64,000 nt of DNA, from positions 6,436-70,435 of the forward strand of contig CAYLWL010000003.1 of assembly GCA_964387675.1 (NCBI GenBank), in the 5' to 3' direction. Below the pieces are notes generated by a model. That model saw only the letters and a list, made by a program, of their open reading frames with translations, did not search any database and was not told where the DNA came from. Each line of letters opens with the position of its first letter. The first letter of the stretch is position 1. Below, one piece after another: positions 1 through 64,000 of the stretch. The stretch comes from an uncultured Candidatus Saccharibacteria bacterium. GTDB taxonomy: Bacteria > Patescibacteriota > Minisyncoccia > UBA6257 > 2-01-FULL-56-20. Both the position numbers and the translations under genes were made by a program.

Positions 1-1
1 A

Positions 2-814
2 ATCACGGGGCACGTGCTGCTGCGCAACCGCGATCGGAGCGATTCGGTGGGGGTACGGAGCAATCCGTTCACGTTGCGGCAAGCGCTCGCTTCGCTTGTG
101 TTCCAAACTCCGGTGTTCGCCGAAGAGGTTCCTCGGGAAAAAGTTGAAGTCGAGAGGCGCCTCGCGCTTTCCGAGTTCGAATACGCGGATCCCGACAACG
201 ACGGCATTTACACCGCCACGATTACGATGCCGAACGTATACGGAGAATACGATATTGTCACTATCATTTCTTACAAAGATCCGGAACTCGGAACCCGACA
301 GATCATGCTTACGGCGGTCGTGGATCCCGAAGGGTATGTGTATGAAAAACAGGGAGGCAAGGAAGCCCGTATCGCGCAAGCCACTGTTTCGCTTTACTCG
401 CTCAATCCCGCGACAAATAAGTACGAATTGTGGCCGGCAGAGGAATACAGCCAGCACAATCCGCAAGTGACAGATATGAGCGGTTCATACGCCTTCCTGG
501 TTCCTCCGGGCAACTATTATCTTGCGGCAAAAGCTCCGGGCTACGCGAAGTATACCGGACAGCAGTTTTCCGTATCCGCGGGCAAAGAAGTACACCTCGC
601 GATCGAACTTCGCCCGCAAGGCATACTCCCCGGCGTCGATTGGGAAACGGCGGTTATCGTACTCGTGATTTTGCTCCTCGTTCTCAATTTCTTGATGGAT
701 CGCAGAAGAAATCGTCTTCCGCCACCCGAGCCGCCGCGATTTTATCCCCCCGCTTCCCAAGAGAAACCGCCGGAGATATATCCCAACGCCGACGGGACGC
801 GCCGGCCAATGTAA
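2..814 (+). CDS. Partial (5'-truncated by window edge) secreted/membrane protein with carboxypeptidase-regulatory-like beta-sandwich domain, C-terminal TM helix and Pro-rich tail
   Basis: Frame is open to the window start. The motif GSYAFLVPPGNYYLAAKAPGYAKY...VHLAIELRP is typical of CarboxypepD_reg-like domains. A hydrophobic stretch VIVLVILLLVL is followed by PPPEPPRFYPP. Confidence 0.45.
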   Translation: MTGHVLLRNRDRSDSVGVRSNPFTLRQALASLVFQTPVFAEEVPREKVEVERRLALSEFEYADPDNDGIYTATITMPNVYGEYDIVTIISYKDPELGTRQIMLTAVVDPEGYVYEKQGGKEARIAQATVSLYSLNPATNKYELWPAEEYSQHNPQVTDMSGSYAFLVPPGNYYLAAKAPGYAKYTGQQFSVSAGKEVHLAIELRPQGILPGVDWETAVIVLVILLLVLNFLMDRRRNRLPPPEPPRFYPPASQEKPPEIYPNADGTRRPM

Positions 815-860
815 TTATTAAAACCAAAGGTCTTTTGAAAAACTAACCCAACAAAACACT

Positions 861-1220
861 ATGGAAAAGAAAGCGTTAACGATCGCCGTGGCGATTCTTC
901 TCATCTTCGGGATATTCTCCGTTTCCCAATACTTCAAACTCCAGCGTGAACTGAAAAGCGCGCAGGCCGAGATTGCTCTCGTGAAGGAAGGCCCGTCGAG
1001 CATGGAGGTTCTCGACTTCGCGAGGGCGTTCGTCGAAAAAGTGCTTCGAGCCAAAGGAGAGGTGAGCTTCGAAACCCGGCTGCAGCTCGAGAACATGGTT
1101 CGGGATCTGAAAGACCGGGAATTGCTGGATCGGTGGAACGCGTTTGTTGAGAGCCAGACGGAAACCGAAGCCCAGGAGCAGGTGAAGCTTTTGCTCTCTC
1201 TCTTGCTGAAGAAGATATAA
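861..1220 (+). CDS. Small membrane-anchored hypothetical protein
   Basis: 119 aa ORF with an N-terminal TM helix (LTIAVAILLIFGIFSV) and a coiled-coil-like remainder. No recognisable family. Confidence 0.35.
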   Translation: MEKKALTIAVAILLIFGIFSVSQYFKLQRELKSAQAEIALVKEGPSSMEVLDFARAFVEKVLRAKGEVSFETRLQLENMVRDLKDRELLDRWNAFVESQTETEAQEQVKLLLSLLLKKI

Positions 1221-1229
1221 GATTGACCG

Positions 1230-2702
1230 ATGACACGTTTCTTCGAAATCCTTCCGGGAGCTCTCGCGTGGAGCACCCTAGTTTTGGTGATTGTTTTTTC
1301 GAGGGTTTTGCCCAGCTTTGTTTCTATTTTTATCATACTGTTCGACATTTACTGGCTTCTCAAAACCATATACCTCTCTCTTCATCTGCGAGCCACATTT
1401 ACGGCGATGAAGAAGAATATGAAGATCGACTGGGCAGAGCGTTTGCGAAGGATTCCGCGGTCGCAAGACCTTTACCATTTGATCATCTTGCCGATGTATA
1501 AGGAGCCCTACGAGGTGGTGCGGGAAAGCTTCGAGACCATCCTCGGCGCTCATTACCCGAAAGACAGATTTATCGTTGTTCTCGCCACGGAAGAGCAAGG
1601 AGGGAAAGAGGCGCAAGAAACCGCCAAAAAAATCGAGAAAGAATTCGGCGACGCGTTTTTCAAGTTTTTAGCGATCACGCACCCTGCCGGTCTTCCGGAA
1701 GAAATTCCCGGAAAGGGTTCGAACGAAACATGGGCCGGAAAAGAAGTGAAACGGCTTGTGGTTGATCCTTTGGGGCTGGATTACAAAAAGATACTTGTTT
1801 CCGTTTTCGACGTGGACACACAGGTGTTTCCGGAATACTTCGGACGGCTGGCGTATGTTTTTTTGACCTCGGAGAAACCCTTGCGCGCCATCTACCAGCC
1901 GGTACCGCTTTTCACGAACAACATTTATCGGGCGCCGGCTTTGGCGCGCGTCGTTTCGTTCTCCGCCACGTTTTGGCAGATGATGCAACAGTCGCGGCCG
2001 GAGCGGCTCACTTCTTTTTCTTCGCAGTCCATCCCTTTTCAGGTCTTGGTAGACATCGGTTTTTGGAACACGGACATCGTTTCCGAGGACTCCAGGATTT
2101 TTTGGCAGTGTTTTTTGCACTACGGCGGCGATTTTCGGGTGGAGCCGCTCTTGTACCCGGTTTCGATGGACGCGAACGTTGCCCCGACGTTTTGGGGCAC
2201 GATGAAAAATATTTACAAACAGCAGCGTCGCTGGGGCTGGGGCGTGGAGAACATTCCGTATATGCTCGATGGCTTCAGGAAAAATCCGAACATTTCCCCC
2301 GCTCAAAAGAGATACTGGACGTTCAATGTGCTTGAAGGGTTCCATTCGTGGGCGACGAATTCTTTGATGATCTTCGTGCTTGGCTGGCTGCCGCTCGCGC
2401 TCGGCGGGAAGAGTTTTAACTACACCCTGCTTTCATATAACTTGCCCCAAGTTACCCGGTATATCGTTACCATCTCGATGATTGGCGTGATGAGCTCGGC
2501 GGTTTTGGCGATTCTTTTACTGCCGCCGCGCCCTTCGTGGTTCAAGCCGAAACATTATCTTGTATATTTTTTGGAGTGGATACTGATTCCCATCACGATC
2601 AACGTATTCGGAGCTCTGCCGGGCCTTGAAGCGCAAACAAGGATGATGCTTGGAGGGAAGTTCAGATTGGGATTTTGGGTAACGCCAAAACATAGAGCTT
2701 AG
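1230..2702 (+). CDS. Family 2 glycosyltransferase, processive (cellulose-synthase-like) type, multi-TM
   Basis: 490 aa with N- and C-terminal TM segments. It has a QQRRW motif (QxxRW of processive GT2) and an acidic DxD-like region (FDVDTQ). Confidence 0.7.
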   Translation: MTRFFEILPGALAWSTLVLVIVFSRVLPSFVSIFIILFDIYWLLKTIYLSLHLRATFTAMKKNMKIDWAERLRRIPRSQDLYHLIILPMYKEPYEVVRESFETILGAHYPKDRFIVVLATEEQGGKEAQETAKKIEKEFGDAFFKFLAITHPAGLPEEIPGKGSNETWAGKEVKRLVVDPLGLDYKKILVSVFDVDTQVFPEYFGRLAYVFLTSEKPLRAIYQPVPLFTNNIYRAPALARVVSFSATFWQMMQQSRPERLTSFSSQSIPFQVLVDIGFWNTDIVSEDSRIFWQCFLHYGGDFRVEPLLYPVSMDANVAPTFWGTMKNIYKQQRRWGWGVENIPYMLDGFRKNPNISPAQKRYWTFNVLEGFHSWATNSLMIFVLGWLPLALGGKSFNYTLLSYNLPQVTRYIVTISMIGVMSSAVLAILLLPPRPSWFKPKHYLVYFLEWILIPITINVFGALPGLEAQTRMMLGGKFRLGFWVTPKHRA

Positions 2703-3192
2703 TAGGTGGTAAGTAGTAAGTAGTAGGTGGTAGAATCGAAATATGGCCGAAAAATTGAACATTAAATCCTATAGAGACCTAATCATCTGGCAGAGAACAA
2801 AATCTTCCGCTGTTTTGATATATAAAATAACCGAAAAGTTTCCTACATCCGAGCTTTACGGCATTACGAGCCAAATGCGTCGTGCTGCTGTTTCTATGCC
2901 ATCGAATATCGCAGAGGGATTTAGAAGAAAGTCGGTAAAAGAAAAATTACAATTTTTGCGTATGGCTTACGGATCTGGTGCCGAACTGGAAACTCAACTG
3001 GAAATTAGTCGCGATTTGGGATACTTGAGTGATCAGGATTATAAAAATCTATCTACTGAATTAGACCAGACCATGAAGATGATGAATAGAACAATTAACA
3101 CGCTGGAGAATTAGGTTTGATATAATGAAAGCATCCGGAAACCAATGAAAAAATCAGATTCTACCTACTACCTACTACTTACTACCTACTCG
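2702..3192. mobile_element. Inverted-repeat-bounded cassette carrying a four-helix-bundle gene (MITE-like/IVS-like element)
   Basis: Left arm GTAGGTGGTAAGTAGTAAGTAGTAGGTGGTAGAA (2702-2736). Its reverse complement TTCTACCTACTACCTACTACTTACTACCTAC lies at about 3157-3190. A solo arm copy sits inside uvrC at 57278-57303. Confidence 0.5.
2743..3114 (+). CDS. Four-helix-bundle protein (23S rRNA intervening-sequence protein family; Avd-like fold)
   Basis: 123 aa. Conserved N-terminal motifs L(I)IWQ..., MPSNIAEGF and GSGAELETQLEIS are typical of TIGR02436/PF05635 family proteins. Confidence 0.8.
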   Translation: MAEKLNIKSYRDLIIWQRTKSSAVLIYKITEKFPTSELYGITSQMRRAAVSMPSNIAEGFRRKSVKEKLQFLRMAYGSGAELETQLEISRDLGYLSDQDYKNLSTELDQTMKMMNRTINTLEN

Positions 3193-3963
3193 TCAAGGCG
3201 TGGTTTCACCCTGATCGAGCTCCTCATTTTTGCGGCAATTTTTGCCGGCATCATGATCGCTTTTATATCGATCCTGGTCGTCGTGACGGGCATAGAGGCG
3301 CGCCAGTCGTCGGTGGCCGAAGTGAATCAGCAAAGCCAGTTTCTCCTCCAGCAGATAGAACAGCTCACCGAACGGTCAAGCGTTATCGAATTGCCGGAGA
3401 ATACGGCGACGACCACTCTCATGTTACGGATGCCGTCGCCCTCTGAAGATCCAACCTACCTCACGCTTTCAGACGGGATAGTGTACTTACAGCAAGGCGC
3501 CGGTTCGCAGAATGCTCTTACCTCCAACAAAGTTGTTGTTTCATCGCTCACCTTTACCAAAAAATCCAACGCGCCGGGCCACGATTCGGTTTCCGTATCA
3601 TTCCTTGTGAGCTACAACAGCCAAAGCGTGAAACGGCAATTCTCCCAGACACTGAACACCGCGATCGCGAGGGTCTCGGCGGCCACGTTCGATTCAAACG
3701 TGATTCCTTCCTCGACGGCAACCTACGATCTTGGGGTATCATCCCAAATTTGGAGATCGATCAACAACAAGATTTATTTCAGTGGCTCGAACATAGGCAT
3801 CGGTGTTGTCTCCCCGAATGCTCTTCTCCAAGTGTCCGGCGGAGACGTCTATGTGGATACGGTCGGGAAGGGGATGATAGTACGCGCTCCGGACGGCGGA
3901 TGTTGGCGGATTACGGCCAAAAATGCCGGCGCTTATAATTCTGATTCAGTAGTTTGCCCGTAA
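3145..3963 (+). CDS. Type IV pilin-like protein (prepilin-type N-terminal cleavage/methylation domain)
   Basis: RRGFTLIELLIFAAIFAGIMIAF is a classic prepilin leader (G|FTLIE) plus hydrophobic helix. The annotated N-terminus (MKKSDSTYYLLLTTYSS) is encoded by the right IR arm of the upstream cassette, so the true start is uncertain. Confidence 0.65.
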   Translation: MKKSDSTYYLLLTTYSSRRGFTLIELLIFAAIFAGIMIAFISILVVVTGIEARQSSVAEVNQQSQFLLQQIEQLTERSSVIELPENTATTTLMLRMPSPSEDPTYLTLSDGIVYLQQGAGSQNALTSNKVVVSSLTFTKKSNAPGHDSVSVSFLVSYNSQSVKRQFSQTLNTAIARVSAATFDSNVIPSSTATYDLGVSSQIWRSINNKIYFSGSNIGIGVVSPNALLQVSGGDVYVDTVGKGMIVRAPDGGCWRITAKNAGAYNSDSVVCP

Positions 3964-4022
3964 GAAAAGGTCTGTGGATAACCAGACTTCCAAACGCCGC
4001 GCGAAGTTATACAATAAAAAAG

Positions 4023-4562
4023 ATGGGGTCTAAGAGTAACGTTATCGTAATAGTGGTCGCTGTGGCGGTGATGGCCCTTTTGGTTGTTTTCGGAGTCGTG
4101 TTGAAAAATAAAGGGGGCAACGAAGGGCCTTCTTTGGGGGACTCCGCCGTTTCAAGAGACGTCACCGTCACCAGAGAGCCCGCTCCGGCAAACGTTTTTG
4201 TTCCGAGCGCAGGCGCGAAAAACGTTCCCGCGAACGTCGCTGTCCCCAAAGCGATTTCCAAGAGCGGCCCTCTTAGCGACGCGAGTTATCGCAGTTTTAC
4301 CGTCGCGGCTGACGGCGGAAGGTTTATGCCCGATACCGTGATTGTCAAACAGGGAGATACCGTGGATCTGAATATTACCGCGGTAGACGGGGATTATGAT
4401 TTTACCCAGCCGGATTTCGGGTTCAAGACGGTTATCGCGAAAGCAACCACCCAAAACATTCAATTCCAAGCCACGGCGACCGGTCGATTTGCTTTCTACT
4501 GCTCCCTCTGTGGCGGGCCGTCACAAGGGCCTCTGGGCTACATCGTGGTAGTTCAAAAATAG
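4023..4562 (+). CDS. Membrane-anchored cupredoxin-like domain protein (CuA-like FYCSLCGG motif)
   Basis: The internal ATG at 4023 (MGSKSNVIVIVVAVAVMALLVV, a TM anchor) is the more plausible start than 3954. The C-terminal beta-rich domain ends with FYCSLCGGPSQGPLGYIVV, which resembles cupredoxin/CuA loops but lacks the full ligand set. Confidence 0.4.
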   Translation: MGSKSNVIVIVVAVAVMALLVVFGVVLKNKGGNEGPSLGDSAVSRDVTVTREPAPANVFVPSAGAKNVPANVAVPKAISKSGPLSDASYRSFTVAADGGRFMPDTVIVKQGDTVDLNITAVDGDYDFTQPDFGFKTVIAKATTQNIQFQATATGRFAFYCSLCGGPSQGPLGYIVVVQK

Positions 4563-4589
4563 CCGAATATGGTAGAGTAGGACATAAGC

Positions 4590-4889
4590 ATGGAGAATAA
4601 GTCTTCAAAAATGACAATTGATAAACTGGGAGAAATGAGCCAGCGGGAGTTTATCGCGATTCGTTCGGAAATGATGGACACGCGCGCAGAACTCAAAGAA
4701 GAGATACTTATATTAAGAGAAGATGTTTCTATTTTGCGTCGTGATATGGAAGCAGGTTTTCAGGGTTTAAGCGTGGGTATGAAAGAAATTATGATCAAAC
4801 TCAACGAAATTCAAGCTGATGTGATTGAAATTCACGATCTCCGCGGCAGGGTTGAGCGGCTGGAAAAGAAAGTCAGTTTATCAAACTAA
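4590..4889 (+). CDS. Hypothetical coiled-coil protein
   Basis: 99 aa and heptad-rich (ELKEEILILREDVSILRRDMEAG...). No family recognised. Confidence 0.4.
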   Translation: MENKSSKMTIDKLGEMSQREFIAIRSEMMDTRAELKEEILILREDVSILRRDMEAGFQGLSVGMKEIMIKLNEIQADVIEIHDLRGRVERLEKKVSLSN

Positions 4890-4922
4890 AGTAATAAAAA
4901 ATAAATTAAAATTTAAAAAATT

Positions 4923-5405
4923 ATGCTTCCTAAAAAAATCTTAATTCTACTCGTTGCCGCTGTCGTCGTAATCCTGGCGTTCGGCATCTGGCTCGGTTCG
5001 CTTATTTTGCGCGAGAAGAAAATTAATCCCGCGGGCTCTTCCCAATACTCCGCCGTGTATCTTACGACAGGCGACATTTACTTCGGCAAGCTTTCCTGGT
5101 TTCCGTATCCGCGGCTGAAGAACGTCTGGTTTTTGCAGAGATCGGTTGGCCAGAATAATCAAGTCCAGCTCGGCATCGGTCAATTCAACAACGCGTTCTG
5201 GAGTCCGGTGGACGAGGTTCGCTTAAACCCAAAGCAGATTATTTTGTGGGCGACTCTGCGGAATGACAGCCAGGTTATCAAAGTGTTCGACAATCCGAGC
5301 TTACTCCAGCAATCTTCTCCTTCCGCTGACGGAAGCGCGCCTCAGATTTCTCCTTCAACGAGCACCTTTAGCGGCCCATCGGGTCAGCCGCCAAGCAGAA
5401 ATTAG
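4923..5405 (+). CDS. Hypothetical membrane-anchored protein with Ser/Pro-rich C-terminus
   Basis: N-terminal TM helix (ILILLVAAVVVILAFGIWLGSLIL) and a low-complexity SP-rich tail. Confidence 0.4.
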   Translation: MLPKKILILLVAAVVVILAFGIWLGSLILREKKINPAGSSQYSAVYLTTGDIYFGKLSWFPYPRLKNVWFLQRSVGQNNQVQLGIGQFNNAFWSPVDEVRLNPKQIILWATLRNDSQVIKVFDNPSLLQQSSPSADGSAPQISPSTSTFSGPSGQPPSRN

Positions 5406-5477
5406 TCCGCCCACCAGGACTTGAACCTGGAACCGTCTCCTTAAGAGGGAGCTGCTCTGCCATTGAGCTATGGGCGG
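5406..5477 (-). tRNA. tRNA-Lys (anticodon CTT)
   Basis: Reverse complement folds as a cloverleaf. Acceptor CCGCCCA/TGGGCGG, D-stem GCTC/GAGC, anticodon loop CTCTTAA (anticodon CTT), T-arm CCAGG-TTCAAGT-CCTGG, discriminator A. No encoded CCA. Confidence 0.75.
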
Positions 5478-5520
5478 AAGATTATTTACTTCTTATATTG
5501 TAGTTTATAGAGCGAGCTTT

Positions 5521-5647
5521 TCTCTTTTCGAGAAGCTATCGGACCCAGCCGCAGCTTGGTCTCCGACCGGAGTCGGAGTGCGGCTGGGGAGATGCAGGCG
5601 CGTTCCGACCGCTGGAGTCGGAACGACGCCGGTTCTCGAAAAGAGAA
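5521..5647. repeat. GC-rich structured element, family D copy A, bounded by 14-bp inverted repeat
   Basis: TCTCTTTTCGAGAA at 5521-5534 pairs with TTCTCGAAAAGAGA at 5634-5647. The core CTTGGTCTCCGACCGGAGTCGGAGTG is shared in reverse orientation with the copy at 43486-43635. Confidence 0.5.
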
Positions 5648-5710
5648 ATGCGAGCGGAGTTATCCACAGCCCTCCCCAACCGATTTGTTATAATAATTCT
5701 AACGTAAGAA

Positions 5711-5950
5711 ATGAGCAAAAGAAACCTCGTCGTCCTTATCGTGGTTGTGGCAGTGGTCGCGGGAGCGCTCTATTGGTACTTTGTAATGAACAAAGGGGCT
5801 TTTGTCGCTCCCGAAGAGGCCGCACCCGCTCCCCAGACATTGGGCGGCGATATTTATGAAAAAAGCCAGAATCCCATTCAGGATAAAGTTCCAACGCTTG
5901 ATCCCGTTGCAAACCCCGTTCAAGGTCTCTATAAAAATCCATTTCAATAG
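5711..5950 (+). CDS. Small membrane protein (hypothetical)
   Basis: 79 aa, N-terminal TM helix (LVVLIVVVAVVAGALYWYFV). Confidence 0.35.
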   Translation: MSKRNLVVLIVVVAVVAGALYWYFVMNKGAFVAPEEAAPAPQTLGGDIYEKSQNPIQDKVPTLDPVANPVQGLYKNPFQ

Positions 5951-5956
5951 AAAACT

Positions 5957-8491
5957 ATGCAAAAGTCCATATCCTTCACAAATGCAAAATTTTGGATAGC
6001 CCTCTTTATCGTAGCGGGAGCTCTTTTGGCGAGCTACGCAATTTTAGCAGTCGCTCACGCGCAAACACAAACGAGCGAGCCGACCGACGAGGACGTCAAA
6101 GCAAGCGGTATCACTTTTCCGGTTCCAGAGCTTGGCAACTGCGGCAGTAAAGACGAATGTCGGAGTTACTGTAACGACCAAAGCAATATGGAGGCGTGTA
6201 TCAGCTTCGCCAAATCGCACGGTTTGATGAACAAAGACGAAGCGGAGCGTGCAGAGAAATTCAAAACGGCGTTGCGGGGAGGAACCACTCCTGGGGGGTG
6301 TACCAATCCCGGCCAGTGCCAGGCGTTCTGCGGTGATGTCAAGAATATGGAGGTGTGCGTCAAGTTTGCGGAAGAGCATGGCGTGAAAGACAAACACATC
6401 GAACAGGCAAAGAAAGTTTTAAACCATATCAAGTCGGGCGGCCAAACGCCGGGAGGGTGCGGTTCCGAACAAAGCTGTAAGCAGTATTGCAGTGATTTCA
6501 GCCATGCCGAAGAATGTTTCGAATTCGCCAAAAAGATCGGGATCGTGCAGGCGCGGGGGCAGGCAGGAGTTCGGGCCGGAGAAAGAGCGGGATTTGAAGA
6601 CGAAGAAATCCCCAACGAGGAGCAGTTCCAAAAATTCATTCAACTCGCGAAAAGCGGCGAGACGCCGGGTGGTTGTAAATCGAAAGATGCTTGCGAGTCC
6701 TATTGTCAAGGCGGAAACCACATGGAAGAATGCGTCGCTTTCGGCGAGAAAGTTGGCTTTGTTTCTGCCGAAGAGGCCCAGATGATGAGAAAGTCCGGCG
6801 GCAAAGGGCCGGGGGGATGCAACAGCCGCGAATCCTGCGAATCTTTCTGTAATGATCCAGCGCATCAAGAAGAGTGTTTCAAGTTCGCTGAAGAGCATGG
6901 ATTTGTGAAGCACGAAGAGGTGCAGAGAACGAAAGAAGGGTTTGTGCGTTTGCGCGCGGGTCTTGAGCAAGCGCCTCCGGAGGTTGCGGAGTGTTTGAAA
7001 GCGGCCGTGGGGGAAAACGTTCTCGACAATATCCAATCCGGACAGATTACTCCGGGTCCCGAAATCGGCAACAGCGTGAAGGGTTGTTTCGATAAGTTTG
7101 GCCACCAGAGCGGTTCTCGCCAGCTCTTCAAGGACGCGCCGCCGGAAGTTTCCACTTGTCTCAAAGAAAAACTGGGGAGTGAGTTTGCAAAGGTGCAATC
7201 AGGGGAGAGCATGCCGAGCCCGGAAACGGCAGACACGCTCCGAGTTTGTTTCCAGCAGGCGCAATTTGAAAAAGGCGGATTCCAGTTTGGCGGCCCGCAA
7301 GGTCAGGGTGACGAGCGGGGTCAACCGCAAGGCGGACAAGGCGGTTTTCCGCCCGCGCCCGGTGAACGAGGTCAAGGTTTTAGCGCTCCTTCAGCAGGAC
7401 AATTCTTGCGGAATGCTCCTCCCGGGGTCTCAACTTGTCTTAAGGAAAAACTTGGCGACAAACTCGAGGCGATACAATCCGGAGGAGAACAGCCGGGTCC
7501 GGAGTTTGGTCAGACGCTAAAATCCTGCTTCCAGGAATTCAATCCTCAAAACGATAGAATGCCGCCTCCTCGTCCCGATGAACAGCGCGGCGGTCAAGGA
7601 GGCGAGGGGAGTGGTTTTCTTCCCGCGCCCGGCGAGCGTGGTCAACAGGGTGGTTTTGAACAAGGCCAAGGGGGCTTCCGGGGAGAAGGACAGTTCGAAC
7701 AAGGCGGCGAACAACCGCTTTTCAACAAGAGGCCGTACCCTCAATCGGTGCCATCATTTAACACGCCATCTCCGTATCCAAGGCCTCCCGTCGGCAGTGA
7801 GCAGTATCCCTCTCCCGCTGGCGGCTACAGTTCAGACCCGACTACTGGTTGCGTTCAAGCCGGCGGAAAGTGGGACGTTGCAACAAAGCATTGTGAGATG
7901 CCAAGCACATCGCCAAGTACAGTTCCCAGCGGCGGCTACAGTTCAGACCCAGCCACCGGTTGCGCTCAAGCAGGTGGAAGGTGGGATACCGCGACAAAAC
8001 ACTGTGAGATGCCAGCGAGCACGACATCGCCGAGTAGCCAACCTTCACCGTCAAGCGGCACTCCTCCGCCAAGCGGCGGTTACAGTTCCGACCCGGCTAC
8101 CGGTTGCGCTCAAGCCGGCGGAACATGGGATACGTCGACGAATTACTGCAAAATGCCGGGGAGCACGTCGCCAACTCCAACGAGCGGCACAACTCAACCG
8201 TCAACGACCGATACGCACAGCTGTCCCTCCGGCCAATACTGGAACGGATCCACTTGTATGAGTTCTACGAATACAAGCGGAGGCACAACATATCCGCAGC
8301 CATCTACGTATGAACAACCATCCACATATCAACAACCATCTTTATATCAACAGCCGACAACTCAATCATACCCAAGCGGCGGCAGTTACACTCCTCCTCC
8401 GTCGGACTCCGGTTCCGGAAGCTATACTCAGCCACCTCCACCGCCCCCGGGAGGAAACTTGTTCCAGATTTTCAAGTGGATAGTGCGATAA
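5957..8491 (+). CDS. Large secreted Cys-rich repeat protein (six 4-Cys ~45-aa repeats, Gly/Gln-rich linker, three 2-Cys GGYSSDPATGC repeats, Pro/Thr/Ser-rich tail)
   Basis: 844 aa with an N-terminal TM/signal (FWIALFIVAGALLASYAILAVAHA). It has six repeats of TPGGCxxxxxCxxYCxDxxxMEECxxFAxxHG, then a low-complexity GQG/PAPGERGQ region, then three repeats of GGYSSDPATGCAQAGGxWDTATKHCEMP. Confidence 0.6.
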   Translation: MQKSISFTNAKFWIALFIVAGALLASYAILAVAHAQTQTSEPTDEDVKASGITFPVPELGNCGSKDECRSYCNDQSNMEACISFAKSHGLMNKDEAERAEKFKTALRGGTTPGGCTNPGQCQAFCGDVKNMEVCVKFAEEHGVKDKHIEQAKKVLNHIKSGGQTPGGCGSEQSCKQYCSDFSHAEECFEFAKKIGIVQARGQAGVRAGERAGFEDEEIPNEEQFQKFIQLAKSGETPGGCKSKDACESYCQGGNHMEECVAFGEKVGFVSAEEAQMMRKSGGKGPGGCNSRESCESFCNDPAHQEECFKFAEEHGFVKHEEVQRTKEGFVRLRAGLEQAPPEVAECLKAAVGENVLDNIQSGQITPGPEIGNSVKGCFDKFGHQSGSRQLFKDAPPEVSTCLKEKLGSEFAKVQSGESMPSPETADTLRVCFQQAQFEKGGFQFGGPQGQGDERGQPQGGQGGFPPAPGERGQGFSAPSAGQFLRNAPPGVSTCLKEKLGDKLEAIQSGGEQPGPEFGQTLKSCFQEFNPQNDRMPPPRPDEQRGGQGGEGSGFLPAPGERGQQGGFEQGQGGFRGEGQFEQGGEQPLFNKRPYPQSVPSFNTPSPYPRPPVGSEQYPSPAGGYSSDPTTGCVQAGGKWDVATKHCEMPSTSPSTVPSGGYSSDPATGCAQAGGRWDTATKHCEMPASTTSPSSQPSPSSGTPPPSGGYSSDPATGCAQAGGTWDTSTNYCKMPGSTSPTPTSGTTQPSTTDTHSCPSGQYWNGSTCMSSTNTSGGTTYPQPSTYEQPSTYQQPSLYQQPTTQSYPSGGSYTPPPSDSGSGSYTQPPPPPPGGNLFQIFKWIVR

Positions 8492-8505
8492 GGAAGATAA
8501 ACCAC

Positions 8506-8535
8506 AAACCGCTCTCGAAGAGAGCGGTTTGTGTG
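8506..8535. terminator. Bidirectional rho-independent terminator between convergent genes
   Basis: Hairpin AAACCGCTCTC-gaa-GAGAGCGGTTT followed by a T-rich tract. A-rich on the opposite side, serving the minus-strand peptidase gene. Confidence 0.5.
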
Positions 8536-8564
8536 TTTTCGTTATTCAATCTGTTTGTGCGACG

Positions 8565-9428
8565 TTACAGCTGATCGGCGTTGCTCACGATACTCCGCAA
8601 AACTTCGATGGATTTTTCCACATCTTCGATGCTTGCCTCTTCGTGCGGCGTGTGATTATTCTCAACAGGAATTTCGACGGCCAATACCCCCACATCAGGC
8701 ACGAAAGTAAACTCTATCGAATCGTTGGCGTTGCCCTCCGCGTAACTGACACCGGGTTTCTTCGGGTGAATGATTTTTGCGATTTTCTTCAACATTGCCG
8801 CCGGGAAATAGAATTGCTTGCCGGGTTTTTTAAGACCCGAAGAGGTATACACGATGGGGCCATCGCCCACGTTCCCCATTCGTGTAACGTCCACCACGAT
8901 TATCAACTTCGGCTTATCGGTCTCGGCGGCTAACTTTTCTGCCGCATATCGCGCCCCGGCATTATAAACGCCATCAGGCAATGTCCTTGCTTCGAGATGC
9001 GTTTGCCCGCCTTGTTCGACTTCTCGTTCTGATTCCTCTTCAACCGTAAAGAGTACCGAAGGCCGAAGACCTTTTCGGATGAGCTGAAGAATGATCGAGA
9101 GTCCCAAAGCGTCATCAAGCCGGCCCCTTAATCGATCTTTTTCCAAAACAGCTTTTTCGCCCCTGCCGACTTTATCCATATGAGCGCATACGAGGACACG
9201 CCTCTGGTTTTCATCTCTCGACTTTGCCCAAAGATTGCCCTTATCGTCTACGGAACAGTCCATTCCTAAACTTTCGAGAATGCTTTTCAAGCGGCCCCTT
9301 ATCGCCATTTCTTCCCCGGAAAAACTGTCGAGCGAAGAAAATTCTCGCAAATCTCCAATCAGAGCTTCCAGATTCTTTTCTTGCTCGATTTTGTCGGACA
9401 AGAGATTCTTTTCTAAATGTTCATTCAT
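8565..9428 (-). CDS. M42-family (FrvX/glutamyl aminopeptidase-like) metallopeptidase
   Basis: 287 aa. LVCAHMDKVG resembles the M42 AHMDEIG metal-binding motif, and the overall length and organisation fit. Confidence 0.55.
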   Translation of the reverse strand: MNEHLEKNLLSDKIEQEKNLEALIGDLREFSSLDSFSGEEMAIRGRLKSILESLGMDCSVDDKGNLWAKSRDENQRRVLVCAHMDKVGRGEKAVLEKDRLRGRLDDALGLSIILQLIRKGLRPSVLFTVEEESEREVEQGGQTHLEARTLPDGVYNAGARYAAEKLAAETDKPKLIIVVDVTRMGNVGDGPIVYTSSGLKKPGKQFYFPAAMLKKIAKIIHPKKPGVSYAEGNANDSIEFTFVPDVGVLAVEIPVENNHTPHEEASIEDVEKSIEVLRSIVSNADQL

Positions 9429-9429
9429 A

Positions 9430-10296
9430 TTACTTTTTCTCGCCCGTGAGCAGGTAGTGATATTCCTTTTTGTATGCCGGACCGAGTTCTTCTTTAAACT
9501 TGTCTATACCTTTGTCGTGCGCCCCCGTGCCTAAAGAGAACTCTTTGCGATCCGCAAACATCCTGGCTCGCTCATGATGTAAAAAACGACTGAGCCCCTT
9601 ATATTGATAATCTACTTTTAAGTGGAGCCCCACCCACTGATCCGAATTTTCGCAAGCGATGCCCCAAGCCAAACCGGCCATTCTACCGTCGATCTCAACG
9701 TACGCTTGTTTGATATCATATTTGTTCAGGTTGTCCAAGCAGAACTGGAAGAACTCCTCGGATTCTTCGAACGTTATGCTCTCGTGTTCTTTTTGAGATT
9801 TCCAAAAGTTGTAAAACTCGATTATCTTTGCTTTGTTTGACTCACTGGCTAAGGAATACACATAGCTGGAGCGGAATTTATTCACCCTATTTTTGAGATC
9901 TCCTTTCGGCTCGACGAATTCATCTGTCGCGTAAAAAAACTCCGCTCCCATCGGTTTACTCATCAGGATTTCGATATTTCCTTTTTTGATGTTCGTGATA
10001 TCTTCCTGGGTTGCGAACGCGGTGGAGCAGCGAACCCAATTTTCTTTTTTCTTCGGCATAAAAATACAGGGGAATTCATTCGGGTAGAGAGTATCTTGCC
10101 ACACGAGGAGCGATTCGCCGTTTCTCTCGAACGTATACGCGGCAAAGTCCAAGTAGGGCCTGGTGCTGAAGTAGGAAAAAGGGAGCCCTTTTTGCAATTC
10201 AGAATGTCTATCGCTCGCAAACTTTTCCATATCACTCATTGAATCATTAAAAAGTTCCGGCGTCCACTTTTTTTTCGTCCCCAGCAGGAATCTCAC
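9430..10296 (-). CDS. Hypothetical protein, possibly GNAT-fold DUF2156/MprF-C-terminal-like acyl/aminoacyl transferase
   Basis: 288 aa. The fold assignment is tentative, from G..W.GLHLKVDYQYKGLSRFL.HERAR-like motifs. Its stop overlaps the start of the M42 gene, so the two are probably co-transcribed. Confidence 0.35.
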   Translation of the reverse strand: MRFLLGTKKKWTPELFNDSMSDMEKFASDRHSELQKGLPFSYFSTRPYLDFAAYTFERNGESLLVWQDTLYPNEFPCIFMPKKKENWVRCSTAFATQEDITNIKKGNIEILMSKPMGAEFFYATDEFVEPKGDLKNRVNKFRSSYVYSLASESNKAKIIEFYNFWKSQKEHESITFEESEEFFQFCLDNLNKYDIKQAYVEIDGRMAGLAWGIACENSDQWVGLHLKVDYQYKGLSRFLHHERARMFADRKEFSLGTGAHDKGIDKFKEELGPAYKKEYHYLLTGEKK

Positions 10297-10341
10297 GTCG
10301 CCCCGTTTTGCGGGACTCCTTAAAACCCAGCGGTTTTAATA

Positions 10342-10409
10342 CCTGCCTGCCGGCAGGCAGGTTTCCGCCTCGGGGAAACTACCGTTTCCCCTGCCTGCCG
10401 GCAGGCAGG
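10342..10409. repeat. Two copies of a perfect 20-bp GC-rich palindrome CCTGCCTGCCGGCAGGCAGG (10342-10361, 10390-10409); a third copy at 16349-16368 upstream of tuf
   Basis: Read directly from the sequence. Each copy is preceded by GGTTTTA. They sit upstream of the divergent tRNA-Arg and the 9430-10296 gene. Confidence 0.6.
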
Positions 10410-10483
10410 CCGGCCCCTTTCCCGTTCGACTCCTGCCGGATTAAGTAAAAACAGGATTACATCAATCTTGTTTTTACTTAATG

Positions 10484-10556
10484 CGTCCCCGGCAGGAGTC
10501 GAACCCGCAACCTCTTGGTTCGAAGCCAAGCGCTCTATCCATTGAGCTACGGGGAC
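10484..10556 (-). tRNA. tRNA-Arg (anticodon TCG)
   Basis: Reverse-complement cloverleaf. Acceptor GTCCCCG/CGGGGAC, D-stem GCTC/GAGC, anticodon stem CTTGG/CCAAG with loop CTTCGAA (anticodon TCG), T-arm GCGGG-TTCGACT-CCTGC, discriminator G. Confidence 0.75.
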
Positions 10557-10636
10557 ATCTTCTTTAACGTTAAAAGGAGGACCGCGTATCGTCAAGGAAG
10601 CTGGAACCGAGCGAGAGATTCGACTAGAATAAGGAG

Positions 10637-11278
10637 ATGGGCGATCCAATTCTCCTTATTTTCCAGCTTCTGGTTTTGGTGCTTTCCGTCGTGGTGCACG
10701 AACTCTCGCACGGATATGTGGCGGAGCGGTTGGGGGATCCGACGGCGCGGCTGGCAGGACGGCTGACGTTCAACCCCCTCAAGCATCTTGATCCCTTCGG
10801 TTCTTTTATGCTGCCGGCTTTGCTTTGGTTCTTGACCGGCGGCCAGATGATGTTTGGCTGGGCAAAACCGGTTCCGTACAATCCGCTGAATCTCAAGGAC
10901 CCTCTTGCGGGCGGCGGCAAAATCGCCGCGGCCGGGCCGCTCTCAAACTTTTTCATCGCGGCGGTGTTCGGGATTTTGTTCAGGATTCTTTCCGCGTCGG
11001 GCTTTGTGACCGAATTCTCGGCCGTCCTCTTTTCGATCGTCATCTATATCAACATTCTTCTTGCCGTTTTTAACCTGGTGCCGATCCCGCCCCTCGACGG
11101 ATCGAAGGTGCTGTTCTCGGTGTTGCCGAAAAAAGAATCGAGCGTGCGCCTAGCGATGTTTTTGGAGCGTTACGGAATGGCGCTCGTGATATTTTTTATT
11201 TTCTTCGGCTTCGACCTTATTCTGCCGATTATCAATTTGCTTTTTCGGTTCATAGCGGGCTGGGGAGCAGCGCTCTAA
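10637..11278 (+). CDS. M50-family (site-2 protease/SpoIVFB-like) intramembrane zinc metalloprotease
   Basis: 213 aa, polytopic, with HELSHGYVA (HExxH) in a TM helix. Downstream LDGSKV resembles the LDG motif of the family. Confidence 0.7.
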   Translation: MGDPILLIFQLLVLVLSVVVHELSHGYVAERLGDPTARLAGRLTFNPLKHLDPFGSFMLPALLWFLTGGQMMFGWAKPVPYNPLNLKDPLAGGGKIAAAGPLSNFFIAAVFGILFRILSASGFVTEFSAVLFSIVIYINILLAVFNLVPIPPLDGSKVLFSVLPKKESSVRLAMFLERYGMALVIFFIFFGFDLILPIINLLFRFIAGWGAAL

Positions 11279-11480
11279 TTTGTTTGACAATACTGCGGTG
11301 TTTGACGATACTGCAAGAAGTATTTGCGCCTCATTTTTAGGGAGGTTGGATCTTGAAAAATCAAACGAGAGCCGGTTTTTTGCTGTTGGGGATACTGCTT
11401 ATAGCGGGCATTCAGAGCGTTTGGGCTCAGCACCTGGACCGAAAGCTGAACATTTTTATTTCGCAAATTCTTTAATGAGA

Positions 11481-11510
11481 TTGACGCATCGACCTTTCCC
11501 GTGCTATAAT
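11481..11510 (+). promoter_or_regulatory. Sigma-70-like promoter (TTGACG -N18- TGcTATAAT)
   Basis: -35 TTGACG at 11481-11486. Extended -10 TGCTATAAT at 11502-11510. GGAGG lies 7 nt before the ATG at 11533. Confidence 0.4.
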
Positions 11511-11532
11511 TCCAGGTGGTAAAACACCGGAG

Positions 11533-11817
11533 GTGCGTATGAGAAAGCGTGAAGCCAGGAGGAAGAGGCAGAAGAACCATGCGGGCAACCGCGAGAGCTG
11601 GGCCGCTCGTCGTGAGCGGAAGCGCCGCGAGCATGTGGGCAACCACGTGATCGTGGAAAGCCCTACACCCTCGTCGACGGAAACGTCCCGGGTAACCATG
11701 TTGCCCGAGACGGTCGTCAATATCGTCGACCGAGTGGCGGCATCCGCGCGGCCGCTTCCCTCTATCCTTCCGGGGGCGGAAGCGGATCGGTTCGTTCAAA
11801 CCGGTTCGCATCGCTGA
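11533..11817 (+). CDS. Small Arg/Lys-rich hypothetical protein (94 aa) in a locally GC-rich island
   Basis: It has a consensus promoter, a GGAGG RBS and a strong downstream terminator. The N-terminus is highly basic (RMRKREARRKRQKNHAGNRESWAARRERKRREH). Confidence 0.25.
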   Translation: MRMRKREARRKRQKNHAGNRESWAARRERKRREHVGNHVIVESPTPSSTETSRVTMLPETVVNIVDRVAASARPLPSILPGAEADRFVQTGSHR

Positions 11818-11835
11818 CACGCGGCGACGACTTAT

Positions 11836-11875
11836 GGGGCAGGACTTATGGTCCTGCCCCTCAAAATTGTTTCTG
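11836..11875 (+). terminator. Rho-independent terminator
   Basis: 10-bp stem GGGGCAGGAC-ttatg-GTCCTGCCCC followed by TCAAAATTGTTTCTGTT. Confidence 0.5.
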
Positions 11876-11962
11876 TTATAAATGATTAATCTGTTAAGAT
11901 GTAAACAATTTAGGGTTATTGACCATTAATCTCTTTTCGTATACTATTTCTTAACATACGAA

Positions 11963-11995
11963 GCAAAGAGCAAAGAGCCGAGAGCAAAGAGCGAG
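11963..11995. repeat. Solo copy of the IR arm of the second four-helix-bundle cassette (GCAAAGAGCAAAGAGCCGAGAGCAAAGAGC)
   Basis: Near-identical to 60983-61012. Located in the rpsL upstream region. Confidence 0.55.
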
Positions 11996-12073
11996 TTTCG
12001 AAATATCGAAATCGAAATACCAATATTGCAAGTTTGCCCCTACGCTCTTAGCCCTACGCTCTTAACAAACACC

Positions 12074-12487
12074 ATGCCTACTATTCGACAACTCATTAAA
12101 CACGGACGGCACGTATTGAAGTCGAAGCCCAAGTCACCGGCCCTGTCTTTTTATTTCAACACGTTGAAAAATCGGCCGGTCGATTCCGGGTCGCCATTCA
12201 AGCGAGGAGTGTGTCTCAAAGTGTTCACGCAAACACCCAAGAAACCGAACTCGGCGTTGCGGAAAGTGTGCCGCGTGCGGCTCACGAACGGCATGGAGGT
12301 GACCGCGTACATTCCGGGCGAGGGGCACAATTTACAGGAACACTCGATTGTCGTGATTCGCGGCGGCCGCGTCAAAGACCTGCCCGGCGTGCGGTATCAC
12401 GTCGTGCGCGGCATTTTGGACACTGGGGGGGTGGATAATAGGAAACAACAAAGGAGTAAATACGGCGCGAAACGGGCAAAGAAATAG
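12074..12487 (+). CDS. rpsL: 30S ribosomal protein S12
   Basis: [12 protein letters not shown]...[11 protein letters not shown]...[16 protein letters not shown]...RGG. The start is taken at the conserved MPTIRQL, because the upstream in-frame Met lies in repeat sequence. Confidence 0.9.
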
Positions 12488-12506
12488 TATCACCTAACAC
12501 CGATAC

Positions 12507-12974
12507 ATGCGTAAAAAACGTGTCTATAAAAAATACCACGAACCGGATATGACATACGACCGAATCGATGTCGGCCGGTTTATTAATTATGTGATGCGTG
12601 ATGGCAAGAAATCGACCGCCGAGAGAATTGTTTATTCGGCTTTTGACCGCGTGAAAGAATTGACAAAAGAGGAGCCGGCAAAGGTGTTTGAGAAGGCGCT
12701 CGAAAACGTCTCGCCGGTCTTGGAAGTAAAATCGCGGCGCGTGGGAGGAGCGAATTATCAGGTGCCGATGGAGGTGCGCCCCGAGCGGCGTTTTATGCTT
12801 GCCACCCGCTGGATCATAGGCGCCGCCCGTTCGCGGAAAGGGAAGGGGATGGCGATCAAGCTTGCCGAAGAGATCGTTGCCGCATCCAAAAACGAAGGCG
12901 CGGCGATCAAAAAGAAACAAGACACGCACCGCATGGCCGAGGCAAACAGGGCATTCGCGCATTTCGCGAGATAA
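12507..12974 (+). CDS. rpsG: 30S ribosomal protein S7
   Basis: Follows rps[17 protein letters not shown] and the C-terminal [11 protein letters not shown] are characteristic of S7. Confidence 0.9.
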
Positions 12975-12977
12975 GAT

Positions 12978-15098
12978 ATGCCCCGACTGTATCCGATAGA
13001 AAAGGTACGTAATATCGGCATTATTGCCCATATCGACGCCGGGAAGACCACCGTCTCCGAGCGCGTGCTTTTTTATACCGGCGTTTCTCACAAAATCGGC
13101 GAGGTGCACACGGGTGATACCGTGATGGATTGGATGGAACAGGAACGCGAACGGGGGATCACCATCACCTCCGCCGCCACCACGGCTTTTTGGATACCGA
13201 CGCATGTTAGCAAAGAGCAAAGAGCAAAGAGCAAAGAGGACGAGCACATGATCAATTTAATCGATACTCCGGGACACATCGATTTTACCGTGGAGGTCAA
13301 GCGCTCGCTTCGCGTTTTGGACGGCGCCGTCGTCGTGTTCGACGGCGTGGCCGGCGTTGAGCCCCAGTCGGAAACCAACTGGCGTTACGCGGACGAATAC
13401 CACGTGCCGAGAGTTTGCTTTATTAACAAGCTGGACAGAATGGGCGCGAGCTTCGAGAAAAGTTTCGAGTCCATCAAAGATCGTCTTACTCAAAACGCCA
13501 TCCCCATCCAGCTCAACATCGGCCTCGAGGGGGATTTTAAGGGAGTAATAGATCTTCTTGAGGATAAGGCCTACGAATTCCAAGGGGAGCACGGCGAACG
13601 CATCGTCGAGGTTCCGACTCCGGACAATATGAAAGAGTCCATCAAAAAGCACCGCCACGAACTGATCGAAAAGATCGTTGATAATGACGACGAGCTGATG
13701 GCGGGCTATCTTGAGGGAAAAGACATAGACATTGCTTCGCTCAAGAAAGTTTTGCGGAAGGCCGTCATCGAGAACAAGATCGTGCCGGTGATGTGCGGTT
13801 CGGCCCTGAAGAACAAGGGAGTCCAGTTCATGCTCGACGCGGTGGTTGATTACCTGCCGTCTCCGCTTGACATTCCGCCGGTCAAGGGCATTGACCAAAA
13901 GACCGGAGCGGAAGTGTTTCGGCACCCCAAAGACGAAGAGCCGTTTTCCGCGCTCGCGTTCAAAATAGCGACCGATCCGTACGTGGGAACGCTCACATAC
14001 TTCAGGAATTATTCCGGCGTGCTCAAGAAGGGCTCGTATATTTTGAACTCCACGAAAGGCCAGCAGGAGCGCGTGGGCCGCGTCGTCCGCATGCACGCGA
14101 ACTCAAGGGAAGAAGTGGACGAAATTTACGCCGGTGAAATCGCGGCGATCGTCGGCTTGAAGAACACGACGACGGGGGACACCCTGTGCTCTCCCGACGC
14201 GCCTTTGGTGCTCGAGAGGATCACGTTTCCCGAGCCCGTCATCGGCATTCGCATTGAACCCAAAACGAAAGCCGACCAGGAGAAAATGGGCACTGCTCTG
14301 CATCGTCTCGCGGAAGAAGACCCGACGTTCCGCGTTGCCGGGGACCCGGAAACCGGAGAAACCATCATCTCCGGCATGGGCGAACTGCATTTGGAAATTA
14401 TCGTCGACCGGATGAAGCGCGAGTTCAGCGTCGATGCCTCCGTTGGCAGGCCGCAAGTCGCGTATAAAGAAACGATCATGGCCGAAGCCGAGGCGGAAGG
14501 AAAATACATCAAGCAGTCGGGGGGTCGCGGCCAATACGGGCACGTGCGCTTGCGCGTAAAGCCCCTGGAACGTGGCAAGGGATTCGAGTTTATCGACGAG
14601 ATCAAAGGAGGCGTCATTCCGCAGGAGTTCATCGCTCCGGTTGAAAAAGGCGTGAAGGAGGCGCTTGACAAAGGCGTGATCGCGCATTATCCGATGGTGG
14701 ATATCGAGGTGACGCTCTACGACGGATCGTTCCACGAAGTTGATTCTTCGGAGGCGGCGTTCAAGATCGCGGGATCCATGGCTCTCCAGGAAGCCGCGAA
14801 GCGCGCGAAGCCGGTGATTCTTGAGCCCGTTATGAAAATTCAAGTCGTGATCCCCACGGAATTTTTAGGAGAAGTTACGGGCAATTTGAATTCGAAACGC
14901 GGAAGAATCGAAGAACTTTCCGACCGGCCGAACGTTAAAGTGATCGACGCCAAAGTCCCGCTTTCCGAAATGTTCGGATATGCCACGGAACTTCGCTCGA
15001 TGACGCAAGGACGAGGGGCATTCACGTTAGAGTTTGATCATTACGAACCCGCCCCCCAAAATGTTGCCCAACTCATAATTGAAGGCAAAAAAAGGTAG
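12978..15098 (+). CDS. fusA: Elongation factor G
   Basis: [18 protein letters not shown] and full EF-G domains. It contains an in-frame (CAAAGAG)3 repeat-derived insertion (KEQRAKSKE) just before DTPGH. Confidence 0.95.
13209..13232 (+). repeat. (CAAAGAG)3 heptanucleotide repeat in-frame within fusA; solo fragment of the GCAAAGAGC arm family
   Basis: AGCAAAGAGCAAAGAGCAAAGAGG read directly from the sequence. It encodes [10 protein letters not shown] between switch-region motifs. Confidence 0.8.
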
Positions 15099-15408
15099 GG
15101 CAGAGAAAAAATCTCTTTCCTCAACCCGGATTTTTTGTTCCAGCGACAAAAAATCCTTGTCCTCGTGACGGCGGCCCTCCGACATGAAAACGGAGGGACC
15201 AAGCCCGTCTGCCGCGGAGTTTTGGAAAGAGTTTCTTCTCTTGCGTGAAGTCCGAGCGGGTAAGTCTTATTTCTCCATTGAGGTATATTTGCAACAAGTT
15301 GCCCGCCGAAAAGTCTCAAGCGTGCTGGACGAGTACAGTAAGTATACAAAAAAGCACGCGGCTGCTATACTCCAAGAAGCTCAATAACTTGTAAATAAGG
15401 AGGGCGTC

Positions 15409-16206
15409 GTGCTGCTTGAGTTGAGAATCAGGACGATATTGATTTGCTGCACGATGTTTCTTTTGAGGCCCGCCCTACTTGTGGCCGAAGAACCTGGCAA
15501 TTCCCAGAATCAGCTTGTGCTCAAGGAAGGGCTGAATTATTTTTACAACAGCGACTCCGAATCCGCGAACAGGAAGTTCGACGAATACATCGCGCTCGAG
15601 CCGGACGATCCGGTGGGATATTGGAGAAAGGCCTTGAGCATTTTCCTTCGCGTGAGATCCGAACAGAAAACCGACACGCCGAAGTTCAGCGAGAATCAAC
15701 GCGACGAGCTTATTACGCTCATCAATCAAGGGATTGGCGGGGCGAATACGAGAATACAAAGAGGTGATCAGTCGGACTTCAACCTCTATGTGAAAGCGTG
15801 CTTGTATTCCATCAAGGCCGGTGTGGAGTTCTCGAACGTTTCCATCTGGGCCGCGAGAGGCAGTATGAGAACCGCGATAGGCATTGCTCAGCGATCTCAA
15901 TACCAGGACGCGAAGTATCTCATCGGTCTCACCAACTACCGGGGAGCCGACCGAAACATCATCTTCGGCCTGGCAGGTCTTCCGCATGATCGCGACAAGG
16001 GTCTCAACCTGATTTTCGAAGCCGCGATCCAGAATAACGGTACCTTTGCCGACGATATCTGGTTCGCTGTCTTCAGCATCGAAACGGACAAGAGGAACGA
16101 GCGGTACTACAACCGAGCGACCGTGAGCCGCCTCTTTGAATACCTCTTTGCCAAATACCCGCACAACATGATTTTGCAGAGATACCTGAAAGAAAACAGG
16201 AAATAG
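15409..16206 (+). CDS. Hypothetical secreted protein inserted between fusA and tuf
   Basis: GTG start with AAGGAGG 6 nt upstream. Signal-peptide-like N-terminus (ILICCTMFLLRPALLVAEEP). 265 aa, possibly helical-repeat. Confidence 0.45.
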   Translation: MLLELRIRTILICCTMFLLRPALLVAEEPGNSQNQLVLKEGLNYFYNSDSESANRKFDEYIALEPDDPVGYWRKALSIFLRVRSEQKTDTPKFSENQRDELITLINQGIGGANTRIQRGDQSDFNLYVKACLYSIKAGVEFSNVSIWAARGSMRTAIGIAQRSQYQDAKYLIGLTNYRGADRNIIFGLAGLPHDRDKGLNLIFEAAIQNNGTFADDIWFAVFSIETDKRNERYYNRATVSRLFEYLFAKYPHNMILQRYLKENRK

Positions 16207-16224
16207 ACCTCATCTCGAAAGCGT

Positions 16225-16253
16225 CCCCAGCTCGCGTTGCTGGGGATTTTCTT
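16225..16253 (+). terminator. Rho-independent terminator
   Basis: CCCCAGC-tcgcgtt-GCTGGGG followed by ATTTTCTTG. Confidence 0.45.
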
Positions 16254-16374
16254 GTCCACAGCCCCTCCCTTGACAGAAGAACCCTATCTGGCTTAAAATC
16301 CATTAAGATATAAATTAAATAGGTCGAAGAATGAGCTTTTAGGTTTTACCTGCCTGCCGGCAGGCAGGGCTTAT

Positions 16375-16444
16375 AGGTTTTAGAGTCCGGCGGTTGTCGG
16401 ACTAAAAGCTAGCACCTAGCACCTAACAGCTAAAAGCTAATTTT
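16375..16444. repeat. Family H intergenic repeat (AAAAGCTAA-containing), upstream of tuf; inverted-orientation copy at 45716-45783
   Basis: AAAAGCTAGCACCTAGCACCTAACAGCTAAAAGCTAA compared with GGTGTTAGCTGTTAGCTTTTAG...AAAAGCTAAAAGCTAA. Confidence 0.4.
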
Positions 16445-17644
16445 ATGGCAGAAAAAGAAAAATTCAGCAGGGCCAAGCCGCACGTGAACGTGGGGACCAT
16501 TGGCCACGTCGACCACGGCAAGACCACCTTGACCGCGGCCATCACGCACATCCTTCACTTGAAGGGTTGGGCGAAAAAAGAAGAGTCTGTCGACCAAATC
16601 GATAACGCTCCGGAAGAAAAGGCGCGCGGTATCACGATCGCTTTGCACCACTCGGAGTACGAGTCCGAAAAGCGCCACTACGCGCACATTGACGCTCCGG
16701 GACACGCCGACTACATCAAAAACATGATTACGGGCGCCGCCCAGATGGACGGTGCGATTTTGGTGGTTGCCGCCACCGACGGCCCGATGCCGCAAACGAG
16801 AGAGCACATTCTTTTGGCTCGTCAGGTGGGCGTGCCTTCGGTGATTGTTTTCTTGAACAAAGTTGACCAAGTGGACGACAAAGAATTGATAGATCTCGTC
16901 GAATCCGAAGTCCGCGAACTTTTGAAGAAATATGAATTTCCGGGAGACACGACCCCGATCATCCGCGGTTCGGCGCTCAAGGCCTTGAATGCCAAGTCGG
17001 CAGACGACGCCGACGCGAAGCCGATCATGGATTTGGTCGCCGCCCTCGACGAGCACATTCCGACTCCTGTCCGCGATCTCGACAAACCGTTCCTTATGCC
17101 GATCGAAGACATTTTCTCGATTGAAGGCCGCGGAACCGTGGTCACCGGAAGAGTCGAAAGGGGAAAGGTGAAAGTGAACGAAGAAGTGGAAATCATCGGT
17201 TTGAGGCCGACCCAAAAGACCGTCATCACTGGCATCGAAATGTTCAACAAGCTCTTGGATGAAGGTATGGCCGGAGACAACGTGGGCGCTTTGCTCCGCG
17301 GTTTGAAGAAAGAAGACGTGGAGCGCGGTCAGGTGGTTGCGAAGCCGGGGAGCGTAACGCCGCACACCGAATTCGAAACGGAGGTGTATGTTCTTTCGAA
17401 AGAGGAAGGCGGCAGGCACTCGCCATTCTTCGCTGGATACAAGCCCCAGTTCTACATCAGGACGACCGACGTTACGGGCGAAGTAACTTTGCCAACCGGC
17501 ATGGAAATGGTCATGCCCGGTGACACCGTGAAGCTCAACGTAAAGCTTATTTCTCCGGTCGCTCTTGAAGAGAAGCAGAGGTTTGCCATCAGAGAAGGCG
17601 GAAAGACGGTTGGCGCGGGGGTCGTGACGAAGATCTCGAAATAG
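16445..17644 (+). CDS. tuf: Elongation factor Tu
   Basis: [22 protein letters not shown], and full-length 399 aa. Confidence 0.95.
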
Positions 17645-17710
17645 TATCAAGTGTCATAAGTATCAAGGCGATAAGTCCTGACACTTGACACCTGACACCT
17701 GACACGATAT

Positions 17711-18043
17711 ATGGCCAAAAAGAAAGAAATTGATCTCCCGCAAAAATTGCGTTTGCGGATCAAGTCATACGATCACAAGTTGATAGACAATTCCGCCCGC
17801 CAGATCATTGAGGCGGCGGAGCGGAACGACGCCAAAATCGTGGGCCCCGTGCCGCTGCCGACGGAGATCAAGCGCTACACCGTGAACCGCTCGACTTTTG
17901 TCCACAAGGATTCCCGCGAGCAATTCGAACTCCGCGTCCACAAGCGGCTCGTGGAAATCCTCAACCCCTCGGCCAAAATAATCGAATCATTGTCAAATCT
18001 CAATCTCCCGGCTGGGGTGGATGTGGAAATAAAAATGGTCTAA
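17711..18043 (+). CDS. rpsJ: 30S ribosomal protein S10
   Basis: [21 protein letters not shown]...GPVPLPT...FELRVHKRL. Confidence 0.9.
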
Positions 18044-18046
18044 ATG

Positions 18047-18075
18047 AAAAATCCCGCAGTGCGGGATTTTTCTTG
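18047..18075 (+). terminator. Rho-independent terminator immediately after rpsJ
   Basis: AAAAATCCCGC-agt-GCGGGATTTTTCTTG. Confidence 0.55.
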
Positions 18076-18082
18076 ATCTCCC

Positions 18083-18670
18083 ATGGACTTCGAGCGCGAT
18101 TTCCCGAAATTACGGAGCGATATAGTGTTTCAAACCGGCTTGCTGGGCGAGCCGTTTACGTTTCACGGCACATGGGGGCTCTTCAGCCCGACGGCGATTG
18201 ACGAAGGAAGCAGGTTGCTTTTGGAGAATATAGAAATCAAAAAGAATGGCATATCTCTCGATATCGGCTGTGGATACGGAGCGCTCGGAATACCCATTGC
18301 GAAACTTTCCCCCGAAGGCAAAGCGCATCTCGTGGACAAAGATTATGTCGCCATAGAGTACGCCAAGAAAAACGCGAAACTCAACGGCGTCAATAACTGC
18401 GAGATATATTTAAGCAACGGATTCAGCAAGGTTCCAAACGTGGAATTCGACCTTATTGTTTCCAATTTGCCCGCCAAAGTCGGCAAAGAGCTTTTCTGGA
18501 TATTTCTTGACGACGCCAAAAAACACCTGAAACCCGGAGGCAGGATATATGTCGTTACCATCTCGGGACTCCGCGAATTCATAAAACGGAATTTCAACGA
18601 CTTCTTCGGGAACTACGAAAAAGTGAAACAAGGCAGGAGCTATACCGTCGGCCTGGCGGTGAAGAAATAG
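18083..18670 (+). CDS. Class I SAM-dependent methyltransferase, small-domain (RsmC/RlmG-like N2-G rRNA methyltransferase family)
   Basis: LDIGCGYGALGIPIA (motif I) and DLIVSNLP (NPP-like motif IV). 195 aa. Confidence 0.55.
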   Translation: MDFERDFPKLRSDIVFQTGLLGEPFTFHGTWGLFSPTAIDEGSRLLLENIEIKKNGISLDIGCGYGALGIPIAKLSPEGKAHLVDKDYVAIEYAKKNAKLNGVNNCEIYLSNGFSKVPNVEFDLIVSNLPAKVGKELFWIFLDDAKKHLKPGGRIYVVTISGLREFIKRNFNDFFGNYEKVKQGRSYTVGLAVKK

Positions 18671-19078
18671 CAGAGTTCGCTACACTTGCAGGCTTCTTAC
18701 TTTTTGATTTAAAATAACTAGCGCAAGCGGGGATTTTGGTAGGAGCAATCCTTGATGATCAAAATGGCAAGATAGAATAGTCAGTGCGCTATACTTTCAA
18801 AATATGAAACTCTACCGATTTAGCCCCATAGCAGACAAAGGACAACTCCTCGCGGCGATTGCGCATATCCACTTTGCGTGTTTTGAGTTATGCAAACAGG
18901 CCCTTGGTTATATGAGACCAAGAGACACGACAGAGAAAGTCAGAACGAAAATTGCTACGCCCACCACATAACCGCTCCCACTACATGTACCTAATATATA
19001 GATGCGATCGCAACTATATATTAGTTTGGTAAATTGTACTCCATTTGATTATGGTTCGGGTTTTGGTACAATCGATGT

Positions 19079-19435
19079 ATGAAAAATATCGCACCGGAAA
19101 TTTTTAGAAAAAGGGTACTTGTTGACGCAAGGTATGGTATCTTGGTCTCAGAACAAACTGTTCGAGAGTATCTTATCGAACTTCCTAGCGCCCTGGACTT
19201 GCGTGTGTATGGCGACCCGATCGTTCATTCCACAAGCGGTCAGGGCAAATTGGAGAACCAAGGATACGACGGATTTGCACCCCTTATAGATTCGGGCATT
19301 TACATAGGAGTATGGTCCGGTAAAAAGTTTCTTTCCTCGGTTATCTACACCTGTAAGGATTTTTCCACGGAGAAGGCGATCGAGTTCATCAAGAACTTTT
19401 TCAAAACGAGCGAAATCGAGTTTAAGGAGTTTTAG
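19079..19435 (+). CDS. Pyruvoyl-dependent S-adenosylmethionine decarboxylase-like protein (class 1b AdoMetDC fold)
   Basis: 118 aa. GYDGFAPLIDSGIYIGVWSGKKFLSSVIYTCKD aligns by eye to GVSGVVVIxESHLTIHTWPEYGYAAxDxFTCGD of bacterial SpeH/SpeD, with DS in place of the ES processing site. Confidence 0.4.
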   Translation: MKNIAPEIFRKRVLVDARYGILVSEQTVREYLIELPSALDLRVYGDPIVHSTSGQGKLENQGYDGFAPLIDSGIYIGVWSGKKFLSSVIYTCKDFSTEKAIEFIKNFFKTSEIEFKEF

Positions 19436-19564
19436 CGGGGCTGTTGACACTCCTTGCGTTATACCCTATCATTACAGTATCTCTTTAATGGACGTTCTTA
19501 TCGTTAAATAGAGAGCGTTTTCACAAGGATAGCCACCGCCGGGCTACGCCTTGGCGGTTTTTGT

Positions 19565-19666
19565 TAAGCGAAATACTAATATACTAATTCGTGCGAATGA
19601 TACTAATGGATACTAATTCGTATTATTTGTATCATTAGCATGCATTCGTATATTGGTATCACATTT
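19565..19666. repeat. Family G intercistronic palindromic element (copy 1 of 5), ends at rplC start codon
   Basis: GCGAAATACTAATATACTAATTCGTGCGAATGATACTAATGGATACTAATTCGTATTATTTGTATCATTAGCATGCATTCGTATATTGGTATCACAT. Near-identical copies at 24525-24629, 25530-25630 and 33558-33664, and a diverged copy at 61839-61914. Confidence 0.75.
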
Positions 19667-20236
19667 ATGTTAATCGCTCGCAAGCACAAAATGACCCAAA
19701 TTTGGAAGGAGAACACCGTGATTCCCGTCACGGTGCTTAAGGCCGAACCGAATAATGTGGCGATCATCCGTACGAGCGAGAAGGATGGCTATACGGCTCT
19801 CCAGTTGCAGAGCGGGAAAGCGAGAAAAGAATTCGGCAAAAAAGACAAAACTTTGGATATATCGAAATTTAAGACCGGCGACGAGCTCGCGGTCGATTTT
19901 TTTGCCGAAGGAGACACGGTGGCCGTCTCCGGCACCGTGAAAGGCAGGGGATTCCAGGGTACGGTGAAGCGCCATGGCTTCGGCGGCGGACCGAAAACGC
20001 ATGGGCAGAAAAATCGTTTTCGCGCGCCGGGCTCCATCGGTTCCACCGCGTTTCAGCGCGTTGTTCCCGGAAGAAGGATGGCGGGGCACATGGGCACGAA
20101 CCGCGTGACCGTAAAAAATCTGAAGGTAGTTGGCGTGGATAAAGAAAAAGGAATTCTCTTTTTGCGGGGCGCGGTTCCCGGCGCGAGAGGCGGAGTCGTT
20201 GAAATTGTAAAAATCAAAAATCAAAAATCAAAATGA
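19667..20236 (+). CDS. rplC: 50S ribosomal protein L3
   Basis: MTQIWKENTVIPVTVL... Start placed at MLIARKHKMTQIW. Upstream in-frame codons belong to the family G repeat. Confidence 0.9.
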   Translation: MLIARKHKMTQIWKENTVIPVTVLKAEPNNVAIIRTSEKDGYTALQLQSGKARKEFGKKDKTLDISKFKTGDELAVDFFAEGDTVAVSGTVKGRGFQGTVKRHGFGGGPKTHGQKNRFRAPGSIGSTAFQRVVPGRRMAGHMGTNRVTVKNLKVVGVDKEKGILFLRGAVPGARGGVVEIVKIKNQKSK

Positions 20237-20328
20237 CAATGCAAAATGTAAAAATGAATAAATTAAAAGTCGTGTCCGCAGGACCCCATAATTTTGCATT
20301 TTGATATTTACATTTTGCGTTTACCAGC
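20237..20328. repeat. Family F intercistronic element (copy 1 of 2); copy 2 at 24002-24113
   Basis: AAAAATCAAAAATCAAAATGACAATGCAAAATGTAAAA...GTCGTGTCCGCAGGACCCC...ATTTTGCATTTTG contains internal inverted repeats (CAAAATGCAAAAT / ATTTTGCATTTTG). Confidence 0.7.
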
Positions 20329-20982
20329 ATGAAAGCCACCGTTTACAATTTGAAGAACGAAAAAGTGGGCGAGATGGAATTGCCATCGTCGATCTTCGAA
20401 GCGAAGTGGAACCCCGTGCTCGTGGCGCAGGTTTTGCGCGCCCAGCTTGCCAACTCGCGCCGGCCTTGGGCTCACGCGAAAACGAGAGCCGAAGTGCGCG
20501 GCGGAGGCAGAAAACCCTGGAGACAAAAAGGAACAGGCAGAGCGAGGCACGGCTCTACTCGTTCTCCTCTCTGGGTCGGCGGCGGAAAAGCGCACGGCCC
20601 GAACAAACTCCGCGATTATAGCCAGAAAGTCAATAAAAAAATGGCCCGCTTGGCGCTTTTTTCCGCGCTCGCCAAGAAGCTCAAAGAGAACCAGCTCAAA
20701 GTGTTCGAAGACATGAACATTGCGGAGCCGAAAACCAAAGTCCTTTCCGCGACTCTCAAGCATCTTTTAAATTTGAAAAAAGATCACAAGAAGATGGACG
20801 TGCTCATGGTCGCCGACCGAGAGAACGCGAACGTTCGGCGCGCCTCATCTAACCTGGTGAAAGCGAAAACACTCGACGCACAATCGCTTAACATCTACGA
20901 CGTTTTGAACCACAAGAATATTTTCGTCGATAAAGCATCGGTTGGCGCGCTCACGAAACACTATGCTAGAAAACAGAAATGA
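20329..20982 (+). CDS. rplD: 50S ribosomal protein L4
   Basis: RGGGRKPWRQKGTGRARHGS...GGGKAHGP. Confidence 0.9.
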   Translation: MKATVYNLKNEKVGEMELPSSIFEAKWNPVLVAQVLRAQLANSRRPWAHAKTRAEVRGGGRKPWRQKGTGRARHGSTRSPLWVGGGKAHGPNKLRDYSQKVNKKMARLALFSALAKKLKENQLKVFEDMNIAEPKTKVLSATLKHLLNLKKDHKKMDVLMVADRENANVRRASSNLVKAKTLDAQSLNIYDVLNHKNIFVDKASVGALTKHYARKQK

Positions 20983-21058
20983 GAAATGAGACATGAGACA
21001 TGAGAAATGAGGAACGAAATACACGAAACCTAATCCCTCATATCTCATATCTATCATT
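20983..21058. repeat. Family E intercistronic palindromic element (GAGAAATGAG...CTCATTTCTC type), copy 1
   Basis: Copies fill the spacers at 21332-21417, 22240-22314, 23251-23329, 26464-26533, 27102-27196, 27746-27835, 28737-28822 and 29261-29323. A diverged copy is at 28190-28271 and a partial one at 62605-62645. Confidence 0.75.
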
Positions 21059-21331
21059 ATGAATACTTTCATCATCAAAAAGCCATTGATTACGGAACGC
21101 GCGACGAATTTGAGCAAACTCGGCAAATATGTTTTTATGGTTGCCGATTTTGCCACGAAGCCGGAGGTCAAAAAAGCGGTCAAGGAAATTTATAAAGTTG
21201 ATGCCGTTTCCGTGAACATCGTGGTGAAGCCGTCCAAAAAGAAAAGGATGGGATCGCTCAAGGGTCGGCGTAAAGGTTATAAAAAGGCGATTGTTACCCT
21301 GAAGAAAGGGCAGAAAATCGAGATACAGTAA
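21059..21331 (+). CDS. rplW: 50S ribosomal protein L23
   Basis: LITERATNLSKLGKYVFMVADFATKPEVKKAVKEIYKVDAVSVNI. Confidence 0.9.
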   Translation: MNTFIIKKPLITERATNLSKLGKYVFMVADFATKPEVKKAVKEIYKVDAVSVNIVVKPSKKKRMGSLKGRRKGYKKAIVTLKKGQKIEIQ

Positions 21332-21417
21332 GAAACTAGAAATGAGACATGAGAAATGAGGAACGAAATACATAAAACCTAATCTCTCATCTCTAATTTC
21401 TCATATCTATAAAATCA
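21332..21417. repeat. Family E element, copy 2
   Basis: AGAAATGAGACATGAGAAATGAGGAACGAAATACATAAAACCTAATCTCTCATCTCTAATTTCTCATATCT. Confidence 0.75.
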
Positions 21418-22239
21418 ATGAAAACCTATTCACCAACAACTCCATCGAGGCGAAGCATGACCGGCGTTGACTACGGCGCCTTGAGCAAAAAGCAACCCTA
21501 TAAACCGCTTCTTGTTCGGCTCAAATCAAATGCCGGCAGAAACTCGCAAGGGAGAATCACCGTGCGCCACCAAGGTGGAGGCAACAAAAAGCTGTACAGG
21601 ATGGTCGACTTTATGCAGAATACCCTGAATGCCAAGGCGGCTGTGGAATCGATTGAATACGATCCGTACCGGACGGCGTTCATCGCTCTCATCAAATATC
21701 CGAACAACGCGAAGAGTTATATTCTTGCGCCGAATACGCTGAAAGCGGGAGACACCGTTTTGGTGGCCGAAGCGGCGCCCCTCAAAGTCGGTAATCGTCT
21801 GAAGATGAAGAACATCCCCGTCGGTTACCAGGTGCACAGCGCGGAACTTTTGCCGGGACATGGCGGGAAGCTCGCGCGCTCGGCCGGTTCGTACGCCGAG
21901 GTTTTGGCGAACGCCGACGGTTACACGGACTTGAAATTGTCTTCGGGAGAAGTGCGGCGCGTTCCGTGGGAAGGGTTCGCCTCCGTCGGGCAGGTTTCGA
22001 ACGCGGAGCATAATCTTGTCGTTATCGGCAAGGCGGGAAGATCGCGGTGGCTCGGCGTGCGCCCCACAGTGCGCGGAAAAGCGATGAACCCGGTTGATCA
22101 CCCCTACGGAGGAGGCGAAGGGAGCCAGCCGCGCGGCACGAGAAAACCGAAGACCCTGTGGGGCAAGATCACCGGCGGCCATAAAACTCGAAACAAAAAG
22201 AAGTGGTCGAGCAAGATGATAGTTAAACGCAGAAAGTAG
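21418..22239 (+). CDS. rplB: 50S ribosomal protein L2
   Basis: 273 aa. GRNSQGRITVRHQGGG...HPYGGGEG. Confidence 0.95.
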   Translation: MKTYSPTTPSRRSMTGVDYGALSKKQPYKPLLVRLKSNAGRNSQGRITVRHQGGGNKKLYRMVDFMQNTLNAKAAVESIEYDPYRTAFIALIKYPNNAKSYILAPNTLKAGDTVLVAEAAPLKVGNRLKMKNIPVGYQVHSAELLPGHGGKLARSAGSYAEVLANADGYTDLKLSSGEVRRVPWEGFASVGQVSNAEHNLVVIGKAGRSRWLGVRPTVRGKAMNPVDHPYGGGEGSQPRGTRKPKTLWGKITGGHKTRNKKKWSSKMIVKRRK

Positions 22240-22314
22240 AAATGAGGCATGAGAAATGAGGAACGAAATACACAAAACCTAATCTCTCATATCTAATTTC
22301 TCATATCTTTTACC
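22240..22314. repeat. Family E element, copy 3
   Basis: GAAATGAGGCATGAGAAATGAGGAACGAAATACACAAAACCTAATCTCTCATATCTAATTTCTCATATC. Confidence 0.75.
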
Positions 22315-22641
22315 ATGTCCAGAAGTTCCAAAAAGGGTCCCTACGTCGATCCAAAACTCTTAAAAAAGATTTCCAAACTGAAGCCGGAGAGCGCGCCGGT
22401 TATTAAAACGTGGTCCAGAGCATCCGAGATTTCTCCGGAAATGGTTGGTTTTATCATCGGCGTTCACAACGGCAAAGTGTTTACCGAGGTCAGAATTTCG
22501 GAGGATATGGTGGGCCATCGGCTCGGCGAGTTTTCTCCGACGAGAAAATTCGTGCGGCACGGCGGAAAGATACAAAAAGAACTGGAGCAAAAGACCGCGC
22601 AGGCAGCGGCTCCGGCGGCGGCAAAAGAAACCAAAAAGTAA
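22315..22641 (+). CDS. rpsS: 30S ribosomal protein S19 (with C-terminal extension)
   Basis: [15 protein letters not shown]...[13 protein letters not shown]. Confidence 0.9.
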
Positions 22642-22728
22642 TCACTAATAACGCGAATACCGGCAAATAACGCTAAGACGACTCGCATTATTACCTAAAA
22701 ACGATTAGCATTATTCGCGAATACTCCC
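22642..22728. repeat. Cargo-less (empty) copy of the AATAACGCGAATA / TATTCGCGAATACTCC inverted-repeat element that elsewhere carries the GxxExxY gene
   Basis: Both arms face each other with a ~50-bp spacer. The right arm ends at the rplV ATG. Confidence 0.6.
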
Positions 22729-23250
22729 ATGACGAAGCAAACGGCAAAACTGAATTACTTGCGAATGACGCCACGAAAAGTGCGGCTGGTTGCCGATCTT
22801 ATCAAGGGCCTGCCTATTAACGAAGCCGAGGCCCAGCTTTTGACGATCCGCAAAAGAGCTGCGGTGCCGCTGTTGAAACTTCTGCGTTCGGCGATGGCCA
22901 ACGTGAAGAACAATAAAAAGTTGAGCGAAGAGAGATTTTTCATAGAAACCTTGAAGGTGGACGGCGGGCCGATGCTCAAACGGTTCCTTCCGCGCGCGCG
23001 CGGCATGGCAACGCCGATTCAGAAAAAAATGAGCCACGTGACGATGGTGCTCGCGGAGCATCCGGACGCGAAGCCGCCTCGGTTCAAGATCGTAGTTCGG
23101 AAGAAAACCAAACTGCCGCCCGGTTCCGAGGGCCCGGTCCGGAGACAAAAGCCAGAGAGGCCGAAAAAGCCGGAACAGGAGGGAGCGAAACCGAAGTCGA
23201 CCGGTTTCTTCAAGAAACTATTCAGGCGGAAAGCCGGATTCGCTAAATAA
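22729..23250 (+). CDS. rplV: 50S ribosomal protein L22 (with basic C-terminal extension)
   Basis: RMTPRKVRLVADLIKGLPINEAEAQL... Confidence 0.9.
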   Translation: MTKQTAKLNYLRMTPRKVRLVADLIKGLPINEAEAQLLTIRKRAAVPLLKLLRSAMANVKNNKKLSEERFFIETLKVDGGPMLKRFLPRARGMATPIQKKMSHVTMVLAEHPDAKPPRFKIVVRKKTKLPPGSEGPVRRQKPERPKKPEQEGAKPKSTGFFKKLFRRKAGFAK

Positions 23251-23329
23251 GAAAACAGAAATGAGAAAGGAGAAATTAGGAACGCTTAACGACCTCATTT
23301 CTCATATCTAATCTCTCATCTCTAACACC
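23251..23329. repeat. Family E element, copy 4 (diverged)
   Basis: GAAATGAGAAAGGAGAAATTAGGAACG...CCTCATTTCTCATATCTAATCTCTCATCTC. Confidence 0.65.
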
Positions 23330-24001
23330 ATGGGACACAAAATTAATCCATTATCACTACGAGTCGGCGTCACGAAGAACTGGCCAGTCAGATGGTTTAT
23401 TAAAGGTAAGTACGCCAAGTTTTTGGAGGAGGACGAAGCGATACGGAACGTGATCAGGTTGAAAATCGGCCAGGCCGGCATTTCCGCGATCGAGATAGAA
23501 CGAACCCAAGGGAGCGTCAAAGTTTTCATCAAAGCCGCGAGGCCCGGGTTCGTAATCGGCCGAGGCGGAAAAGGCATCGAGGATCTGAACAAAGCAATAG
23601 AGAAGGCCTTGAAAAAGGTCCGCAAAGTAAAAACCGCGATTGCTTTAAGCGTGAACGTGGAGGAATTGAAGAGATCGGAAATCGCCGCGCCGTACGTCGC
23701 CCAGCAAATCGCCTGGGATCTCGAGAAGCGTCTGCCGTTCCGGAGAACGCTGAAAAAATATCTTGAAGGAATTATGCAAAACAGGGAAGTGAAGGGAGCG
23801 AAGATCATGATGTCGGGCAGATTGGACGGCAACGAAATAGCGAGGACGGAGTGGCTGGCCAAGGGGTCATTGCCTCTTCAGACATTCCGCGCCGACATCG
23901 ACTATGGAACATCCACCGCTTTTACGACCTATGGAACAATCGGAATAAAGGTGTGGATATATAAGGGCGAGATATTCGCTGACGCTCAAAATAAAAATTA
24001 A
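23330..24001 (+). CDS. rpsC: 30S ribosomal protein S3
   Basis: MGHKINPLSLRVGVTKNW..., with KH and S3-C domains. Confidence 0.9.
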   Translation: MGHKINPLSLRVGVTKNWPVRWFIKGKYAKFLEEDEAIRNVIRLKIGQAGISAIEIERTQGSVKVFIKAARPGFVIGRGGKGIEDLNKAIEKALKKVRKVKTAIALSVNVEELKRSEIAAPYVAQQIAWDLEKRLPFRRTLKKYLEGIMQNREVKGAKIMMSGRLDGNEIARTEWLAKGSLPLQTFRADIDYGTSTAFTTYGTIGIKVWIYKGEIFADAQNKN

Positions 24002-24113
24002 AAAATCAAAAATCAAGATGACAATGCAAAATGTAAAATTAAATAAATTAAAAGTCGTGTCCGCAGGACCCCTAAATTTTGCATTTTGATCTTTGCATTT
24101 TGCATTTACTGAT
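24002..24113. repeat. Family F element, copy 2
   Basis: Near-identical to 20237-20328. Confidence 0.7.
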
Positions 24114-24524
24114 ATGTTGATTCCAAAGAAAGTAAAACATCGTAAGTGGCAGAAAGGCCGCTCGAAGAGACGGCTTGTGGAAACGCGCGGTCTTACTTTG
24201 AATTATGGCCAATATGGTTTAAAATCCCTGGAAGCGGCGTGGCTCAATTCTCGCCAGATCGAGGCGGCGCGGAAAACCATAACGAATTTCTTGAAGCGCA
24301 GCGGCCGCCTGTGGATCAGGGTTTTTCCGGATAAACCGATCACTCAGCAAGCTCCGGAGAAAACGTTGGGCGGCGGCAAGGGCAGTGTCGAATATTATGT
24401 TTTTCCGGTGAGGCCGGGGAGGATTATTTTCGAGATTGACGGCGTTCCCAAAGAAACCGCCACCGAGGCGCTCCGGCTGGCTTCTTATAAACTGCCGTTC
24501 AAAAGCAGAATCATAACCAAATAA
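24114..24524 (+). CDS. rplP: 50S ribosomal protein L16
   Basis: MLIPKKVKHRKWQKGR... Start at the ATG at 24114. The ORF track's TTG at 24093 lies in the repeat. Confidence 0.9.
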   Translation: MLIPKKVKHRKWQKGRSKRRLVETRGLTLNYGQYGLKSLEAAWLNSRQIEAARKTITNFLKRSGRLWIRVFPDKPITQQAPEKTLGGGKGSVEYYVFPVRPGRIIFEIDGVPKETATEALRLASYKLPFKSRIITK

Positions 24525-24629
24525 CAAGCGAAATACTAATATACTAATTCGTGCGAATGATACTAATGGATACTAATTCGTATTATTTGTATCATTAGCA
24601 TGCATTCGTATATTGGTATCACATTATTC
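24525..24629. repeat. Family G element, copy 2
   Basis: Near-identical to 19565-19666. Ends at the rpmC start. Confidence 0.75.
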
Positions 24630-24836
24630 ATGAGAAAGAAAGAAATCCAAGAATTAAAAATGAAGCCCGCGGCCGAGCTCCAAAAGTTCCTGAAAGACGG
24701 ACGGGAACGGCTCCGCTCGTTGAAGTTCGATTTGGCCGCAGGCAAAGTGAAAAACGTGAAGGAGCTCCGCACGCTCAAAAAAGACCTCGCGAGAGCCAAC
24801 ACGTTCATACACGCTTCCCGGTCGGGGAATAAATAA
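24630..24836 (+). CDS. rpmC: 50S ribosomal protein L29
   Basis: MRKKEIQELKMKPAAELQKFLKDGRERLRSLKF. Confidence 0.85.
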   Translation: MRKKEIQELKMKPAAELQKFLKDGRERLRSLKFDLAAGKVKNVKELRTLKKDLARANTFIHASRSGNK

Positions 24837-24840
24837 ACTT

Positions 24841-25107
24841 ATGGAACAAGTCAAAAAAAGAAAAATAACCGGCGTCGTGGTCAGCGACAAAATGATGAAA
24901 ACGAGAGTGGTTGAGGTCAAACGATCGAAGAAGCACCCGAAGTATCTCAAGTACTACACGGTGACGACCAAGTTTAAAGCCCATGACGAAAAGAACGATT
25001 ACCACGTGGGCGATGTGGTTATTATGGAAGAAACCAGGCCTCTCTCGAAAGAGAAGAGGTGGCGCATTATTGGAGTAGTCGCTAATAATGCGAATAAAAA
25101 GAGGTAA
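24841..25107 (+). CDS. rpsQ: 30S ribosomal protein S17
   Basis: ITGVVVSDKMMKTRVVEVKR...YHVGDVVIMEETRPLSKEKRW. The last 8 codons (ANNANKKR) are encoded by the AATAACGCGAATA repeat arm. Confidence 0.9.
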   Translation: MEQVKKRKITGVVVSDKMMKTRVVEVKRSKKHPKYLKYYTVTTKFKAHDEKNDYHVGDVVIMEETRPLSKEKRWRIIGVVANNANKKR

Positions 25108-25160
25108 TAACGCGAATCCGCGTTATTAAATAAAAATTAGCGTTATTCGCGAATACTACA
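25078..25160. repeat. Second cargo-less copy of the AATAACGCGAATA/TATTCGCGAATACT element, overlapping the rpsQ 3' end and ending at the rplN ATG
   Basis: GCTAATAATGCGAATAAAAAGAGGTAATAACGCGAATCCGCGTTATTAAATAAAAATTAGCGTTATTCGCGAATACTACA. Confidence 0.6.
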
Positions 25161-25529
25161 ATGATCCAAGAACGCTCAATACTCAAGGTGGCCGACAACA
25201 GCGGCGCGAAGATCGTGCGGTGCTTTAGAATTCTGGGCGGCACAAGAAGGCGATACGCGAGGATCGGCGATATCATCGTGACCTCCGTTCAGGTGGCCGA
25301 GCCGCGCAAGACCATCAAGAAAAAAGACATTGTGAAGGTTCTGATCGTTCGGCAGAGAGCTCCGTTGCGGCGCAAAGACGGCTCGTATATCCGTTTCGAC
25401 GACAACGCCGTCGTGGTGATAGATGCCAAGCGCGAGCCGGTCGCGACAAGAATCTTCGGCCCGATGCCGCGCGAGCTCAAAGAAAAAGGGTTCGATACCC
25501 TTATGACAATGGCGGAAGAAATCGTATAA
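25161..25529 (+). CDS. rplN: 50S ribosomal protein L14
   Basis: MIQERSILKVADNSGAK... Confidence 0.95.
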   Translation: MIQERSILKVADNSGAKIVRCFRILGGTRRRYARIGDIIVTSVQVAEPRKTIKKKDIVKVLIVRQRAPLRRKDGSYIRFDDNAVVVIDAKREPVATRIFGPMPRELKEKGFDTLMTMAEEIV

Positions 25530-25630
25530 GCGAGATACTAATATACTAATTCGTGCGAATGATACTAATGAATACTAATTCGTATTATTTGTATCATTAG
25601 CATGCATTCGTATATTGGTATCACATGTAT
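25530..25630. repeat. Family G element, copy 3
   Basis: Near-identical to 19565-19666. Confidence 0.75.
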
Positions 25631-25936
25631 ATGAACATTAAAAAAGGTGACCAAGTAAAAATTCTTTCCGGAAAAGACCGGGGCAAAACCGGAGCCGTGT
25701 TAAACGTTTTCCCGAAAGACGGGAAAATTTCGGTGGAAGGATTGAACGTGTATAAAAAACGGGTGCGCCCGAAGCGCCAGGGGCAGAAGGGCGAAACGGT
25801 TTTAGTGCCGAGGTCTTTTTACGCTTCCAAGGCGATGGTGATCTGTTCGAATTGCAAAGAGCCGGCTCGTTTGGGTCATCGTTTGGAAGGCAAGAAGAAG
25901 GTCCGCTACTGCAAAAAGTGTAAAGCGGCGATATAG
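25631..25936 (+). CDS. rplX: 50S ribosomal protein L24 with C-terminal C4 zinc-ribbon-like extension
   Basis: KOW motif KKGDQVKILSGKDRGKTG. The C-terminus CSNCKEPARLGHRLEGKKKVRYCKKCK replaces the usual L24 C-terminal half. Confidence 0.85.
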   Translation: MNIKKGDQVKILSGKDRGKTGAVLNVFPKDGKISVEGLNVYKKRVRPKRQGQKGETVLVPRSFYASKAMVICSNCKEPARLGHRLEGKKKVRYCKKCKAAI

Positions 25937-25944
25937 TAAGAAAC

Positions 25945-26463
25945 ATGACACAGCACAAATCTAAACAATCAAATCTTGGCTTTGAAGCAACAAAGTTTCT
26001 TGAGAAAGTTGTGATTGACGTTGGCGTGGGACGCTTGAGCGGCCAGCCGAATTTCGAAGAAAAAGCGCTCTCTCAAATCACGAAAGATCTCTCTCTCGTT
26101 GCTGGTCAGAAGCCGCAGGTGAGGCGCGCGAAGAAGTCAATCGCCGGATTCAAAACGAGGGAAGGCCAGATCGTCGGTTTAAGAGTAACGCTCCGAAAAA
26201 AGAAAATGGTTGATTTTTTCGAGCGGCTCATTAGAATAGTATTGCCGCGCGTGCGAGATTTCAGGGGGCTCGATCCGAACATTATCGATCAAGGCGGCAC
26301 GTTGAACATCGGCCTCAAGGAATCAGTTGTTTTTCCGGAAATCAACCCGGAGCAGTCGCCCATTTCATTTTCGCTGGGAATCAGCGCGGTTCCAAGAATA
26401 AAAAATCGGGAAAAATCAGTCGAACACTTCAGAGCCCTCGGGGTACCATTAAAAAAGAAATGA
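25945..26463 (+). CDS. rplE: 50S ribosomal protein L5
   Basis: FEATKFLEKVVIDVGVG...RDFRGL. Confidence 0.9.
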   Translation: MTQHKSKQSNLGFEATKFLEKVVIDVGVGRLSGQPNFEEKALSQITKDLSLVAGQKPQVRRAKKSIAGFKTREGQIVGLRVTLRKKKMVDFFERLIRIVLPRVRDFRGLDPNIIDQGGTLNIGLKESVVFPEINPEQSPISFSLGISAVPRIKNREKSVEHFRALGVPLKKK

Positions 26464-26533
26464 GAAATAAAGAAATGAGAAATTAGGATTTTCGTCCTCA
26501 TGTCTCATCTCTTATGCCTCATATCTTGTCACC
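26464..26533. repeat. Family E element, copy 5 (diverged)
   Basis: GAGAAATAAAGAAATGAGAAATTAGG...CCTCATGTCTCATCTCTTATGCCTCATATC. Confidence 0.65.
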
Positions 26534-26719
26534 ATGCCTAAAACATCCTGGATAGCAAGAAGTAAAAAACAGCCGAAACATAAAACACGCGACGTGAATC
26601 GGTGTTTTCGATGCGGCAGAAAACGCGGCTATATGCGGGATTTTAATCTTTGCAGGATTTGTTTTCGGGAAATGGCGAGCCATCAAGAGATACCCGGAGT
26701 AAAAAAAGCAAGCTGGTAA
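26534..26719 (+). CDS. rpsN: 30S ribosomal protein S14 (type Z, zinc-binding)
   Basis: 61 aa. [23 protein letters not shown]. Confidence 0.9.
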
Positions 26720-26723
26720 ATTC

Positions 26724-27101
26724 ATGTATTACGATTTATTGCCAAAACTGAAGAATGCCGAAGCCGCGGGGAAAGAAACGGTTTTGGCGCCTTTTTCCAA
26801 GATGGATCTGAGCGTCTGCAAAATTCTTGCCGACGCCGGTTATATCAAAGACGCCAAAGAAAAAACACTGGGCCGCAAGAGATTTATCGAAATCCGGATG
26901 TTCGGCAGAAGAAAGCGCCTCATCAACGGCGTGAAGATTATGAGCAAGCCAAGCAGGCATTTGTATTTTTCGTATACCGACCTCCGCCCGGTGAAAAGCG
27001 GCCACGGGATCGGCGTCATATCGACTTCCAAAGGGATGATGACGCAAAAAGAAGCCAGAAAAAAGAAGGTCGGCGGGGAATATTTGTTCCAAATATGGTG
27101 A
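26724..27101 (+). CDS. rpsH: 30S ribosomal protein S8
   Basis: YYDLLPKLKNA...ILADAGYIKD...GIGVISTSKGMMT. Confidence 0.9.
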   Translation: MYYDLLPKLKNAEAAGKETVLAPFSKMDLSVCKILADAGYIKDAKEKTLGRKRFIEIRMFGRRKRLINGVKIMSKPSRHLYFSYTDLRPVKSGHGIGVISTSKGMMTQKEARKKKVGGEYLFQIW

Positions 27102-27196
27102 ATAGCTAGAAATCAGATATGAGATATGAGACATGAGAAATGAGGGACGAAATAAAAACCTAATTTCTCATTTCTAATTACTCATCTCTAACTACC
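27102..27196. repeat. Family E element, copy 6
   Basis: GATATGAGATATGAGACATGAGAAATGAGGGACG...CCTAATTTCTCATTTCTAATTACTCATCTCTAAC. Confidence 0.75.
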
Positions 27197-27745
27197 ATGA
27201 GCCGTTTAATCAAAAAACCAGTTCAAATATTGCCCGGCGTCCAGGTAAAAATAGACGGCGACTTTTTGGTTTTTAACGGCCCGAAAGGCGAGAACCGGCT
27301 CAGGATACCGGCATCGGTTGAGTTAAAAATTGACGCGGAGAACATTTGGCTCACGGCGAAAACGGAAAGCGAGCTCAATAAGGCCGTGTACGGAACAACG
27401 TGGTCGCTCATCAGGAATTCCGTGAATGGCGCCGCGAACGGCTTTATGAAGGTTTTAGAGATTGAGGGGGTTGGCTACCGCGCGGCTCTTGAGGGCAAGG
27501 AATTGGTTCTCTCGCTGGGTTATGTGAATCCGGTGCGCGTCAAGGTGCCGGACGGCATCGCAATCGAGGTTGAGAAAAACGTCATAAAAGTTTCCGGACA
27601 CGATAAAGATTTAGTCGGCAGAACCGCCTCGACTATCCGGGCCCTCAAAAAACCGGAGCCGTACAAGGGAAAGGGAATCCGATATCGGGGAGAAATTATC
27701 CGGAGGAAGGTCGGCAAGAAAGCGGGAGCGACGGCCGCCACATAA
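27197..27745 (+). CDS. rplF: 50S ribosomal protein L6
   Basis: MSRLIKKPVQILPGVQVKIDGDFLVFNGPKGE. Confidence 0.9.
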   Translation: MSRLIKKPVQILPGVQVKIDGDFLVFNGPKGENRLRIPASVELKIDAENIWLTAKTESELNKAVYGTTWSLIRNSVNGAANGFMKVLEIEGVGYRAALEGKELVLSLGYVNPVRVKVPDGIAIEVEKNVIKVSGHDKDLVGRTASTIRALKKPEPYKGKGIRYRGEIIRRKVGKKAGATAAT

Positions 27746-27835
27746 GAAATAAGACATGAGAAATGAGAGATGAGGAACGGAACACGTAAAAACCTAATTT
27801 CTCATTTCTAATTACTCATCTCTATTATATATACC
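27746..27835. repeat. Family E element, copy 7
   Basis: GACATGAGAAATGAGAGATGAGGAACGG...CCTAATTTCTCATTTCTAATTACTCATCTCTATT. Confidence 0.75.
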
Positions 27836-28189
27836 ATGAACCCCAGAAAACGTCTCAACAAAATACGGACGCGACGAACGGCAAGAACACGGGCCAAGAT
27901 TTTCGGCACGGCGAAAAAGCCGCGTCTTGCCGTGTCGCGCAGTAACCGTTATATTTATGCCCAGTTGATCAACGACGAAGCTGGACGAACCGTGGTTCAT
28001 GGTTCGGGCCAGGAGGTGAAGGGCAAGAAGCCGAAAACGGAAGTTGCCGCCTTGGTGGGAGAGTTGATCGGAAAAAGGGCGGTGGAAAAAGGGGTTACCT
28101 CGGCGGTTTTTGATCGCCGCGCGTATAAGTATCATGGTCGAATTAAGGCGCTGGCCGAAGGAGCGCGAAAGGCCGGACTTAAGTTATAA
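27836..28189 (+). CDS. rplR: 50S ribosomal protein L18
   Basis: [23 protein letters not shown]. Confidence 0.9.
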
Positions 28190-28271
28190 GACATCAGAAA
28201 CTAGACATCAGAAATCAGAACGTAGCCAACCCAAACTAATTACTGATAACTGATAACTAATCCCTATTAAT
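28190..28271. repeat. Diverged family E-like element (CATCAGAAAT...CTGATAACTGAT variant)
   Basis: GACATCAGAAACTAGACATCAGAAATCAGAACG...TAATTACTGATAACTGATAACTAAT has the same architecture with CAG/CTG in place of GAG/CTC. Confidence 0.55.
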
Positions 28272-28736
28272 ATGTTTCGACGTCCCGAGAAAAACTTAAA
28301 AAAAGAAGAGTTCAAAGATAAGGTGTTGGATCTGCGGCGGGTTACTCGCGTTGTTGCCGGAGGAAAACGCTTTCGTTTTCGCGCCACCGTGGTGCTTGGC
28401 GATGAGAAAGGCAGGGTGGGCATAGGCGTGGCGAAGGGGCTCGATGTCGCTCAATCCGTGGCGAAAGCGAAAACGGCGGCAAATAAGAATATGATGAGGA
28501 TTCCCCTTAAAGACGAACGGACGATAGCTCACGAGGTGTACGCGAAATACAGCGCCGCCAAGGTGCTCTTGAAGCCCGCCGGTTCCGGCCACGGTCTCCG
28601 GGCCGGAGGAGCGGTGCGTTCCGTGTTGGCCTTGGTCGGCATAAAAGACGCTACCGCGAAATGTCTTGGCAGGACCCCCAACAAACTGACGAATGCCATG
28701 GCAACGCTCGAGGCGTTGAAAAAATTAAAAGCATGA
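28272..28736 (+). CDS. rpsE: 30S ribosomal protein S5
   Basis: RVTRVVAGGKRFRFRATVVLGDEKGRVGIGVAKG. Confidence 0.9.
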   Translation: MFRRPEKNLKKEEFKDKVLDLRRVTRVVAGGKRFRFRATVVLGDEKGRVGIGVAKGLDVAQSVAKAKTAANKNMMRIPLKDERTIAHEVYAKYSAAKVLLKPAGSGHGLRAGGAVRSVLALVGIKDATAKCLGRTPNKLTNAMATLEALKKLKA

Positions 28737-28822
28737 AAAGGAATTAGACGAGAGACATTAGACATTAGGAACGACTTACATAAAACCTAATTTCTCATTT
28801 CTAATTACTCATCTCTATTACC
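28737..28822. repeat. Family E element, copy 8 (occupies the position where rpmD/L30 is normally found)
   Basis: AGACATTAGACATTAGGAACGACTTACATAAAACCTAATTTCTCATTTCTAATTACTCATCTCTATT. Confidence 0.7.
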
Positions 28823-29260
28823 ATGCAGCTGCACGAGCTCAAAAAATTCAGAAATAAAAACAAAAAACGCATCGGCCGCGGCGGCAAGCGCGGCAGTTAT
28901 TCGGGGCGCGGCGTGAAGGGTCAGAAATCGAGAGCGGGGAGGAGGATTCGCCCGGCAGAAAGAGATTTGATTATACGCCTGCCGAAGCGGCGCGGTTTTC
29001 GAAACAAACCCAAGAGTCCCAAGCCGATGGTTTTCAACCTGAAAGATTTGTCGAAGTATATCAAGACCCATTCCGAGAAAGGGAAAAGTTTGGTTATCGA
29101 TAAAACGTTCTTGCGGGAAGTCGGTCTTGTGCCGACCCATTATCGCGGTGAAGTGAAAATCTTGGGAATGGGAGAGGTGTATGCCCCCGTGAAAGTTCAA
29201 GGATTAAAATTGTCGAAGAGTGCTAAGATGAAGGTTGAGAAAGTAAGATATGAGAAATGA
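28823..29260 (+). CDS. rplO: 50S ribosomal protein L15
   Basis: KRIGRGGKRGSYSGRGVKGQKSRAG. Confidence 0.9.
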   Translation: MQLHELKKFRNKNKKRIGRGGKRGSYSGRGVKGQKSRAGRRIRPAERDLIIRLPKRRGFRNKPKSPKPMVFNLKDLSKYIKTHSEKGKSLVIDKTFLREVGLVPTHYRGEVKILGMGEVYAPVKVQGLKLSKSAKMKVEKVRYEK

Positions 29261-29323
29261 GATATGAGGGACGGAACGTATAAAAACCTAATTTCTCATC
29301 TCTAATTACTCATCTCTATTGCC
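29261..29323. repeat. Family E element, copy 9
   Basis: GATATGAGAAATGAGATATGAGGGACGG...CCTAATTTCTCATCTCTAATTACTCATCTCTATT. Confidence 0.75.
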
Positions 29324-30595
29324 ATGAACCGTTTTCTCCAAATATTTAAAATCCCCGACTTGCGCAACAAAATCCTCATCGTGGTCGGTCTTTTGGCCGC
29401 GTACCGGCTTCTTGCGGTCATTCCCATTCCGGGAGTCGACGCAATCCGGCTTGAGAATTATTTCAACTCCAACCAGTTTTTGGGATTTTTGAACTTTTTC
29501 TCCGGCGGCGGTTTGTCCAATCTGTCGGTCGTGATGCTCGGCGTGGGCCCCTATATTACCGCCACCATCATCATGCAGCTTCTCACCATCATTTTCCCGA
29601 AGCTGAAGCAGATATATTACGAAGAGGGCGCCCGAGGCCAGGCCAAGTTCAACCAGTACTCGCGGCTTATCACCGTGCCGCTTGCGGTTCTTCAGGCGTA
29701 CGGTTTTCTCTCTCTTCTTATCTCGCAAAACGTGATTGATCGGCCGGACTTTTTCAGTTTAGTGAGAAACGTCTTGGTGATCACGGCCGGTTCCATGATC
29801 GCGCTCTGGCTCGGCGAACTCATCAGCGAACAAAAAGTGGGGAATGGGATATCGCTCATCATTTTGGCCGGTATCGTGGCGGGGCTTCCAAATGACGTTG
29901 GGCTTGCGCTCGCGACCTACACCCCAAATCTCTTGCCGACCTACGCGGGATTTATTATTGTGGCCGTTTTGCTTGTTGCCGGTGTTGTGTATCTCAACGA
30001 AGGCGAACGTAAAATCCCGATTGCCTACGCAAGGCGCGTGCGCGGAATGAAAATGTACGGCGGCGCCCAGAGTTATCTGCCGCTCAAGGTGAACCAGGCA
30101 GGCATGATCCCTCTCATATTCGCGATCTCCGTCTTGCTTTTCCCGCAATTTATCGCTCAAGCGGCTTCTATTCTCTCTCCGGATTTGGCGGTCCGCATCA
30201 ATACTTTCGTCACCAACTTTTTGAACAACCAGCTGTTCTACGGATTGTTCTACTTCCTCTTGGTTTTCGTCTTTACGTACTTCTATACGGCCATCACTTT
30301 CAATCCGGAGGAGGTCGCGAAAAATCTTCAGCGTGGCGGGGGATTCGTGCCCGGCATCCGGCCCGGCGAGGCGACTGCCACGTTTTTCTCAACCGTCATC
30401 AACCGGCTCACGTTCTTTGGGGCGGCGTTTCTCGGCCTCATCGCGATATTGCCGCTTATCATTCAGCGGCTGACCGGCGTTCAGGTTTTGAATATCTCGG
30501 GCACCGCTCTTTTGATCGTGGTGGCGGTCGCCTTGGAAACGATGCGCCAGATCAATTCCCAGCTCACGGTTCGCGAATACGAGGGGCTCGAATAG
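29324..30595 (+). CDS. secY: Preprotein translocase subunit SecY
   Basis: 423 aa with 10 TM segments and conserved SecY motifs (GVGPYITATIIMQLL, PLKVNQAGMIPLIFA). Confidence 0.95.
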   Translation: MNRFLQIFKIPDLRNKILIVVGLLAAYRLLAVIPIPGVDAIRLENYFNSNQFLGFLNFFSGGGLSNLSVVMLGVGPYITATIIMQLLTIIFPKLKQIYYEEGARGQAKFNQYSRLITVPLAVLQAYGFLSLLISQNVIDRPDFFSLVRNVLVITAGSMIALWLGELISEQKVGNGISLIILAGIVAGLPNDVGLALATYTPNLLPTYAGFIIVAVLLVAGVVYLNEGERKIPIAYARRVRGMKMYGGAQSYLPLKVNQAGMIPLIFAISVLLFPQFIAQAASILSPDLAVRINTFVTNFLNNQLFYGLFYFLLVFVFTYFYTAITFNPEEVAKNLQRGGGFVPGIRPGEATATFFSTVINRLTFFGAAFLGLIAILPLIIQRLTGVQVLNISGTALLIVVAVALETMRQINSQLTVREYEGLE

Positions 30596-30906
30596 TTTTT
30601 TGAAGAACCTGCTCCGGCGGCGAAAATGATATTCGCTCGGCTTAATTTTTTAAGCAAACGAAGCGGTTCCCGTCGCGTTTTTCGCTCCGACCATTTCGTT
30701 TGCAGATAAAAAATTCGCGCCTCGTTCGTTCATTTTTATGCCGCCTCCACTTACGGTTCCTCAAAAAGCTATTCTTCGCCTTGGTGAAAACCGTTTCTGT
30801 TTCCGATAACCCCACCGCAAAAGAGTTATTCCTGCGCTCGAAAAGAAAACATCATACCAAGAACTTGCGCTACGAGCGGTAGTTTTATAAAATACGAGAA
30901 GCCATT

Positions 30907-31449
30907 TTGTTACAAAGCGGGGAGGCCGGCGTGAGAGAACTGAAAGCCGTGATAATCCTTGCCGTGCTTGTGCTGGGATCGGTGATTGTCTACCGGCCCG
31001 TCGCGGATTTCGCAAGATCGTTTCCGTATAAGTTCGAAGCACGCGGCTACGTTGTTGTAGACGCAAGCCGGGAAATTCAAAAGCGATTCGACTCGGCAGT
31101 TCCTCAAGGGTCTTATGGAAATGCGAATGGCCCGGTGATTTTCTATTCATCTTTCTACGACGAGTCAACCCGCACTTATTTCTACAGAATCAGAAATAAT
31201 TCCAACAAGGAATTTTACGCCAGGTCCAGGATCTTTTTGATACTTCTGGGAGAGGCGAGCGTCGCGATTTCTTCGAAGAACGACCTTTATGCGGGGGTTC
31301 AGGACTTGCGTCCGCCCGTTGAGAGGGAGGAAACTTTGTATCTCGCCGACGATAGATACTCGCTAAACCTTAGCCGCGGCATTGGAATGAAGCTTGTGAT
31401 GCCGGAAGAAAAACCGCAGCATCATTTGGTGTGGAGGCCGCGTTATTAA
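30907..31449 (+). CDS. Hypothetical membrane-anchored protein
   Basis: N-terminal TM (AVIILAVLVLGSVIVY). No recognisable family. It sits where adk normally follows secY directly. Confidence 0.35.
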   Translation: MLQSGEAGVRELKAVIILAVLVLGSVIVYRPVADFARSFPYKFEARGYVVVDASREIQKRFDSAVPQGSYGNANGPVIFYSSFYDESTRTYFYRIRNNSNKEFYARSRIFLILLGEASVAISSKNDLYAGVQDLRPPVEREETLYLADDRYSLNLSRGIGMKLVMPEEKPQHHLVWRPRY

Positions 31450-31520
31450 CCTTGTTTACCTCGGCCTCTGGCCGAGGAATCTTTTTGGCTTAATTTTTTG
31501 ATTCTGCTACAATTGTAGAA

Positions 31521-32192
31521 ATGCGTAAAATCGCTATAGTCTTATACGGCCCGCCGGGATCGGGCAAGGGAACGCAGGCGAATCTTCTGGCAGACAAGCT
31601 TGGGATCACCCACTTTGACACGGGCAAATTTCTTGAGGCGGTCGTTCATGACCCGAAACGGCAGAGAGAAAAAGTTATAAAGCGTGAACGGAAAAATTTC
31701 GATACGGGGATTCTTGTGACCCCCAGTTTTACTTTAAGAGAAGTCGCGCGAGAGACAATAAGAATCGGTAAGTGCGGTTTGGGGATCATCTTTAGCGGCT
31801 CGCCCCGAACGGTCTACGAAGCGAGCGGTTTGTACCCTCTTTTTGAAAAATTATACGGTAAGAAGAACATTTATGTCTTTGAACTAAAGTTATCTCCCGA
31901 AGGTTCCATCGAGAGAAATTCCAGCCGACTGGTGTGCTCCGTTTGCGGCTACACGTTGCTTACTGCCTACTATCCATCGAAGAAGCCGCGGTATTGTCCG
32001 GTTTGCGCGGGGTCTTTTTATCGCCGGACTCTTGACAAGCCGGAAGTGATCAAGGTGCGACTGAAACAATATCGGGATCGCACCGAGCCGATCTTCGATC
32101 TCATCAAAAAGCATGGATACAAAGTCCATCAAATAGACGCTCGACCCGCTCCGCACAAAGTTCTGAAAAAATTACTCGGTTATTTTGGGTAA
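31521..32192 (+). CDS. adk: Adenylate kinase (long variant, Zn-binding lid)
   Basis: P-loop GPPGSGKGTQA. Lid CxxC...CxxC (CSVCGY...CPVCAG). It has an insertion relative to canonical Adk. Confidence 0.85.
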   Translation: MRKIAIVLYGPPGSGKGTQANLLADKLGITHFDTGKFLEAVVHDPKRQREKVIKRERKNFDTGILVTPSFTLREVARETIRIGKCGLGIIFSGSPRTVYEASGLYPLFEKLYGKKNIYVFELKLSPEGSIERNSSRLVCSVCGYTLLTAYYPSKKPRYCPVCAGSFYRRTLDKPEVIKVRLKQYRDRTEPIFDLIKKHGYKVHQIDARPAPHKVLKKLLGYFG

Positions 32193-32953
32193 TGGTAGAG
32201 ATTAAAACCCCGTCGGAAATCGAGCTCATGGCCGAAGGCGGCCGGATGCTCGCCGAGGTGCTCAAAGAACTGAAGCGCGCGACCCGCGCCGGCGTTTCCA
32301 CCAAGTTTTTAGACGAGTTTGCCCATAAGCTGATACAAGACCGCGGCGCGACGCCGGCCTTTTTGAACTATCTTCCGGCCTGGGGCAAGAAGCCCTACCT
32401 GTGCAGTTTGTGCGCTTCTTTAAACGACACCGTTGTGCACGGACTGCCGTCGGATTATGTGATAAAAGATGGCGACCTCGTAAAGCTGGATCTCGGCTTG
32501 AAGTACAAAGGATTTTATACCGATACGGCGACAACCGTTGCTGTGGGAAACGTTTCCAAAGAGGAAAAACGACTCATCAAAGTTACGGAAGATGCCCTGC
32601 AGAAAGGGATTGCCGAGGCGCGGGCGGGGAAAACGCTTGGCGATATCGGTTCCGCGATCCAAAAGCACGTCGAGAAGAACGGAATGTCGGTGGTGAAGAG
32701 TTTGACCGGCCACGGCATCGGCCGCGCTCTCCACGAAGAGCCGTCGGTTCTGAACGTGGGAAACCCCGGACACGGCCTTGAGCTTGAAGTCGGGATGGTT
32801 CTCGCAATCGAGCCGATGGTCGCGCTCGAATCGGGCGAGATCAAACAGCTCAAAGATGACAGTTTTATAACACGAGACGGGTCGCTTGCGGCTCACTTCG
32901 AACACACCGTCGCCATCACCGAAAAAGGGCCGAGGATATTGACCCTTCGATAA
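32192..32953 (+). CDS. map: Methionine aminopeptidase type I
   Basis: Pita-bread fold motifs (HGLPSDYVIKDGDLVKLDLG, TGHGIGRALHEEP, EPMV). Confidence 0.9.
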   Translation: MVEIKTPSEIELMAEGGRMLAEVLKELKRATRAGVSTKFLDEFAHKLIQDRGATPAFLNYLPAWGKKPYLCSLCASLNDTVVHGLPSDYVIKDGDLVKLDLGLKYKGFYTDTATTVAVGNVSKEEKRLIKVTEDALQKGIAEARAGKTLGDIGSAIQKHVEKNGMSVVKSLTGHGIGRALHEEPSVLNVGNPGHGLELEVGMVLAIEPMVALESGEIKQLKDDSFITRDGSLAAHFEHTVAITEKGPRILTLR

Positions 32954-33098
32954 ACTCAGGGTCAATCCTGAGCAAGGTCGAATGGATTGAGTTTTGAACA
33001 TCTATTTGCTACAATTTACATCAAGTATCAGGTGGCAGGTATCAAGAAGCAACGGAGGTGAGTTCTTGACGCTTGACACATGACACTTGACACATTGT

Positions 33099-33557
33099 AT
33101 GGCCAAATACTATCTCACCAAAGAGCGTCTCGAGGAGCTCAAAGAAGAGTTGGACGATCTGAAGAACAAGAAGCGCGTGGAGATCGCTGAACGGCTGAAG
33201 CACGCCAAGGAGTACGGCGACCTTTCGGAAAACTCCGAGTACGCGCAAGCGAGAGAAGATCAATCCGTCGTGGAGACGAGGATTTTCGAGCTCGAGGAGA
33301 TGCTCAAGAAAGCGGTCATTATTAAAAAGTCCGCGGGCGGGGACAAAGTCGAGGTGGGTTCGACGATAACCGCAAAAAAAGGCGATCATGTGGTGAGTTA
33401 CACCATCGTGGGAGCGTACGAAGCGAAACCGGAGGAAGGAAGGATTTCGGACCAGTCGCCCTTGGGCCGCGCGTTCTTGGGGCACCGCGTCGGGGACAAA
33501 GTGAGCGTTCAGACTCCGTCGGCGCTGGTTGAGTATCAGATTACGAAGATTGAGTAA
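33099..33557 (+). CDS. greA: Transcription elongation factor GreA
   Basis: MAKYYLTKERLEELKEEL...EYGDLSENSEYAQAREDQ... Confidence 0.85.
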   Translation: MAKYYLTKERLEELKEELDDLKNKKRVEIAERLKHAKEYGDLSENSEYAQAREDQSVVETRIFELEEMLKKAVIIKKSAGGDKVEVGSTITAKKGDHVVSYTIVGAYEAKPEEGRISDQSPLGRAFLGHRVGDKVSVQTPSALVEYQITKIE

Positions 33558-33664
33558 GCGAAATACCAATATACTAATTCGTGCGAATGATACTAATCAT
33601 ACTAATAACAGATTCGTATTATTTGTATCATTAGTATGCATTCGTATATTGGTATCACATTTTT
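33558..33664. repeat. Family G element, copy 4
   Basis: Near-identical to 19565-19666, with a small internal duplication. Ends at the lysS start. Confidence 0.75.
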
Positions 33665-35110
33665 ATGCTTGACGACCTCATTAACGAACGGTTAAAAAAA
33701 CTCGACGAGATCAAGAAGGCCGGCCTTGATCCGTATCCTGCGAGCGCCGCGAGAACCTTGGAAATTGCGGAGGCGCGCAAGAAGTTTGACGAGTTGAGCG
33801 CGAGCAAAAAGAGCGTGGTGTTGGCGGGGCGCCTTATGAGTATGCGGGATCAGGGCAATATTTCTTTTTTGGATCTGGCCGACGAGAGCGGGAAAATCCA
33901 GATCGTTTTCAAAAAGGATATTCTGTCGAAGTTCGATTTCTGGAAAGATGTTTTGGATATAGGCGATTTCGTTGAGGCCGGCGGCGTTCTTTTTAAGACG
34001 CAGAAAGGCGAGGAAAGTTTGGAGGTCCACGATTTTCGCATGCTCACTAAATCGCTTCGTCCGATACCGAGCGAGTGGTACGGCGTGCAGGATATAGAGA
34101 CACGCCTTCGCAAGCGGTATTTGGATTTGATCGCCAACAAGGAAACGCGGGAGTTATTCAGAAAAAAAGCCGTTTTCTGGCAGACCATTCGGAATTTTAT
34201 GATCAGGCAGGGATTTTTGGAGGTGTGGACGCCGGTTCTCGAAAACATTCCCGGCGGCGCGGACGCCGAGCCGTTTGTTACTCACCACAATGCTCTAGAC
34301 AGGGATTTTTACCTGCGCATTTCGCTCGAATTGCCGCTCAAGCGACTGCTTGTCGGCGGCTACGACAAGGTCTTCGAAATCGGCCGGCTTTTCAGAAACG
34401 AGGGTATCGACCGCGAGCATTTGCAGGAATATGACGATATGGAATTTTACTGGGGCTACGCCGATTACAAAGATGGCATGAAGTTTGTGGAAAAGTTGTT
34501 CAAGGCGGTCGTTAAAAACGCCGTCGGTTCGATGGAAACCGAATATGAGGGCGCCAAAATCAACTGGGACGGGAAGTGGCCAAAAGTTGATTATTTCTCG
34601 GCGTTCAAAAAAGAAGCGGGCTTGGATTTGAACAAAGTTAATGAAGATGCGTTAAGAAAAAAAGCTCGGGATTTGGGGGTTGCCGTTGACGTTACGTCGG
34701 GCAAGGGGCGACTCATAGACGCGATTTACAAAAAAACCGTAAGGCCAAAACTAATCCAGCCGTGTTTTTTGGTCGGCCATCCGGTGGAAATATCGCCCTT
34801 GGCGAAAGCGGACTCCAAGAATCCCAAGAAAGTTTTGCGTTTTCAGGTTGTGGCGGGAGGCACGGAATTGGGTAACGGTTTTTCAGAGCTCAATGACCCG
34901 ATTGATCAAAAAGAGCGTTTTCAGGCGCAAATGAAGTTGCGCGAAGCTGGCGACAAGGAGGCGCAGATGCTGGACGAGGATTTTGTGGAAGCGTTGGAGT
35001 ACGGCATGCCACCGGCGGTGGGCTTCGGCGTGAGCGAGCGACTGTTCGCGGTGTTGATGAATAAGCCCGTGAGAGAGACGGTGATTTTTCCTCCGATGCG
35101 TTTGGAGTAA
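33665..35110 (+). CDS. lysS: Lysyl-tRNA synthetase (class II)
   Basis: OB anticodon-binding N-terminus. Class II motifs FRNEG, and motif 3 near ERLFAVLMN. Confidence 0.9.
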   Translation: MLDDLINERLKKLDEIKKAGLDPYPASAARTLEIAEARKKFDELSASKKSVVLAGRLMSMRDQGNISFLDLADESGKIQIVFKKDILSKFDFWKDVLDIGDFVEAGGVLFKTQKGEESLEVHDFRMLTKSLRPIPSEWYGVQDIETRLRKRYLDLIANKETRELFRKKAVFWQTIRNFMIRQGFLEVWTPVLENIPGGADAEPFVTHHNALDRDFYLRISLELPLKRLLVGGYDKVFEIGRLFRNEGIDREHLQEYDDMEFYWGYADYKDGMKFVEKLFKAVVKNAVGSMETEYEGAKINWDGKWPKVDYFSAFKKEAGLDLNKVNEDALRKKARDLGVAVDVTSGKGRLIDAIYKKTVRPKLIQPCFLVGHPVEISPLAKADSKNPKKVLRFQVVAGGTELGNGFSELNDPIDQKERFQAQMKLREAGDKEAQMLDEDFVEALEYGMPPAVGFGVSERLFAVLMNKPVRETVIFPPMRLE

Positions 35111-35111
35111 T

Positions 35112-35572
35112 CGCGAATAACGCGAATAATCGGATGAATAACGCGAATAGTAAAATAGTCCTGCCAGAATTAAGTTACTCCATAATCGGAGCCGCCTTTA
35201 GAGTTTTTAATGAATTGGGGTGGGGATTTTCAGAAAAACATTATCAAGGTGCGCTCGCGAAGGAATTAGAAGATGCGGGTCTGCTATTTCGCCGAGAGGT
35301 TTATATCCCCTTCACTTACAAAAGTTCAACCATAGGTCGTTACTTTGCCGATTTCATTGTTAACGATAAGATTCTCCTAGAACTTAAAGTAGTTCCAAAA
35401 TTTGGATACGTTCATTTACATCAGGCATTGGGTCACTTGCATAGTGCAAAGTTGAAACTAGGAATATTAATCTACTTTACACGCGAAGGAATAAAGTATC
35501 GGAGGGTTGTTAATCCGGATGTATAATAATTCGCGTTATTTAATTAAAGATTCGAGTTATTCGCGATTACTC
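35112..35572. mobile_element. Inverted-repeat-bounded cassette carrying a GxxExxY (PD-(D/E)XK) gene
   Basis: Left arm CGCGAATAACGCGAATAATCGGATGAATAACGCGAAT contains the cargo start codon. The right arm is its reverse complement (ATTCGCGTTATTTAATTAAAGATTCGAGTTATTCGCG) and ends at the ATG of the next gene. Empty copies are at 22642-22728 and 25078-25160. Confidence 0.55.
35134..35526 (+). CDS. GxxExxY family protein (PD-(D/E)XK nuclease fold)
   Basis: 130 aa with a GALAKELEDAG motif. The N-terminal MNNANSK is encoded by the repeat arm. Confidence 0.8.
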   Translation: MNNANSKIVLPELSYSIIGAAFRVFNELGWGFSEKHYQGALAKELEDAGLLFRREVYIPFTYKSSTIGRYFADFIVNDKILLELKVVPKFGYVHLHQALGHLHSAKLKLGILIYFTREGIKYRRVVNPDV

Positions 35573-35573
35573 C

Positions 35574-35993
35574 ATGGCTAAGGTGATGGTTTTCGGTGTT
35601 TTCGATGGCATTCATGAGGGCCATCGAGCGCTTTTTCGAGAAGCAAAAAAATACGGCAAATACTTGGTCGCCGTGGTCGCGCAAGACAGGACGGTCGAAT
35701 ACTTGAAGGGCCATCTCCCGAAATATACTTTGGCGAAAAGAATCGAGGACTTGCAAAAAGAAAAACTGGTTAATGAAGTGGCGCTCGGCGACGCCGAGCC
35801 GGGAAGTTATGAAGTCATACTCAAGCATCGGCCGGACGTTCTCGCGCTCGGTTATGACCAGGAAGATTTCAAAGAAAACCTCGAGGAAAATCTGGAAAGA
35901 TTCGATTGGCGGCCGGAGATCGCGGTCTGTCGCTCCTACGAGCCGGAGAAATATCACAGCCACCTGCTTCATTTTGGCAAGTATAAAAATTAA
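35574..35993 (+). CDS. Cytidylyltransferase-like nucleotidyltransferase (HxGH motif; FAD synthetase N-domain-like)
   Basis: FGVFDGIHEGH, then a YLVAVV Rossmann-like segment. 139 aa. Confidence 0.55.
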   Translation: MAKVMVFGVFDGIHEGHRALFREAKKYGKYLVAVVAQDRTVEYLKGHLPKYTLAKRIEDLQKEKLVNEVALGDAEPGSYEVILKHRPDVLALGYDQEDFKENLEENLERFDWRPEIAVCRSYEPEKYHSHLLHFGKYKN

Positions 35994-36016
35994 AAAATCG
36001 AAACGTAAAGGATAAT

Positions 36017-36055
36017 ATCATTTCCGTTATAACATAATATTATGTTATAACGGAA
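36017..36055. repeat. Perfect AT-rich palindrome TTTCCGTTATAACATAAT|ATTATGTTATAACGGAAA between convergent genes; degenerate copy at about 52555-52595
   Basis: Read directly from the sequence. Could be a bidirectional terminator or protein-binding site. Confidence 0.55.
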
Positions 36056-36157
36056 ACAAAAAATTTGATTGCGGCTTAGTTTCCGTCTGCTCTTTTTATC
36101 TCTGCTCCCAAGATCGTAAAAATAAGCCCCTCCGACGCGCGTCGGAGGGGTGTTCGA

Positions 36158-37279
36158 TTACAGGTGCAAGAGCCGTATGATTCTGGAAACGTGTTTGCCA
36201 ATCGCCATGGACGCGGAAAGTCCGGGGGATTCGATGCCGATAAGATTGATCCAGAGAGGGTGGTTGTTATCCGCGCGCACGATAAAATCCGATTCCTGCG
36301 GAGTGTTCACGATTTTCGGCCTGATTCCCGAGTAGGCCCACCGGAGGTCTTCTTCTTTGATCGCTGGGCAAAACTTTTGGATTTCTTCGAGAAAAACTTC
36401 CACGGGAGTTTTGTCTTCTTCGTAATAATCTTTCGCAGGCACTGGCCTGGCATTGGGGCCGAAAAAGAGCCGTCCGCCAACTCGAGGGCTGAAGTGCGCT
36501 CCTTTTCCCGGTGAGTTTCGCGGAACTACGGGATACACGAGCCGTTTCACCAGTTCTCGTTTCGAGCCGATGATCTCATAGTACTCACCGCGCCACGGGT
36601 AAATCTTGTACTGCACGAATCCCGCAAGGCGCGCCACGTCGTCCGCGTAGAGCCCCGCGGAGTTTATCACGCTTCCCGCGAAAAACTCGAGATTTTCCGT
36701 TTCGAGCCGGTACCGTTTGCCGACATTGCCGGCTTTTTTGAGGCCCTCGCCGAAAAAGAAGCGCGCACCTCTCATTTCGGCATCGCGTCGCAGGGAGTTC
36801 ACGAAGGTCGGCGAGTCGATGACGCAAACACTCGGTATGAATATTCCCGCGAGCGCCCTGATGTTCGGTTCGAGCCGCTGTATCCCGAATGGCGAAAGAA
36901 ATTTGAAACCGATCTTTTGTTTTCTTCCGTAACGGAGGAGGTGGCGCAGATTTTGCCATTCCTGAAGCCCGCTCATCATCCCCGCGCAGGGAACAGAGAC
37001 GATCATTCCGCAACCCATTACCGCGAGCGATCTCTCGACCATATAACGCTCGGCTAATTCGCTTCCTTCCCGCGCGAATTTCGATTTGAGAAACGCGGGA
37101 TTCTGGTGAAAACCGGAATGGAGCACGCCGCTGTTTCTGCCGCTCGTTTCGAGTCCGGCGCCGGCCAGTTTTTCGAGAACCGCGATTTTGCGGCTCCGGT
37201 AATCAAGTGCGAGCTGTCGCGCGATGGCGCAGCCCACCACCCCGGCGCCGACGATCACAACGTCAAACTCGCTTTCCAT
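36158..37279 (-). CDS. FAD-dependent oxidoreductase (L-2-hydroxyglutarate oxidase LhgO-like)
   Basis: DVVIVGAGVVGCAIARQL dinucleotide-binding motif and C-terminal YSGIRP. Confidence 0.6.
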   Translation of the reverse strand: MESEFDVVIVGAGVVGCAIARQLALDYRSRKIAVLEKLAGAGLETSGRNSGVLHSGFHQNPAFLKSKFAREGSELAERYMVERSLAVMGCGMIVSVPCAGMMSGLQEWQNLRHLLRYGRKQKIGFKFLSPFGIQRLEPNIRALAGIFIPSVCVIDSPTFVNSLRRDAEMRGARFFFGEGLKKAGNVGKRYRLETENLEFFAGSVINSAGLYADDVARLAGFVQYKIYPWRGEYYEIIGSKRELVKRLVYPVVPRNSPGKGAHFSPRVGGRLFFGPNARPVPAKDYYEEDKTPVEVFLEEIQKFCPAIKEEDLRWAYSGIRPKIVNTPQESDFIVRADNNHPLWINLIGIESPGLSASMAIGKHVSRIIRLLHL

Positions 37280-37335
37280 AGCTCCTCGTTCTCGAATAAA
37301 GGTTCTTCTGGTATCTTACGACGAGAAGAGATAAA

Positions 37336-38388
37336 ATGAAAATCAATCTTAAAAACATGCGTAAAAGAAAAGTCATTATTTTAGGGTTCGGCGGAACCAT
37401 CGCGATGGTTCCCGATGCTCACGGGGTATTAAAGCCGGCGAAAGGCGTGGATGAGATTCTTGCTATCGTTCCGTCTCTCAAGGAAATGGCGGATATTTCA
37501 TTGCGCCAGCTGGAGAATCGCGATAGCACCAATATCAATCCCAACCACTGGACCAATCTGGCGCTTGCCATTCAAGAAATCCACGGCCAGGTTGACGGGA
37601 TTATCGTGACCCATGGGACCGACACGATGGCATACACGGCATCAGCTATTTCGCTCGCGCTTGGCCGCGGATTGAAAATTCCCGTTGTGTTTACCGGCTC
37701 GCAATTGCCGCTGATTGCCTACGGAACCGATGCGCGGTTTAATCTCGAGAACTCGATGAAGACGGTGCTTCGGGCATGCGAAGAAAGAATCGCGGAAGTG
37801 ATGATTGTTTTCAGCGAACGCGTTATGCGGGCAAGCCGGGCGATCAAAACGAGCGAAGCAAGTTTTCATGCTTTTGATTCCCCGGCATTCCCGCGTCTCG
37901 CGCGCGTTGATGCCATCGGAGTCCATTTTATTCCCGAAGTTCTCAAGGTTGACGAGGACGCACCGTTGAATGTGCTCCCAAACTTTGAGCATGGTATTTT
38001 CGCGATTGACCTGTTGCCCGGACTTGAGCCGGAGATCCTGTTTGGAGTCCTGCGTTCAGGAAAATGTAGAGGGCTTCTTTTCAAGTCGCTTGGCGCCGGC
38101 AATGTGCCGAGTGAGGAAGGTTACTCGCTCCTGCCGGTCATCCGCGAGGCCGTCGGTACTTTGAAGATACCCGTGCTTGTTTCCACGAAATTCGTGGGAG
38201 GAAAAGTGCATATGGAAATGTACGAACCGGGTAAATTGGCCCTTGAGGCAGGCGCCATTCCTACGGGGGACTTGACCGACGTTATGGCGCAAGTGAAGTT
38301 GATGTGGGCGCTGGCTCAAGGTTATACCTCGATGGAGGATTTAAAGAATATCATCAATACCAATATCGTCGGAGAAATTACGGCCTAG
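37336..38388 (+). CDS. L-asparaginase family protein (type I/GatD-like)
   Basis: ILGFGGTIAMV (TGGTIAG-like) and HGTDTMAYTAS (HGTDT) motifs. Confidence 0.75.
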   Translation: MKINLKNMRKRKVIILGFGGTIAMVPDAHGVLKPAKGVDEILAIVPSLKEMADISLRQLENRDSTNINPNHWTNLALAIQEIHGQVDGIIVTHGTDTMAYTASAISLALGRGLKIPVVFTGSQLPLIAYGTDARFNLENSMKTVLRACEERIAEVMIVFSERVMRASRAIKTSEASFHAFDSPAFPRLARVDAIGVHFIPEVLKVDEDAPLNVLPNFEHGIFAIDLLPGLEPEILFGVLRSGKCRGLLFKSLGAGNVPSEEGYSLLPVIREAVGTLKIPVLVSTKFVGGKVHMEMYEPGKLALEAGAIPTGDLTDVMAQVKLMWALAQGYTSMEDLKNIINTNIVGEITA

Positions 38389-38409
38389 AAACTCCCTCTT
38401 AATAGTTTT

Positions 38410-38898
38410 ATGCGCGAATATTTCACCGAAGCAGTTGTGTTGGATCGCGAGCCGTCGGGCGAACTGGATTTTAGAGTTTCTCTTTTTACCAAAAAATTCG
38501 GGAAGCTGATGGCGAAAGCAAAAAGCGCGCGGAAGATCACCTCGAAACTTTCCGGGCATCTTCTGCCCGGGAATATCGCCGACGTCCGGCTTATAGAAAA
38601 AAACGGGCTGCAGGTCGTGGATGCCATAAAAAAGAGTTCGACTTCTTCGGGCGCCGACCTCTTTCTGCTGAACAAAATTCTTGCCGACGCCGAACCGGAC
38701 CCCGCTCTTTGGCAAAAGGTTATCTCCGGCAATCTCCGGTGGGGTGAAGTTATAAAAATATTGGGGTGGGATCCCGAATTCGCTCTTTGTTCGGCTTGCG
38801 CCATTCCGAAGCCGGAGTCATTTAGTATTCGCGGCCAGGAGTTTTTCTGCCGCACGTGCGCTTTAAGATCCGGTCAAAAAGAGTTATTATATCTATAA
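38410..38898 (+). CDS. recO: Short RecO-like DNA repair protein (OB fold plus C4 zinc finger)
   Basis: N-terminus AVVLDREPSGELDFRVSLFTKKFGKLMAKAKSARK resembles the RecO OB domain. C-terminus has CSACA...CRTCA. Only 162 aa. Confidence 0.45.
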   Translation: MREYFTEAVVLDREPSGELDFRVSLFTKKFGKLMAKAKSARKITSKLSGHLLPGNIADVRLIEKNGLQVVDAIKKSSTSSGADLFLLNKILADAEPDPALWQKVISGNLRWGEVIKILGWDPEFALCSACAIPKPESFSIRGQEFFCRTCALRSGQKELLYL

Positions 38899-38935
38899 GT
38901 ACGGCACATGTCGCTTGTTACATGTCACTTGTCAC

Positions 38936-40720
38936 ATGCCCAATGAATCCCCGTGGGGAACAAAACCGAGTTTGAAAAGAGCGGCCTCCGAAGAAAAATC
39001 AATAGGAAGGGGCGTTTTTTGGCTCGTTGGAATAATCGTTCTGGGAATTGCGGCAGCCGGCGCTTATTACTTTTTACAGCCGCAAGGCGCGAATGTGGGA
39101 CTCGACTTTTCTAAGCCAAACCAGGTGCTTCTTGGGGACCCCTTAACGCTTTCCGTTTCCGCCTCGAATTACTCGGACGGCGTTTTAAGGGGGGCGAAAA
39201 TCTCGCTTTTTTTGCCGGAAGGAGTTTCTTTCACGGGACAGCCGCAAAGCCAGCGGGCGATGGAGCAAACATTGGGCGACGTGGGGCCAGGGAGCATCAA
39301 CCAGCAAGGGTTTTCGCTCATCGTCACCAGCGGTCCGAATTCGGTAAAGCGCATAGAAGCGAAATTGATCTATTCCACCGCGGGGAATCCCAATACCCAG
39401 TTCGAGCACGCGCAAAACGTCGATCTTTTGGTGGGACAGCCGGCGGTGAGCGTCAATCTTTCCTCGCCGGAGAATGTATTCAGCGGTGAGGAATTCCAGG
39501 TGCAAATTACGTATCTGAACAACACAGGCCGTGATTTTAAGAACCTGCGCCTGAAGATTGATTATCCGCCGATTTTCGAGTTCAAGAGAAGTTCCATGGC
39601 AACCGAGGATTCGAGCAATAATGTTTGGAGTATTGGCACGCTCACTGCCGGCTCCGGAGGGAATATCTCCGTTACGGGGAGCATCGTCGGTCAGGAAAAA
39701 TCGTTTTTCAGTTTCAACGGGTCGGTGGTCGCCGACTTTTTGGGCGTGACGTATACCATCAATACCCAGTCGGCGAACGTCGCCATTTCTCCGGCGCCGC
39801 TTTCGCTTGGAATCGTTTTGAGTAACGGTTCGGATTATGTCGTCCGCCCCGGAGACATGCTGGATTACGCTTTACAGTTCAAAAACAATTCCGACGTCGC
39901 GATGCAGAATGTCAACATAAAAGCCAAGCTGATCGGGGAAATGTTCGATTTTTCGAGCCTGCAGTCGGGAGCGGCTTTCGATTCTTTGACAAACACGGTT
40001 TCCTGGTCGCCGGCGACGACCGCGGGGCTTTCGAACGTCGCGCCGGGCGCAAGCGGCTCGGTGGATTTCCGCGTTCACGCGAGACAAACGTTCCCCATCA
40101 AATTCATCAGCGACAAAAATTATACTTTAAAAATCCAGGCCCGGATCGAGTCTCCCACGGTGCCGCAGAACACGACGGCGCAAAAAACCGTTTCCGTGGC
40201 CGATGTGGAACATAAGGTGGCCGGCCGGTTGGCGCTCACGGCAGAGGCATACTGGCGGGACGCCGCTTCCGGGATTTTGAACACAGGTCCTTATCCTCCG
40301 AAGGTCAACAAACCGACTCAATATACCGTTCATTGGCGATTGGCGAATTACGCGACTGACGTGTCGAGTATTATCGTTTCCGCTCACCTGCAATCAGGCG
40401 CCCGCTTTACCGGCAAGACGAAAAACACGGGAGGCGGTGTCGTAAATTACGACTCGAACTCCGGCTTGGTCACGTGGAATATCGCCTCCGTGCCGGCAAC
40501 GAAAGGCGTGGTGAGCGCCCCTCTCGAGCAGGTATTCCAAATCGAAGTAACACCTGCTATAAATCAAGTGAACCAGAATATAGTGTTTTTGAGCGAGAGC
40601 AAGGCGGAAGGCAACGACGTGTTTACGGGACTTTCCATAAGCGCGGGCGCGCCGCAACTGGATTCCAATTTGCCGTATGACAAAACGATTGCCGTGTCGG
40701 ACAGAACCGTAAAACAATAA
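38936..40720 (+). CDS. Large membrane-anchored/secreted beta-rich repeat protein (possible DUF11-type repeats)
   Basis: TM anchor VFWLVGIIVLGIAAAGAYYF, then ~550 aa of repeated Ig-like-looking segments (…VSVNLSSPENVFSGEEFQVQITYLNNTG…). The real start is probably at MPNESP or later. Confidence 0.45.
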   Translation: MPNESPWGTKPSLKRAASEEKSIGRGVFWLVGIIVLGIAAAGAYYFLQPQGANVGLDFSKPNQVLLGDPLTLSVSASNYSDGVLRGAKISLFLPEGVSFTGQPQSQRAMEQTLGDVGPGSINQQGFSLIVTSGPNSVKRIEAKLIYSTAGNPNTQFEHAQNVDLLVGQPAVSVNLSSPENVFSGEEFQVQITYLNNTGRDFKNLRLKIDYPPIFEFKRSSMATEDSSNNVWSIGTLTAGSGGNISVTGSIVGQEKSFFSFNGSVVADFLGVTYTINTQSANVAISPAPLSLGIVLSNGSDYVVRPGDMLDYALQFKNNSDVAMQNVNIKAKLIGEMFDFSSLQSGAAFDSLTNTVSWSPATTAGLSNVAPGASGSVDFRVHARQTFPIKFISDKNYTLKIQARIESPTVPQNTTAQKTVSVADVEHKVAGRLALTAEAYWRDAASGILNTGPYPPKVNKPTQYTVHWRLANYATDVSSIIVSAHLQSGARFTGKTKNTGGGVVNYDSNSGLVTWNIASVPATKGVVSAPLEQVFQIEVTPAINQVNQNIVFLSESKAEGNDVFTGLSISAGAPQLDSNLPYDKTIAVSDRTVKQ

Positions 40721-40721
40721 T

Positions 40722-40889
40722 ATGATGAGCAAGATGCGTTTTTCGGAACCGGCGGTTCGTCTGCTCCTGCGGCAGACGCCCGCCTGGCTCTCGGGCTTCT
40801 CGACCGAGCACAGAGAGAATTCTCTCTGTGCTCGGTACCAAGCCGAGAAGCCCTCCGAGGTCTTCCTCAAAACGCATCTTGCTCATCAT
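40722..40889. repeat. GC-rich structured element, family D copy B, bounded by 21-bp inverted repeat
   Basis: ATGATGAGCAAGATGCGTTTT...AAAACGCATCTTGCTCATCAT. Internal motifs TTCGGAACCGGCGGTTCG and CTTCCTCAAAAC are shared with copies C and D. Confidence 0.55.
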
Positions 40890-40902
40890 TAGCGCGTAGA
40901 AT

Positions 40903-42219
40903 ATGACGGAGGACATGAAACAAATCAAAGAAGAAAACAATCTAATGGAAAAAGTAGTTTCGCTTTGCAAGAGGCGCGGTTTTATTTTTCCGGGCTCGGA
41001 GATTTATGGCGGCCTTGCGAATTCATGGGATTATGGCCCCTTAGGAGTGGAGCTGAAGAACAACATCAAGCAGCTGTGGTGGAATATGTTCGTCCACAGA
41101 CGGGACGATGTGGTCGGGATTGACGCGGCGCTCATTATGAATCCGAAGGTGTGGGAAGCGAGCGGGCACACAGGAGCCGGTTTTGCGGATCCGCTCATCG
41201 AATGCCGCAAGTGCCATGAGCGTTATCGCCTTGATCAGCTCGAAGAAAAGAAATGTCTTAACTGCGGCGGAAAGGAATTCACGGAACCGAAAATGTTCAA
41301 CATTCTTATGAAAACTTATCTCGGAGCGGTTGAAGGAGACAAATCCGAGGTTTATCTCCGAGGAGAGACCGCGCAAGCGATGTTCGTTGACTTCAAAAAT
41401 ATCCTTGATACCACAAGAAAAACTCTGCCATTCGGTGTCGCGCAAATAGGAAAGGCGTTTCGTAACGAAATCACGCCCGGAAATTTCATTTTCCGCACAC
41501 GCGAATTCGAGCTGATGGAGGTTGAGTATTTCGTCAAGGAGGAAAACTGGGAAAATTACTTCGAATATTGGCGGAAAGAAATGAACGGCTGGCTTAAAGA
41601 AATCGGAGTAGATATGAGAAAGATTCACGAAGTAGAAATTCCGGAAGGAGAACGGGCACACTATTCGAAACGGACGATCGATTTTGAATACGATTATCCT
41701 TTTGGCCAGAAAGAGCTTTACGGACTTGCGTATAGAACCGATTTCGATCTAAAGAACCACTTTAAGGAGCCGCCATACCGCGATCCGGAGACCGGCGGAG
41801 AATTCTGGCCGCACGTCATCGAACCCGCGTTGGGCGTAGACCGCTCGGTTCTTGTTGTTCTTCTCGATGCCTACACGGAGGAAAAAGACCGCGTCGTACT
41901 CAAACTCAAACCTCGCCTCGCGCCGTATAAAGCCGCAGTTTTCCCGCTTCTCGCGAACAAGCCGCAACTCGTGGAGAAGGCTCGTGAAGTATTCCGAAAT
42001 CTGAAGTCCGATCTCCGATATCCGATCGCATGGGACGACCGCGGCAACATCGGTAAGCGTTACTACTCACAAGACGAGATCGGCACGCCTTTTTGTATCA
42101 CAATTGACTTCGATAGTTTGGACAAAAACGACGTTACGGTGAGAGACAGGGATACGGCGAAACAAGAAAGAGTGGCGATAGCCGATCTCAAAGAGTATAT
42201 CTCCGGTAAAATTCGCTAG
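40903..42219 (+). CDS. glyQS: Glycyl-tRNA synthetase, dimeric alpha2 (archaeal/eukaryote-like GlyQS) type
   Basis: RRGFIFPGSEIYGGLANSWDYGPLG, an insertion domain with C..C...C..C, and a C-terminal anticodon-binding domain. Confidence 0.85.
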   Translation: MTEDMKQIKEENNLMEKVVSLCKRRGFIFPGSEIYGGLANSWDYGPLGVELKNNIKQLWWNMFVHRRDDVVGIDAALIMNPKVWEASGHTGAGFADPLIECRKCHERYRLDQLEEKKCLNCGGKEFTEPKMFNILMKTYLGAVEGDKSEVYLRGETAQAMFVDFKNILDTTRKTLPFGVAQIGKAFRNEITPGNFIFRTREFELMEVEYFVKEENWENYFEYWRKEMNGWLKEIGVDMRKIHEVEIPEGERAHYSKRTIDFEYDYPFGQKELYGLAYRTDFDLKNHFKEPPYRDPETGGEFWPHVIEPALGVDRSVLVVLLDAYTEEKDRVVLKLKPRLAPYKAAVFPLLANKPQLVEKAREVFRNLKSDLRYPIAWDDRGNIGKRYYSQDEIGTPFCITIDFDSLDKNDVTVRDRDTAKQERVAIADLKEYISGKIR

Positions 42220-42225
42220 ATTCAG

Positions 42226-43488
42226 ATGAAGTTTGTTGTAGAGGGTGGAAAAACTTTGCAAGGTGAAATCGAAGTACGGGGCGCGAAGAACTCTGTGATG
42301 AAAGCGATGGCCTGCTCGCTTCTTTTTGACGAGCCGGTAGTTCTCGAGAATGTGCCCTTGATCGAAGATGTGTTTAGGATGGCAGAGCTTTTGGAGAACC
42401 TGGGCGCGAAGGTAGAAAAAACGGGCGAGCGGAGTTTCCGGCTTGATCCAAGCGCTGCCGAAGGCACCGATTTGAGGAAAGAAATAGCCAAAAGACTGCG
42501 GGCATCGATCGTTATCGCGGGACCGCTCCTCGCGCGCAACAAAAAGGTTTCCTCTCCCCACCCCGGCGGATGCGTGATAGGGAAGAGGCCCATCGATCTG
42601 TTTCTTGATGGCTGGAGGGCTATGGGGGCGAACGTTACGGACGGCGAAGCCGGATTCGAGGTCGAAGCGGAAAAGTTGAAAGGAACGGATTTTACGTTCC
42701 GCGTGGTGAGCGTGACCGGAACGGAAACGTTGATGATGACCGCCGTGCTCGCCGATGGAAAAACGGTCTTGCGGAACGCGGCGATGGAGCCGGAAATTCC
42801 GGCGCTCGCGAAGTTTTTGAATGATTCCGGAGCCGAGATCAGCGGCGCGGGTACGCCGACCGTCGAGATTGTGGGTACGGGAGGACGATTGCTTCGCGCC
42901 AAAAGTCCTTTCCGGATTATTCCCGACAGGATTGAGGCGGGAAGTTTTTTGATACTGGGCGCGGCATTGGGCCGCAACGTGAAGATCAAAAACTGCAACC
43001 CCGAGCATCTTGCTTCTGTTATCGCGACATTGATCAGCGCGGGAGTGCCTATCGGCATCGGGAGAGATTGGATCTCCGTTTCGCGTCCTCCGAAGATTTC
43101 CGCTCTCGATGTGAAAACGAAAGAGTACCCCGGTTTCCCGACCGATTTGCAGGCGCCGATCACCGCGCTGATGACCCAGGCGGAAGGCGAAAGCAAGATC
43201 GTTGAAACCATATTTGAGAATAGGTTTGGGTATATTGAGGACTTAAAACGAATGGGCGCGAATATTATTTTGTGCGATCCACAGAGAATTTTAGTGAAAG
43301 GACCGACGGAACTCCGCGGACGGGAAATAGAAAGCCCGGATTTGCGAGCGGGGCTTGCGTTCGTGATCGCCGCGCTTCTCGCAAAAGGGGGGTCCGTGGT
43401 GAGTAATGTGTATCAAATCGACCGCGGATACGAAAAAATCGACGAGCGGTTGCGTTTGTTGGGAGCAGAGATAAAGAGAGTGGACTGA
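42226..43488 (+). CDS. murA: UDP-N-acetylglucosamine 1-carboxyvinyltransferase
   Basis: MKFVVEGGKTLQGEIEVRGAKNS..., an EPSP-synthase fold. The active-site Cys region is replaced by ...PGGCVIGKRPID. Confidence 0.9.
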   Translation: MKFVVEGGKTLQGEIEVRGAKNSVMKAMACSLLFDEPVVLENVPLIEDVFRMAELLENLGAKVEKTGERSFRLDPSAAEGTDLRKEIAKRLRASIVIAGPLLARNKKVSSPHPGGCVIGKRPIDLFLDGWRAMGANVTDGEAGFEVEAEKLKGTDFTFRVVSVTGTETLMMTAVLADGKTVLRNAAMEPEIPALAKFLNDSGAEISGAGTPTVEIVGTGGRLLRAKSPFRIIPDRIEAGSFLILGAALGRNVKIKNCNPEHLASVIATLISAGVPIGIGRDWISVSRPPKISALDVKTKEYPGFPTDLQAPITALMTQAEGESKIVETIFENRFGYIEDLKRMGANIILCDPQRILVKGPTELRGREIESPDLRAGLAFVIAALLAKGGSVVSNVYQIDRGYEKIDERLRLLGAEIKRVD

Positions 43489-43635
43489 TTTCTGCGGCAC
43501 TGCTCTTCGGAACCGCGGTTCGCTCGCTCCAGCGGCTCGCGCCCGCTGCCTCTCGGCAATTCGACTCCGACTGCGGTTGGAGACCAAGCTCGAATTGCCT
43601 CCGAGAGCTTCCTCAAAACAGCGCGGCAGAAATCA
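43486..43635. repeat. GC-rich structured element, family D copy C
   Basis: TGATTTCTGCGGCAC...CAGCGCGGCAGAAATCA terminal inverted repeats. The core ACTCCGACTGCGGTTGGAGACCAAG is the reverse complement of the core of copy A. Confidence 0.55.
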
Positions 43636-43654
43636 ATTTTATAAAAGAAATGAA

Positions 43655-43690
43655 AGCGGCCGCCAAATTTGGCGGCCGATTATTTATGAA
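43655..43690. terminator. Bidirectional terminator (perfect palindrome GGCCGCCAAATTTGGCGGCC)
   Basis: Flanked by A-rich sequence on the 5' side and T-rich on the 3' side. Lies between convergent murA and the lipoprotein gene. Confidence 0.5.
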
Positions 43691-43706
43691 AGAAGCGGGT
43701 TCTTCG

Positions 43707-44396
43707 TTATTGGCTTGGTATTTTCTTCAGTTTTTCAGTCCACTCAAAGTCAAAAACAATCTCAGCGGCTCTTACGTTTTTGACTGCTTCTTCAAGATAG
43801 GTAATAGTTTCTTCCAGCCGTCCATAGCCAATACTTATTGCTCCGGCGGTGAAGTAAAGGTCGTGAAGCTCTTTTGCTTTTTGATATGCATGTTCTCCTT
43901 CGCGGTCGTGAACGGGCTTAACCCCTTTTTCTTCGTAGCCCTCCAGCTTTTTTCTAATCTCCCAGTACTGCCTAAGTAATTTCTTTACTTCTGGGTCAAT
44001 CTCGACATTCCTTGATGAGAGATGTCTGTAGAATCCGGCAAACATTTCTTCTTTGGCAAACCGGATTTCTTTTCGAGCGTCCTCCACATCTCCTTTCGTG
44101 AGAGACTTTTCCGCACGCTCAAGAGCCAACAAACCCCACTTGAGATCGTCTCTGATAATTTCGTCGTAGCCGCTTTTGCCTTGGCCGGGAAATAATCCAT
44201 GCTCCCTGATTGTTTCCCAGACGTCACGCGGGGTACTTCCCTTGACGCCAGTCTCTTTTTGAATTGTCTGTATAAGCTCGGTGATTTCTTTCTGTTCCGG
44301 CGATAGATTTGGTTTTTGCGCAATAGTAGGTTTGTTGTCTCTACAGCCACCCAGACCGAAAGTTACAATCACAATAAGGGCGAGAACTCTTTTCAC
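43707..44396 (-). CDS. Hypothetical lipoprotein
   Basis: MKRVLALIVIVTFGLGGC has a lipobox-like LGGC. The 229-aa mature region is charged and helical. Confidence 0.5.
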   Translation of the reverse strand: MKRVLALIVIVTFGLGGCRDNKPTIAQKPNLSPEQKEITELIQTIQKETGVKGSTPRDVWETIREHGLFPGQGKSGYDEIIRDDLKWGLLALERAEKSLTKGDVEDARKEIRFAKEEMFAGFYRHLSSRNVEIDPEVKKLLRQYWEIRKKLEGYEEKGVKPVHDREGEHAYQKAKELHDLYFTAGAISIGYGRLEETITYLEEAVKNVRAAEIVFDFEWTEKLKKIPSQ

Positions 44397-44469
44397 TTGC
44401 CACCCCTTTTATCAAAAACTGGAAACTAATTAGAGTATATAACGAGCTTTTGGCTTGTCTAGGGTGGGT

Positions 44470-44662
44470 GTGAGTGCCGCACCGTTCTGAGGAAGCTCTC
44501 GGAGCTCCGATGGGCTTGGTCTCGAGAGAAGCGAGAGCCATCGGAGCGAGAGGCAGGCCCGATTTGCCGTCCCGACCAGAGGTCGAGGATCCTCGATTCC
44601 GCAAAGCGGAATCGGGACTGGAATAAATCGAGGCCGGTTCCGAATGGCGGTGTGGCACTCAC
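44470..44662. repeat. GC-rich structured element, family D copy D (inverted orientation relative to B/C)
   Basis: GTGAGTGCCGCACCG...CGGTGTGGCACTCAC terminal inverted repeats. GTTCTGAGGAAGC and GGCCGGTTCCGAATGGCGG are reverse-complement matches to motifs in copy B. Confidence 0.55.
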
Positions 44663-44706
44663 GTATCATCTTTACATTTCGATTTTTTAGTTTTACACTT
44701 ACCAAG

Positions 44707-45714
44707 ATGTTTACCAAGAAAATAGGCATTGATTTGGGGACCGCGAACACGGTCGTTTTCGTGCCGGGGCGCGGTTTTGTGATCAACGAACCCACTATTG
44801 TGGCTCTTACGAAGCCGGAGAATTCCGTTCTCGCGGTGGGTGTCGAGGCAAAAGAGATGATCGGCCGGACACCGGAGGAGATTGTGGCTTATAGGCCCCT
44901 CAAAGACGGCGTAATCGCGGACTACTACATCACGAAAGCGATGCTCACGTATTTCATCTCGAAGGCGGTCGGCTGGTTCAATATTTTGAAGCCGGATGTT
45001 GTCGTTTCCGTGCCCGCCGGCATCACGCAGACGGAGCGAAGGGCGGTCATCAACGCGTCGCGCGAAGCGGGCGCGAGGAACGCGTTTATCGTCCGGGAAC
45101 CGGTGCTCGCGGCCTTGGGAGCCGGTATTCCCATAAACGCGAGGTCGGGAAACATGATCATCAACATCGGCGGCGGCACGTCCGAGGTGGCGGTGATAGC
45201 GCTCGGCAATATCATCTCATGGACCAGCTTGCGCATCGCCGGCAACAAATTCGATCAGGCGATCAGCGACTATGTGAAGAAGAAATATGCTCTCGCGATC
45301 GGAGAGCAAACGGCCGAAAACGTAAAAATAGAAATCGGGTCTGCCCTGAACACCAAAGATAAAATGGAATATCAGCTTCGCGGCCGCGATTTGATCACCG
45401 GATTGCCGAAGGACATAGTAATCACCTCGAACGAAATCGCGGACGCCCTCAATCCGTTGCTTGTCGAGATCGCGAGCTCGATTCAGAACGTTTTCAATGT
45501 CACTCCGCCGGAACTCGTGGCCGACATTATGGAGAAGGGGATTATTCTTTCCGGTGGCAGTGTCCAGCTTCATCACCTCCCCGAGTTTTTTGAGAGATTC
45601 CTGGGGGTGCAGGCCTATGTGGCGGAAGACCCGCTTTTCTGCGTTGCCAAAGGTACGGGGCTCATCTTAAGCCATTTGGATACCTATAAGCGCACGTTAC
45701 TCAATAAACGATAG
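44707..45714 (+). CDS. mreB: Rod shape-determining protein MreB
   Basis: KIGIDLGTANTVVFV...Actin-like ATPase motifs. Start taken at MFTKKIGIDLG. Upstream in-frame codons lie in the GC-rich element. Confidence 0.9.
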   Translation: MFTKKIGIDLGTANTVVFVPGRGFVINEPTIVALTKPENSVLAVGVEAKEMIGRTPEEIVAYRPLKDGVIADYYITKAMLTYFISKAVGWFNILKPDVVVSVPAGITQTERRAVINASREAGARNAFIVREPVLAALGAGIPINARSGNMIINIGGGTSEVAVIALGNIISWTSLRIAGNKFDQAISDYVKKKYALAIGEQTAENVKIEIGSALNTKDKMEYQLRGRDLITGLPKDIVITSNEIADALNPLLVEIASSIQNVFNVTPPELVADIMEKGIILSGGSVQLHHLPEFFERFLGVQAYVAEDPLFCVAKGTGLILSHLDTYKRTLLNKR

Positions 45715-45715
45715 A

Positions 45716-45783
45716 GCTTTGAGGTGTTAGCTGTTAGCTTTTAGGGGGAATACTAAAAGCTAAAACTTATAAGCTAAAAGCTA
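45716..45783. repeat. Family H repeat, second copy (inverted orientation)
   Basis: See the entry at 16375-16444. Confidence 0.4.
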
Positions 45784-46611
45784 ATGTTAATCGGCCACGA
45801 AAAATCAATCTCTGATCTTAAACGACTCGCAAAGAGCGGGGCGTTGCCGCACGGTTACATTTTTTCCGGTCCATCGATGGTGGGAAAACGCTTGGTTGCG
45901 CTCGGCTTCGCAAATTATCTCGAAACGGGCAAATTCGAAGAAGGGGGTTTATTGCAAGACGCGATTCTTATCCGCCCGGACGAAAAAGGCACCCTGGGAA
46001 TTGACGCTATACGAACGTTAAAAAACTTTTTATGGCAGAAACCGGTATTCAGTTCTCGCCGCGCCGCCATCATCGACGAAGCGGAATTATTAACAACCGA
46101 AGCGCAGAATGCTCTTCTTAAGATCGCCGAGGAGCCGCCACCGTCGACTCTTTTAATTCTCGTGACGAGCGATATCGAAGCATTGGCGCCGACGCTCAGA
46201 TCCCGCCTGTCAAGAATCTATTTTTCTATCGTATCGAAAGGTTCCATTCTGGAGCTTCTTCAAAAAATGGGACTGCCGAAAAAAACGGCCGATGATATAG
46301 CGGAGCGGTCTTTCGGCAAGCCCGGACTGGCTTCTCGGTTGGTGAATGACGACGCGCTCAAGGCCCGATTACAATCCGCGAGTACTCTCTGCAAAGTATC
46401 AGGGGATAAAAGGCGCGCTTTTATTAAGGGTTTGTTGGACGACGAAGAATTTGATTTCAACGCATTTTTGGACGCGATGATCTTGAACATAGTTCCCGAG
46501 GCGAAGCAGAACCCCCAATTTTGGCATCAATTACTCGAACTGCGGGGCAAAGAGGCCTCCTTTAACCTTAATCCGAGATTACAACTGGATAATCTCACCC
46601 GGGATTTATAA
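45784..46611 (+). CDS. holB: DNA polymerase III delta-prime-like AAA+ clamp-loader subunit
   Basis: HGYIFSGPSMVGKRLVALGFANYL (degenerate P-loop), IIDEAELLTTEAQNALLKIAEEPP, and TSDIEALAPTLRSR (SRC-like). Confidence 0.6.
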   Translation: MLIGHEKSISDLKRLAKSGALPHGYIFSGPSMVGKRLVALGFANYLETGKFEEGGLLQDAILIRPDEKGTLGIDAIRTLKNFLWQKPVFSSRRAAIIDEAELLTTEAQNALLKIAEEPPPSTLLILVTSDIEALAPTLRSRLSRIYFSIVSKGSILELLQKMGLPKKTADDIAERSFGKPGLASRLVNDDALKARLQSASTLCKVSGDKRRAFIKGLLDDEEFDFNAFLDAMILNIVPEAKQNPQFWHQLLELRGKEASFNLNPRLQLDNLTRDL

Positions 46612-46620
46612 AATAAAAGT

Positions 46621-47184
46621 ATGTCATCTGCGGGAGAAACATACCTGAAAGAGTTGGAGGCAGATTTGAAAGTCGTAGCCGGTAAGCTGGGCGAGGAACT
46701 TAAGATGATTCGCGGCAACCGGCCCTCGGTTGATCTGATCGAGAATATCAAAGTCAGCATCTATGAACAAGAGATGACCGTAAAACAACTCGGTTCCATT
46801 TCCGTTGTGCCGCCGCGAGGGATTCAAATAGCGGTGTGGGACAAAACCGCCGTGGGCGCGGTGATGAAGGCGATCGAAAACGCGAAAATCGGGCTCTCGG
46901 TTTCGAATGACGGGAATAATATTATTGCCAATCTTTCGGCCCTGGGCGATGAGCGGCGCGAGGAGCTCTCGAGGATTGTCAAAAAAACGAGCGAGGGTTT
47001 CAGGATTCAGGTGCGCGCCAGGCGCGATGACGCGATCAAAAAACTTCGCGACTCCGAGGGCGAAAAGGAGATAAGCGAGGACGAAGCATTCAAGGCAAAA
47101 GAGAAGATCCAGAAAGCGGTTGACGAGGCGAATAAGCAGATCGAGTCGGCAGTTGAGGGCAAACTGAGGGAACTCGCAGAGTAA
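46621..47184 (+). CDS. frr: Ribosome recycling factor
   Basis: 187 aa. RGNRPSVDLIENIKV...VPPRGIQIAVWDK. Confidence 0.85.
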   Translation: MSSAGETYLKELEADLKVVAGKLGEELKMIRGNRPSVDLIENIKVSIYEQEMTVKQLGSISVVPPRGIQIAVWDKTAVGAVMKAIENAKIGLSVSNDGNNIIANLSALGDERREELSRIVKKTSEGFRIQVRARRDDAIKKLRDSEGEKEISEDEAFKAKEKIQKAVDEANKQIESAVEGKLRELAE

Positions 47185-47337
47185 AAAGCAGCCATCTTTA
47201 TAGTACTATGCTATAGCATAGTACTATGATCTATCATAGCGCCTCGCAGTGAGGCCGTTGCGCTTTACAACTTTATAAAAAGTGTTCTCTTATTCTCTCA
47301 TTCGCGCGAATTAGCCGAAGAGAAAAAGAAAAATGAA

Positions 47338-47366
47338 AATCCGCCGCGGTGTTGTTGCGGCGGATT
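47338..47366 (-). terminator. Rho-independent terminator for the minus-strand small gene
   Basis: ATCCGCCGC-ggtgttgtt-GCGGCGGAT. The minus strand reads a T-rich tract after the stem. Confidence 0.45.
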
Positions 47367-47404
47367 GTGTACGATTTGTGCCGATTCGTTACAACCGAAC
47401 TTCG

Positions 47405-47668
47405 TTACAACCGAACCAAGTCGATGGCATGCAATTCAAGCCATCGCATCATTTCCTGAAGCTTGGACTCAGCTTTAGGGCCGAGCTTGATAGTAGGTGG
47501 AAGACGAGAAAATTGCTCGCTGTCAATTCCTAATTCTTCTAGTATTGCTGATCTGATCTCCCTACGATACGCGTCAAACTGGGATACGTATTGTGAATTG
47601 GGTCCAAAGAAATATATCATTTTTATCTGCATCTGAAGAGCAGAGCAAACATCGGCTAGAGTTGTCAT
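47405..47668 (-). CDS. Hypothetical small protein (87 aa), orphan
   Basis: Isolated minus-strand ORF with its own terminator. No recognisable motif. Confidence 0.3.
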   Translation of the reverse strand: MTTLADVCSALQMQIKMIYFFGPNSQYVSQFDAYRREIRSAILEELGIDSEQFSRLPPTIKLGPKAESKLQEMMRWLELHAIDLVRL

Positions 47669-47729
47669 CCAGCTTACCTCCTCGAGCTTATCTTGTGACT
47701 ATACGAAGAGTGGCATATAAGTTATACTT

Positions 47730-48770
47730 TTGTCAATGATTATTTTAATCGTCATCGTCGGTCTTTCACTTCTAATTCTCGGCCATGAGGCAGGGCACTT
47801 TTTTGTAGCCAAGCTGTTCAAGTTAAGAGTGGATGAGTTCGGTTTCGGTTTTCCGCCGCGGATGTTTGCCAAGAAGAAAGGCGAGACCGAATACAGTTTC
47901 AACTGGCTGCCGTTTGGAGGATTTGTGAGAATCGCGGGCGAAGACGGAGAGTTCGGTCTCAAAAACGGTGATGGATCAACCGATAAAAACCGTCTCTTCT
48001 TCGCGCAACCGGCCTGGAAAAAAGGCCTCATCATTTTGGCGGGCGTGGCCACGAATTTTGTGCTCGGATGGTTCCTGATCTCCGCGATTTTGATGGTCGG
48101 TATTCCCAAAGCCGTCATCATAAGCTCCGTTCAGCCGGATTCGCCTGCGGCTCGGATAGGGCTGCAACCGGCGGACATCGTGAGCAATTTTTCCACCGCC
48201 AAAGATTTTACTCGTTTCGTGAAGGAACACGCGGGGCAGACGGTGGATCTTGAAATAAAAAGAGGAGATCGGCATCTTACTCTTTCGGTCGTGCCCCGCA
48301 AAGAAACGAAGCCGGGAGAAGGGGCGGTCGGAGTGGTTTTGGTTGACGCCGGAGAAGATCGGCAGGGAATTCTCACCGCGGCCTGGGATGGCCTGCGTCG
48401 GGCGCTTATGATTTCCGGCCTTACGTTCCAATCGCTTTACGAACTGGTCAAAACACTGTTCTTCGACGGGTCGCTTCTTCCGGGAGTCGTGGGGCCGGTC
48501 GGAATTTTCTCGGTCGCCGCGGAAACCGGGAAAATCGGCTTGATCTATTTGGTGCAACTCATCAGTATCATTTCTCTCAATTTGGCCGTGATCAACCTTG
48601 TTCCATTTCCGGCGCTTGACGGCGGAAGGTTCTTGATGATCCTCATAGAGAAAATGAAGGGCTCGCCGATTTCGAGGAAAACCGAGGCGATCGTCAACGC
48701 GACGGGGTTTCTGTTTCTCATCGCCTTGATGATCGCGCTCACCGCGCGTGATGTGGGGAAGTTGTTCTAA
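47730..48770 (+). CDS. rseP: RIP metalloprotease RseP (M50 site-2 protease with PDZ domain)
   Basis: HEAGHFFVAK (HExxH) in TM1, a central PDZ-like region, and C-terminal NLVPFPALDGG. Confidence 0.8.
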   Translation: MSMIILIVIVGLSLLILGHEAGHFFVAKLFKLRVDEFGFGFPPRMFAKKKGETEYSFNWLPFGGFVRIAGEDGEFGLKNGDGSTDKNRLFFAQPAWKKGLIILAGVATNFVLGWFLISAILMVGIPKAVIISSVQPDSPAARIGLQPADIVSNFSTAKDFTRFVKEHAGQTVDLEIKRGDRHLTLSVVPRKETKPGEGAVGVVLVDAGEDRQGILTAAWDGLRRALMISGLTFQSLYELVKTLFFDGSLLPGVVGPVGIFSVAAETGKIGLIYLVQLISIISLNLAVINLVPFPALDGGRFLMILIEKMKGSPISRKTEAIVNATGFLFLIALMIALTARDVGKLF

Positions 48771-48775
48771 TCATT

Positions 48776-49984
48776 TTGAGAAGCGGGGTTCACATCTGGC
48801 AGCCGCACGATATTCAGCACCTTTTCAGTTTATCTGAACAATGGGCGACGAAAAATCGCCGTCCGATCGTAGTATTCGCTGATCAGTTCGACAATTGGCT
48901 GGGAATTCACAGCAACGTGGCGGCCCAGCTCGAAATCGAACTTGACGGTTTCTCCGGTCGGCGAGAAGGAGTATACTTTATAGCCACCGCCCAGCAAGAA
49001 CCGCGGGAATTCGGCGGATCCATGTTTCGTTCGGGAAGAATCGAAACCGAGGTTGCATTCAGCGATCCTGATCGGCGGCAACAAATCGAACTTTTAGAGG
49101 GGTTTTTACATCGATATCCGCATGATCCCGATATCGATATCGGCAACCTCATACACCTGCTTGACGTTCCGACACCTGCTGACCTTAAGGCCTTTGTTGA
49201 CGACGCATTTGTTTGTGCTCTGCAAGAGGTTGCGGTCGCGAAAGTGAAAAAAGAGAAGGGTTGGGCTTCGAAGGAAGCAAAAGTTACCGAGAACTTGCTT
49301 ATTGATGTGTTTCTTCCTCAAGTATTGGATCCGAAAACGGGGCACACGATGTCGCCCGAAGAAGAACGTGGTGTGGCCATCCACGAGATGGGCCATGTTG
49401 TTGTGGCAAGGGCGCTCGGTGTGCCTGCGCACTCCGTATCTTGCAGGCCGGGACTGGAATCGCTTGGATTGATGTATCAAGGAGATAGCGGTTTGGAAAG
49501 AAAAAATCCGTTCGTCGAGGAAAGGTATGCGATGATTTGCATCGGTCTGGGAAGTATCGAGGCCGAGACGCTTCTCGATGTGCCGCCCAATATAGGTTGT
49601 AATGCCGATCTCCACAATGCGGCGGATATGGCACAGCGTTTGATCGCGACCGGCGTCGACCCCCAAAGCCCGCTGGTTCCGAAATATGGAAGGTTGCACT
49701 TTCATCCGGGCGGCGACGTGGACGATGAAGGCAAGGTGGGTCCACCACAAATCTCCGAAGAGCTGAAAGGGGACCTTGAAAAAGCGGTGGTGCTGGTTTT
49801 GAGAGAAAGACAAGCGATGGCCCGCAACATCGTTGCTTTCTTCGGAAAGGAATTGATTGGCATGCTTGCCGACGCCTTGATTGCCAAACCGAACAAAGTG
49901 ATGCTGCAAAAAGAATTGGATCGGCTCCTCGAGCCGAAACTTAGTGAGTTCAGAAGTAAGCATAACATTGTCGAAATCCAATAA
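48776..49984 (+). CDS. N-terminally truncated FtsH-like protein: lacks TM region and Walker A, degenerate Walker B, intact M41 HEMGH motif
   Basis: PIVVFADQFD corresponds to the Walker B position (hhhhDEhD). ATAQQEPREF...RSGRIETEVAFSDPDRRQQIEL corresponds to the AAA C-terminal lid. HEMGHVVVA is the protease HExxH. Confidence 0.55.
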   Translation: MRSGVHIWQPHDIQHLFSLSEQWATKNRRPIVVFADQFDNWLGIHSNVAAQLEIELDGFSGRREGVYFIATAQQEPREFGGSMFRSGRIETEVAFSDPDRRQQIELLEGFLHRYPHDPDIDIGNLIHLLDVPTPADLKAFVDDAFVCALQEVAVAKVKKEKGWASKEAKVTENLLIDVFLPQVLDPKTGHTMSPEEERGVAIHEMGHVVVARALGVPAHSVSCRPGLESLGLMYQGDSGLERKNPFVEERYAMICIGLGSIEAETLLDVPPNIGCNADLHNAADMAQRLIATGVDPQSPLVPKYGRLHFHPGGDVDDEGKVGPPQISEELKGDLEKAVVLVLRERQAMARNIVAFFGKELIGMLADALIAKPNKVMLQKELDRLLEPKLSEFRSKHNIVEIQ

Positions 49985-50097
49985 CGCAGAAGCCGTTTCA
50001 TTCCTTGCTCCGACCGCGGTCGGAGCAATTTTATTCCATTTTTCGGGTGTGCATAACTCAACTTCCGAAGAGATCGAGACATTGTATAATAAATAGT

Positions 50098-51378
50098 ATG
50101 AGAAAAGTTTTCTCTCTCAAATTCATCCTCGTTGCCCCCTTTTTTCTCCTTGCGTTTTTCTATGCCTTTCATTTGGCGCGGGGATTCACCGGCCCCTCCT
50201 CAAGCGCCGGCGTCGGCAGCGGCGTCATTTCCAGCTTGAACGGCAATATCGGCATCGGGACGGCAACACCCGGCGCCTTGCTTCACCTTCTTGGCGCCTC
50301 TCCTTATCTCCGGCTCGATTGTACGTCCGCGAACTGCGGCGCGTTCGAGCTCCGCGTCGACACCTCGGGCGGATCCAAATACTTCGCGGTCTATGACGTC
50401 AATAATTCGACCCAGCCCTTTACTATTCTGAACAGCGGCAATATCGGCATTGGAACAACCACCCCCGCCTATCCCTTGAGCGTGGCCGGCGCCGTTTACT
50501 CCTCCTCCGGAGGATTCCGCTTTCCGGACGGCACCACGCAGACCACCGCCGCAAGCGGCGGCGCCACTGTGAACGCCTCAAATGTGACGGCCGGTGTTTT
50601 CGCCTCCGGCAACTTCTCCTTCCCGTCTTCCCTCGGCATCGCGACCACCACCCAGGTGAGCTTGCCCCAAGCCCTCTCGGTCTATGGCGGAGGATACTTC
50701 AGCGGCAACGTCGGCATCGGGACGACGGCGCCGGGAGCGAAGTTGCATATCTATGATCCCGTAGGAAGTAGTGCCGATGCGTGGCTTAAAATTGAATCGG
50801 ACAGCGCTAGTTCTGACGCGAGATTAGATTTTGATGGCGCTACTGGACGTGACGGAATAATACGATTTTTGCAGACAGGAACGATTGAGGCAAGAATCGA
50901 CTACGATAGTGCTACAGGAGATCTAATATTTTCTAAAGGATCAGCCGTTGGAAGCAACCTTGTTATTGATACATCCGGCAACGTCGGCATCGGGACGACA
51001 AGTCCGAGCTATAAGTTGCATGTTGCAGGAGATGTCGGCGCGACCGCTTTTTACTATACCTCCGACGCGCGCCTCAAGGCAGACATCCGCCCAACCGGCG
51101 GTCTGGAGATCATAAGCGGTTTGCGCGGGGTGACATTTTCGTGGAAGAATTCCGGAAAACGGAGCGCCGGTTTTATCGCCCAGGAGGTGGAGCAAGTTTT
51201 GCCCGAAGCGGTTTCTACTGATTCTGCGACAGGACTAAAGTCATTGAACTACGGCGCGCTCTCGGCGCCGATCGTGGAGGCGATCAAAGAGCTGGAGCGC
51301 GACTCGGAGGCGAAAGGTCAAAAGATCGCGGAGCTGGAACGAGAAATAGAGGAATTAAAACAGGTTCCGGGGAGATAA
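50098..51378 (+). CDS. Tail-fibre-like surface protein with GN(I/V)GIGTTxP repeats and C-terminal intramolecular-chaperone (peptidase S74) domain
   Basis: Signal/TM at the N-terminus. Four GNIGIGT motifs. The C-terminus DARLKADIRPTGGLEIISGLRGVTFSWKN...AGFIAQEVEQVLPEAV...LNYGAL plus a coiled coil is typical of the S74 self-cleaving chaperone. Confidence 0.55.
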   Translation: MRKVFSLKFILVAPFFLLAFFYAFHLARGFTGPSSSAGVGSGVISSLNGNIGIGTATPGALLHLLGASPYLRLDCTSANCGAFELRVDTSGGSKYFAVYDVNNSTQPFTILNSGNIGIGTTTPAYPLSVAGAVYSSSGGFRFPDGTTQTTAASGGATVNASNVTAGVFASGNFSFPSSLGIATTTQVSLPQALSVYGGGYFSGNVGIGTTAPGAKLHIYDPVGSSADAWLKIESDSASSDARLDFDGATGRDGIIRFLQTGTIEARIDYDSATGDLIFSKGSAVGSNLVIDTSGNVGIGTTSPSYKLHVAGDVGATAFYYTSDARLKADIRPTGGLEIISGLRGVTFSWKNSGKRSAGFIAQEVEQVLPEAVSTDSATGLKSLNYGALSAPIVEAIKELERDSEAKGQKIAELEREIEELKQVPGR

Positions 51379-51387
51379 TTTTCGTCA

Positions 51388-52452
51388 ATGAAGAGTGTTC
51401 GCAAGCTGAATTATTTGAATGTCGCAATACTGGTTGCGGCTTTTTCAATGTTTGGTTTCATCGTTCTGCGCGCGGCTACGACCTATCGGCTGAATACCGG
51501 CACAACTTCCGATATCACGGAATTTAACACCTGCAAGAAGGTTGCCAATTCCACCGGCAAAGACCTCTTTATTCCCACCAACTCCTCCGCGGAGTGGTCT
51601 TCTTTCTACAATAATATTCCTTCAGGCGTGACGATTTCCACCTGTGACGTTATCGTCACGTATAGCGGGGCGGCAAATGGCACTCACAACCTCTCTGCGA
51701 GCGGCTCGCTTGCTCTAACAACCCCGGGCAACTACACAATCTCCTTCGGTCGCAGTGCCAATATCCGGATTAGGGGCGTAGCTGGCGGCGGAGGCGGAGG
51801 TTCTGGAAGTTGGGTATATGGGGGCATTGGAGGCGGCGGTGGTGGTGGAGGTGGTGGAAGTGCCAATACAGACGGCGTGGTGGTGAGCGTTACTGCGACG
51901 AGTTACTCTGCGTCGGTTGGAGACGGTGGGGCGGGAGGTCCCGGTGGAAACGATGTGGAAACGAACGGTAGTGCGGGTGGCAATACCGCCTTCGGTTCAT
52001 GGTTGAGTCTGGCAGGCGGCGGTTATGGCAAAAGCCCGGGATCTGGTGGCGGAGGCGGGAGTTCTAACGGCGCCAACGGTGGTTGCGAGAGTCACGGCTC
52101 ATCGGGTATTACCGGCGGCGGCGGAGGTGGCGGTTCAAGCAGTAATTGCATAGGAGGTAATGGTGGGGCGGGATCCAGTCAGAATCCGGGCTGTGAGGCG
52201 AGAAGCGGCGGCAGCGGCACCAGGTCCTATTGCTCTTCCCCCGAAGCGCAGGGTGGTGTCACAGGTAATTGCGGCGGCGCAGGCGGCGGCGGTGGTGGGG
52301 GTGGCGTGAACTTGCTTGGTATAACCGGCAATCGAGGCGGCGGCGGTGGTGGCGGTGGCGCAAGCAAATGTGGAGGCAGTGGCCCTGGTGCAGCAGAAGG
52401 CGGCAGCGGCGGCAAAGGAAGTAGTGGCGCTCTGACAATTACGCTGGAATAA
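51388..52452 (+). CDS. Glycine-rich secreted protein
   Basis: N-terminal TM/signal, a ~120-aa globular region, then ~200 aa dominated by GGGGG/GGSG runs with scattered Cys. Confidence 0.45.
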   Translation: MKSVRKLNYLNVAILVAAFSMFGFIVLRAATTYRLNTGTTSDITEFNTCKKVANSTGKDLFIPTNSSAEWSSFYNNIPSGVTISTCDVIVTYSGAANGTHNLSASGSLALTTPGNYTISFGRSANIRIRGVAGGGGGGSGSWVYGGIGGGGGGGGGGSANTDGVVVSVTATSYSASVGDGGAGGPGGNDVETNGSAGGNTAFGSWLSLAGGGYGKSPGSGGGGGSSNGANGGCESHGSSGITGGGGGGGSSSNCIGGNGGAGSSQNPGCEARSGGSGTRSYCSSPEAQGGVTGNCGGAGGGGGGGGVNLLGITGNRGGGGGGGGASKCGGSGPGAAEGGSGGKGSSGALTITLE

Positions 52453-52819
52453 AAATGAAAACTCGCGGTCTCCAAGAACGGAGCATATTCGCGGCGTTGG
52501 GAATCCTCCTCTTCTTGACTTTCGCGTTCCTTTCTTTTTCCCTCTAATCCAATCTTTTCCGTTATAACATAATATTATATTATAATGGAAAAGAGAAAAA
52601 AGAGAACGAGAAAAAGAATAGAATAAGAGGGACGCATCCGGATGTTCACTGTCCGTTTGCTATAATAGAAGCATGTACCTTTCTGACACCCCTTCGACTC
52701 CGCTCCCTCGACAGAACTAGGGACAAGTCGGGGCAGGCCCTTCGATAGAGCTCGGGGCAAGCCCCTAGGCAATCGCATCTTCATACTATGAAGAAAAGAT
52801 CATCCACAACCATTCCTTC

Positions 52820-52840
52820 GAGAGAGAGAGAGAGAGAGAG
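52820..52840. repeat. (GA)10 dinucleotide microsatellite 8 nt upstream of the likely start codon of the giant fibre gene
   Basis: GAGAGAGAGAGAGAGAGAGAG read directly from the sequence. Confidence 0.9.
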
Positions 52841-52847
52841 TAACACC

Positions 52848-55800
52848 ATGCCCCGACTCCGCTCTCTACAACTCGTTTACCTCGCCTCCTTCCTCCTCTC
52901 TTCATTCCTCTTTGCCCCTCCACTCTTGGCCGCCCCTCCTTCCTCCCCGTATACCCCCGGAGAGACCCTGAATCCCACCTGCTCCCCCGGAGACGCGAAT
53001 TGCACGGTCGTCGCTCCCCCCGCGGGAACCGGCTCCGCGGGACTCCTGACCTACTGGAGCGCCTCCTCCACCGTCTCATCCTCCCTCTCCCTCTTCTGGG
53101 ACAACCCCAACATACGCCTCGGCATCGGCACCTCCCAGCCCTCCTCCACCTTTCACATCATCGCGGGAACGACGGGCGCGACCACCCTGCAACTGATGGG
53201 ACTCCCCAACCAGACCGGGAATCTTCTCACGGTCGGATCATCCTCCGGACAACGCTATTTCACCATCTCGTCCCTCGGACTTGCATCGTCTACCGAGTTT
53301 CGCTCTCCGAGTTCGACGATCGATACCCTCTTCCTTACCTCGGCGTCCTCCACCAACCTCTCCCTCTCCGGCTACGGCCTCTTTCCCACGCTCCTTGCCC
53401 AGAACGCCGTGGGACTCGGCTCTCTTTCCACTTCCACCTCCCTCGTTTTCATCCAGGGGACGCAGGTGGCGTCAACCACACTCAACCTCCGAGGCACAAC
53501 CAACCAAACCGCCAATCTCCTCACGATCGCGAGTTCAACGGGAATCAACTTCTTCACGATTGGCCCAACTGGCCTCGCTTCCTCCACCGAGTTCAGGGCC
53601 AACTCGTCCACCATCGCCTCGCTCTACGATTTCAACGGCAACAAGTACGCCACCTCGAGCGCCTTCACCGCTGGCGTTGACACCCAGCTCTTATTTGGCC
53701 AACTCGGAGGAGGAGCAACCTCGAGCATTGCTTTCACGATCACCACCTCCACCTCCCAACTCCTCTTTTCCGGCTCCAATGTCTCCATCGCTCCGGTCGG
53801 AACCTCCACCTCCCTCGTCTTCCTGCAGGGAAGCCAGATAACATCCACCACGCTCAATATCTTCGGCGCCGCGGCCCAGACCGCGTCTCTCCTCTCCATC
53901 TCCTCCAGCACCGGCATCCCTCTTTTCAACATCAATGCCATAGGCCAAGTAGCCATCGCCACCTCTACCTACCCCTCATCGAGCACCCTGCTGACCATCG
54001 CCTCCTCAAGCCAGATATTCAATATCTCCGCGGGAGGCAACATCATGATTGGGACCTCGACCTCTCCCAATGCCGCGCTTCTGCAGATCGCGACGACCAC
54101 CAATATCTTCACGATCTTGAGCAACGGGAGAGTGGGAATCGGAACCTCGACGCCGGGTTCCGCCCTTGACGTGAAAGGCACCTTGCGTCTGTCGGGTTCC
54201 GCGTCGGGATATGTGGGATTCGCTCCAGCCGCCGCGGCGGGAGCAACCACCTATACCCTCCCTTCCGCCGACGGCTCATCGGGACAAGTCCTTACCACCG
54301 ACGGCTCGGGGACTTTGTCCTGGACGACGAAAGTAGAGGGCACCTCCCAGGACTTCAAAGGACTTTCCTTGAGAACCCATCCCAACGCGAACATCGCCAC
54401 CACCACGGTCTATCTTGACCACGCAGACGAGATCGTGATGGATACCGGGAACCGGGTGGCAACCTGGGACGACCTGTCGGCTGACATCACCGTATCAGGA
54501 GCCGGAGGACTGGATACCGGTTCTGAAGCCGCTTCCACTTGGTATGAGATTTATGCGATACGAAAATCATCTGATGGCACAAAGAATCTCTTGCTTCATA
54601 GGGCCAAGGATTATTTTTTGGATGAGGATTTTTCAACTGGCGATGATCAGTCACAAGGGATTCGGCGCACGACTAATAGTGTTACTTCTGTTGCTCAACA
54701 GTTTGAGGTTGATACTTCCGGGCTTGTTGAATTTGTCGACGTATATCTTCTTCGCGCCGGATCGGTAAGCGGACGGTTGTGGGCCGAGCTCTATGCAGAT
54801 AGCGGAGGAGCGCCAACGGGTTCAGCGCTTGCCACTTCTGACAAAATCGACGCCTCACTTATATCGACTAGTGCCCAATGGATACGTTTGCCGTTCCGTT
54901 CGCCTGTTACATTGAGTGCCACGCCGACAATTTACCATCTTGTGCTGACAGGCGACTGGACACAAAGTGATACGGTAACTATCAGCTGGCGCGCAGACAG
55001 CACATCGCCGACCTATGCTCGCGGATCATTTGAGCGTAAAGAATCTGGCAGTTGGGTAGAATATTCCGATATTGATGTGTTGTTCAAAATCTATGTCACC
55101 CGCAACGACACCTCGGTCACCATGCCGACCGGCTATGACCAGAAAGCGAAGGTGGGGTATGTATATAACGATAGCGGGAGTAACTTTAGCCCATTCGTGG
55201 CCAATGATCGGCGCGTAACCTATCAAACTACGTTCAATACGGGCAGCATCACGGCGACGATTATGACGTTAACCGACGTGTCATCATCACTGCCACCAGT
55301 TGCCGTCAGCGACGTGTTCGGCACGGCAGAGAACAGCGCGGTCAACGATTGGCTGCGTATTCTGGGCGTCCCAGACGGCTATTCGGCGAATGGCTATCCA
55401 ATTTCTGTCCCGACTGCAAATGCCACAGTATTTGCGGGAGGTATCTCAACTGAATATCAAGCGTTATATTTTCAGGTTAGTTCTGGAACTGGAATATTCC
55501 GACTGCGAGGCTACACTTGGGGCTCCACCGGCGGCGCGGACCTGGCTGAAGAATATCTGGTGGATGACGAAAGCATCAACGCCGGAGACATCGTGTCTCT
55601 GACCTCTTTTGGTACCAACTATGTCGAGAGAGCCGCCGCCTCCTCTTCATACCCGGTCCTCGGCATCGTCTCCACCAAGCCGGGCATAGTCCTCAAGGAC
55701 TGGTCATACAGCCCCCGGAATACGAGGAATGTGGCTCTCACCGGCCGCGTCCCGGTCAAGGTTACCGAAGAGAACGGCCCGATCAAGACAGGGGATCGCC

Positions 55801-56435
55801 TCACCCTCTCGGCAACGACCCCCGGCTATGCGATGAAGATGACCGAGCCGGGCCAATCAATAGGTATTGCTATGGAATCGTCGGAGAACAAAGACCCCGA
55901 CGCTACGGTCCCGACGCAAGGATCGGGACAGGTCGGGACGGGCAAAATCCTCGCCTTCATCAATTTGACCTATTGGATACCGGATATATCTGCATCAACA
56001 TCCACCGATGCTTCCGCTTCCACCTCAACTGTTGCATCAACCGACTTCTCACTCGACGGCCTGATGAAATACATCGTGAACAAACTCAAAAATGTTCTGG
56101 AGATCGTCTTCGAGAAAGGACTCCTCAAGGTGGCGCATCTGATTACGGATCTTGTGGAGACGAAAAAGGTTGTGACGGAAGAAGTGGTGACCGAAAAACT
56201 GGAATTGAAAGACGCGGCAACGGGCGGGGTGTATTGCGTCAAGATGCTGAACGGTCAGTTGGCGAGCGTGTCGGGAGGATGCGGGTCAGACGCGCAATCT
56301 TCAACCTCGACGGCAGAATCCGATTCCACTTCCAGCTCTGCCACGAGTTCCGTTTCGGACTCCGACAATTCCGATTCTGCCGCAAGTTCAACCGATTCGA
56401 CGGCCGATACTAACAGCACTTCGACTGAGCCGTAA
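52848..56435 (+). CDS. Giant (~1195 aa) surface fibre-like protein with Ser/Thr-rich repeats and acidic Ser-rich C-terminus
   Basis: The start at MPRLRSLQLVYLASFLLSSFLFAPPLLAAP (signal peptide) is preferred over the upstream ATG at 52788. It has repeated ...LLTIASSTGINFFTIGPTGLASSTEFR... modules, motifs shared with the 50098 protein, and a C-terminus of SDSTSSSATSSVSDSD. Confidence 0.55.
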   Translation: MPRLRSLQLVYLASFLLSSFLFAPPLLAAPPSSPYTPGETLNPTCSPGDANCTVVAPPAGTGSAGLLTYWSASSTVSSSLSLFWDNPNIRLGIGTSQPSSTFHIIAGTTGATTLQLMGLPNQTGNLLTVGSSSGQRYFTISSLGLASSTEFRSPSSTIDTLFLTSASSTNLSLSGYGLFPTLLAQNAVGLGSLSTSTSLVFIQGTQVASTTLNLRGTTNQTANLLTIASSTGINFFTIGPTGLASSTEFRANSSTIASLYDFNGNKYATSSAFTAGVDTQLLFGQLGGGATSSIAFTITTSTSQLLFSGSNVSIAPVGTSTSLVFLQGSQITSTTLNIFGAAAQTASLLSISSSTGIPLFNINAIGQVAIATSTYPSSSTLLTIASSSQIFNISAGGNIMIGTSTSPNAALLQIATTTNIFTILSNGRVGIGTSTPGSALDVKGTLRLSGSASGYVGFAPAAAAGATTYTLPSADGSSGQVLTTDGSGTLSWTTKVEGTSQDFKGLSLRTHPNANIATTTVYLDHADEIVMDTGNRVATWDDLSADITVSGAGGLDTGSEAASTWYEIYAIRKSSDGTKNLLLHRAKDYFLDEDFSTGDDQSQGIRRTTNSVTSVAQQFEVDTSGLVEFVDVYLLRAGSVSGRLWAELYADSGGAPTGSALATSDKIDASLISTSAQWIRLPFRSPVTLSATPTIYHLVLTGDWTQSDTVTISWRADSTSPTYARGSFERKESGSWVEYSDIDVLFKIYVTRNDTSVTMPTGYDQKAKVGYVYNDSGSNFSPFVANDRRVTYQTTFNTGSITATIMTLTDVSSSLPPVAVSDVFGTAENSAVNDWLRILGVPDGYSANGYPISVPTANATVFAGGISTEYQALYFQVSSGTGIFRLRGYTWGSTGGADLAEEYLVDDESINAGDIVSLTSFGTNYVERAAASSSYPVLGIVSTKPGIVLKDWSYSPRNTRNVALTGRVPVKVTEENGPIKTGDRLTLSATTPGYAMKMTEPGQSIGIAMESSENKDPDATVPTQGSGQVGTGKILAFINLTYWIPDISASTSTDASASTSTVASTDFSLDGLMKYIVNKLKNVLEIVFEKGLLKVAHLITDLVETKKVVTEEVVTEKLELKDAATGGVYCVKMLNGQLASVSGGCGSDAQSSTSTAESDSTSSSATSSVSDSDNSDSAASSTDSTADTNSTSTEP

Positions 56436-56512
56436 GTGAAGGATTTTGTCCCTCCGCCACGGCTTTGCGCCGCGGCGGATTTGTTTTATTGTAGGTAGGT
56501 ATTTTCATTTGT

Positions 56513-57790
56513 ATGCATCGAGAAAACTTATATAAAAACCTCCCCGATTCTCCGGGCGTATATCTTATGAAGGATGCGTGCGGGGCCGTGATCTATGTCG
56601 GCAAGGCCGGAAATTTGAAAAGACGGGTATCGAGTTACTTCGCGAGAGCCCACGATTTGCGGATCGAGCGATTGGTAAACGAAATTAAAAAGATCGACTG
56701 TCAGAAAACGGACACCGCGCTCGAGGCCTTGATTTTAGAGTCCAAGCTCATCAAACGGCTTAACCCCAAGTTCAATGTCAAAGAAAAAGACGACAAAAGT
56801 TTTTTGTACGTCGCGATTACCAAAGAAAAGTTTCCGCGCGTGCTTTTGGCGAGAGGGTCAAGGGTCAAGAGTCAGGGGTCAAGAATTGATGATTGGTATG
56901 GACCCTTTACTTCGGCCGGCAGTATCCGCGAGGCATTGAAGATTTTGCGCCGGATTTTCCCGTGGAGCAACCACATAGTGACAAGGGACATGAGACAAGC
57001 GACAAGGGACGCCACCAAGCCATGTTTCGATTACGAGATCGGCCTTTGTCCGGGAACCTGCATCGGCGCGATAAGCAGCAAAGATTATTTGAAAAATATC
57101 AACCGGCTCAAATTGTTTTTTGCGGGCAAGAAGCTTCGGGTACTGGGGTCTTTGCAAAAGGAAATGAAAGCGGCGAGCAAGCGCCTGGAATTCGAGAAGG
57201 CCGAAAAACTCCGCCGCCAGATATTCGCCCTTCAACATATTCGCGACACGGCGCTGATTAATGAAGAGCCGTTTCCACATACTACCTACTACCTACCACA
57301 TACTTTTCGTATTGAGGGCTACGACATCTCCAACATCTCCGGCGCTTCCGCCGTCGGCGCGATGGTGGTGTTCAGGGGCGATCATCCGCGGAAAGACGAG
57401 TATCGGAAGTTCAAAATAAAAACAATCCACGGTTCTCATGATGTCGGCATGCTCCGCGAAGTTCTCGGGCGTCGATTTGGAAATTGGAAATTGGAAATTG
57501 GAAATTCGAAGAGATGGCCTCTGCCCGACCTCATTCTTGTCGACGGCGGCATTCCCCAGGTGAACGCCGCGCGATCGGTGCTTCGCGAATATGGCCTTGC
57601 CATCCCGATTGTGGGCATAGCCAAGGGGCCAACGAGAAAAAGGAATGACGTTATCGGGATTATTCCAGCGGGCATTAGTCGAAAAACGCTTATCCGCGTG
57701 CGTGACGAAGCGCACCGCTTCGCCATCGGTTATCACAAAAAACTCCGCGGCAGAGAATTCATTCCTCGAACTAACGAACGGTCACTTTGA
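56513..57790 (+). CDS. uvrC: Excinuclease ABC subunit C, short form lacking C-terminal (HhH)2 domain, with several repeat-derived in-frame insertions
   Basis: GIY-YIG (GVYLMKDACGAVIYVGKAGNLKRRVSSY), a UVR domain (LEFEKAEKLRRQIFALQHI), and an RNase H-like endonuclease region. Insertions are at 56850-56885, 56975-57015, 57278-57303 and 57479-57506. Confidence 0.8.
   Translation: MHRENLYKNLPDSPGVYLMKDACGAVIYVGKAGNLKRRVSSYFARAHDLRIERLVNEIKKIDCQKTDTALEALILESKLIKRLNPKFNVKEKDDKSFLYVAITKEKFPRVLLARGSRVKSQGSRIDDWYGPFTSAGSIREALKILRRIFPWSNHIVTRDMRQATRDATKPCFDYEIGLCPGTCIGAISSKDYLKNINRLKLFFAGKKLRVLGSLQKEMKAASKRLEFEKAEKLRRQIFALQHIRDTALINEEPFPHTTYYLPHTFRIEGYDISNISGASAVGAMVVFRGDHPRKDEYRKFKIKTIHGSHDVGMLREVLGRRFGNWKLEIGNSKRWPLPDLILVDGGIPQVNAARSVLREYGLAIPIVGIAKGPTRKRNDVIGIIPAGISRKTLIRVRDEAHRFAIGYHKKLRGREFIPRTNERSL
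57479..57506 (+). repeat. (GGAAATT)4 heptanucleotide tandem repeat inside uvrC coding sequence
   Basis: Read directly from the sequence. It encodes GNWKLEIGNS. The unit length is not a multiple of 3. Confidence 0.9.
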
Positions 57791-58571
57791 GCTTGAGAGA
57801 AGAATAGACGTCCGAGTAAAAGTCGTATATCCCCGGGAAAAGAGACGATGTGTCGAAGGTATACGATGCGCCCGGTTCTACCACGAACGGACTGTAGCTC
57901 CCGACAATGATTCGGTGCGTGACCGAGTCGTTGTTTATGAATGTGATGTTGTCTTTCTGCCGCACATTGAGCATGGAGGGCGAGAAAACGTAATTTTTGA
58001 TCGGGACAGTGTATTCTCCGATGGGGGCCTCGCTTTTATAGATGAGCGAGAACACGCCGCTCGATGCTTCCGGAATCTGGCTCCTGTCGAACTTGATTTT
58101 TATGATATAGTCGCCGTGCTCCACGTTTTTCTTTTGGGAGCCGTACCGGCTTACGGCAACATCTTGTCCGTTCCACGCGAATGACGTTTGGTGAGCGCCG
58201 GTTTCGGAATTGATCCATCCCGTGACCGACTTGTCGGATGCTTTTACGAGATAGATAGAGCCCGGCAAGCCGCTTTCTTTATTCCAGCTAATTGTATTCG
58301 TTTCTCCAATCACCCATTTTTCGGACACGGTTGGGGATACGAGAGAAACGGACTTCGACGTTTGCGGCGCGGGGGCGGGCGATTTGGGCGCGGGCGGCGT
58401 CGGCGCGGCGGCGGATGTCTGCGTTTGTTCCTGGGGAGCCGGCGGGTTTTGAGCGGCGGGGTATTCTTGCGAAGGCGCTTCTTTGGAGTATCGTGTCAAA
58501 AAACTGACCACGCCCAAAGCCAGTACCACTATAATGAGCACGAGCACGATGAGGGGTTTTGTCCTGAACAT
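57771..58571 (-). CDS. Membrane-anchored protein with Pro/Ala-rich linker and C-terminal cupredoxin-like beta domain
   Basis: TM LIVLVLIIVVLALGVVSFL, a linker PPAPQEQTQTSAAAPTPPAPKSPAPAPQ, and a C-terminal ~100 aa beta-rich region. Its 3' end overlaps the uvrC 3' end by 20 nt (convergent). Confidence 0.45.
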   Translation of the reverse strand: MFRTKPLIVLVLIIVVLALGVVSFLTRYSKEAPSQEYPAAQNPPAPQEQTQTSAAAPTPPAPKSPAPAPQTSKSVSLVSPTVSEKWVIGETNTISWNKESGLPGSIYLVKASDKSVTGWINSETGAHQTSFAWNGQDVAVSRYGSQKKNVEHGDYIIKIKFDRSQIPEASSGVFSLIYKSEAPIGEYTVPIKNYVFSPSMLNVRQKDNITFINNDSVTHRIIVGSYSPFVVEPGASYTFDTSSLFPGIYDFYSDVYSSLKLKVTVR

Positions 58572-58628
58572 GATTTCTATTATAACATAGCGAGCTCGCG
58601 GGTCTTTTTATTTTTCGCTATAATCTTT

Positions 58629-60350
58629 ATGATGCTCGCCGAAGAAATAAAAAACTTTTTGCACGGAGACGTCGCGGCGGATGACGCAACGCTCTCGGAT
58701 TACAGCCACGACTATTCAATTTTTAGGGTTAAGCCGAGTGTCGTTGTCTTTCCAAAGGATACTGATGATATAAAAAACTTAGTCGCTTTTGTTGCTAAAA
58801 AAGCAACAAGCGGCGAGAAAATGTCGCTCACGGGGCGTTCGGCCGGAACCGACATGACTGGCGGGCCACTCACGGAGTCCATCGTTGTCTCATTCACGAA
58901 ATACTTTAATCATATTAAGGAGATTAAGGAGTTGCCCTTCGACGCGGTTCGACCCGGCTCACCACAAGCGACTCAAAGTGATGGCGGCTACGCCATCATC
59001 GAGCCGGGCGTTTACTTCCGCGATTTTGAAAAAGAACTTTCGAAGAGGGGGTTGCTGTATCCTCCGTATCCCGCATCAAAAGACATTTGCGCATTGGGCG
59101 GTATGGTTTCCAACAATTCGGGCGGAGAAAAGACGTTGGCTTACGGGAAAACAGAGGATTATGTTGAAGAACTGAAAATGGTCTTAAGCGACGGAGAAGA
59201 GTATATTCTCAAGCCACTCTCCAAGCCGGAACTTGAAGCGAAGATTCGCGAGCAAACCTTCGAGGGAGGGTTGTATCGCGATCTCTATACATTGATAACT
59301 GATCACTATGCCCTCATCATGTCCGCCAAGCCCGACGTTTCCAAAAACTCCGCCGGTTACGCCCTGTGGAACGTATGGGACGGAAAAACATTCGACATAA
59401 CGAAATTGATAGTCGGTTCGCAGGGAACACTGGGACTCGTGACGGAGGCAAAGATCCGGCTCGTCAAGCCAAAAAAGTATTCACGGATGGCCGTTGTATT
59501 TCTGAAGGACTTTGGGCCGCTCGCCGAACTGATCGCGGAGATTTTGCAGTTTAAGCCGGAAGGCCTTGAGTCCTACGACGACAAAACATTGAGCGTCGCT
59601 TTGAAGTTTTTGCCGGGGATCATCAGGTCCATGGGCGGAAACTTTTTCAAGCTCATGTGGCAGTTTTTGCCGGAGATACTCATGGTGTTAAGGGGCGGTT
59701 TTCCTAAAATGGTGATGCTCGTTGAACTCACTTCCGACGATGAAACGGAGGTCAAGAATCGCCTTGCGGCCCTAAGGATTGCGTTGGGGAAATATAGAGT
59801 GCGGGTGCGGATATTGAAAAACCAGGATGAATCGAAGAAGTACTGGACCATCCGCCGGCAGAGTTTCAAGTTACTCCACGATCATTCCACGGGGAAAGAT
59901 ACGGCGCCGTTCATAGACGACATCATCGTGAAACCGGAATATCTGCCGGAGTTTTTGCCGAAACTCAACGCGATTTTGGACAAATACAAAAATGATTTGG
60001 TCTACACGATCGCGGGGCATCCCGGCAACGGCAATTTCCACATTATTCCGCTGATGAATTTGAAGAAACCCAACACCCGTTCTCTTATTGCCGAACTTTC
60101 CGACGAGGTGTATCGGCTTGTTTTTGCGTATAAGGGTTCGATGACGGCGGAGCACAATGACGGATTGATCCGAAGCCCGTACCTGGAAAAGATGTACGGC
60201 AAGGACGTGGTCAAGCTTTTCGAAGAAGTAAAAAAGATTTTCGACCCCCTGAACATCTTCAATCCCGGAAAAAAAGTTGGCGGGAGCTTGGAGTACAGCT
60301 TAGACCATCTTGCCGCGGCACAAACGAAGCCGCACCATGCTATAAGCTAA
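58629..60350 (+). CDS. FAD-linked oxidase (PCMH-type FAD-binding domain; GlcD/D-lactate dehydrogenase-like)
   Basis: VVVFPKDTDDIKNLVAFV...MSLTGRSAGTDMTGGPL FAD-binding motifs. The start is placed at the first ATG after the divergent gene. The ORF-track 5' extension is low-complexity and overlaps the minus-strand gene. Confidence 0.7.
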   Translation: MMLAEEIKNFLHGDVAADDATLSDYSHDYSIFRVKPSVVVFPKDTDDIKNLVAFVAKKATSGEKMSLTGRSAGTDMTGGPLTESIVVSFTKYFNHIKEIKELPFDAVRPGSPQATQSDGGYAIIEPGVYFRDFEKELSKRGLLYPPYPASKDICALGGMVSNNSGGEKTLAYGKTEDYVEELKMVLSDGEEYILKPLSKPELEAKIREQTFEGGLYRDLYTLITDHYALIMSAKPDVSKNSAGYALWNVWDGKTFDITKLIVGSQGTLGLVTEAKIRLVKPKKYSRMAVVFLKDFGPLAELIAEILQFKPEGLESYDDKTLSVALKFLPGIIRSMGGNFFKLMWQFLPEILMVLRGGFPKMVMLVELTSDDETEVKNRLAALRIALGKYRVRVRILKNQDESKKYWTIRRQSFKLLHDHSTGKDTAPFIDDIIVKPEYLPEFLPKLNAILDKYKNDLVYTIAGHPGNGNFHIIPLMNLKKPNTRSLIAELSDEVYRLVFAYKGSMTAEHNDGLIRSPYLEKMYGKDVVKLFEEVKKIFDPLNIFNPGKKVGGSLEYSLDHLAAAQTKPHHAIS

Positions 60351-60358
60351 AATTAAGA

Positions 60359-60380
60359 AGCGCGGTCCGAAGACCGCGCT
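60359..60380. terminator. Bidirectional terminator between convergent genes
   Basis: AGCGCGGTC-cgaa-GACCGCGCT. Confidence 0.5.
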
Positions 60381-60387
60381 GTGCGAG

Positions 60388-60696
60388 TTATCCGTAGATC
60401 AACTTGTAGGCCATGATCATGAGCCCAAGAAACAGAGTTATAGAATTGAAGCCAATGAGAACCCTATTTTTTATTCTCGCGCCGTACCACAGCCAGAGAA
60501 CTACGCCCACGCAAAAGATTGAAAACGTGGCAAGAGAGATGATTTCTGCCGGATTCGGACGGTTTTTCCAAACGGCTATCACTTGCGGAATAAAAGAGGT
60601 TGTCGTAAGAAGTCCGGCCAGAAGCCCGATGCGTTCGTCGCTTTTGTGATTGCTCACGCGGCACCTCGTTTTTGATCTTTGCAATGCTGGGTGCAA
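60388..60696 (-). CDS. SemiSWEET / PQ-loop family sugar transporter
   Basis: Three TM helices with a PQ motif (TSFIPQVIAVWKNR). Length is about 90-100 aa, typical of bacterial SemiSWEETs. Confidence 0.7.
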   Translation of the reverse strand: MHPALQRSKTRCRVSNHKSDERIGLLAGLLTTTSFIPQVIAVWKNRPNPAEIISLATFSIFCVGVVLWLWYGARIKNRVLIGFNSITLFLGLMIMAYKLIYG

Positions 60697-60830
60697 CTTA
60701 CCATTTTTTATCTAAAAAGTCAATTTTTCGCACGCAACTTGACCTCAATCTGAAAATGCACTAAGATAAAAAATAGGATTTAGGATTTGTAACGCAGGAG
60801 TAATAATCCTAGATTCTAGATTCTCGTCTC

Positions 60831-60983
60831 ATGGGCGGCGTACCGGTAAAACATCACTCAAAAGGAAAAGTAGGCCGGAGACGGTCTCATTTGGCGCTCA
60901 AAAAGCAGCGTCTTTTCGTTTGTGCAAACTGCGGCGGGCCAAAGGTGGCGCATCGGGTTTGCAGACAGTGCGGGAAGTCGTAG
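60831..60983 (+). CDS. rpmF: 50S ribosomal protein L32 (zinc-binding form); below the 60-aa ORF-track cutoff
   Basis: Manually translated: MGGVPVKHHSKGKVGRRRSHLALKKQRLFVCANCGGPKVAHRVCRQCGKS. It matches the bacterial L32 pattern RR.H.AL......C.NCG.PK..HRVC..CG. Confidence 0.8.
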   Translation: MGGVPVKHHSKGKVGRRRSHLALKKQRLFVCANCGGPKVAHRVCRQCGKS

Positions 60984-61392
60984 CAAAGAGCAAAGGGCCG
61001 AGGGCAAAGAGCATACAGCATGTTTAGATTTGAAAACTTAGAAATTTGGCGCTTGGGCGTTGATTATGGCAAAGATTGTTACAAAATTTCCTCATCTTTT
61101 CCCGGGCATGAAAGATTCGGGTTGGGTGACCAGCTTCGTCGAGCCGCTATCTCCATTTCCAACAATATCGCAGAAGGATCTGTTGGCTCCACGGCAAACT
61201 TTAAAAAATATCTCGTCACCGCATTGGGTTCAACTCTAGAAACTGTCAATATATTGAATTTTGCTTGCGAAGTTGGTTACATAACCGCCAATATTAAGGA
61301 AGAAATGTATGGTAGGGCAGAGTTGTTAATTAAGAAGTTAAGAGCGTTTTCTAAAGTTTTAAACCCTTAGCTCTTTGCTCTTCGCTCTTTGC
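60983..61392. mobile_element. Second inverted-repeat-bounded cassette carrying a four-helix-bundle gene, inserted with no spacer between rpmF and nusB
   Basis: Left arm GCAAAGAGCAAAGGGCCGAGGGCAAAGAGC (60983-61012). Right arm GCTCTTTGCTCTTCGCTCTTTGC (61370-61392) is its imperfect reverse complement. Solo arm copies at 11963-11995 and 13209-13232. Confidence 0.55.
61020..61370 (+). CDS. Four-helix-bundle protein (23S rRNA intervening-sequence protein family), second copy
   Basis: 116 aa. LEIWRLGVDYGKDCYKI..., ISNNIAEGS and GSTLETVNIL are paralogous to the protein at 2743-3114. Confidence 0.8.
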   Translation: MFRFENLEIWRLGVDYGKDCYKISSSFPGHERFGLGDQLRRAAISISNNIAEGSVGSTANFKKYLVTALGSTLETVNILNFACEVGYITANIKEEMYGRAELLIKKLRAFSKVLNP

Positions 61393-61400
61393 AAAATTTT

Positions 61401-61838
61401 ATGGCCACGCGGCATCTTATAAGAACAGTTATCCTCCAATCCCTCTATGAATGGGATTTTTACGCCCAAAAAAGAGATATTGTGGCGATTTTGGACAGAA
61501 ATCTTTCCGAATACGCCCCCGGGATCGACGAGCCGGAATTCGCCTGGAAGATTTTGAACGGCATCGCCGAGCGCATCAAGGACCTGGACAACGTCATCAC
61601 GAAAGCCGCTCCGGAGTGGCCGCTCGACAAAATCGCCGTTATCGACAGAAACATTTTGCGCATCGGCCTTTACGAACTTTTGTACGCCGATCCGAACGAA
61701 GTGCCTCCAAAAGTTGCCATCAACGAAGCGATAGAACTTGCCAAAAACTATGGCGGCCCGAACGCCGCGCGATTCATCAACGGAGTTTTGGGAACGATTT
61801 ATCGTGAACTCGAGGCAAGCAAAGGAATAACTAAGTGA
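61401..61838 (+). CDS. nusB: Transcription antitermination factor NusB
   Basis: [19 protein letters not shown]...[17 protein letters not shown]...[24 protein letters not shown]. Confidence 0.85.
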
Positions 61839-61914
61839 GATACCAATATACGAATTCATGCGAATGATACTAATCATACAAATTCGTATTATTTAGTATC
61901 ATATTCCTAATATC
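61839..61914. repeat. Family G element, copy 5 (diverged)
   Basis: GATACCAATATACGAATTCATGCGAATGATACTAATCATACAAATTCGTATTATTTAGTATCAT. Confidence 0.6.
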
Positions 61915-62604
61915 ATGCAACCAAAACCAGACAACCTTGAGGAAAAAGTCGGGGTAAAATTCAAGAATCCCGATTTGTTGATCGAGGCCCTCACGCACCG
62001 CTCGTATCTCAACGAATATCCGAAGTGGCGCCTGCCGCATAATGAACGCCTTGAGTATCTGGGCGACGCGGTTTTGGAACTCATGGTCACCGAAGAACTA
62101 TTCTCCCGATTCCCGAGTTATCCGGAGGGACAGCTTACCGTTTTGAGGGCGGCGCTCGTGAATTATCAAACGCTGTCTAAAATCGCCGAAGAAATAAAAC
62201 TGCAAAGTTTTATTTTGCTTTCGCGGGGAGAAAAGAAAGATATGGGCAAGGCGCGAGAGGTGATTCTCGCGAACGCGATGGAGGCGGTCATCGGGGCGAT
62301 GTATCTCGACCATGGTTTTGAGCCGACCAGGAAGTTCGTTAAAAAGTTCGTTATGGCGCGCCTCGACGAAATTATGAAGACCAAAAGCTATAAAGACGCG
62401 AAGAGCGAGCTTCAGGAGATAGTGCAGGAACGATTGAAAGTTACGCCGACGTATAAGGTCTTGGAAGAGTCCGGGCCGGCTCATAAGCGAGTTTTCAAAA
62501 TCGGGGTTTATTTCGGAGAAAAACTCATTGCTTCCGGCTCTGGCGCCTCAAAGCAAGACGGCGAGATCGAAGCGGCGAAGGAGGCAGTGAAGAGGTATAG
62601 ATAG
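61915..62604 (+). CDS. rnc: Ribonuclease III
   Basis: ALTHRSYLNE, the ERLEYLGDAVLEL signature, and a C-terminal dsRBD. Confidence 0.9.
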   Translation: MQPKPDNLEEKVGVKFKNPDLLIEALTHRSYLNEYPKWRLPHNERLEYLGDAVLELMVTEELFSRFPSYPEGQLTVLRAALVNYQTLSKIAEEIKLQSFILLSRGEKKDMGKAREVILANAMEAVIGAMYLDHGFEPTRKFVKKFVMARLDEIMKTKSYKDAKSELQEIVQERLKVTPTYKVLEESGPAHKRVFKIGVYFGEKLIASGSGASKQDGEIEAAKEAVKRYR

Positions 62605-62691
62605 AGAGTAGAAATGAGATATGAGAAATGAGGGTTTTTGAATCCTTATCTCCGACTTTGACCACGACTGGTTTATGAGTATAATGTAGGT

Positions 62692-62880
62692 ATGCTCGCA
62701 AGTTCCAAGCAAAATTTAATAGTTCCGTTGTCTGTCACGTTACCCCAAATCGCGGACGCCTTGCGGAAACTCTCGAAAAGCGATCTCGAGACCCTTGAGG
62801 TTCTTCTTGACAAGCGCGCGATGTCCGCACTTCAAAAAAGCGTGCGGGAATCAAATCGTGGAAAGCGGAGAGAGTTATAG
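62692..62880 (+). CDS. Putative antitoxin (partner of RelE/ParE toxin)
   Basis: 62-aa ORF ending 2 nt before the toxin start. The assignment rests only on its position. Confidence 0.35.
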   Translation: MLASSKQNLIVPLSVTLPQIADALRKLSKSDLETLEVLLDKRAMSALQKSVRESNRGKRREL

Positions 62881-62882
62881 CC

Positions 62883-63179
62883 ATGAAGCAATGGAGGGTT
62901 TTTATCACGCCCACAGCCGAAAAGTTGGCGAAAAATCTTGAACCTAAAGCGAAGCATTTCATTCTCAACGAATTCCCGGATATCGTAAGAAAAAATCCGT
63001 TGGCTGGCGATAAGCTCTCCGGGCCACTTTCGTGGCTACGGAGTTTTCATTTTTCAAGTGAGGGAAAACCTTATAGAATTGCATATAGTGTCAACCTAGA
63101 AGAATCAGAAATAGTCGTTCACTATATGGGGTATCGGGGAAAGTTTTATGAAAAACTACGGAGGCATTTTGGTCGCTAG
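62883..63179 (+). CDS. RelE/ParE-family type II toxin
   Basis: 98 aa. The FHFSSEGKPYRIAYSVNLEESEIVVHYMGYRGK pattern matches the RelE/ParE core. Confidence 0.55.
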   Translation: MKQWRVFITPTAEKLAKNLEPKAKHFILNEFPDIVRKNPLAGDKLSGPLSWLRSFHFSSEGKPYRIAYSVNLEESEIVVHYMGYRGKFYEKLRRHFGR

Positions 63180-63309
63180 TAATTTTATGGGCGGCTCCGG
63201 CGCGTCAAAACAGGAAATGGAAATCGAAAATTACGAGTAATGGCTCATTATGCGAAGCGTCCCAAAAGGTTTAGAAATTAGATATTAGTAATTAGAAATT
63301 TCGCAAGAT

Positions 63310-64000
63310 ATGCCCCATCTTCTCAAGCGCCTCGAACTCAACGGATTCAAGTCCTTCGCCGGAAAGACCGTTTTGGAATTCCCGGCCGGGATCACGGCGA
63401 TCGTGGGGCCGAATGGCTCCGGCAAATCGAACGTGGTGGACGCCATCCGATGGCTTCTTGGAGAACGCGACACCAAAAATCTCCGCGGCGCGAAGGTGGA
63501 GGACTTGATTTTCGCGGGCACCATAAAGCGTCCGCGGATGGGACAAGCGCAGGCCAGTTTACATTTTGAAAATAAAAATAAGTTTTTCCCGGTTGATTTT
63601 GCGGAGGTTACGGTCTCAAGGCAGGTCTCCCGCGACGGCGCAAGCCAGTATTTTTTGAACAAATCGGAAATTTTACTCCGCGACCTCGTCGATTTTTTCG
63701 CCAAAGCCCGGCTCGGTTCAAGGGGGCTTATTATTATCGGTCAGGGGAACAGCGATGTTTTTATAGAGTCCTCGCCCCAAGAGCGGCGAGAGATGATGGA
63801 AGAGATTTTGGGTCTCCGCGAGTATCAAATCAAGCGGGCCGACGCGGAACGCCGGCTCAAAAACAGCGTCATCAACTTGGATAAAGTGAAAGCTCTTATC
63901 GAGGAAATCCTGCCGCACTTGCGATCACTGCGCCGCCAGACATCGCGTTGGGAAAAACGCGGGACGATGGAAGAAGAGTTGAGATCTTCGGAAAACGAGT
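63310..64000 (+). CDS. smc: Chromosome segregation protein SMC (N-terminal fragment, continues past window end)
   Basis: LKRLELNGFKSFAGKTVLEFPAGITAIVGPNGSGKSNVVDAIRWLLGE (Walker A and SMC N-terminal signature). No stop codon before position 64000. Confidence 0.85.
   Translation, partial: MPHLLKRLELNGFKSFAGKTVLEFPAGITAIVGPNGSGKSNVVDAIRWLLGERDTKNLRGAKVEDLIFAGTIKRPRMGQAQASLHFENKNKFFPVDFAEVTVSRQVSRDGASQYFLNKSEILLRDLVDFFAKARLGSRGLIIIGQGNSDVFIESSPQERREMMEEILGLREYQIKRADAERRLKNSVINLDKVKALIEEILPHLRSLRRQTSRWEKRGTMEEELRSSENE

Follow-up and report, generated by a model that had tools for sequence, protein, structure and literature searches.

In the phage T7 early region, successive cistrons of a long polycistronic transcript are separated by an RNase III hairpin. 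RNase III also cleaves Correia elements within mRNA, and DNA-level roles have been proposed for REP/BIME. Cyanobacterial STRR are hairpins built from 7-bp units, such as the one between hupS and hupL, for which roles in stabilising the transcript or in coupling translation have been suggested (PMC2670836). The intervening sequences (IVS) of rRNA are stem-loops that occur sporadically in highly expressed transcripts; some have a 23S_rRNA_IVP ORF within the loop, and RNase III excises the IVS (PMC11270868).

The genome considered here, that of a tiny groundwater bacterium, was sampled as one 64-kb window, the whole stretch of DNA that was analysed. Ten junctions of its S10/spc ribosomal-protein operon carry a single hairpin family, family E. 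As in cyanobacterial STRR, the E arms consist of 7-bp units in tandem and fold as hairpins in intercistronic regions. Family E is not a known STRR; the unit sequences differ, and the host is a Liptonbacteria-like CPR MAG (GCA_016204365.1) and not a cyanobacterium. Unlike STRR, the CPR elements are discrete stop-to-start units with a conserved loop, are very dense in the ribosomal-protein operon and in some cases are linked to ORF-carrying cassettes. With REP/BIME and MITE (Neisseria Correia/NEMIS, enterobacterial ERIC), family E shares the form of short, non-coding, imperfect palindromes present in many copies through lineage-specific bursts; those repeats are co-transcribed with the flanking genes, and E probably is too. 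E is MITE-like in being short, non-coding, palindromic and ORF-less, with 10 full copies and one partial copy. It differs from REP and MITE in its tandem heptamer arms and in its insertion exactly between a stop and the next start codon of an essential operon. Assignment to REP/BIME was rejected, as there is no GTAG-type head; the ends are (T)AAGAAAT... and ...CTCTATTACC. The window elements resemble rRNA IVS in being extended stem-loops in a transcript with an optional IVP ORF, absent from E itself, and both window IVP genes lie between inverted 7-mer arms. Unlike rRNA IVS, they sit between protein-coding genes in protein-gene operons. Rfam (Rfam 15) found no rRNA in the 64-kb window, two tRNAs being the sole reports at gathering threshold. 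One hairpin between successive cistrons is also the arrangement of the T7 early sites, which are unique and conserved with a defined internal loop, whereas E is a repeat family with variable arms that is absent from relatives. A Rho-independent terminator was rejected as well; no E spacer is among the terminator-like sites, which number 16 against a shuffle expectation of 16.9.

Family E in the S10/spc operon

The operon runs on the + strand in the order L3, L4, L23, L2, S19, L22, S3, L16, L29, S17, L14, L24, L5, S14, S8, L6, L18, S5, L15, SecY, and an L30 gene is absent from it. Of its 19 junctions, 10 contain family E, six contain three other hairpin families and three (L29/S17, L24/L5 and S14/S8) measure 4-8 nt. 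The six are paired by family: L3/L4 with S3/L16, S19/L22 with S17/L14, and L16/L29 with L14/L24. The first-pass annotation had put family E in every spacer of the operon, which is correct for the 10 spacers that it named and incorrect for the nine others. All ten named copies align as one family, loop GGAACGAAATACAnAAAACCTAAT included, and the partial copy that it placed after rnc was also found. The window sequence is identical in the NCBI MAG contig and the per-run Logan assemblies, so the repeats are not an assembly artefact. The copies are listed by window position (MFE in kcal/mol; z against dinucleotide shuffles).

20975-21058, + strand: E copy 1, L4/L23; MFE -18.2, z -3.65; heptamer 5' arm starts in the last L4 codons
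21332-21417, + strand: E copy 2, L23/L2; MFE -16.9, z -3.66
22240-22314, + strand: E copy 3, L2/S19; MFE -14.4, z -2.44; closest to copy 2
23245-23329, + strand: E copy 4, L22/S3; MFE -16.1, z -2.63; core flipped, ATTAGG..CCTCAT
26454-26533, + strand: E copy 5, L5/S14; MFE -19.1, z -3.24; inverted relative to the other copies
27102-27196, + strand: E copy 6, S8/L6; MFE -23.0, z -3.85
27740-27835, + strand: E copy 7, L6/L18; MFE -22.2, z -4.76
28189-28271, + strand: E copy 8, L18/S5; MFE -10.9, z -3.10; CAG/CTG variant
28737-28822, + strand: E copy 9, S5/L15; MFE -13.7, z -2.00; 5' arm drifted to TAG units
29236-29323, + strand: E copy 10, L15/SecY; MFE -20.5, z -1.85; 5' arm overlaps the L15 3' end
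62605-62651, + strand: partial E copy after rnc; 5' arm and short hairpin

Family E spacers are 63-95 nt long and are built from heptamer units such as GAGAAAT/CTCATTT, with a period of 7 or 14 detected by TRF in every arm. The alignable copies have the conserved loop, and loop and tail together form a common, non-repetitive stretch of 20 nt. With up to 2 mismatches allowed, CCTAATNTCTCATNTCT matched 38 times (0.10 expected) and ATGAGAAATGAGG 35 times (1.89 expected), in all cases except one inside family E spacers. A match at ~4630 was rejected as an E copy, being a chance match within a gene.

Structure prediction for each spacer, which had been suggested as a check, folds every E spacer into an imperfect hairpin of ~13-25 predicted pairs with tandem heptamers as arms (MFE -8.9 to -23 kcal/mol; z -1.85 to -4.76). 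These stems are modest and are interrupted by a mismatch roughly once per 7 nt. They start -3 to 13 nt past the stop codon, and the paired 3' arm ends 0-21 nt ahead of the ATG, which corrects the earlier description of an element ending at the next start codon.

The shared arms and loop indicate that the E copies are products of copying, not of independent origin. Similarity is highest between neighbours, a sign of local spread or gene conversion. Eight of the 10 copies keep one orientation, the flipped ones being L5/S14 and the core of L22/S3, and the inversion of at least one copy means that copying acts on DNA. Both arms are altered together in the CAG/CTG variant at L18/S5, and the copies show very little covariation, with a single compensatory pair out of 14.

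The 5' arm of E often begins within the upstream gene. E copy 10 has rewritten the L15 C-terminus to an aberrant ..VRYEK*, and L4 gains 3 residues from an E 5' arm. The L3 tail NQKSK is encoded by the 5' units of another element, of the AAAATCA/TGCAAAATG family. Upstream C-termini are overwritten or extended (L15, L4, L3, S17), and downstream N-termini are conserved.

Elements are approximately nine-fold enriched in the ribosomal-protein operon (14/19 junctions versus 11/48 other co-directional junctions of the window; p = 2e-4). They also adjoin further translation genes, lying before S12, before tuf, and at tuf/S10, greA/lysS and L32/nusB/rnc.

Comparison with relatives

The comparison set comprised 76 relatives with L2 identities of 62-80%; the closest relative with long contigs has ~73% ribosomal-protein identity. 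Family E was not found in any of the 76 (best local score ≤32) or in metagenome and viral scans. Most relatives, close tree neighbours included, have 1-20 nt spacers at the S10/spc junctions. The first-pass annotation had held that relatives without repeats at the same junctions would speak against a function, and such relatives are the rule. Twelve scattered relatives have similar 7-mer-armed hairpins that belong to different sequence families and often occupy different junctions. Sister taxa are discordant in long spacers per 19 junctions: 16 in the window versus 1, 8 and 12 in genomes L007, L068 and L048, 13 in genome L051 versus 3 in L045, and 15 in L013 versus 3 in L019. The relative nearest in L5 (80% identity) carries another family, (CTCCTGA)n, ahead of L24, and its L5/S14 spacer is just 27 nt.

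The window and the 12 relatives, each with at least 8 long spacers, formed a structured set of 13 genomes and 150 spacers. In this set z was below -2 in 107/150 spacers and a 7-nt period was dominant in 93/150; the median z was 0 where a genome has few long spacers. On the sense strand the spacers are rich in A and poor in G, and in 180/227 spacers the sense RNA forms a weaker hairpin than the complementary strand, which argues that RNA stability is not maximised.

Translation initiation

The Shine-Dalgarno (SD) core was defined as GGAG/GAGG/AGGA at -17 to -4; the 16S 3' end lies outside the window. This core precedes 0/20 operon genes and 5/49 other window genes, against a background of 11%. 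In the 76 relatives it occurs at ~10% (92/931 short spacers, 10/242 long spacers). The earlier claim that family E replaces an SD is unsupported: SD motifs are at background level with or without elements, and this lineage has none to replace. Normal SD sequences elsewhere, whose presence had been named as further evidence against function, are not found in the window either. Loss of the anti-SD motif has been reported for a Parcubacteria subgroup (PMC9297842). Predicted AUG accessibility is 0.46 in long and short spacers alike, and the -15 to -1 region is less accessible with elements (0.50 versus 0.61). A translational insulator, one of three options first offered, has no direct support; predicted AUG accessibility is equal with and without elements.

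Related families and cassettes

The other hairpin families, the ORF-carrying cassettes and rnc are listed below.

19566-19662, + strand: ATACTAAT family, before L3; family MFE -33 to -37, z ~-6.4
24528-24624: ATACTAAT family, L16/L29
25530-25625: ATACTAAT family, L14/L24
33558-33660: ATACTAAT family, greA/lysS
61839-61912: ATACTAAT family, nusB/rnc
20209-20325, + strand: AAAATCA/TGCAAAATG family hairpin, L3/L4
23988-24110: AAAATCA/TGCAAAATG family, copy two, S3/L16
22642-22728, + strand: R family (CGCGAATAA), hairpin-only element, S19/L22
~25085-25160: R family (CGCGAATAA), copy two, S17/L14
35106-35573, + strand: R-family cassette; inverted ends 35106-35133 and 35527-35573, GxxExxY / PDDEXK_3 gene 35134-35526
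2700-3190, + strand: 23S_rRNA_IVP gene (2743-3114); inverted heptamer arms 2700-2733 (TAGTAGG) and 3161-3190 (CTACCTA)
60982-61392, + strand: second 23S_rRNA_IVP gene (61020-61370), between L32 and nusB; arms 60982-61013 (AGCAAAG) and 61366-61392 (CTTTGCT)
61915-62604, + strand: rnc, complete RNase III gene (TIGR02191, 250 bits), candidate processing enzyme

Over ~87 nt the ATACTAAT copies match exactly or almost exactly, and the pair before L3 and at L16/L29 is identical. The family also occurs in genomes L062, L033, L063, L018 and L051, at other junctions; distant genomes contain both it and the R family, at junctions that are not orthologous.

The R-family cassette lies between lysS and a cytidylyltransferase-like (FAD-synthetase-related) gene. 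The stop codon of the gene upstream comes from its 5' end, and the next ATG directly follows its 3' end. Inverted ends of the form GGAGTAATCGCnAATAAyGC ... GCGATTACTCC-ATG flank GxxExxY genes in five CPR genomes and four genomic contexts, and they align with the hairpin-only R elements. This sequence comparison identifies the R hairpins as the ORF-less form of a cassette with a predicted GxxExxY PD-(D/E)XK nuclease gene. Inverted arms also flank 4/4 of the examined 23S_rRNA_IVP genes, which are of the four-helix-bundle type (two in the window, two in other CPR contigs).

Period-7 arrays predominate among the tandem repeats that TRF reports in the window. Solitary 7-mer arrays also occur inside genes: fusA contains a perfect AGCAAAG x4.3, and a uvrC-like ORF contains four arrays.

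Discussion

Family E is best read as a genome-specific, STRR/MITE/IVS-like selfish palindromic repeat that is co-transcribed and tolerated in mRNA, and as a member of a group of inverted-arm, mostly 7-nt-unit elements that colonise stop-to-start operon junctions of Paceibacteria-type CPR bacteria (probability roughly 0.55). A selfish REP-like repeat was among the three options first offered, and it fits the comparative data best because of the patchy distribution, the genome-specific families, the differing junctions and the overwritten upstream coding ends. The element would be transcribed within the ribosomal-protein mRNA, where its stem would draw the upstream stop near the downstream start. 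Its arms may lengthen through 7-mer slippage, and it may be mobilised in trans or by recombination, possibly via a cassette nuclease. A Pfam and NCBIfam scan of 10 window ORFs identified no TnpA-like gene, the alignments showed no consistent direct repeat at the low-complexity element ends, and no ORF-bearing form of family E was found in the window or the 76 relatives. Since neither a transposase or RAYT, a target-site duplication nor an ORF-bearing master copy was found, we infer mobility from distribution alone. Tolerance would follow from SD-less initiation and from an AUG as accessible as in compact relatives. Some observations count against a selfish repeat. The operon enrichment and the orientation bias could reflect a selected function in a highly expressed mRNA, the joint change of both arms in the CAG/CTG variant implies that the palindrome is actively maintained, and the solitary arrays in genes hint at a mutational process instead of discrete insertion.

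RNA processing, with RNase III cutting at E, is plausible because rnc is present and related cassettes carry ORFs of the rRNA-IVS type. By analogy with rRNA IVS, stem cleavage would be a likely consequence of the elements and not the reason for them. It is doubtful that the hairpins are selected intercistronic RNA devices, which would either let RNase III cut the stems, as at the T7 early sites, and so turn the operon transcript into stable mono- or oligocistronic mRNAs, or couple stop to start by re-initiation. In the coupling variant, terminating ribosomes would melt the stem base and re-initiate without SD. A selected role is favoured by the complete rnc gene, the close fit of stems to stop and start codons, the enrichment at ribosomal-protein and other translation genes, the 8:2 orientation bias, the IVS-type ORFs (of the kind found in RNase III-excised rRNA sequences) and the roles proposed for the hupS/hupL hairpins (PMC2670836). 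However, most relatives, including close tree neighbours, live with 1-20 nt spacers, and families and junctions vary between genomes. The stems themselves are modest (-9 to -23 kcal/mol, a mismatch about every 7 nt), systematically weaker in sense than in antisense, and show one compensatory pair of 14. Elements also damage upstream C-termini and lower -15 to -1 accessibility from 0.61 to 0.50.

A tentative extension of the cassette comparison, possible and rather unlikely as a whole, is that the hairpins are ORF-less remnants of unrecognised mobile cassettes, made of inverted arms and a GxxExxY nuclease or IVS-protein gene, which home to stop-start junctions of SD-less CPR operons. The arms would be the condition of survival. 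They would pair in mRNA, loop out the insert and possibly permit RNase III excision as in rRNA IVS, and by keeping the upstream stop beside the downstream start they would preserve termination-reinitiation coupling of essential operons. If true, two very large orphan protein families would gain a biological role, and rRNA intervening sequences and mRNA hairpins would be explained as one phenomenon.

An in-place mutational process is improbable. Here the elements would not be mobile; genome-wide 7-nt slippage by the polymerase, with template switching or hairpin-templated repair rendering both sides complementary, would produce look-alike families repeatedly, as the predominance of period-7 arrays, the solitary arrays in fusA and the uvrC-like ORF and the unit-wise variation of whole arms (the CAG/CTG variant) might suggest. 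Whole-element copying is nevertheless needed, because a non-repetitive 20-nt loop and tail is common to the E copies, ATACTAAT copies are (near-)identical over ~87 nt, and homologous families stand at different junctions in distant genomes. Least probable are DNA-level palindromes (sites for nucleoid, gyrase or recombination proteins, or cruciforms affecting replication or transcription): the palindrome is better as DNA than as sense RNA and the inversion of at least one copy has had no apparent ill effect, but no protein-site-like motif is conserved between families, supporting gene context is lacking and placement follows stop and start codons, not DNA landmarks.

Hairpin elements occupy the junctions of the S10/spc operon

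Few parts of a bacterial genome are usually packed as tightly, or coupled as closely in translation, as the S10/spc operon. In the window it runs from L3 to SecY (19.6-30.6 kb, + strand) and lacks the L30 gene, a loss typical for the Candidate Phyla Radiation (CPR). Hairpin inserts of 53-112 nt lie in 16 of its 19 junctions, in an organism whose genome is minimal and which makes no use of Shine-Dalgarno sequences. The first-pass annotation assigned every spacer to a single palindromic family, family E; this holds for the ten spacers below, which align with one another (63-95 nt) and share a conserved loop (AACGAAATACAnAAAA), but six junctions carry three other hairpin families and three are just 4-8 nt long. 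Family E core motifs have 38 and 35 matches where shuffles predict 0.10 and 1.89, and all matches but one lie in E spacers or in the partial copy reported after the RNase III gene (rnc), which is thereby borne out. The strongest hairpins are those of the ATACTAAT family (-33 to -37 kcal/mol, z ~ -6.4).

Family E spacers (window, + strand)
L4/L23
L23/L2
L2/S19
L22/S3
L5/S14
S8/L6
L6/L18
L18/S5
S5/L15
L15/SecY

The 5' arm of family E consists of tandem heptamers (GAGAAAT / GAGACAT / GAGATAT ... GAGG), and the complementary 3' arm (CCTAATTTCTCATTTCTAATTACTCATCTCT) stops a few bases 5' of ACC-ATG, near the start codon at which it had been described as ending. Folding each spacer, a check the annotation proposed, predicts a single imperfect hairpin with a 1x1 mismatch at about every seventh position (MFE -8.9 to -23 kcal/mol, z -1.85 to -4.76). 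A generic sliding-window hairpin scan discriminated poorly and an ungapped palindrome finder overlooks these imperfect stems. The core is flipped or the orientation fully inverted in two copies, and the CAG/CTG variant shows that both arms can change together. For nine copies, covariation analysis yielded a positive covariation term and a single compensatory pair; the copies are too alike for this to be informative. An Rfam gathering-threshold scan of the window returned only tRNAs and no match to family E. The 5' arms often start within the upstream gene: in L15 the conserved C-terminus ..EKAGGxV gives way to ..EKVRYEK*, and repeat units encode short tails on L4, L3 and S17. Downstream N-termini are intact at all junctions.

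NCBI MAG contig JACQKV010000017.1 (GCA_016204365.1), named Candidatus Liptonbacteria in the sources, has the identical sequence, as do several per-run Logan assemblies; the latter tend to break within the repeats. Logan contigs L002-L004 end at window positions 21343, 24071 and 22767, within or near spacer repeats. The elements may be behind fragmented short-read assemblies of CPR ribosomal-protein operons, and could contribute to the reported absence of ribosomal-protein genes in MAGs. Exact-protein look-ups gave no record for two larger window proteins. Upstream of the operon, S10 and L3 lie apart, and the promoter-like site and hairpin between them may form a leader or attenuator.

Features between S10 and L3 (window 17711-19666)
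18083-18670, methyltransferase gene
19079-19435, AdoMet-decarboxylase-like gene
19444-19472, strong promoter-like site, TTGACA-17-TATCAT
19535-19558, terminator-like hairpin, followed by a ATACTAAT element and L3

Family E is specific to one genome

The operon was compared with 76 relatives from an L2 genome scan (62-80% L2 identity, ≤73% over concatenated ribosomal proteins). In the majority, every junction measures 1-20 nt. Twelve, scattered over the tree and often adjoining sister taxa with almost no long spacers, have 8-15 long spacers of 19 (window, 16/19). Of the 150 long spacers in these 12 and the window, 107 show significant structure, and a 7-nt internal period dominates in 93; the sporadic long spacers of the remaining genomes are unstructured. 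Repeat units vary by genome (ggagaat, gtagaaa, atctcaa, cgtaagc, gccacta, gaatcat, aatcgcc and others), as do the junctions occupied.

The census of relatives that the annotation had also proposed found family E in none of the other genomes, metagenome contigs or viral contigs scanned. A metagenome scan with the 3' arm returned just two unrelated low-complexity (CTCATTT)n stretches, and viral scans with E motifs gave nothing or a chance match within a gene; these public scans therefore failed to place family E outside this organism. The closest L5 homologue (80%) carries a different family, (CTCCTGA)n, before L24 and has an L5/S14 spacer of 27 nt. The window's other families have homologues in distant relatives, chiefly at non-orthologous junctions. 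ATACTAAT copies with termini GATACCAATATAC...GTATATTGGTATC occur in the relatives' contigs L062, L033, L063, L018 and L051, and L051 also holds copies of the R family, a sister hairpin family. An orthologous R element at S19/L22 was ruled out: the window copy matches the L051 S14/S8 and S19/L22 copies equally well (scores 67 and 68), which makes the resemblance a family-level one.

We read family E as a young, genome-specific, non-autonomous palindromic repeat of the STRR/MITE/IVS-like class that colonises stop-start junctions and is co-transcribed and tolerated (probability about 0.55). Streamlined CPR genomes would then still be capable of bursts of selfish repeats. Of described phenomena, cyanobacterial STRR hairpins come closest: 7-bp repeats lying between cistrons, likewise without an assigned function (PMC2670836). 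No account of comparable elements from CPR turned up in the literature searched.

Family E does not replace a Shine-Dalgarno sequence

The annotation held that the element replaces a Shine-Dalgarno (SD) sequence, a claim the counts do not support. SD-like 4-mers at -17..-4 precede 0/20 operon genes and 5/49 other window genes against a background of 11%, and their rate in the 76 relatives is ~10%, be the spacer short (92/931) or long (10/242). Since SD sequences are absent as a rule here, with or without elements, family E does not substitute for one. The anti-SD motif is reported missing in a Parcubacteria subgroup (Tsurumaki et al. 2022, PMC9297842). Start codons lie in an A-rich, G-poor context, often ..AACC-ATG. 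Predicted AUG accessibility is 0.46 at element and at compact junctions; only the -15..-1 segment is predicted to be somewhat more paired at element junctions (0.50 vs 0.61 unpaired). Family E would be tolerated because no SD is required for initiation and the AUG remains accessible, and its fold, co-transcribed with the operon, would keep stop and start near each other. The operon is a natural test case for internal-cistron initiation without an SD and for the structure tolerance of start regions. RNase III cleavage of the stems is a plausible consequence. No E spacer resembles a terminator or promoter, which rules out either role. Small-ORF coupling was also rejected: in the L4/L23 element a short ORF runs into the L23 start with ATGA, an arrangement that the other copies lack.

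The palindrome is better in DNA than in the transcript

It is possible, but rather unlikely, that family E is a device selected for mRNA processing or translational coupling. Orientation bias of the copies favours such a role, as does operon enrichment: structured spacers occupy 14/19 operon junctions versus 11/48 other co-directional junctions in the window (p = 2e-4), the latter gathering near translation genes (before S12, before tuf, tuf/S10, greA/lysS, L32/nusB/rnc). The folding energies point the other way. When the 227 long spacers of all genomes are folded on both strands, the mRNA complement gives the better fold in 180 (mean MFE -22.7 vs -18.6 kcal/mol; 821 vs 324 G-U pairs), and the ten E copies average about -23 vs -16. 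The palindrome is thus better in DNA than in the transcript, and the weaker sense fold speaks against selection having maximised mRNA stem stability. The spacer sense strand is rich in A and poor in G (36% A, 26% T, 21% C, 17% G), with single mismatches mainly A-A, A-C and C-A. The overall pattern fits erosion, or selection, toward an open, G-poor initiation region. Mutation bias is a doubtful source of the asymmetry; sense-strand deamination predicts sense G-U pairs, and the reverse is seen.

Related inverted repeats carry genes

In the window, R arms also occur as a split pair around a gene for a GxxExxY protein of the PD-(D/E)XK nuclease type (130 aa, TIGR04256, Pfam PDDEXK_3), between lysS and a cytidylyltransferase-like (FAD-synthetase-related) gene.

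Gene-carrying cassette and rnc region (window)
35106-35133 and 35527-35573, R arms enclosing the GxxExxY gene
61915-62604, complete rnc, followed by the partial E copy
62692-63179, 62-aa ORF and ParE-like toxin gene (62883-63179), 3' of the partial E copy

The flanks were compared in the window and four other CPR genomes. The GxxExxY genes occupy four contexts (lysS|FAD synthetase-like gene, release factor|ftsE, T2SS E|F, MFS|PolX), are all co-oriented with their neighbours, and are all bracketed by inverted ends, GGAGTAATCGCnAATAAyGCrAAT ... ATTyGCrTTATTnGCGATTACTCC-ATG (end pair GGAGTAATCGCG...CGCGATTACTCC). The 5' end commonly provides the TAA stop of the upstream gene and the 3' end adjoins the next ATG. 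Because the hairpin-only R elements of the window and L051 align with the cassette ends, R hairpins are, as judged from this alignment, ORF-less relatives of a widespread GxxExxY cassette.

Both window genes for four-helix-bundle proteins (Pfam 23S_rRNA_IVP, PF05635) likewise sit within inverted 7-mer arrays, TAGTAGG/CTACCTA for one and AGCAAAG/CTTTGCT for the other. Two homologues in other CPR contigs also have flanking inverted repeats, and one of these two has the same L32-IVP-nusB-rnc position. Inverted arms were found at 5/5 GxxExxY and 4/4 IVP genes examined, which links two large uncharacterised families with cassettes of inverted repeats placed at stop-start junctions. The window GxxExxY and IVP proteins had no tblastn match in the relatives' operon loci. 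Ribosomal RNA intervening sequences, stem-loops that RNase III cuts out, are a known setting for IVP ORFs, and CPR rRNA genes are reported to contain such ORFs as well as short IVS-like insertions (PMC11270868). The 62-aa ORF and ParE-like gene after rnc are a probable toxin-antitoxin pair. An integron attC analogy was rejected on inspection, given the universal operon gene order, ends without a GTTRRRY core and no integrase in view.

Heptamer arrays occur throughout the window

Period-7 arrays are the dominant class among all window tandem repeats and also stand alone within genes. The fusA array (13209-13238), a perfect (AGCAAAG)x4.3, lengthens an EF-G G-domain loop by 5 residues; the relative's contig L018 has it at the same site, and L007, L035, L032, L051 and L033 do not. 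A putative 425-aa uvrC-like ORF reads through four arrays in frame.

Arrays in the uvrC-like ORF (window)
56854-56883, AGGGTCA
56980-57010, GACAAGG
57280-57304, TACTACC
57477-57510, TTGGAAA

These solitary arrays imply that some heptamer-amplifying process acts genome-wide. Formation of family E in situ by slippage and palindromisation is nevertheless improbable, since loops and tails shared among copies still require whole-element copying. A DNA-level role for the palindromes is very improbable; both are less likely than a selfish repeat or a selected mRNA role.

AGCAAAG is likewise the unit of the IVP cassette arms (60982-61392) and of an array before S12 (11962-11992). TGACAC(C/T)-type arrays precede S10 (17651-17710) and greA (33040-33101) and occur in L088 (5960-6000); the one before greA is conserved in a Liptonbacteria genome (GCA_001818625.1). 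A separate element with inverted ends CCCGTTAGAAGC...GCTTCTAACGGG abuts an ATG at differing ribosomal-protein junctions of four genomes, with a second ATG a few bases ahead of its 5' end; the element looks inserted directly after a start codon, carrying its own ATG.

Copies of the CCCGTTAGAAGC...GCTTCTAACGGG element
L018, 16267-16398
L048, 11804-11953
L051, 9927-10000
L094, 1075-1106

The 20-bp perfect palindrome CCTGCCTGCCGGCAGGCAGG occurs in the window at 10342-10361, 10390-10409 and about 16359-16378, and near-identically in the S3/L16 and S5/L15 spacers of two distant relatives (L017 and L048, respectively). Two copies of the palindrome TTTCCGTTATAACATAATATTAT... (36021-36056 and 52553-52594) may be bidirectional terminators; one separates convergent genes, and the other is in the gap ahead of a 1215-aa ORF at 52788.

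Follow-up and report, generated by a model that had tools for sequence, protein, structure and literature searches.

A GxxExxY gene between inverted arms of iterated units and its ORF-less counterparts at operon junctions: a proposed palindromic element family resembling rRNA intervening sequences

Intervening sequences (IVS) of bacterial 23S and 16S rRNA genes with an S23p / 23S_rRNA_IVP ORF are known from Leptospira and Coxiella (PMC4990558), and they are also found in the rRNA genes of CPR bacteria (PMC11270868). The Coxiella IVS has inverted repeats, with tandem GACAGAT heptamers ahead of the ORF, and is excised by RNase III (PMC4990558).

The GxxExxY locus described here has much in common with the rRNA IVS: a cassette of ~400-500 nt, a long inverted-repeat stem, a loop ORF of ~120-130 aa, arms in which heptamer-type units are repeated in tandem (GACAGAT for Coxiella, CGCGAAT in our case), a sporadic distribution among relatives and the presence of ORF-less versions. 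Two 23S_rRNA_IVP cassettes in the window (the whole 64-kb stretch of DNA that was analysed, from a groundwater bacterium with a tiny genome) share this design, and in the closest relative such a cassette fills the junction held here by GxxExxY. Unlike the rRNA IVS, our elements lie between protein-coding genes (lysS, nucleotidyltransferase and ribosomal-protein genes) with no rRNA nearby, the cargo is a PF13366 PD-(D/E)XK nuclease rather than an S23p / PF05635 four-helix bundle, ORF-less copies are numerous within a genome, and the arms give neighbouring genes stop codons and coding sequence.

A second point of reference is the REPIN/RAYT systems (PMC3116915, PMC3337134, PMC5581495), which resemble the present family in their intergenic hairpin doublets, in a low-copy gene placed between the same repeats in inverted orientation, in a repeat family specific to the protein clade, in mostly vertical long-term inheritance and in the lack of target-site duplication. 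The differences are that the gene encodes a PD-(D/E)XK nuclease instead of an IS200/IS605-type HUH tyrosine transposase, that the arms are not REPs, each of which is a short imperfect palindrome headed by GTAG or CGTC, that the sites are stop/start junctions of operons rather than mainly positions after convergent genes, and that the hosts are CPR bacteria. With MITEs the elements share terminal inverted repeats, small size and many dispersed copies; unlike in MITEs, no flanking target-site duplication was found. In element A and ~30 others, ends of this kind enclose an ORF for a protein of nuclease fold with no known transposase activity. The Correia/NEMIS elements of Neisseria are ~100-150-bp multicopy intergenic sequences with inverted ends, co-transcribed with their neighbours, whose RNA stems are cut by RNase III and which duplicate a TA target; no ORF-bearing partner is known for them, whereas here such a partner is present and target duplication was not found. 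Free-standing homing endonuclease genes such as I-Ssp6803I are similar in placing a small nuclease gene in a defined context with ORF-less contexts elsewhere, but no intron or intein is involved here and the context is a multi-copy palindrome.

The window contains six homologous arms of ~46 nt arranged as three inverted pairs, with the consensus RGAGTAATCGCGAATAAYGCGAAT-N7-11-AATAAYGCGAAT. Each arm has an RGAGTA head and is built of tandem 7-9-nt units, CGCGAAT[AA]; except for a short TTCGCGAA core, the arms are not self-palindromic. The HMM derived from the six arms gave only six significant matches over the whole 64 kb (E 5e-10 to 8e-15), and the motif AATAACGCGAATA, with at most two mismatches, occurred 13 times against 2.5 ± 1.6 in shuffled sequences, none of which gave 13. 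The HMM, the inverted pairing and the shuffles confirm the palindromic element carrying a GxxExxY gene that the first-pass annotation of this DNA had noticed. Apparent arm copies matching GCAAAGAGC at 13210-13239 are lysine and glutamate codons within fusA and hence not elements.

The arms are mutually 70-85% alike, which indicates that the copies are old. Partner arms are no closer to each other than random arms (z −2.8), and recurrent mismatches are kept; this similarity value rules out intra-element homogenisation and compensatory change. Orientation bias at single variable positions is weak, and arm polarity is visible in spacer types only, in some genomes. We also rejected the idea that the arms are all-frame stop-codon devices, because the CACGGAG and CGCAGAG families of arms contain no stops.

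Element A occupies the junction between lysS and the nucleotidyltransferase gene from end to end (Table 1), and its arms form a long stem closing off the ORF in both the MFE and the centroid folds of the whole cassette. The left arm contains the end of lysS, TTG GAG TAA (35102-35110), which comprises its final two codons plus the stop, and the LysS C-terminus reads PPMRLE* in the window vs PLM(R/K)xKK* in three relatives. The right arm had been proposed to reach the start of the downstream gene, and indeed its last base, 35574, is the first base of the nucleotidyltransferase ATG. The start codon of GxxExxY and its N-terminus MNNANSK are arm-encoded, as suggested earlier: the ATG at 35134 falls in the spacer between the left-arm sub-repeats, and the family profile starts at residue 12. 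The arms themselves had been recognised, with outer limits that lie a few bases short of their true starts. No promoter or terminator belonging to element A was found on the + strand. Five independent Logan assemblies contain the identical cassette, as does the NCBI MAG GCA_016204365.1, which excludes an assembly artefact as its source.

By profile comparison, the cargo is a member of the GxxExxY / PDDEXK_3 family. It matches TIGR04256 (GxxExxY) with E 1.4e-31 and 109.2 bits (cutoff 35) over the full profile (1-116/116) and PF13366 with E 2.7e-30 and 105.6 bits (cutoff 22), these being its only Pfam and NCBIfam matches. Both the motif G31-x-x-E34-x-x-Y37 and the D...ExK residues D73 and E83-L-K85 are conserved, and the core corresponds to a minimal, Cas4/Hjc-like PD-(D/E)XK fold with the E..D..ExK residues intact. 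The gene is under strong purifying selection. The PDB holds no sequence homologue of the protein; the literature search found no GxxExxY in a palindromic-element context, PDDEXK_3 being recorded as of unknown function.

Table 1. Coordinates of the elements, their parts and the 23S_rRNA_IVP cassettes in the window.
Feature	Position	Strand	Evidence
Full element A (left arm + GxxExxY ORF + right arm)	35103..35574	+	inverted repeat, 46 nt, 83% complementary
Left (stop-side) arm of A	35103..35148	+	TGGAGTAATCGCGAATAACGCGAAT-AATCGGATG-AATAACGCGAAT; nhmmer E 7.6e-15
Right (start-side) arm of A	35529..35574	-	nhmmer E 7.7e-15; outer end meets nucleotidyltransferase ATG 35574-35576
Cargo ORF, GxxExxY / PDDEXK_3 nuclease-fold protein, 130 aa	35134..35526	+	
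ORF-less element B, rpsS|rplV	22636..22735	+	nhmmer arms 22636-22683 (+, E 5e-10), 22678-22735 (-, E 3.3e-13)
ORF-less element C, rpsQ|rplN	25065..25167	+	nhmmer arms 25065-25122 (+, E 1.7e-14), 25111-25167 (-, E 3e-14)
Arm-encoded S17 C-terminal tail, VVANNANKKR + stop	25075..25107	+	S17 profile match stops at residue 76-77 of 88
23S_rRNA_IVP cassette	2701-3190		
23S_rRNA_IVP cassette	60983-61392		

The other two inverted pairs, elements B and C, carry no ORF. Both had been listed as cargo-less two-armed elements, at 22642-22728 and 25078-25160, limits that prove too narrow. In B, the rpsS stop TAA (22639-22641) is part of the AGTAA of the arm, and the rplV ATG follows at 22729; in C, the rplN ATG is at 25161. 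The identities of the flanking genes were confirmed by profile matches. The RNA of C folds at −32 kcal/mol (z −6.05), whereas B, a degenerate copy, gives z +0.23 for the sense strand and −2.95 for the antisense strand relative to shuffles.

Read in frame 0, the arm encodes GV(I/V)ANNAN, and in C it supplies the end of ribosomal protein S17. The repeat origin of this tail had been put forward earlier and is upheld by the comparison of C-termini: seven S17 orthologues have unrelated short tails of the type ...RW(R/K/N)I(I/V)(G/K)K.., and ANNANKKR occurs in none of the seven. The arm accounts for ten residues, not for the eight originally counted.

Besides these elements, and beyond what the first-pass annotation had noted, the window contains at least three further hairpin families along with the two 23S_rRNA_IVP cassettes of the same design. 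The S10/spc operon in the window is filled with hairpins at nearly every junction, and different junctions of one genome use unrelated hairpin sequences. The IVP cassettes of the window and of the closest relative (L125) have a PF05635 cargo; since this unrelated protein is not a nuclease and sits in a like cassette, the ORF may not be what moves the hairpin. An Rfam search of the window returned two tRNAs only, with no match at the elements and no rRNA.

A scan of a genome collection for the 22-nt outer arm returned at least 118 stretches; those listed all come from Patescibacteria MAGs (at least 116), except for one in Bacilli and one in Colwellia, which is about the level of chance. In arm-selected loci, 86 inverted pairs were counted among the matches listed, and in 80 of them the gap was at most 91 nt and held no ORF; the six listed pairs with a gap of 374-510 nt all contained a GxxExxY ORF. 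ORF-less elements outnumbered full ones by about 17:1 in one MAG. Among the GxxExxY genes of metagenomes that share 53% or more identity with the cargo, all of the evaluable carriers of this arm family (~27) had at least one arm, and 26 had arms on both sides. The view of gene and arms as one unit, already present in the first-pass annotation, is borne out by the ORF in all six ~400-nt pairs and by the arms at the ~27 metagenomic genes: the gene is inherited along with its arms.

These counts bear on the proposal that an anti-phage defence or toxin-type nuclease gene merely happens to lie between unrelated palindromes. A small protein of nuclease fold that stands alone and has a Cas4-like core would suit such a role; however, GxxExxY matched no PADLOC defence model, no partner genes were found, the gene is always within housekeeping operons and in their direction, and the arms are homologous to each other and accompany it at ~27 loci. 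We regard this proposal as very improbable and close to refuted. Integron attC sites, considered because folding is biased to the bottom strand, are ruled out by arms on both sides of the ORF, copies dispersed in housekeeping operons and the lack of an array; TIGR-Tas arrays are ruled out by their dissimilar layout.

Full elements occupy at least 11 different junctions, the upstream gene always pointing in the same direction. Among the matches listed, 102 of 218 arms adjoin a stop codon, with at least 46 upstream genes terminating at the arm-internal TAA and 14 extending at least 21 nt into the arm; another 77 of the listed arms adjoin a start codon, the ATG being 2-3 nt from AGTA in 47 of the 77. 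The downstream ATG is 0-1 nt from the arm end.

Such exact placement of stop and start codons at the stem base would be expected if the hairpins served the host as RNase III sites, mRNA stabilisers or stop/start coupling devices, with GxxExxY as a domesticated maintenance or processing factor that might act on RNA by analogy with the tRNA-splicing endonucleases of the same fold. The location in the most highly expressed essential operons, the strong purifying selection on the cargo and the retention of the same junctions across deep divergence point in the same direction, and REPIN/RAYT systems have been argued to be long-term residents of this kind (PMC5581495). However, in eight genomes with SecY 83-88% identical, four manage the same S10/spc operon free of hairpins with junctions of at most 40 nt, and the other four have bloated operons with hairpin families that differ between genomes; the hairpin sequences are unrelated even between junctions of one genome. 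Of 47 oriented elements, 36 fold less well on the sense (mRNA) strand than on the antisense strand; the sense strand of element B no longer folds, and no Rfam family was matched. A function for the host is, on these data, improbable.

Comparison of orthologous junctions shows elements present in some genomes and absent from others. The rpsS|rplV junction in three relatives (L126, L128, L209) is 27-39 nt long and armless, and the rpsQ|rplN junction in five (the same three, L212 and L210) measures 4-35 nt. Downstream of lysS, where a comparison with related genomes had been suggested, the site proved compact or differently filled in three relatives: in L126 there is no insert and the genes overlap as ATGA, the closest relative L125 has the IVP cassette with other arms, and L127 has a third palindrome; L129 carries GxxExxY as in the window. 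Different operon junctions are occupied in different Paceibacteria, with sister genomes compact there. The earlier description of a full/empty pair does not hold: B and C, ORF-less copies located elsewhere, do not represent the empty allele of A's site, and the empty sites of relatives such as L126 are armless.

Arms from one genome resemble each other more than they resemble those of other genomes (z 6.4), and genome-private variants recur among the copies. Together with the presence and absence at junctions, these variants point to proliferation, and mobility is supported by sequence comparison. A search for target-site duplications, recommended earlier, was run on 57 non-redundant pairs at all boundary offsets with k = 2-8 and found none of 3 nt or more, a weak 2-nt signal being accounted for by the ATG/stop context; the elements are therefore not classical MITEs. 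We found no near-identical copies or strain-level insertion polymorphism and no recent insertion of the element; in the search for strain-level relatives offering exact insertion junctions, the exact L14 protein was recorded in the source MAG only.

At prfB|ftsE and pilB|pilC the gene is carried across genomes whose flanking proteins are just 50-75% identical, which agrees better with long persistence or hot spots than with active jumping. Cargo similarity within one site is not above that between sites. Recent exchange of the cargo, suspected for one close genome pair (L149/L155) from an amino-acid identity of 92%, is ruled out by a nucleotide identity of 98.7%, equal to that of the flanks; in this one pair, which differs by a 30-nt deletion within one arm, the cargo diverges in step with its flanks, as under vertical inheritance.

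The junction data can also be read in terms of homing into hairpins, a homing-type function having been thought possible in the first-pass annotation. As a free-standing homing-type nuclease gene, GxxExxY would cut the centre of its cognate ORF-less hairpin and be copied into the loop by repair via the arms, which would be the target rather than the vehicle, the ORF-less hairpins spreading or arising otherwise. The ORF lies precisely where the loop would be, flanked by intact two-unit arms whose polarity is that of the ORF-less copies, protein clade and arm family correspond strictly one-to-one, the missing target-site duplication is as expected, and in one genome (L030) prfB|ftsE retains only an arm remnant of ~80 nt while eight other loci are full. 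Enzymes of the PD-(D/E)XK fold often act as dimers on palindromes, and I-Ssp6803I is a known homing endonuclease of this fold. On the other hand, the gene-free lysS|NT or pilB|pilC junctions of relatives do not have this hairpin family, being compact or occupied by other families; at no junction did we find one genome with a clean ORF-less pair and a close relative with the full element; the cargo similarities given above show no excess within sites; and the multiplication of ORF-less hairpins is left without explanation. We therefore consider homing unlikely.

The explanation that we favour, with somewhat better than even confidence, is that one palindromic element family, rRNA-IVS-like and REPIN/RAYT-like, includes both A, which bears an ORF, and B and C, which lack one. 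Two inverted arms of iterated 7-9-nt units would base-pair to give a long stem, in whose loop a small ORF may lie. We infer multiplication within the genome, the ORF-less forms acting as non-autonomous derivatives. The nuclease would recognise the repeated units in its own arms; since the antisense strand folds better, the form recognised is probably a DNA hairpin or cruciform. The nuclease may make a break from which the element is copied by repair, or which starts a hairpin-type transposition that leaves no target duplication. It should be noted that GxxExxY is not a known transposase family and has no demonstrated activity, which counts against the element reading. At the RNA level, the stem would bring the flanking stop and start codons together and may, by analogy with the rRNA IVS, be a substrate of RNase III; this would explain why insertion is tolerated within ribosomal-protein operons. 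The long-term behaviour, mostly vertical and with purifying selection on the cargo, looks nearer to that of REPIN/RAYT than to that of a fast transposon.

Similar relationships appear among more distant GxxExxY proteins. The arms of a sister clade are CGAATATACGAAT, and ~26 of 44 distant homologues lie between significant inverted repeats built on different iterated motifs (CACGGAG, CGCAGAG, ACGCGGAT, ACAGAT and ACGCAAAG), the remaining ~18 having no flanking repeat. Protein identity correlates with shared flank 7-mers (Mantel r = 0.42; 0 of 2000 permutations as high). Other iterated-heptamer flanks also occur in the cultured Treponema saccharophilum (GxxExxY homologue WP_040842287.1) and Gemmatirosa, the latter with a 3x CGCGGAT hairpin, and no rRNA genes were found at 20 distant GxxExxY loci. 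Tentatively, and with less confidence than for the family itself, GxxExxY and iterated-heptamer arms may form a large, undescribed superfamily across phyla, from CPR to Spirochaetota and Gemmatimonadota, in which each clade would read its own arms and seed ORF-less hairpins; it would be a PD-(D/E)XK counterpart of REPIN/RAYT, with the rRNA IVS as one branch.

Taken together, the elements appear to be a relative, not described before, of the rRNA-gene intervening sequences, whose origin and mobility have been a standing question since 1990. If this is true, a candidate enzyme and a defined DNA or RNA substrate become available for the nature and movement of rRNA-type IVS, with Treponema saccharophilum and Gemmatirosa kalamazoonensis on offer as cultured hosts; the abundant orphan families GxxExxY and 23S_rRNA_IVP would gain a context, and a nuclease able to read 7-9-nt units in tandem would attract interest as a recognition system that looks programmable. 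Supposedly streamlined CPR genomes can bear heavy hairpin loads inside their most essential operons, and core proteins, S17 and LysS among them, have their ends rewritten by these hairpin repeats. For annotation, this means that repeats can be the source of gene starts, gene ends and "hypothetical" tails in genomes of this kind.

The first-pass annotation had placed a GxxExxY gene within inverted arms and arm pairs lacking the gene elsewhere in the window; both were confirmed, with slightly wider coordinates (elements A, B and C, listed below), and its interpretation holds in part. The six arms align to a consensus of RGAGTAATCGCGAATAAYGCGAAT, 7–11 variable bases and AATAAYGCGAAT, and their unit, CGCGAAT(AA), occurs twice in tandem with a third copy about 21 nt further in. 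An arm 13-mer occurs 13 times in the window at up to two mismatches (2.5 expected), and the only matches of an arm HMM across the 64 kb are the six arms (E 5e-10 to 8e-15). Element A, flanked by lysS and a cytidylyltransferase-like gene (NT), is not an assembly artefact, since an identical cassette is present in MAG GCA_016204365.1 (from a Liptonbacteria-like CPR bacterium) and in assemblies of five independent read sets.

Coordinates of elements, junction contents, hairpins and cassettes (L-numbers are stretches of other genomes; all other rows refer to the window)
Feature	Coordinates	Description
Element A	35103–35574	two 46-nt inverted arms, 83% complementary, around a 130-codon ORF
Element B, ORF-less	22636–22735	both arms adjoining, between rpsS and rplV
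Element C, ORF-less	25065–25167	both arms adjoining, between rpsQ and rplN
lysS/NT junction, L126	16646–16649	4-nt overlap ATGA, no insert
lysS/NT junction, L125 (closest relative)	8596–9020	23S_rRNA_IVP cassette, different arms (TTAGCCACTAGCC..TAGGGT)
lysS/NT junction, L127	17410–17632	third, AT-rich palindrome
lysS/NT junction, L128	18602–18937	unrelated small ORF, 111 aa
GAAATGAGA-type hairpins	20983–21058, 21332–21417, 22240–22314, 23251–23329, 26464–26533, 27102–27196, 27746–27835, 28737–28822, 29261–29323	
ATGCAAAATGTAAAA-type hairpins	20237–20328, 24002–24092	
ATACTAAT/CGAATGATAC-type hairpins	24525–24599, 25530–25624, 33558–33664	25530–25624: −39.8 kcal/mol
23S_rRNA_IVP cassette	2701–3190	ORF 2743–3114; PF05635 four-helix bundle; arms AGTAGGTGGTAAGTAGTAAGTAGTAGGT, 93% complementary
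23S_rRNA_IVP cassette	60983–61392	ORF 61020–61370; PF05635; arms GCAAAGAGCAAAGGGCCGAGGGCAAAG, 78% complementary

One genome per species was scanned for exact matches to the arm's outer 22 nt, for which we estimate a chance expectation of about 9; the scan gave at least 118 stretches, and 116 of the matches listed were Patescibacteria MAGs, including Liptonbacteria, Wolfebacteria, Colwellbacteria, Harrisonbacteria and others. On the listed loci the arm HMM found 86 inverted pairs, 80 with a separation of −12 to 91 nt and six with 374–510 nt. All six wide pairs hold a GxxExxY ORF, 58–65% identical to that of the window. A protein-side search gave 80 metagenomic loci encoding GxxExxY relatives; among relatives with an identity of 53% or more, the window's arm family is present at 27 evaluable loci, 26 of which have arms on both sides (the single-arm case is L155). 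The sister GxxExxY clade (48–56% identical) has arms CGAATATACGAAT/CTAATATACTAAT. Of 44 distant relatives that could be evaluated (29–45% identical, other phyla), about 26 have significant flanking inverted repeats, with other iterated units that include CACGGAG, CGCAGAG, ACGCGGAT, ACGCAGAT, ACAGAT and ACGCAAAG. Protein identity correlated with shared flank 7-mers (Mantel r = 0.42), as it did among the distant relatives alone (r = 0.18); 0 of 2000 permutations reached the observed value in either case. On Treponema saccharophilum pTS1 (L214, 1425–1885) the GxxExxY gene is enclosed by a 16-nt inverted repeat containing CACGGAT, and on Gemmatirosa kalamazoonensis plasmid 1 (L215, 1890–1962) a 73-nt hairpin with three CGCGGAT per arm directly follows the gene.

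These co-occurrence data, the two cultured cases included, indicate that gene and arms behave as one heritable unit in which the arm motif follows the protein clade, and the wide pairs and the doubly armed close homologues bear out the proposal that a palindromic element carries the gene. That the gene instead homes into pre-existing hairpins, one of the two main rival readings, seems to us rather unlikely. Head-to-tail arrays of two or three arms were also seen (L019 9–144, with a 57-nt period; L130 3380–3543; L134 3405–3556; L025 4561–4657 and 5952–6047), often piled up to one side of a full element. In several MAGs (L010 ~1889–1975, L013 ~5251, L042 ~1901–1982), with the recurring left flank tagttgtcccaattt, an ORF-less element immediately precedes what we take to be the conserved 5′ end of the 16S rRNA gene (...ACTtatttatGAGAGTTTGATCC).

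Comparison of the S10/spc-secY-lysS region among genomes with SecY 83–92% identical showed that the junctions differ in content. The S19/L22 spacer is 27–39 nt without arms in three relatives versus 87 nt in the window, and the S17/L14 spacer 4–35 nt without arms in five relatives versus 53 nt. The lysS/NT junction, which holds a GxxExxY cassette in the window and in L129, is a hot spot, with differing contents across five related genomes. Elements B and C, which the first-pass annotation had paired with A as its empty form, are ORF-less copies at other sites; the insert-free state of the A site is the ATGA overlap of L126. In L125 the right arm of the IVP cassette runs into the downstream gene and takes in its first 8 nt (ATGGCTAA); in the window that gene has the same N-terminus (MAK...), which hints at an earlier IVP occupant of this junction.

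Full elements occupy at least 11 junctions, including pilB/pilC, prfB/ftsE, lysS/NT, ftsX/response regulator and one between two glycosyltransferase genes, always in the direction of the upstream gene; pilB/pilC is a compact overlap in L038, and prfB/ftsE in L030 is down to about 80 nt containing a single arm. Arms are more similar within a MAG than between MAGs (z = 6.4), to the point of sharing private spacer variants, and the sampled stretches of one Liptonbacteria MAG contain a single full element against about 17 pairs without an ORF. No target-site duplication was detectable, so the element is not a classical MITE. The copies are old: the window arms are only 70–85% alike, cargo and flanks diverge together in the one close genome pair, and the same junctions are occupied across deep divergence, with cargo identity of ~60–70% whatever the site. 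Purifying selection acts on the cargo (dN/dS about 0.03 in the comparison with L129, where dS is saturated). Junction differences, genome-specific arms, the lack of duplications, age and selection together make the family resemble REPIN/RAYT populations more than an active insertion sequence.

The position of 218 non-redundant arms relative to gene ends was analysed with AGTA as the anchor. A gene's 3′ end adjoins 102 of them, with the stop within −6 to +12 of AGTA in 85, and a gene start adjoins 77, with ATG 2–3 nt from AGTA (0–1 nt from the RGAGTA end) in 47, a precision that partly follows from how very tightly genes are spaced in compact CPR operons (4–10 nt in relatives). The upstream stop is the arm's own TAA (AG-TAA) in 28 arms and a TAA further inside in 18, and 14 upstream genes extend at least 21 nt into the arm, as S17 does. 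The stem base thus places the upstream stop beside the downstream start. No promoter-like or terminator-like site was found at element A, so the cargo is most likely co-transcribed.

Arms also contribute protein ends. The cargo ATG (35134) falls between arm sub-repeats, so the N-terminal MNNAN, the translation of AATAACGCGAAT, is arm-encoded; several homologues begin alike (MQISANNANKI, MRMMTNNANKIG, MQMEANNANQS). S17 reads through the arm to the C-terminus VVANNANKKR, whereas the family profile ends at residue 76–77 and seven related-genome orthologues end in short, unrelated tails (e.g., GKIEKK, GKT, KKL, GKISKS), in keeping with the repeat-derived tail proposed earlier. ORF-less copies donate coding sequence in this way, as also proposed, and they far outnumber full ones (80 versus 6 pairs among the listed loci). 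The last two codons and stop of lysS lie inside the arm; LysS ends in PPMRLE-stop in the window versus PLM(R/K)xKK-stop in three relatives. Arm spacers often read (G)GAGG/GGAGG followed 4–6 nt later by ATG within AATAATG (many stop-side arms; L149, L150 and JAUSKB loci), which may be a built-in ribosome-binding site for the cargo. In element C (25096–25107) the bases of this segment encode the KKR-stop end of S17.

Folding was compared on both strands of 47 ORF-less elements oriented by their flanking genes (window and L007–L212). The more stable fold is that of the antisense (template) strand in 36 of the 47 (mean −36.6 versus −31.6 kcal/mol for the mRNA strand; Wilcoxon p = 1.7e-5), element B being an extreme case; a C-A mismatch in the sense strand corresponds to a G-U/G-T pair in its complement. 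Selection may favour a weaker mRNA stem, or the relevant form may be a hairpin in the template-strand DNA; mutational bias could contribute, the sense strand being A-rich. The two arms of a pair resemble each other less than random arms do (z = −2.8, 57 pairs), and at arm positions +9 and +18 T is almost never present in both, so the stems carry recurrent mismatches rather than compensatory changes. The folding bias counts against a purely mRNA-structural function, and we judge the other main rival, a host-serving RNA-processing or coupling system, to be improbable.

The cargo ORF is a full-length member of the GxxExxY/PDDEXK_3 family, given as of unknown function (PMC3424549), with E34, D73 and E83-x-K85 conserved across 50 homologues. 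No sequence relative was found in the PDB and no defence-system model matched the protein; of the three papers found to name GxxExxY, none describes this context.

Nearly all S10/spc operon junctions (20237–29323) are filled by 63–95-nt hairpins, as is greA/lysS (33558–33664; range to 107 nt), and besides B and C these belong to at least three further families. The ATACTAAT/CGAATGATAC type is similar to the sister GxxExxY clade's arms. The same junctions are at most 40 nt in sister genomes L126, L128, L209 and L210; other genomes of the group are compact or filled with other families, e.g., TTAGCT/AGCTAAAAGCT and GCGGATATGCGCGGAT. After secY lie a 311-nt gap (30596–30906) with a very stable fold (−92.7 kcal/mol) and no Rfam match, and an ORF (30907–31449) without a Pfam match in the source annotation; between secY and adk, L125 (1846–4848) has a ~3-kb block absent from the window, with two genes without a Pfam match, an N6/N4 methyltransferase-Mrr fusion, one more without a match and a ParE toxin gene.

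Each IVP gene of the window is enclosed by its own iterated-motif inverted repeats. The GxxExxY element shares this cassette design, which is that of classical rRNA intervening sequences. In the Coxiella IVS, inverted repeats are combined with tandem GACAGAT heptamers that precede the S23p ORF, and the insert is excised by RNase III; both origin and mobility of this IVS are still described as unclear (PMC4990558); 23S_rRNA_IVP ORFs have been reported inside CPR rRNA insertions (PMC11270868).

On balance, we favour a family akin to both IVS and REPIN/RAYT, whose unit, a PD-(D/E)XK nuclease together with its heptamer arms, has seeded ORF-less hairpins at operon junctions. Treponema saccharophilum and Gemmatirosa kalamazoonensis, cultured members of other phyla, are usable for experiments. 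If recognition of the arms by the nuclease holds across phyla, the family would constitute a new superfamily, and the old IVS question would become testable.
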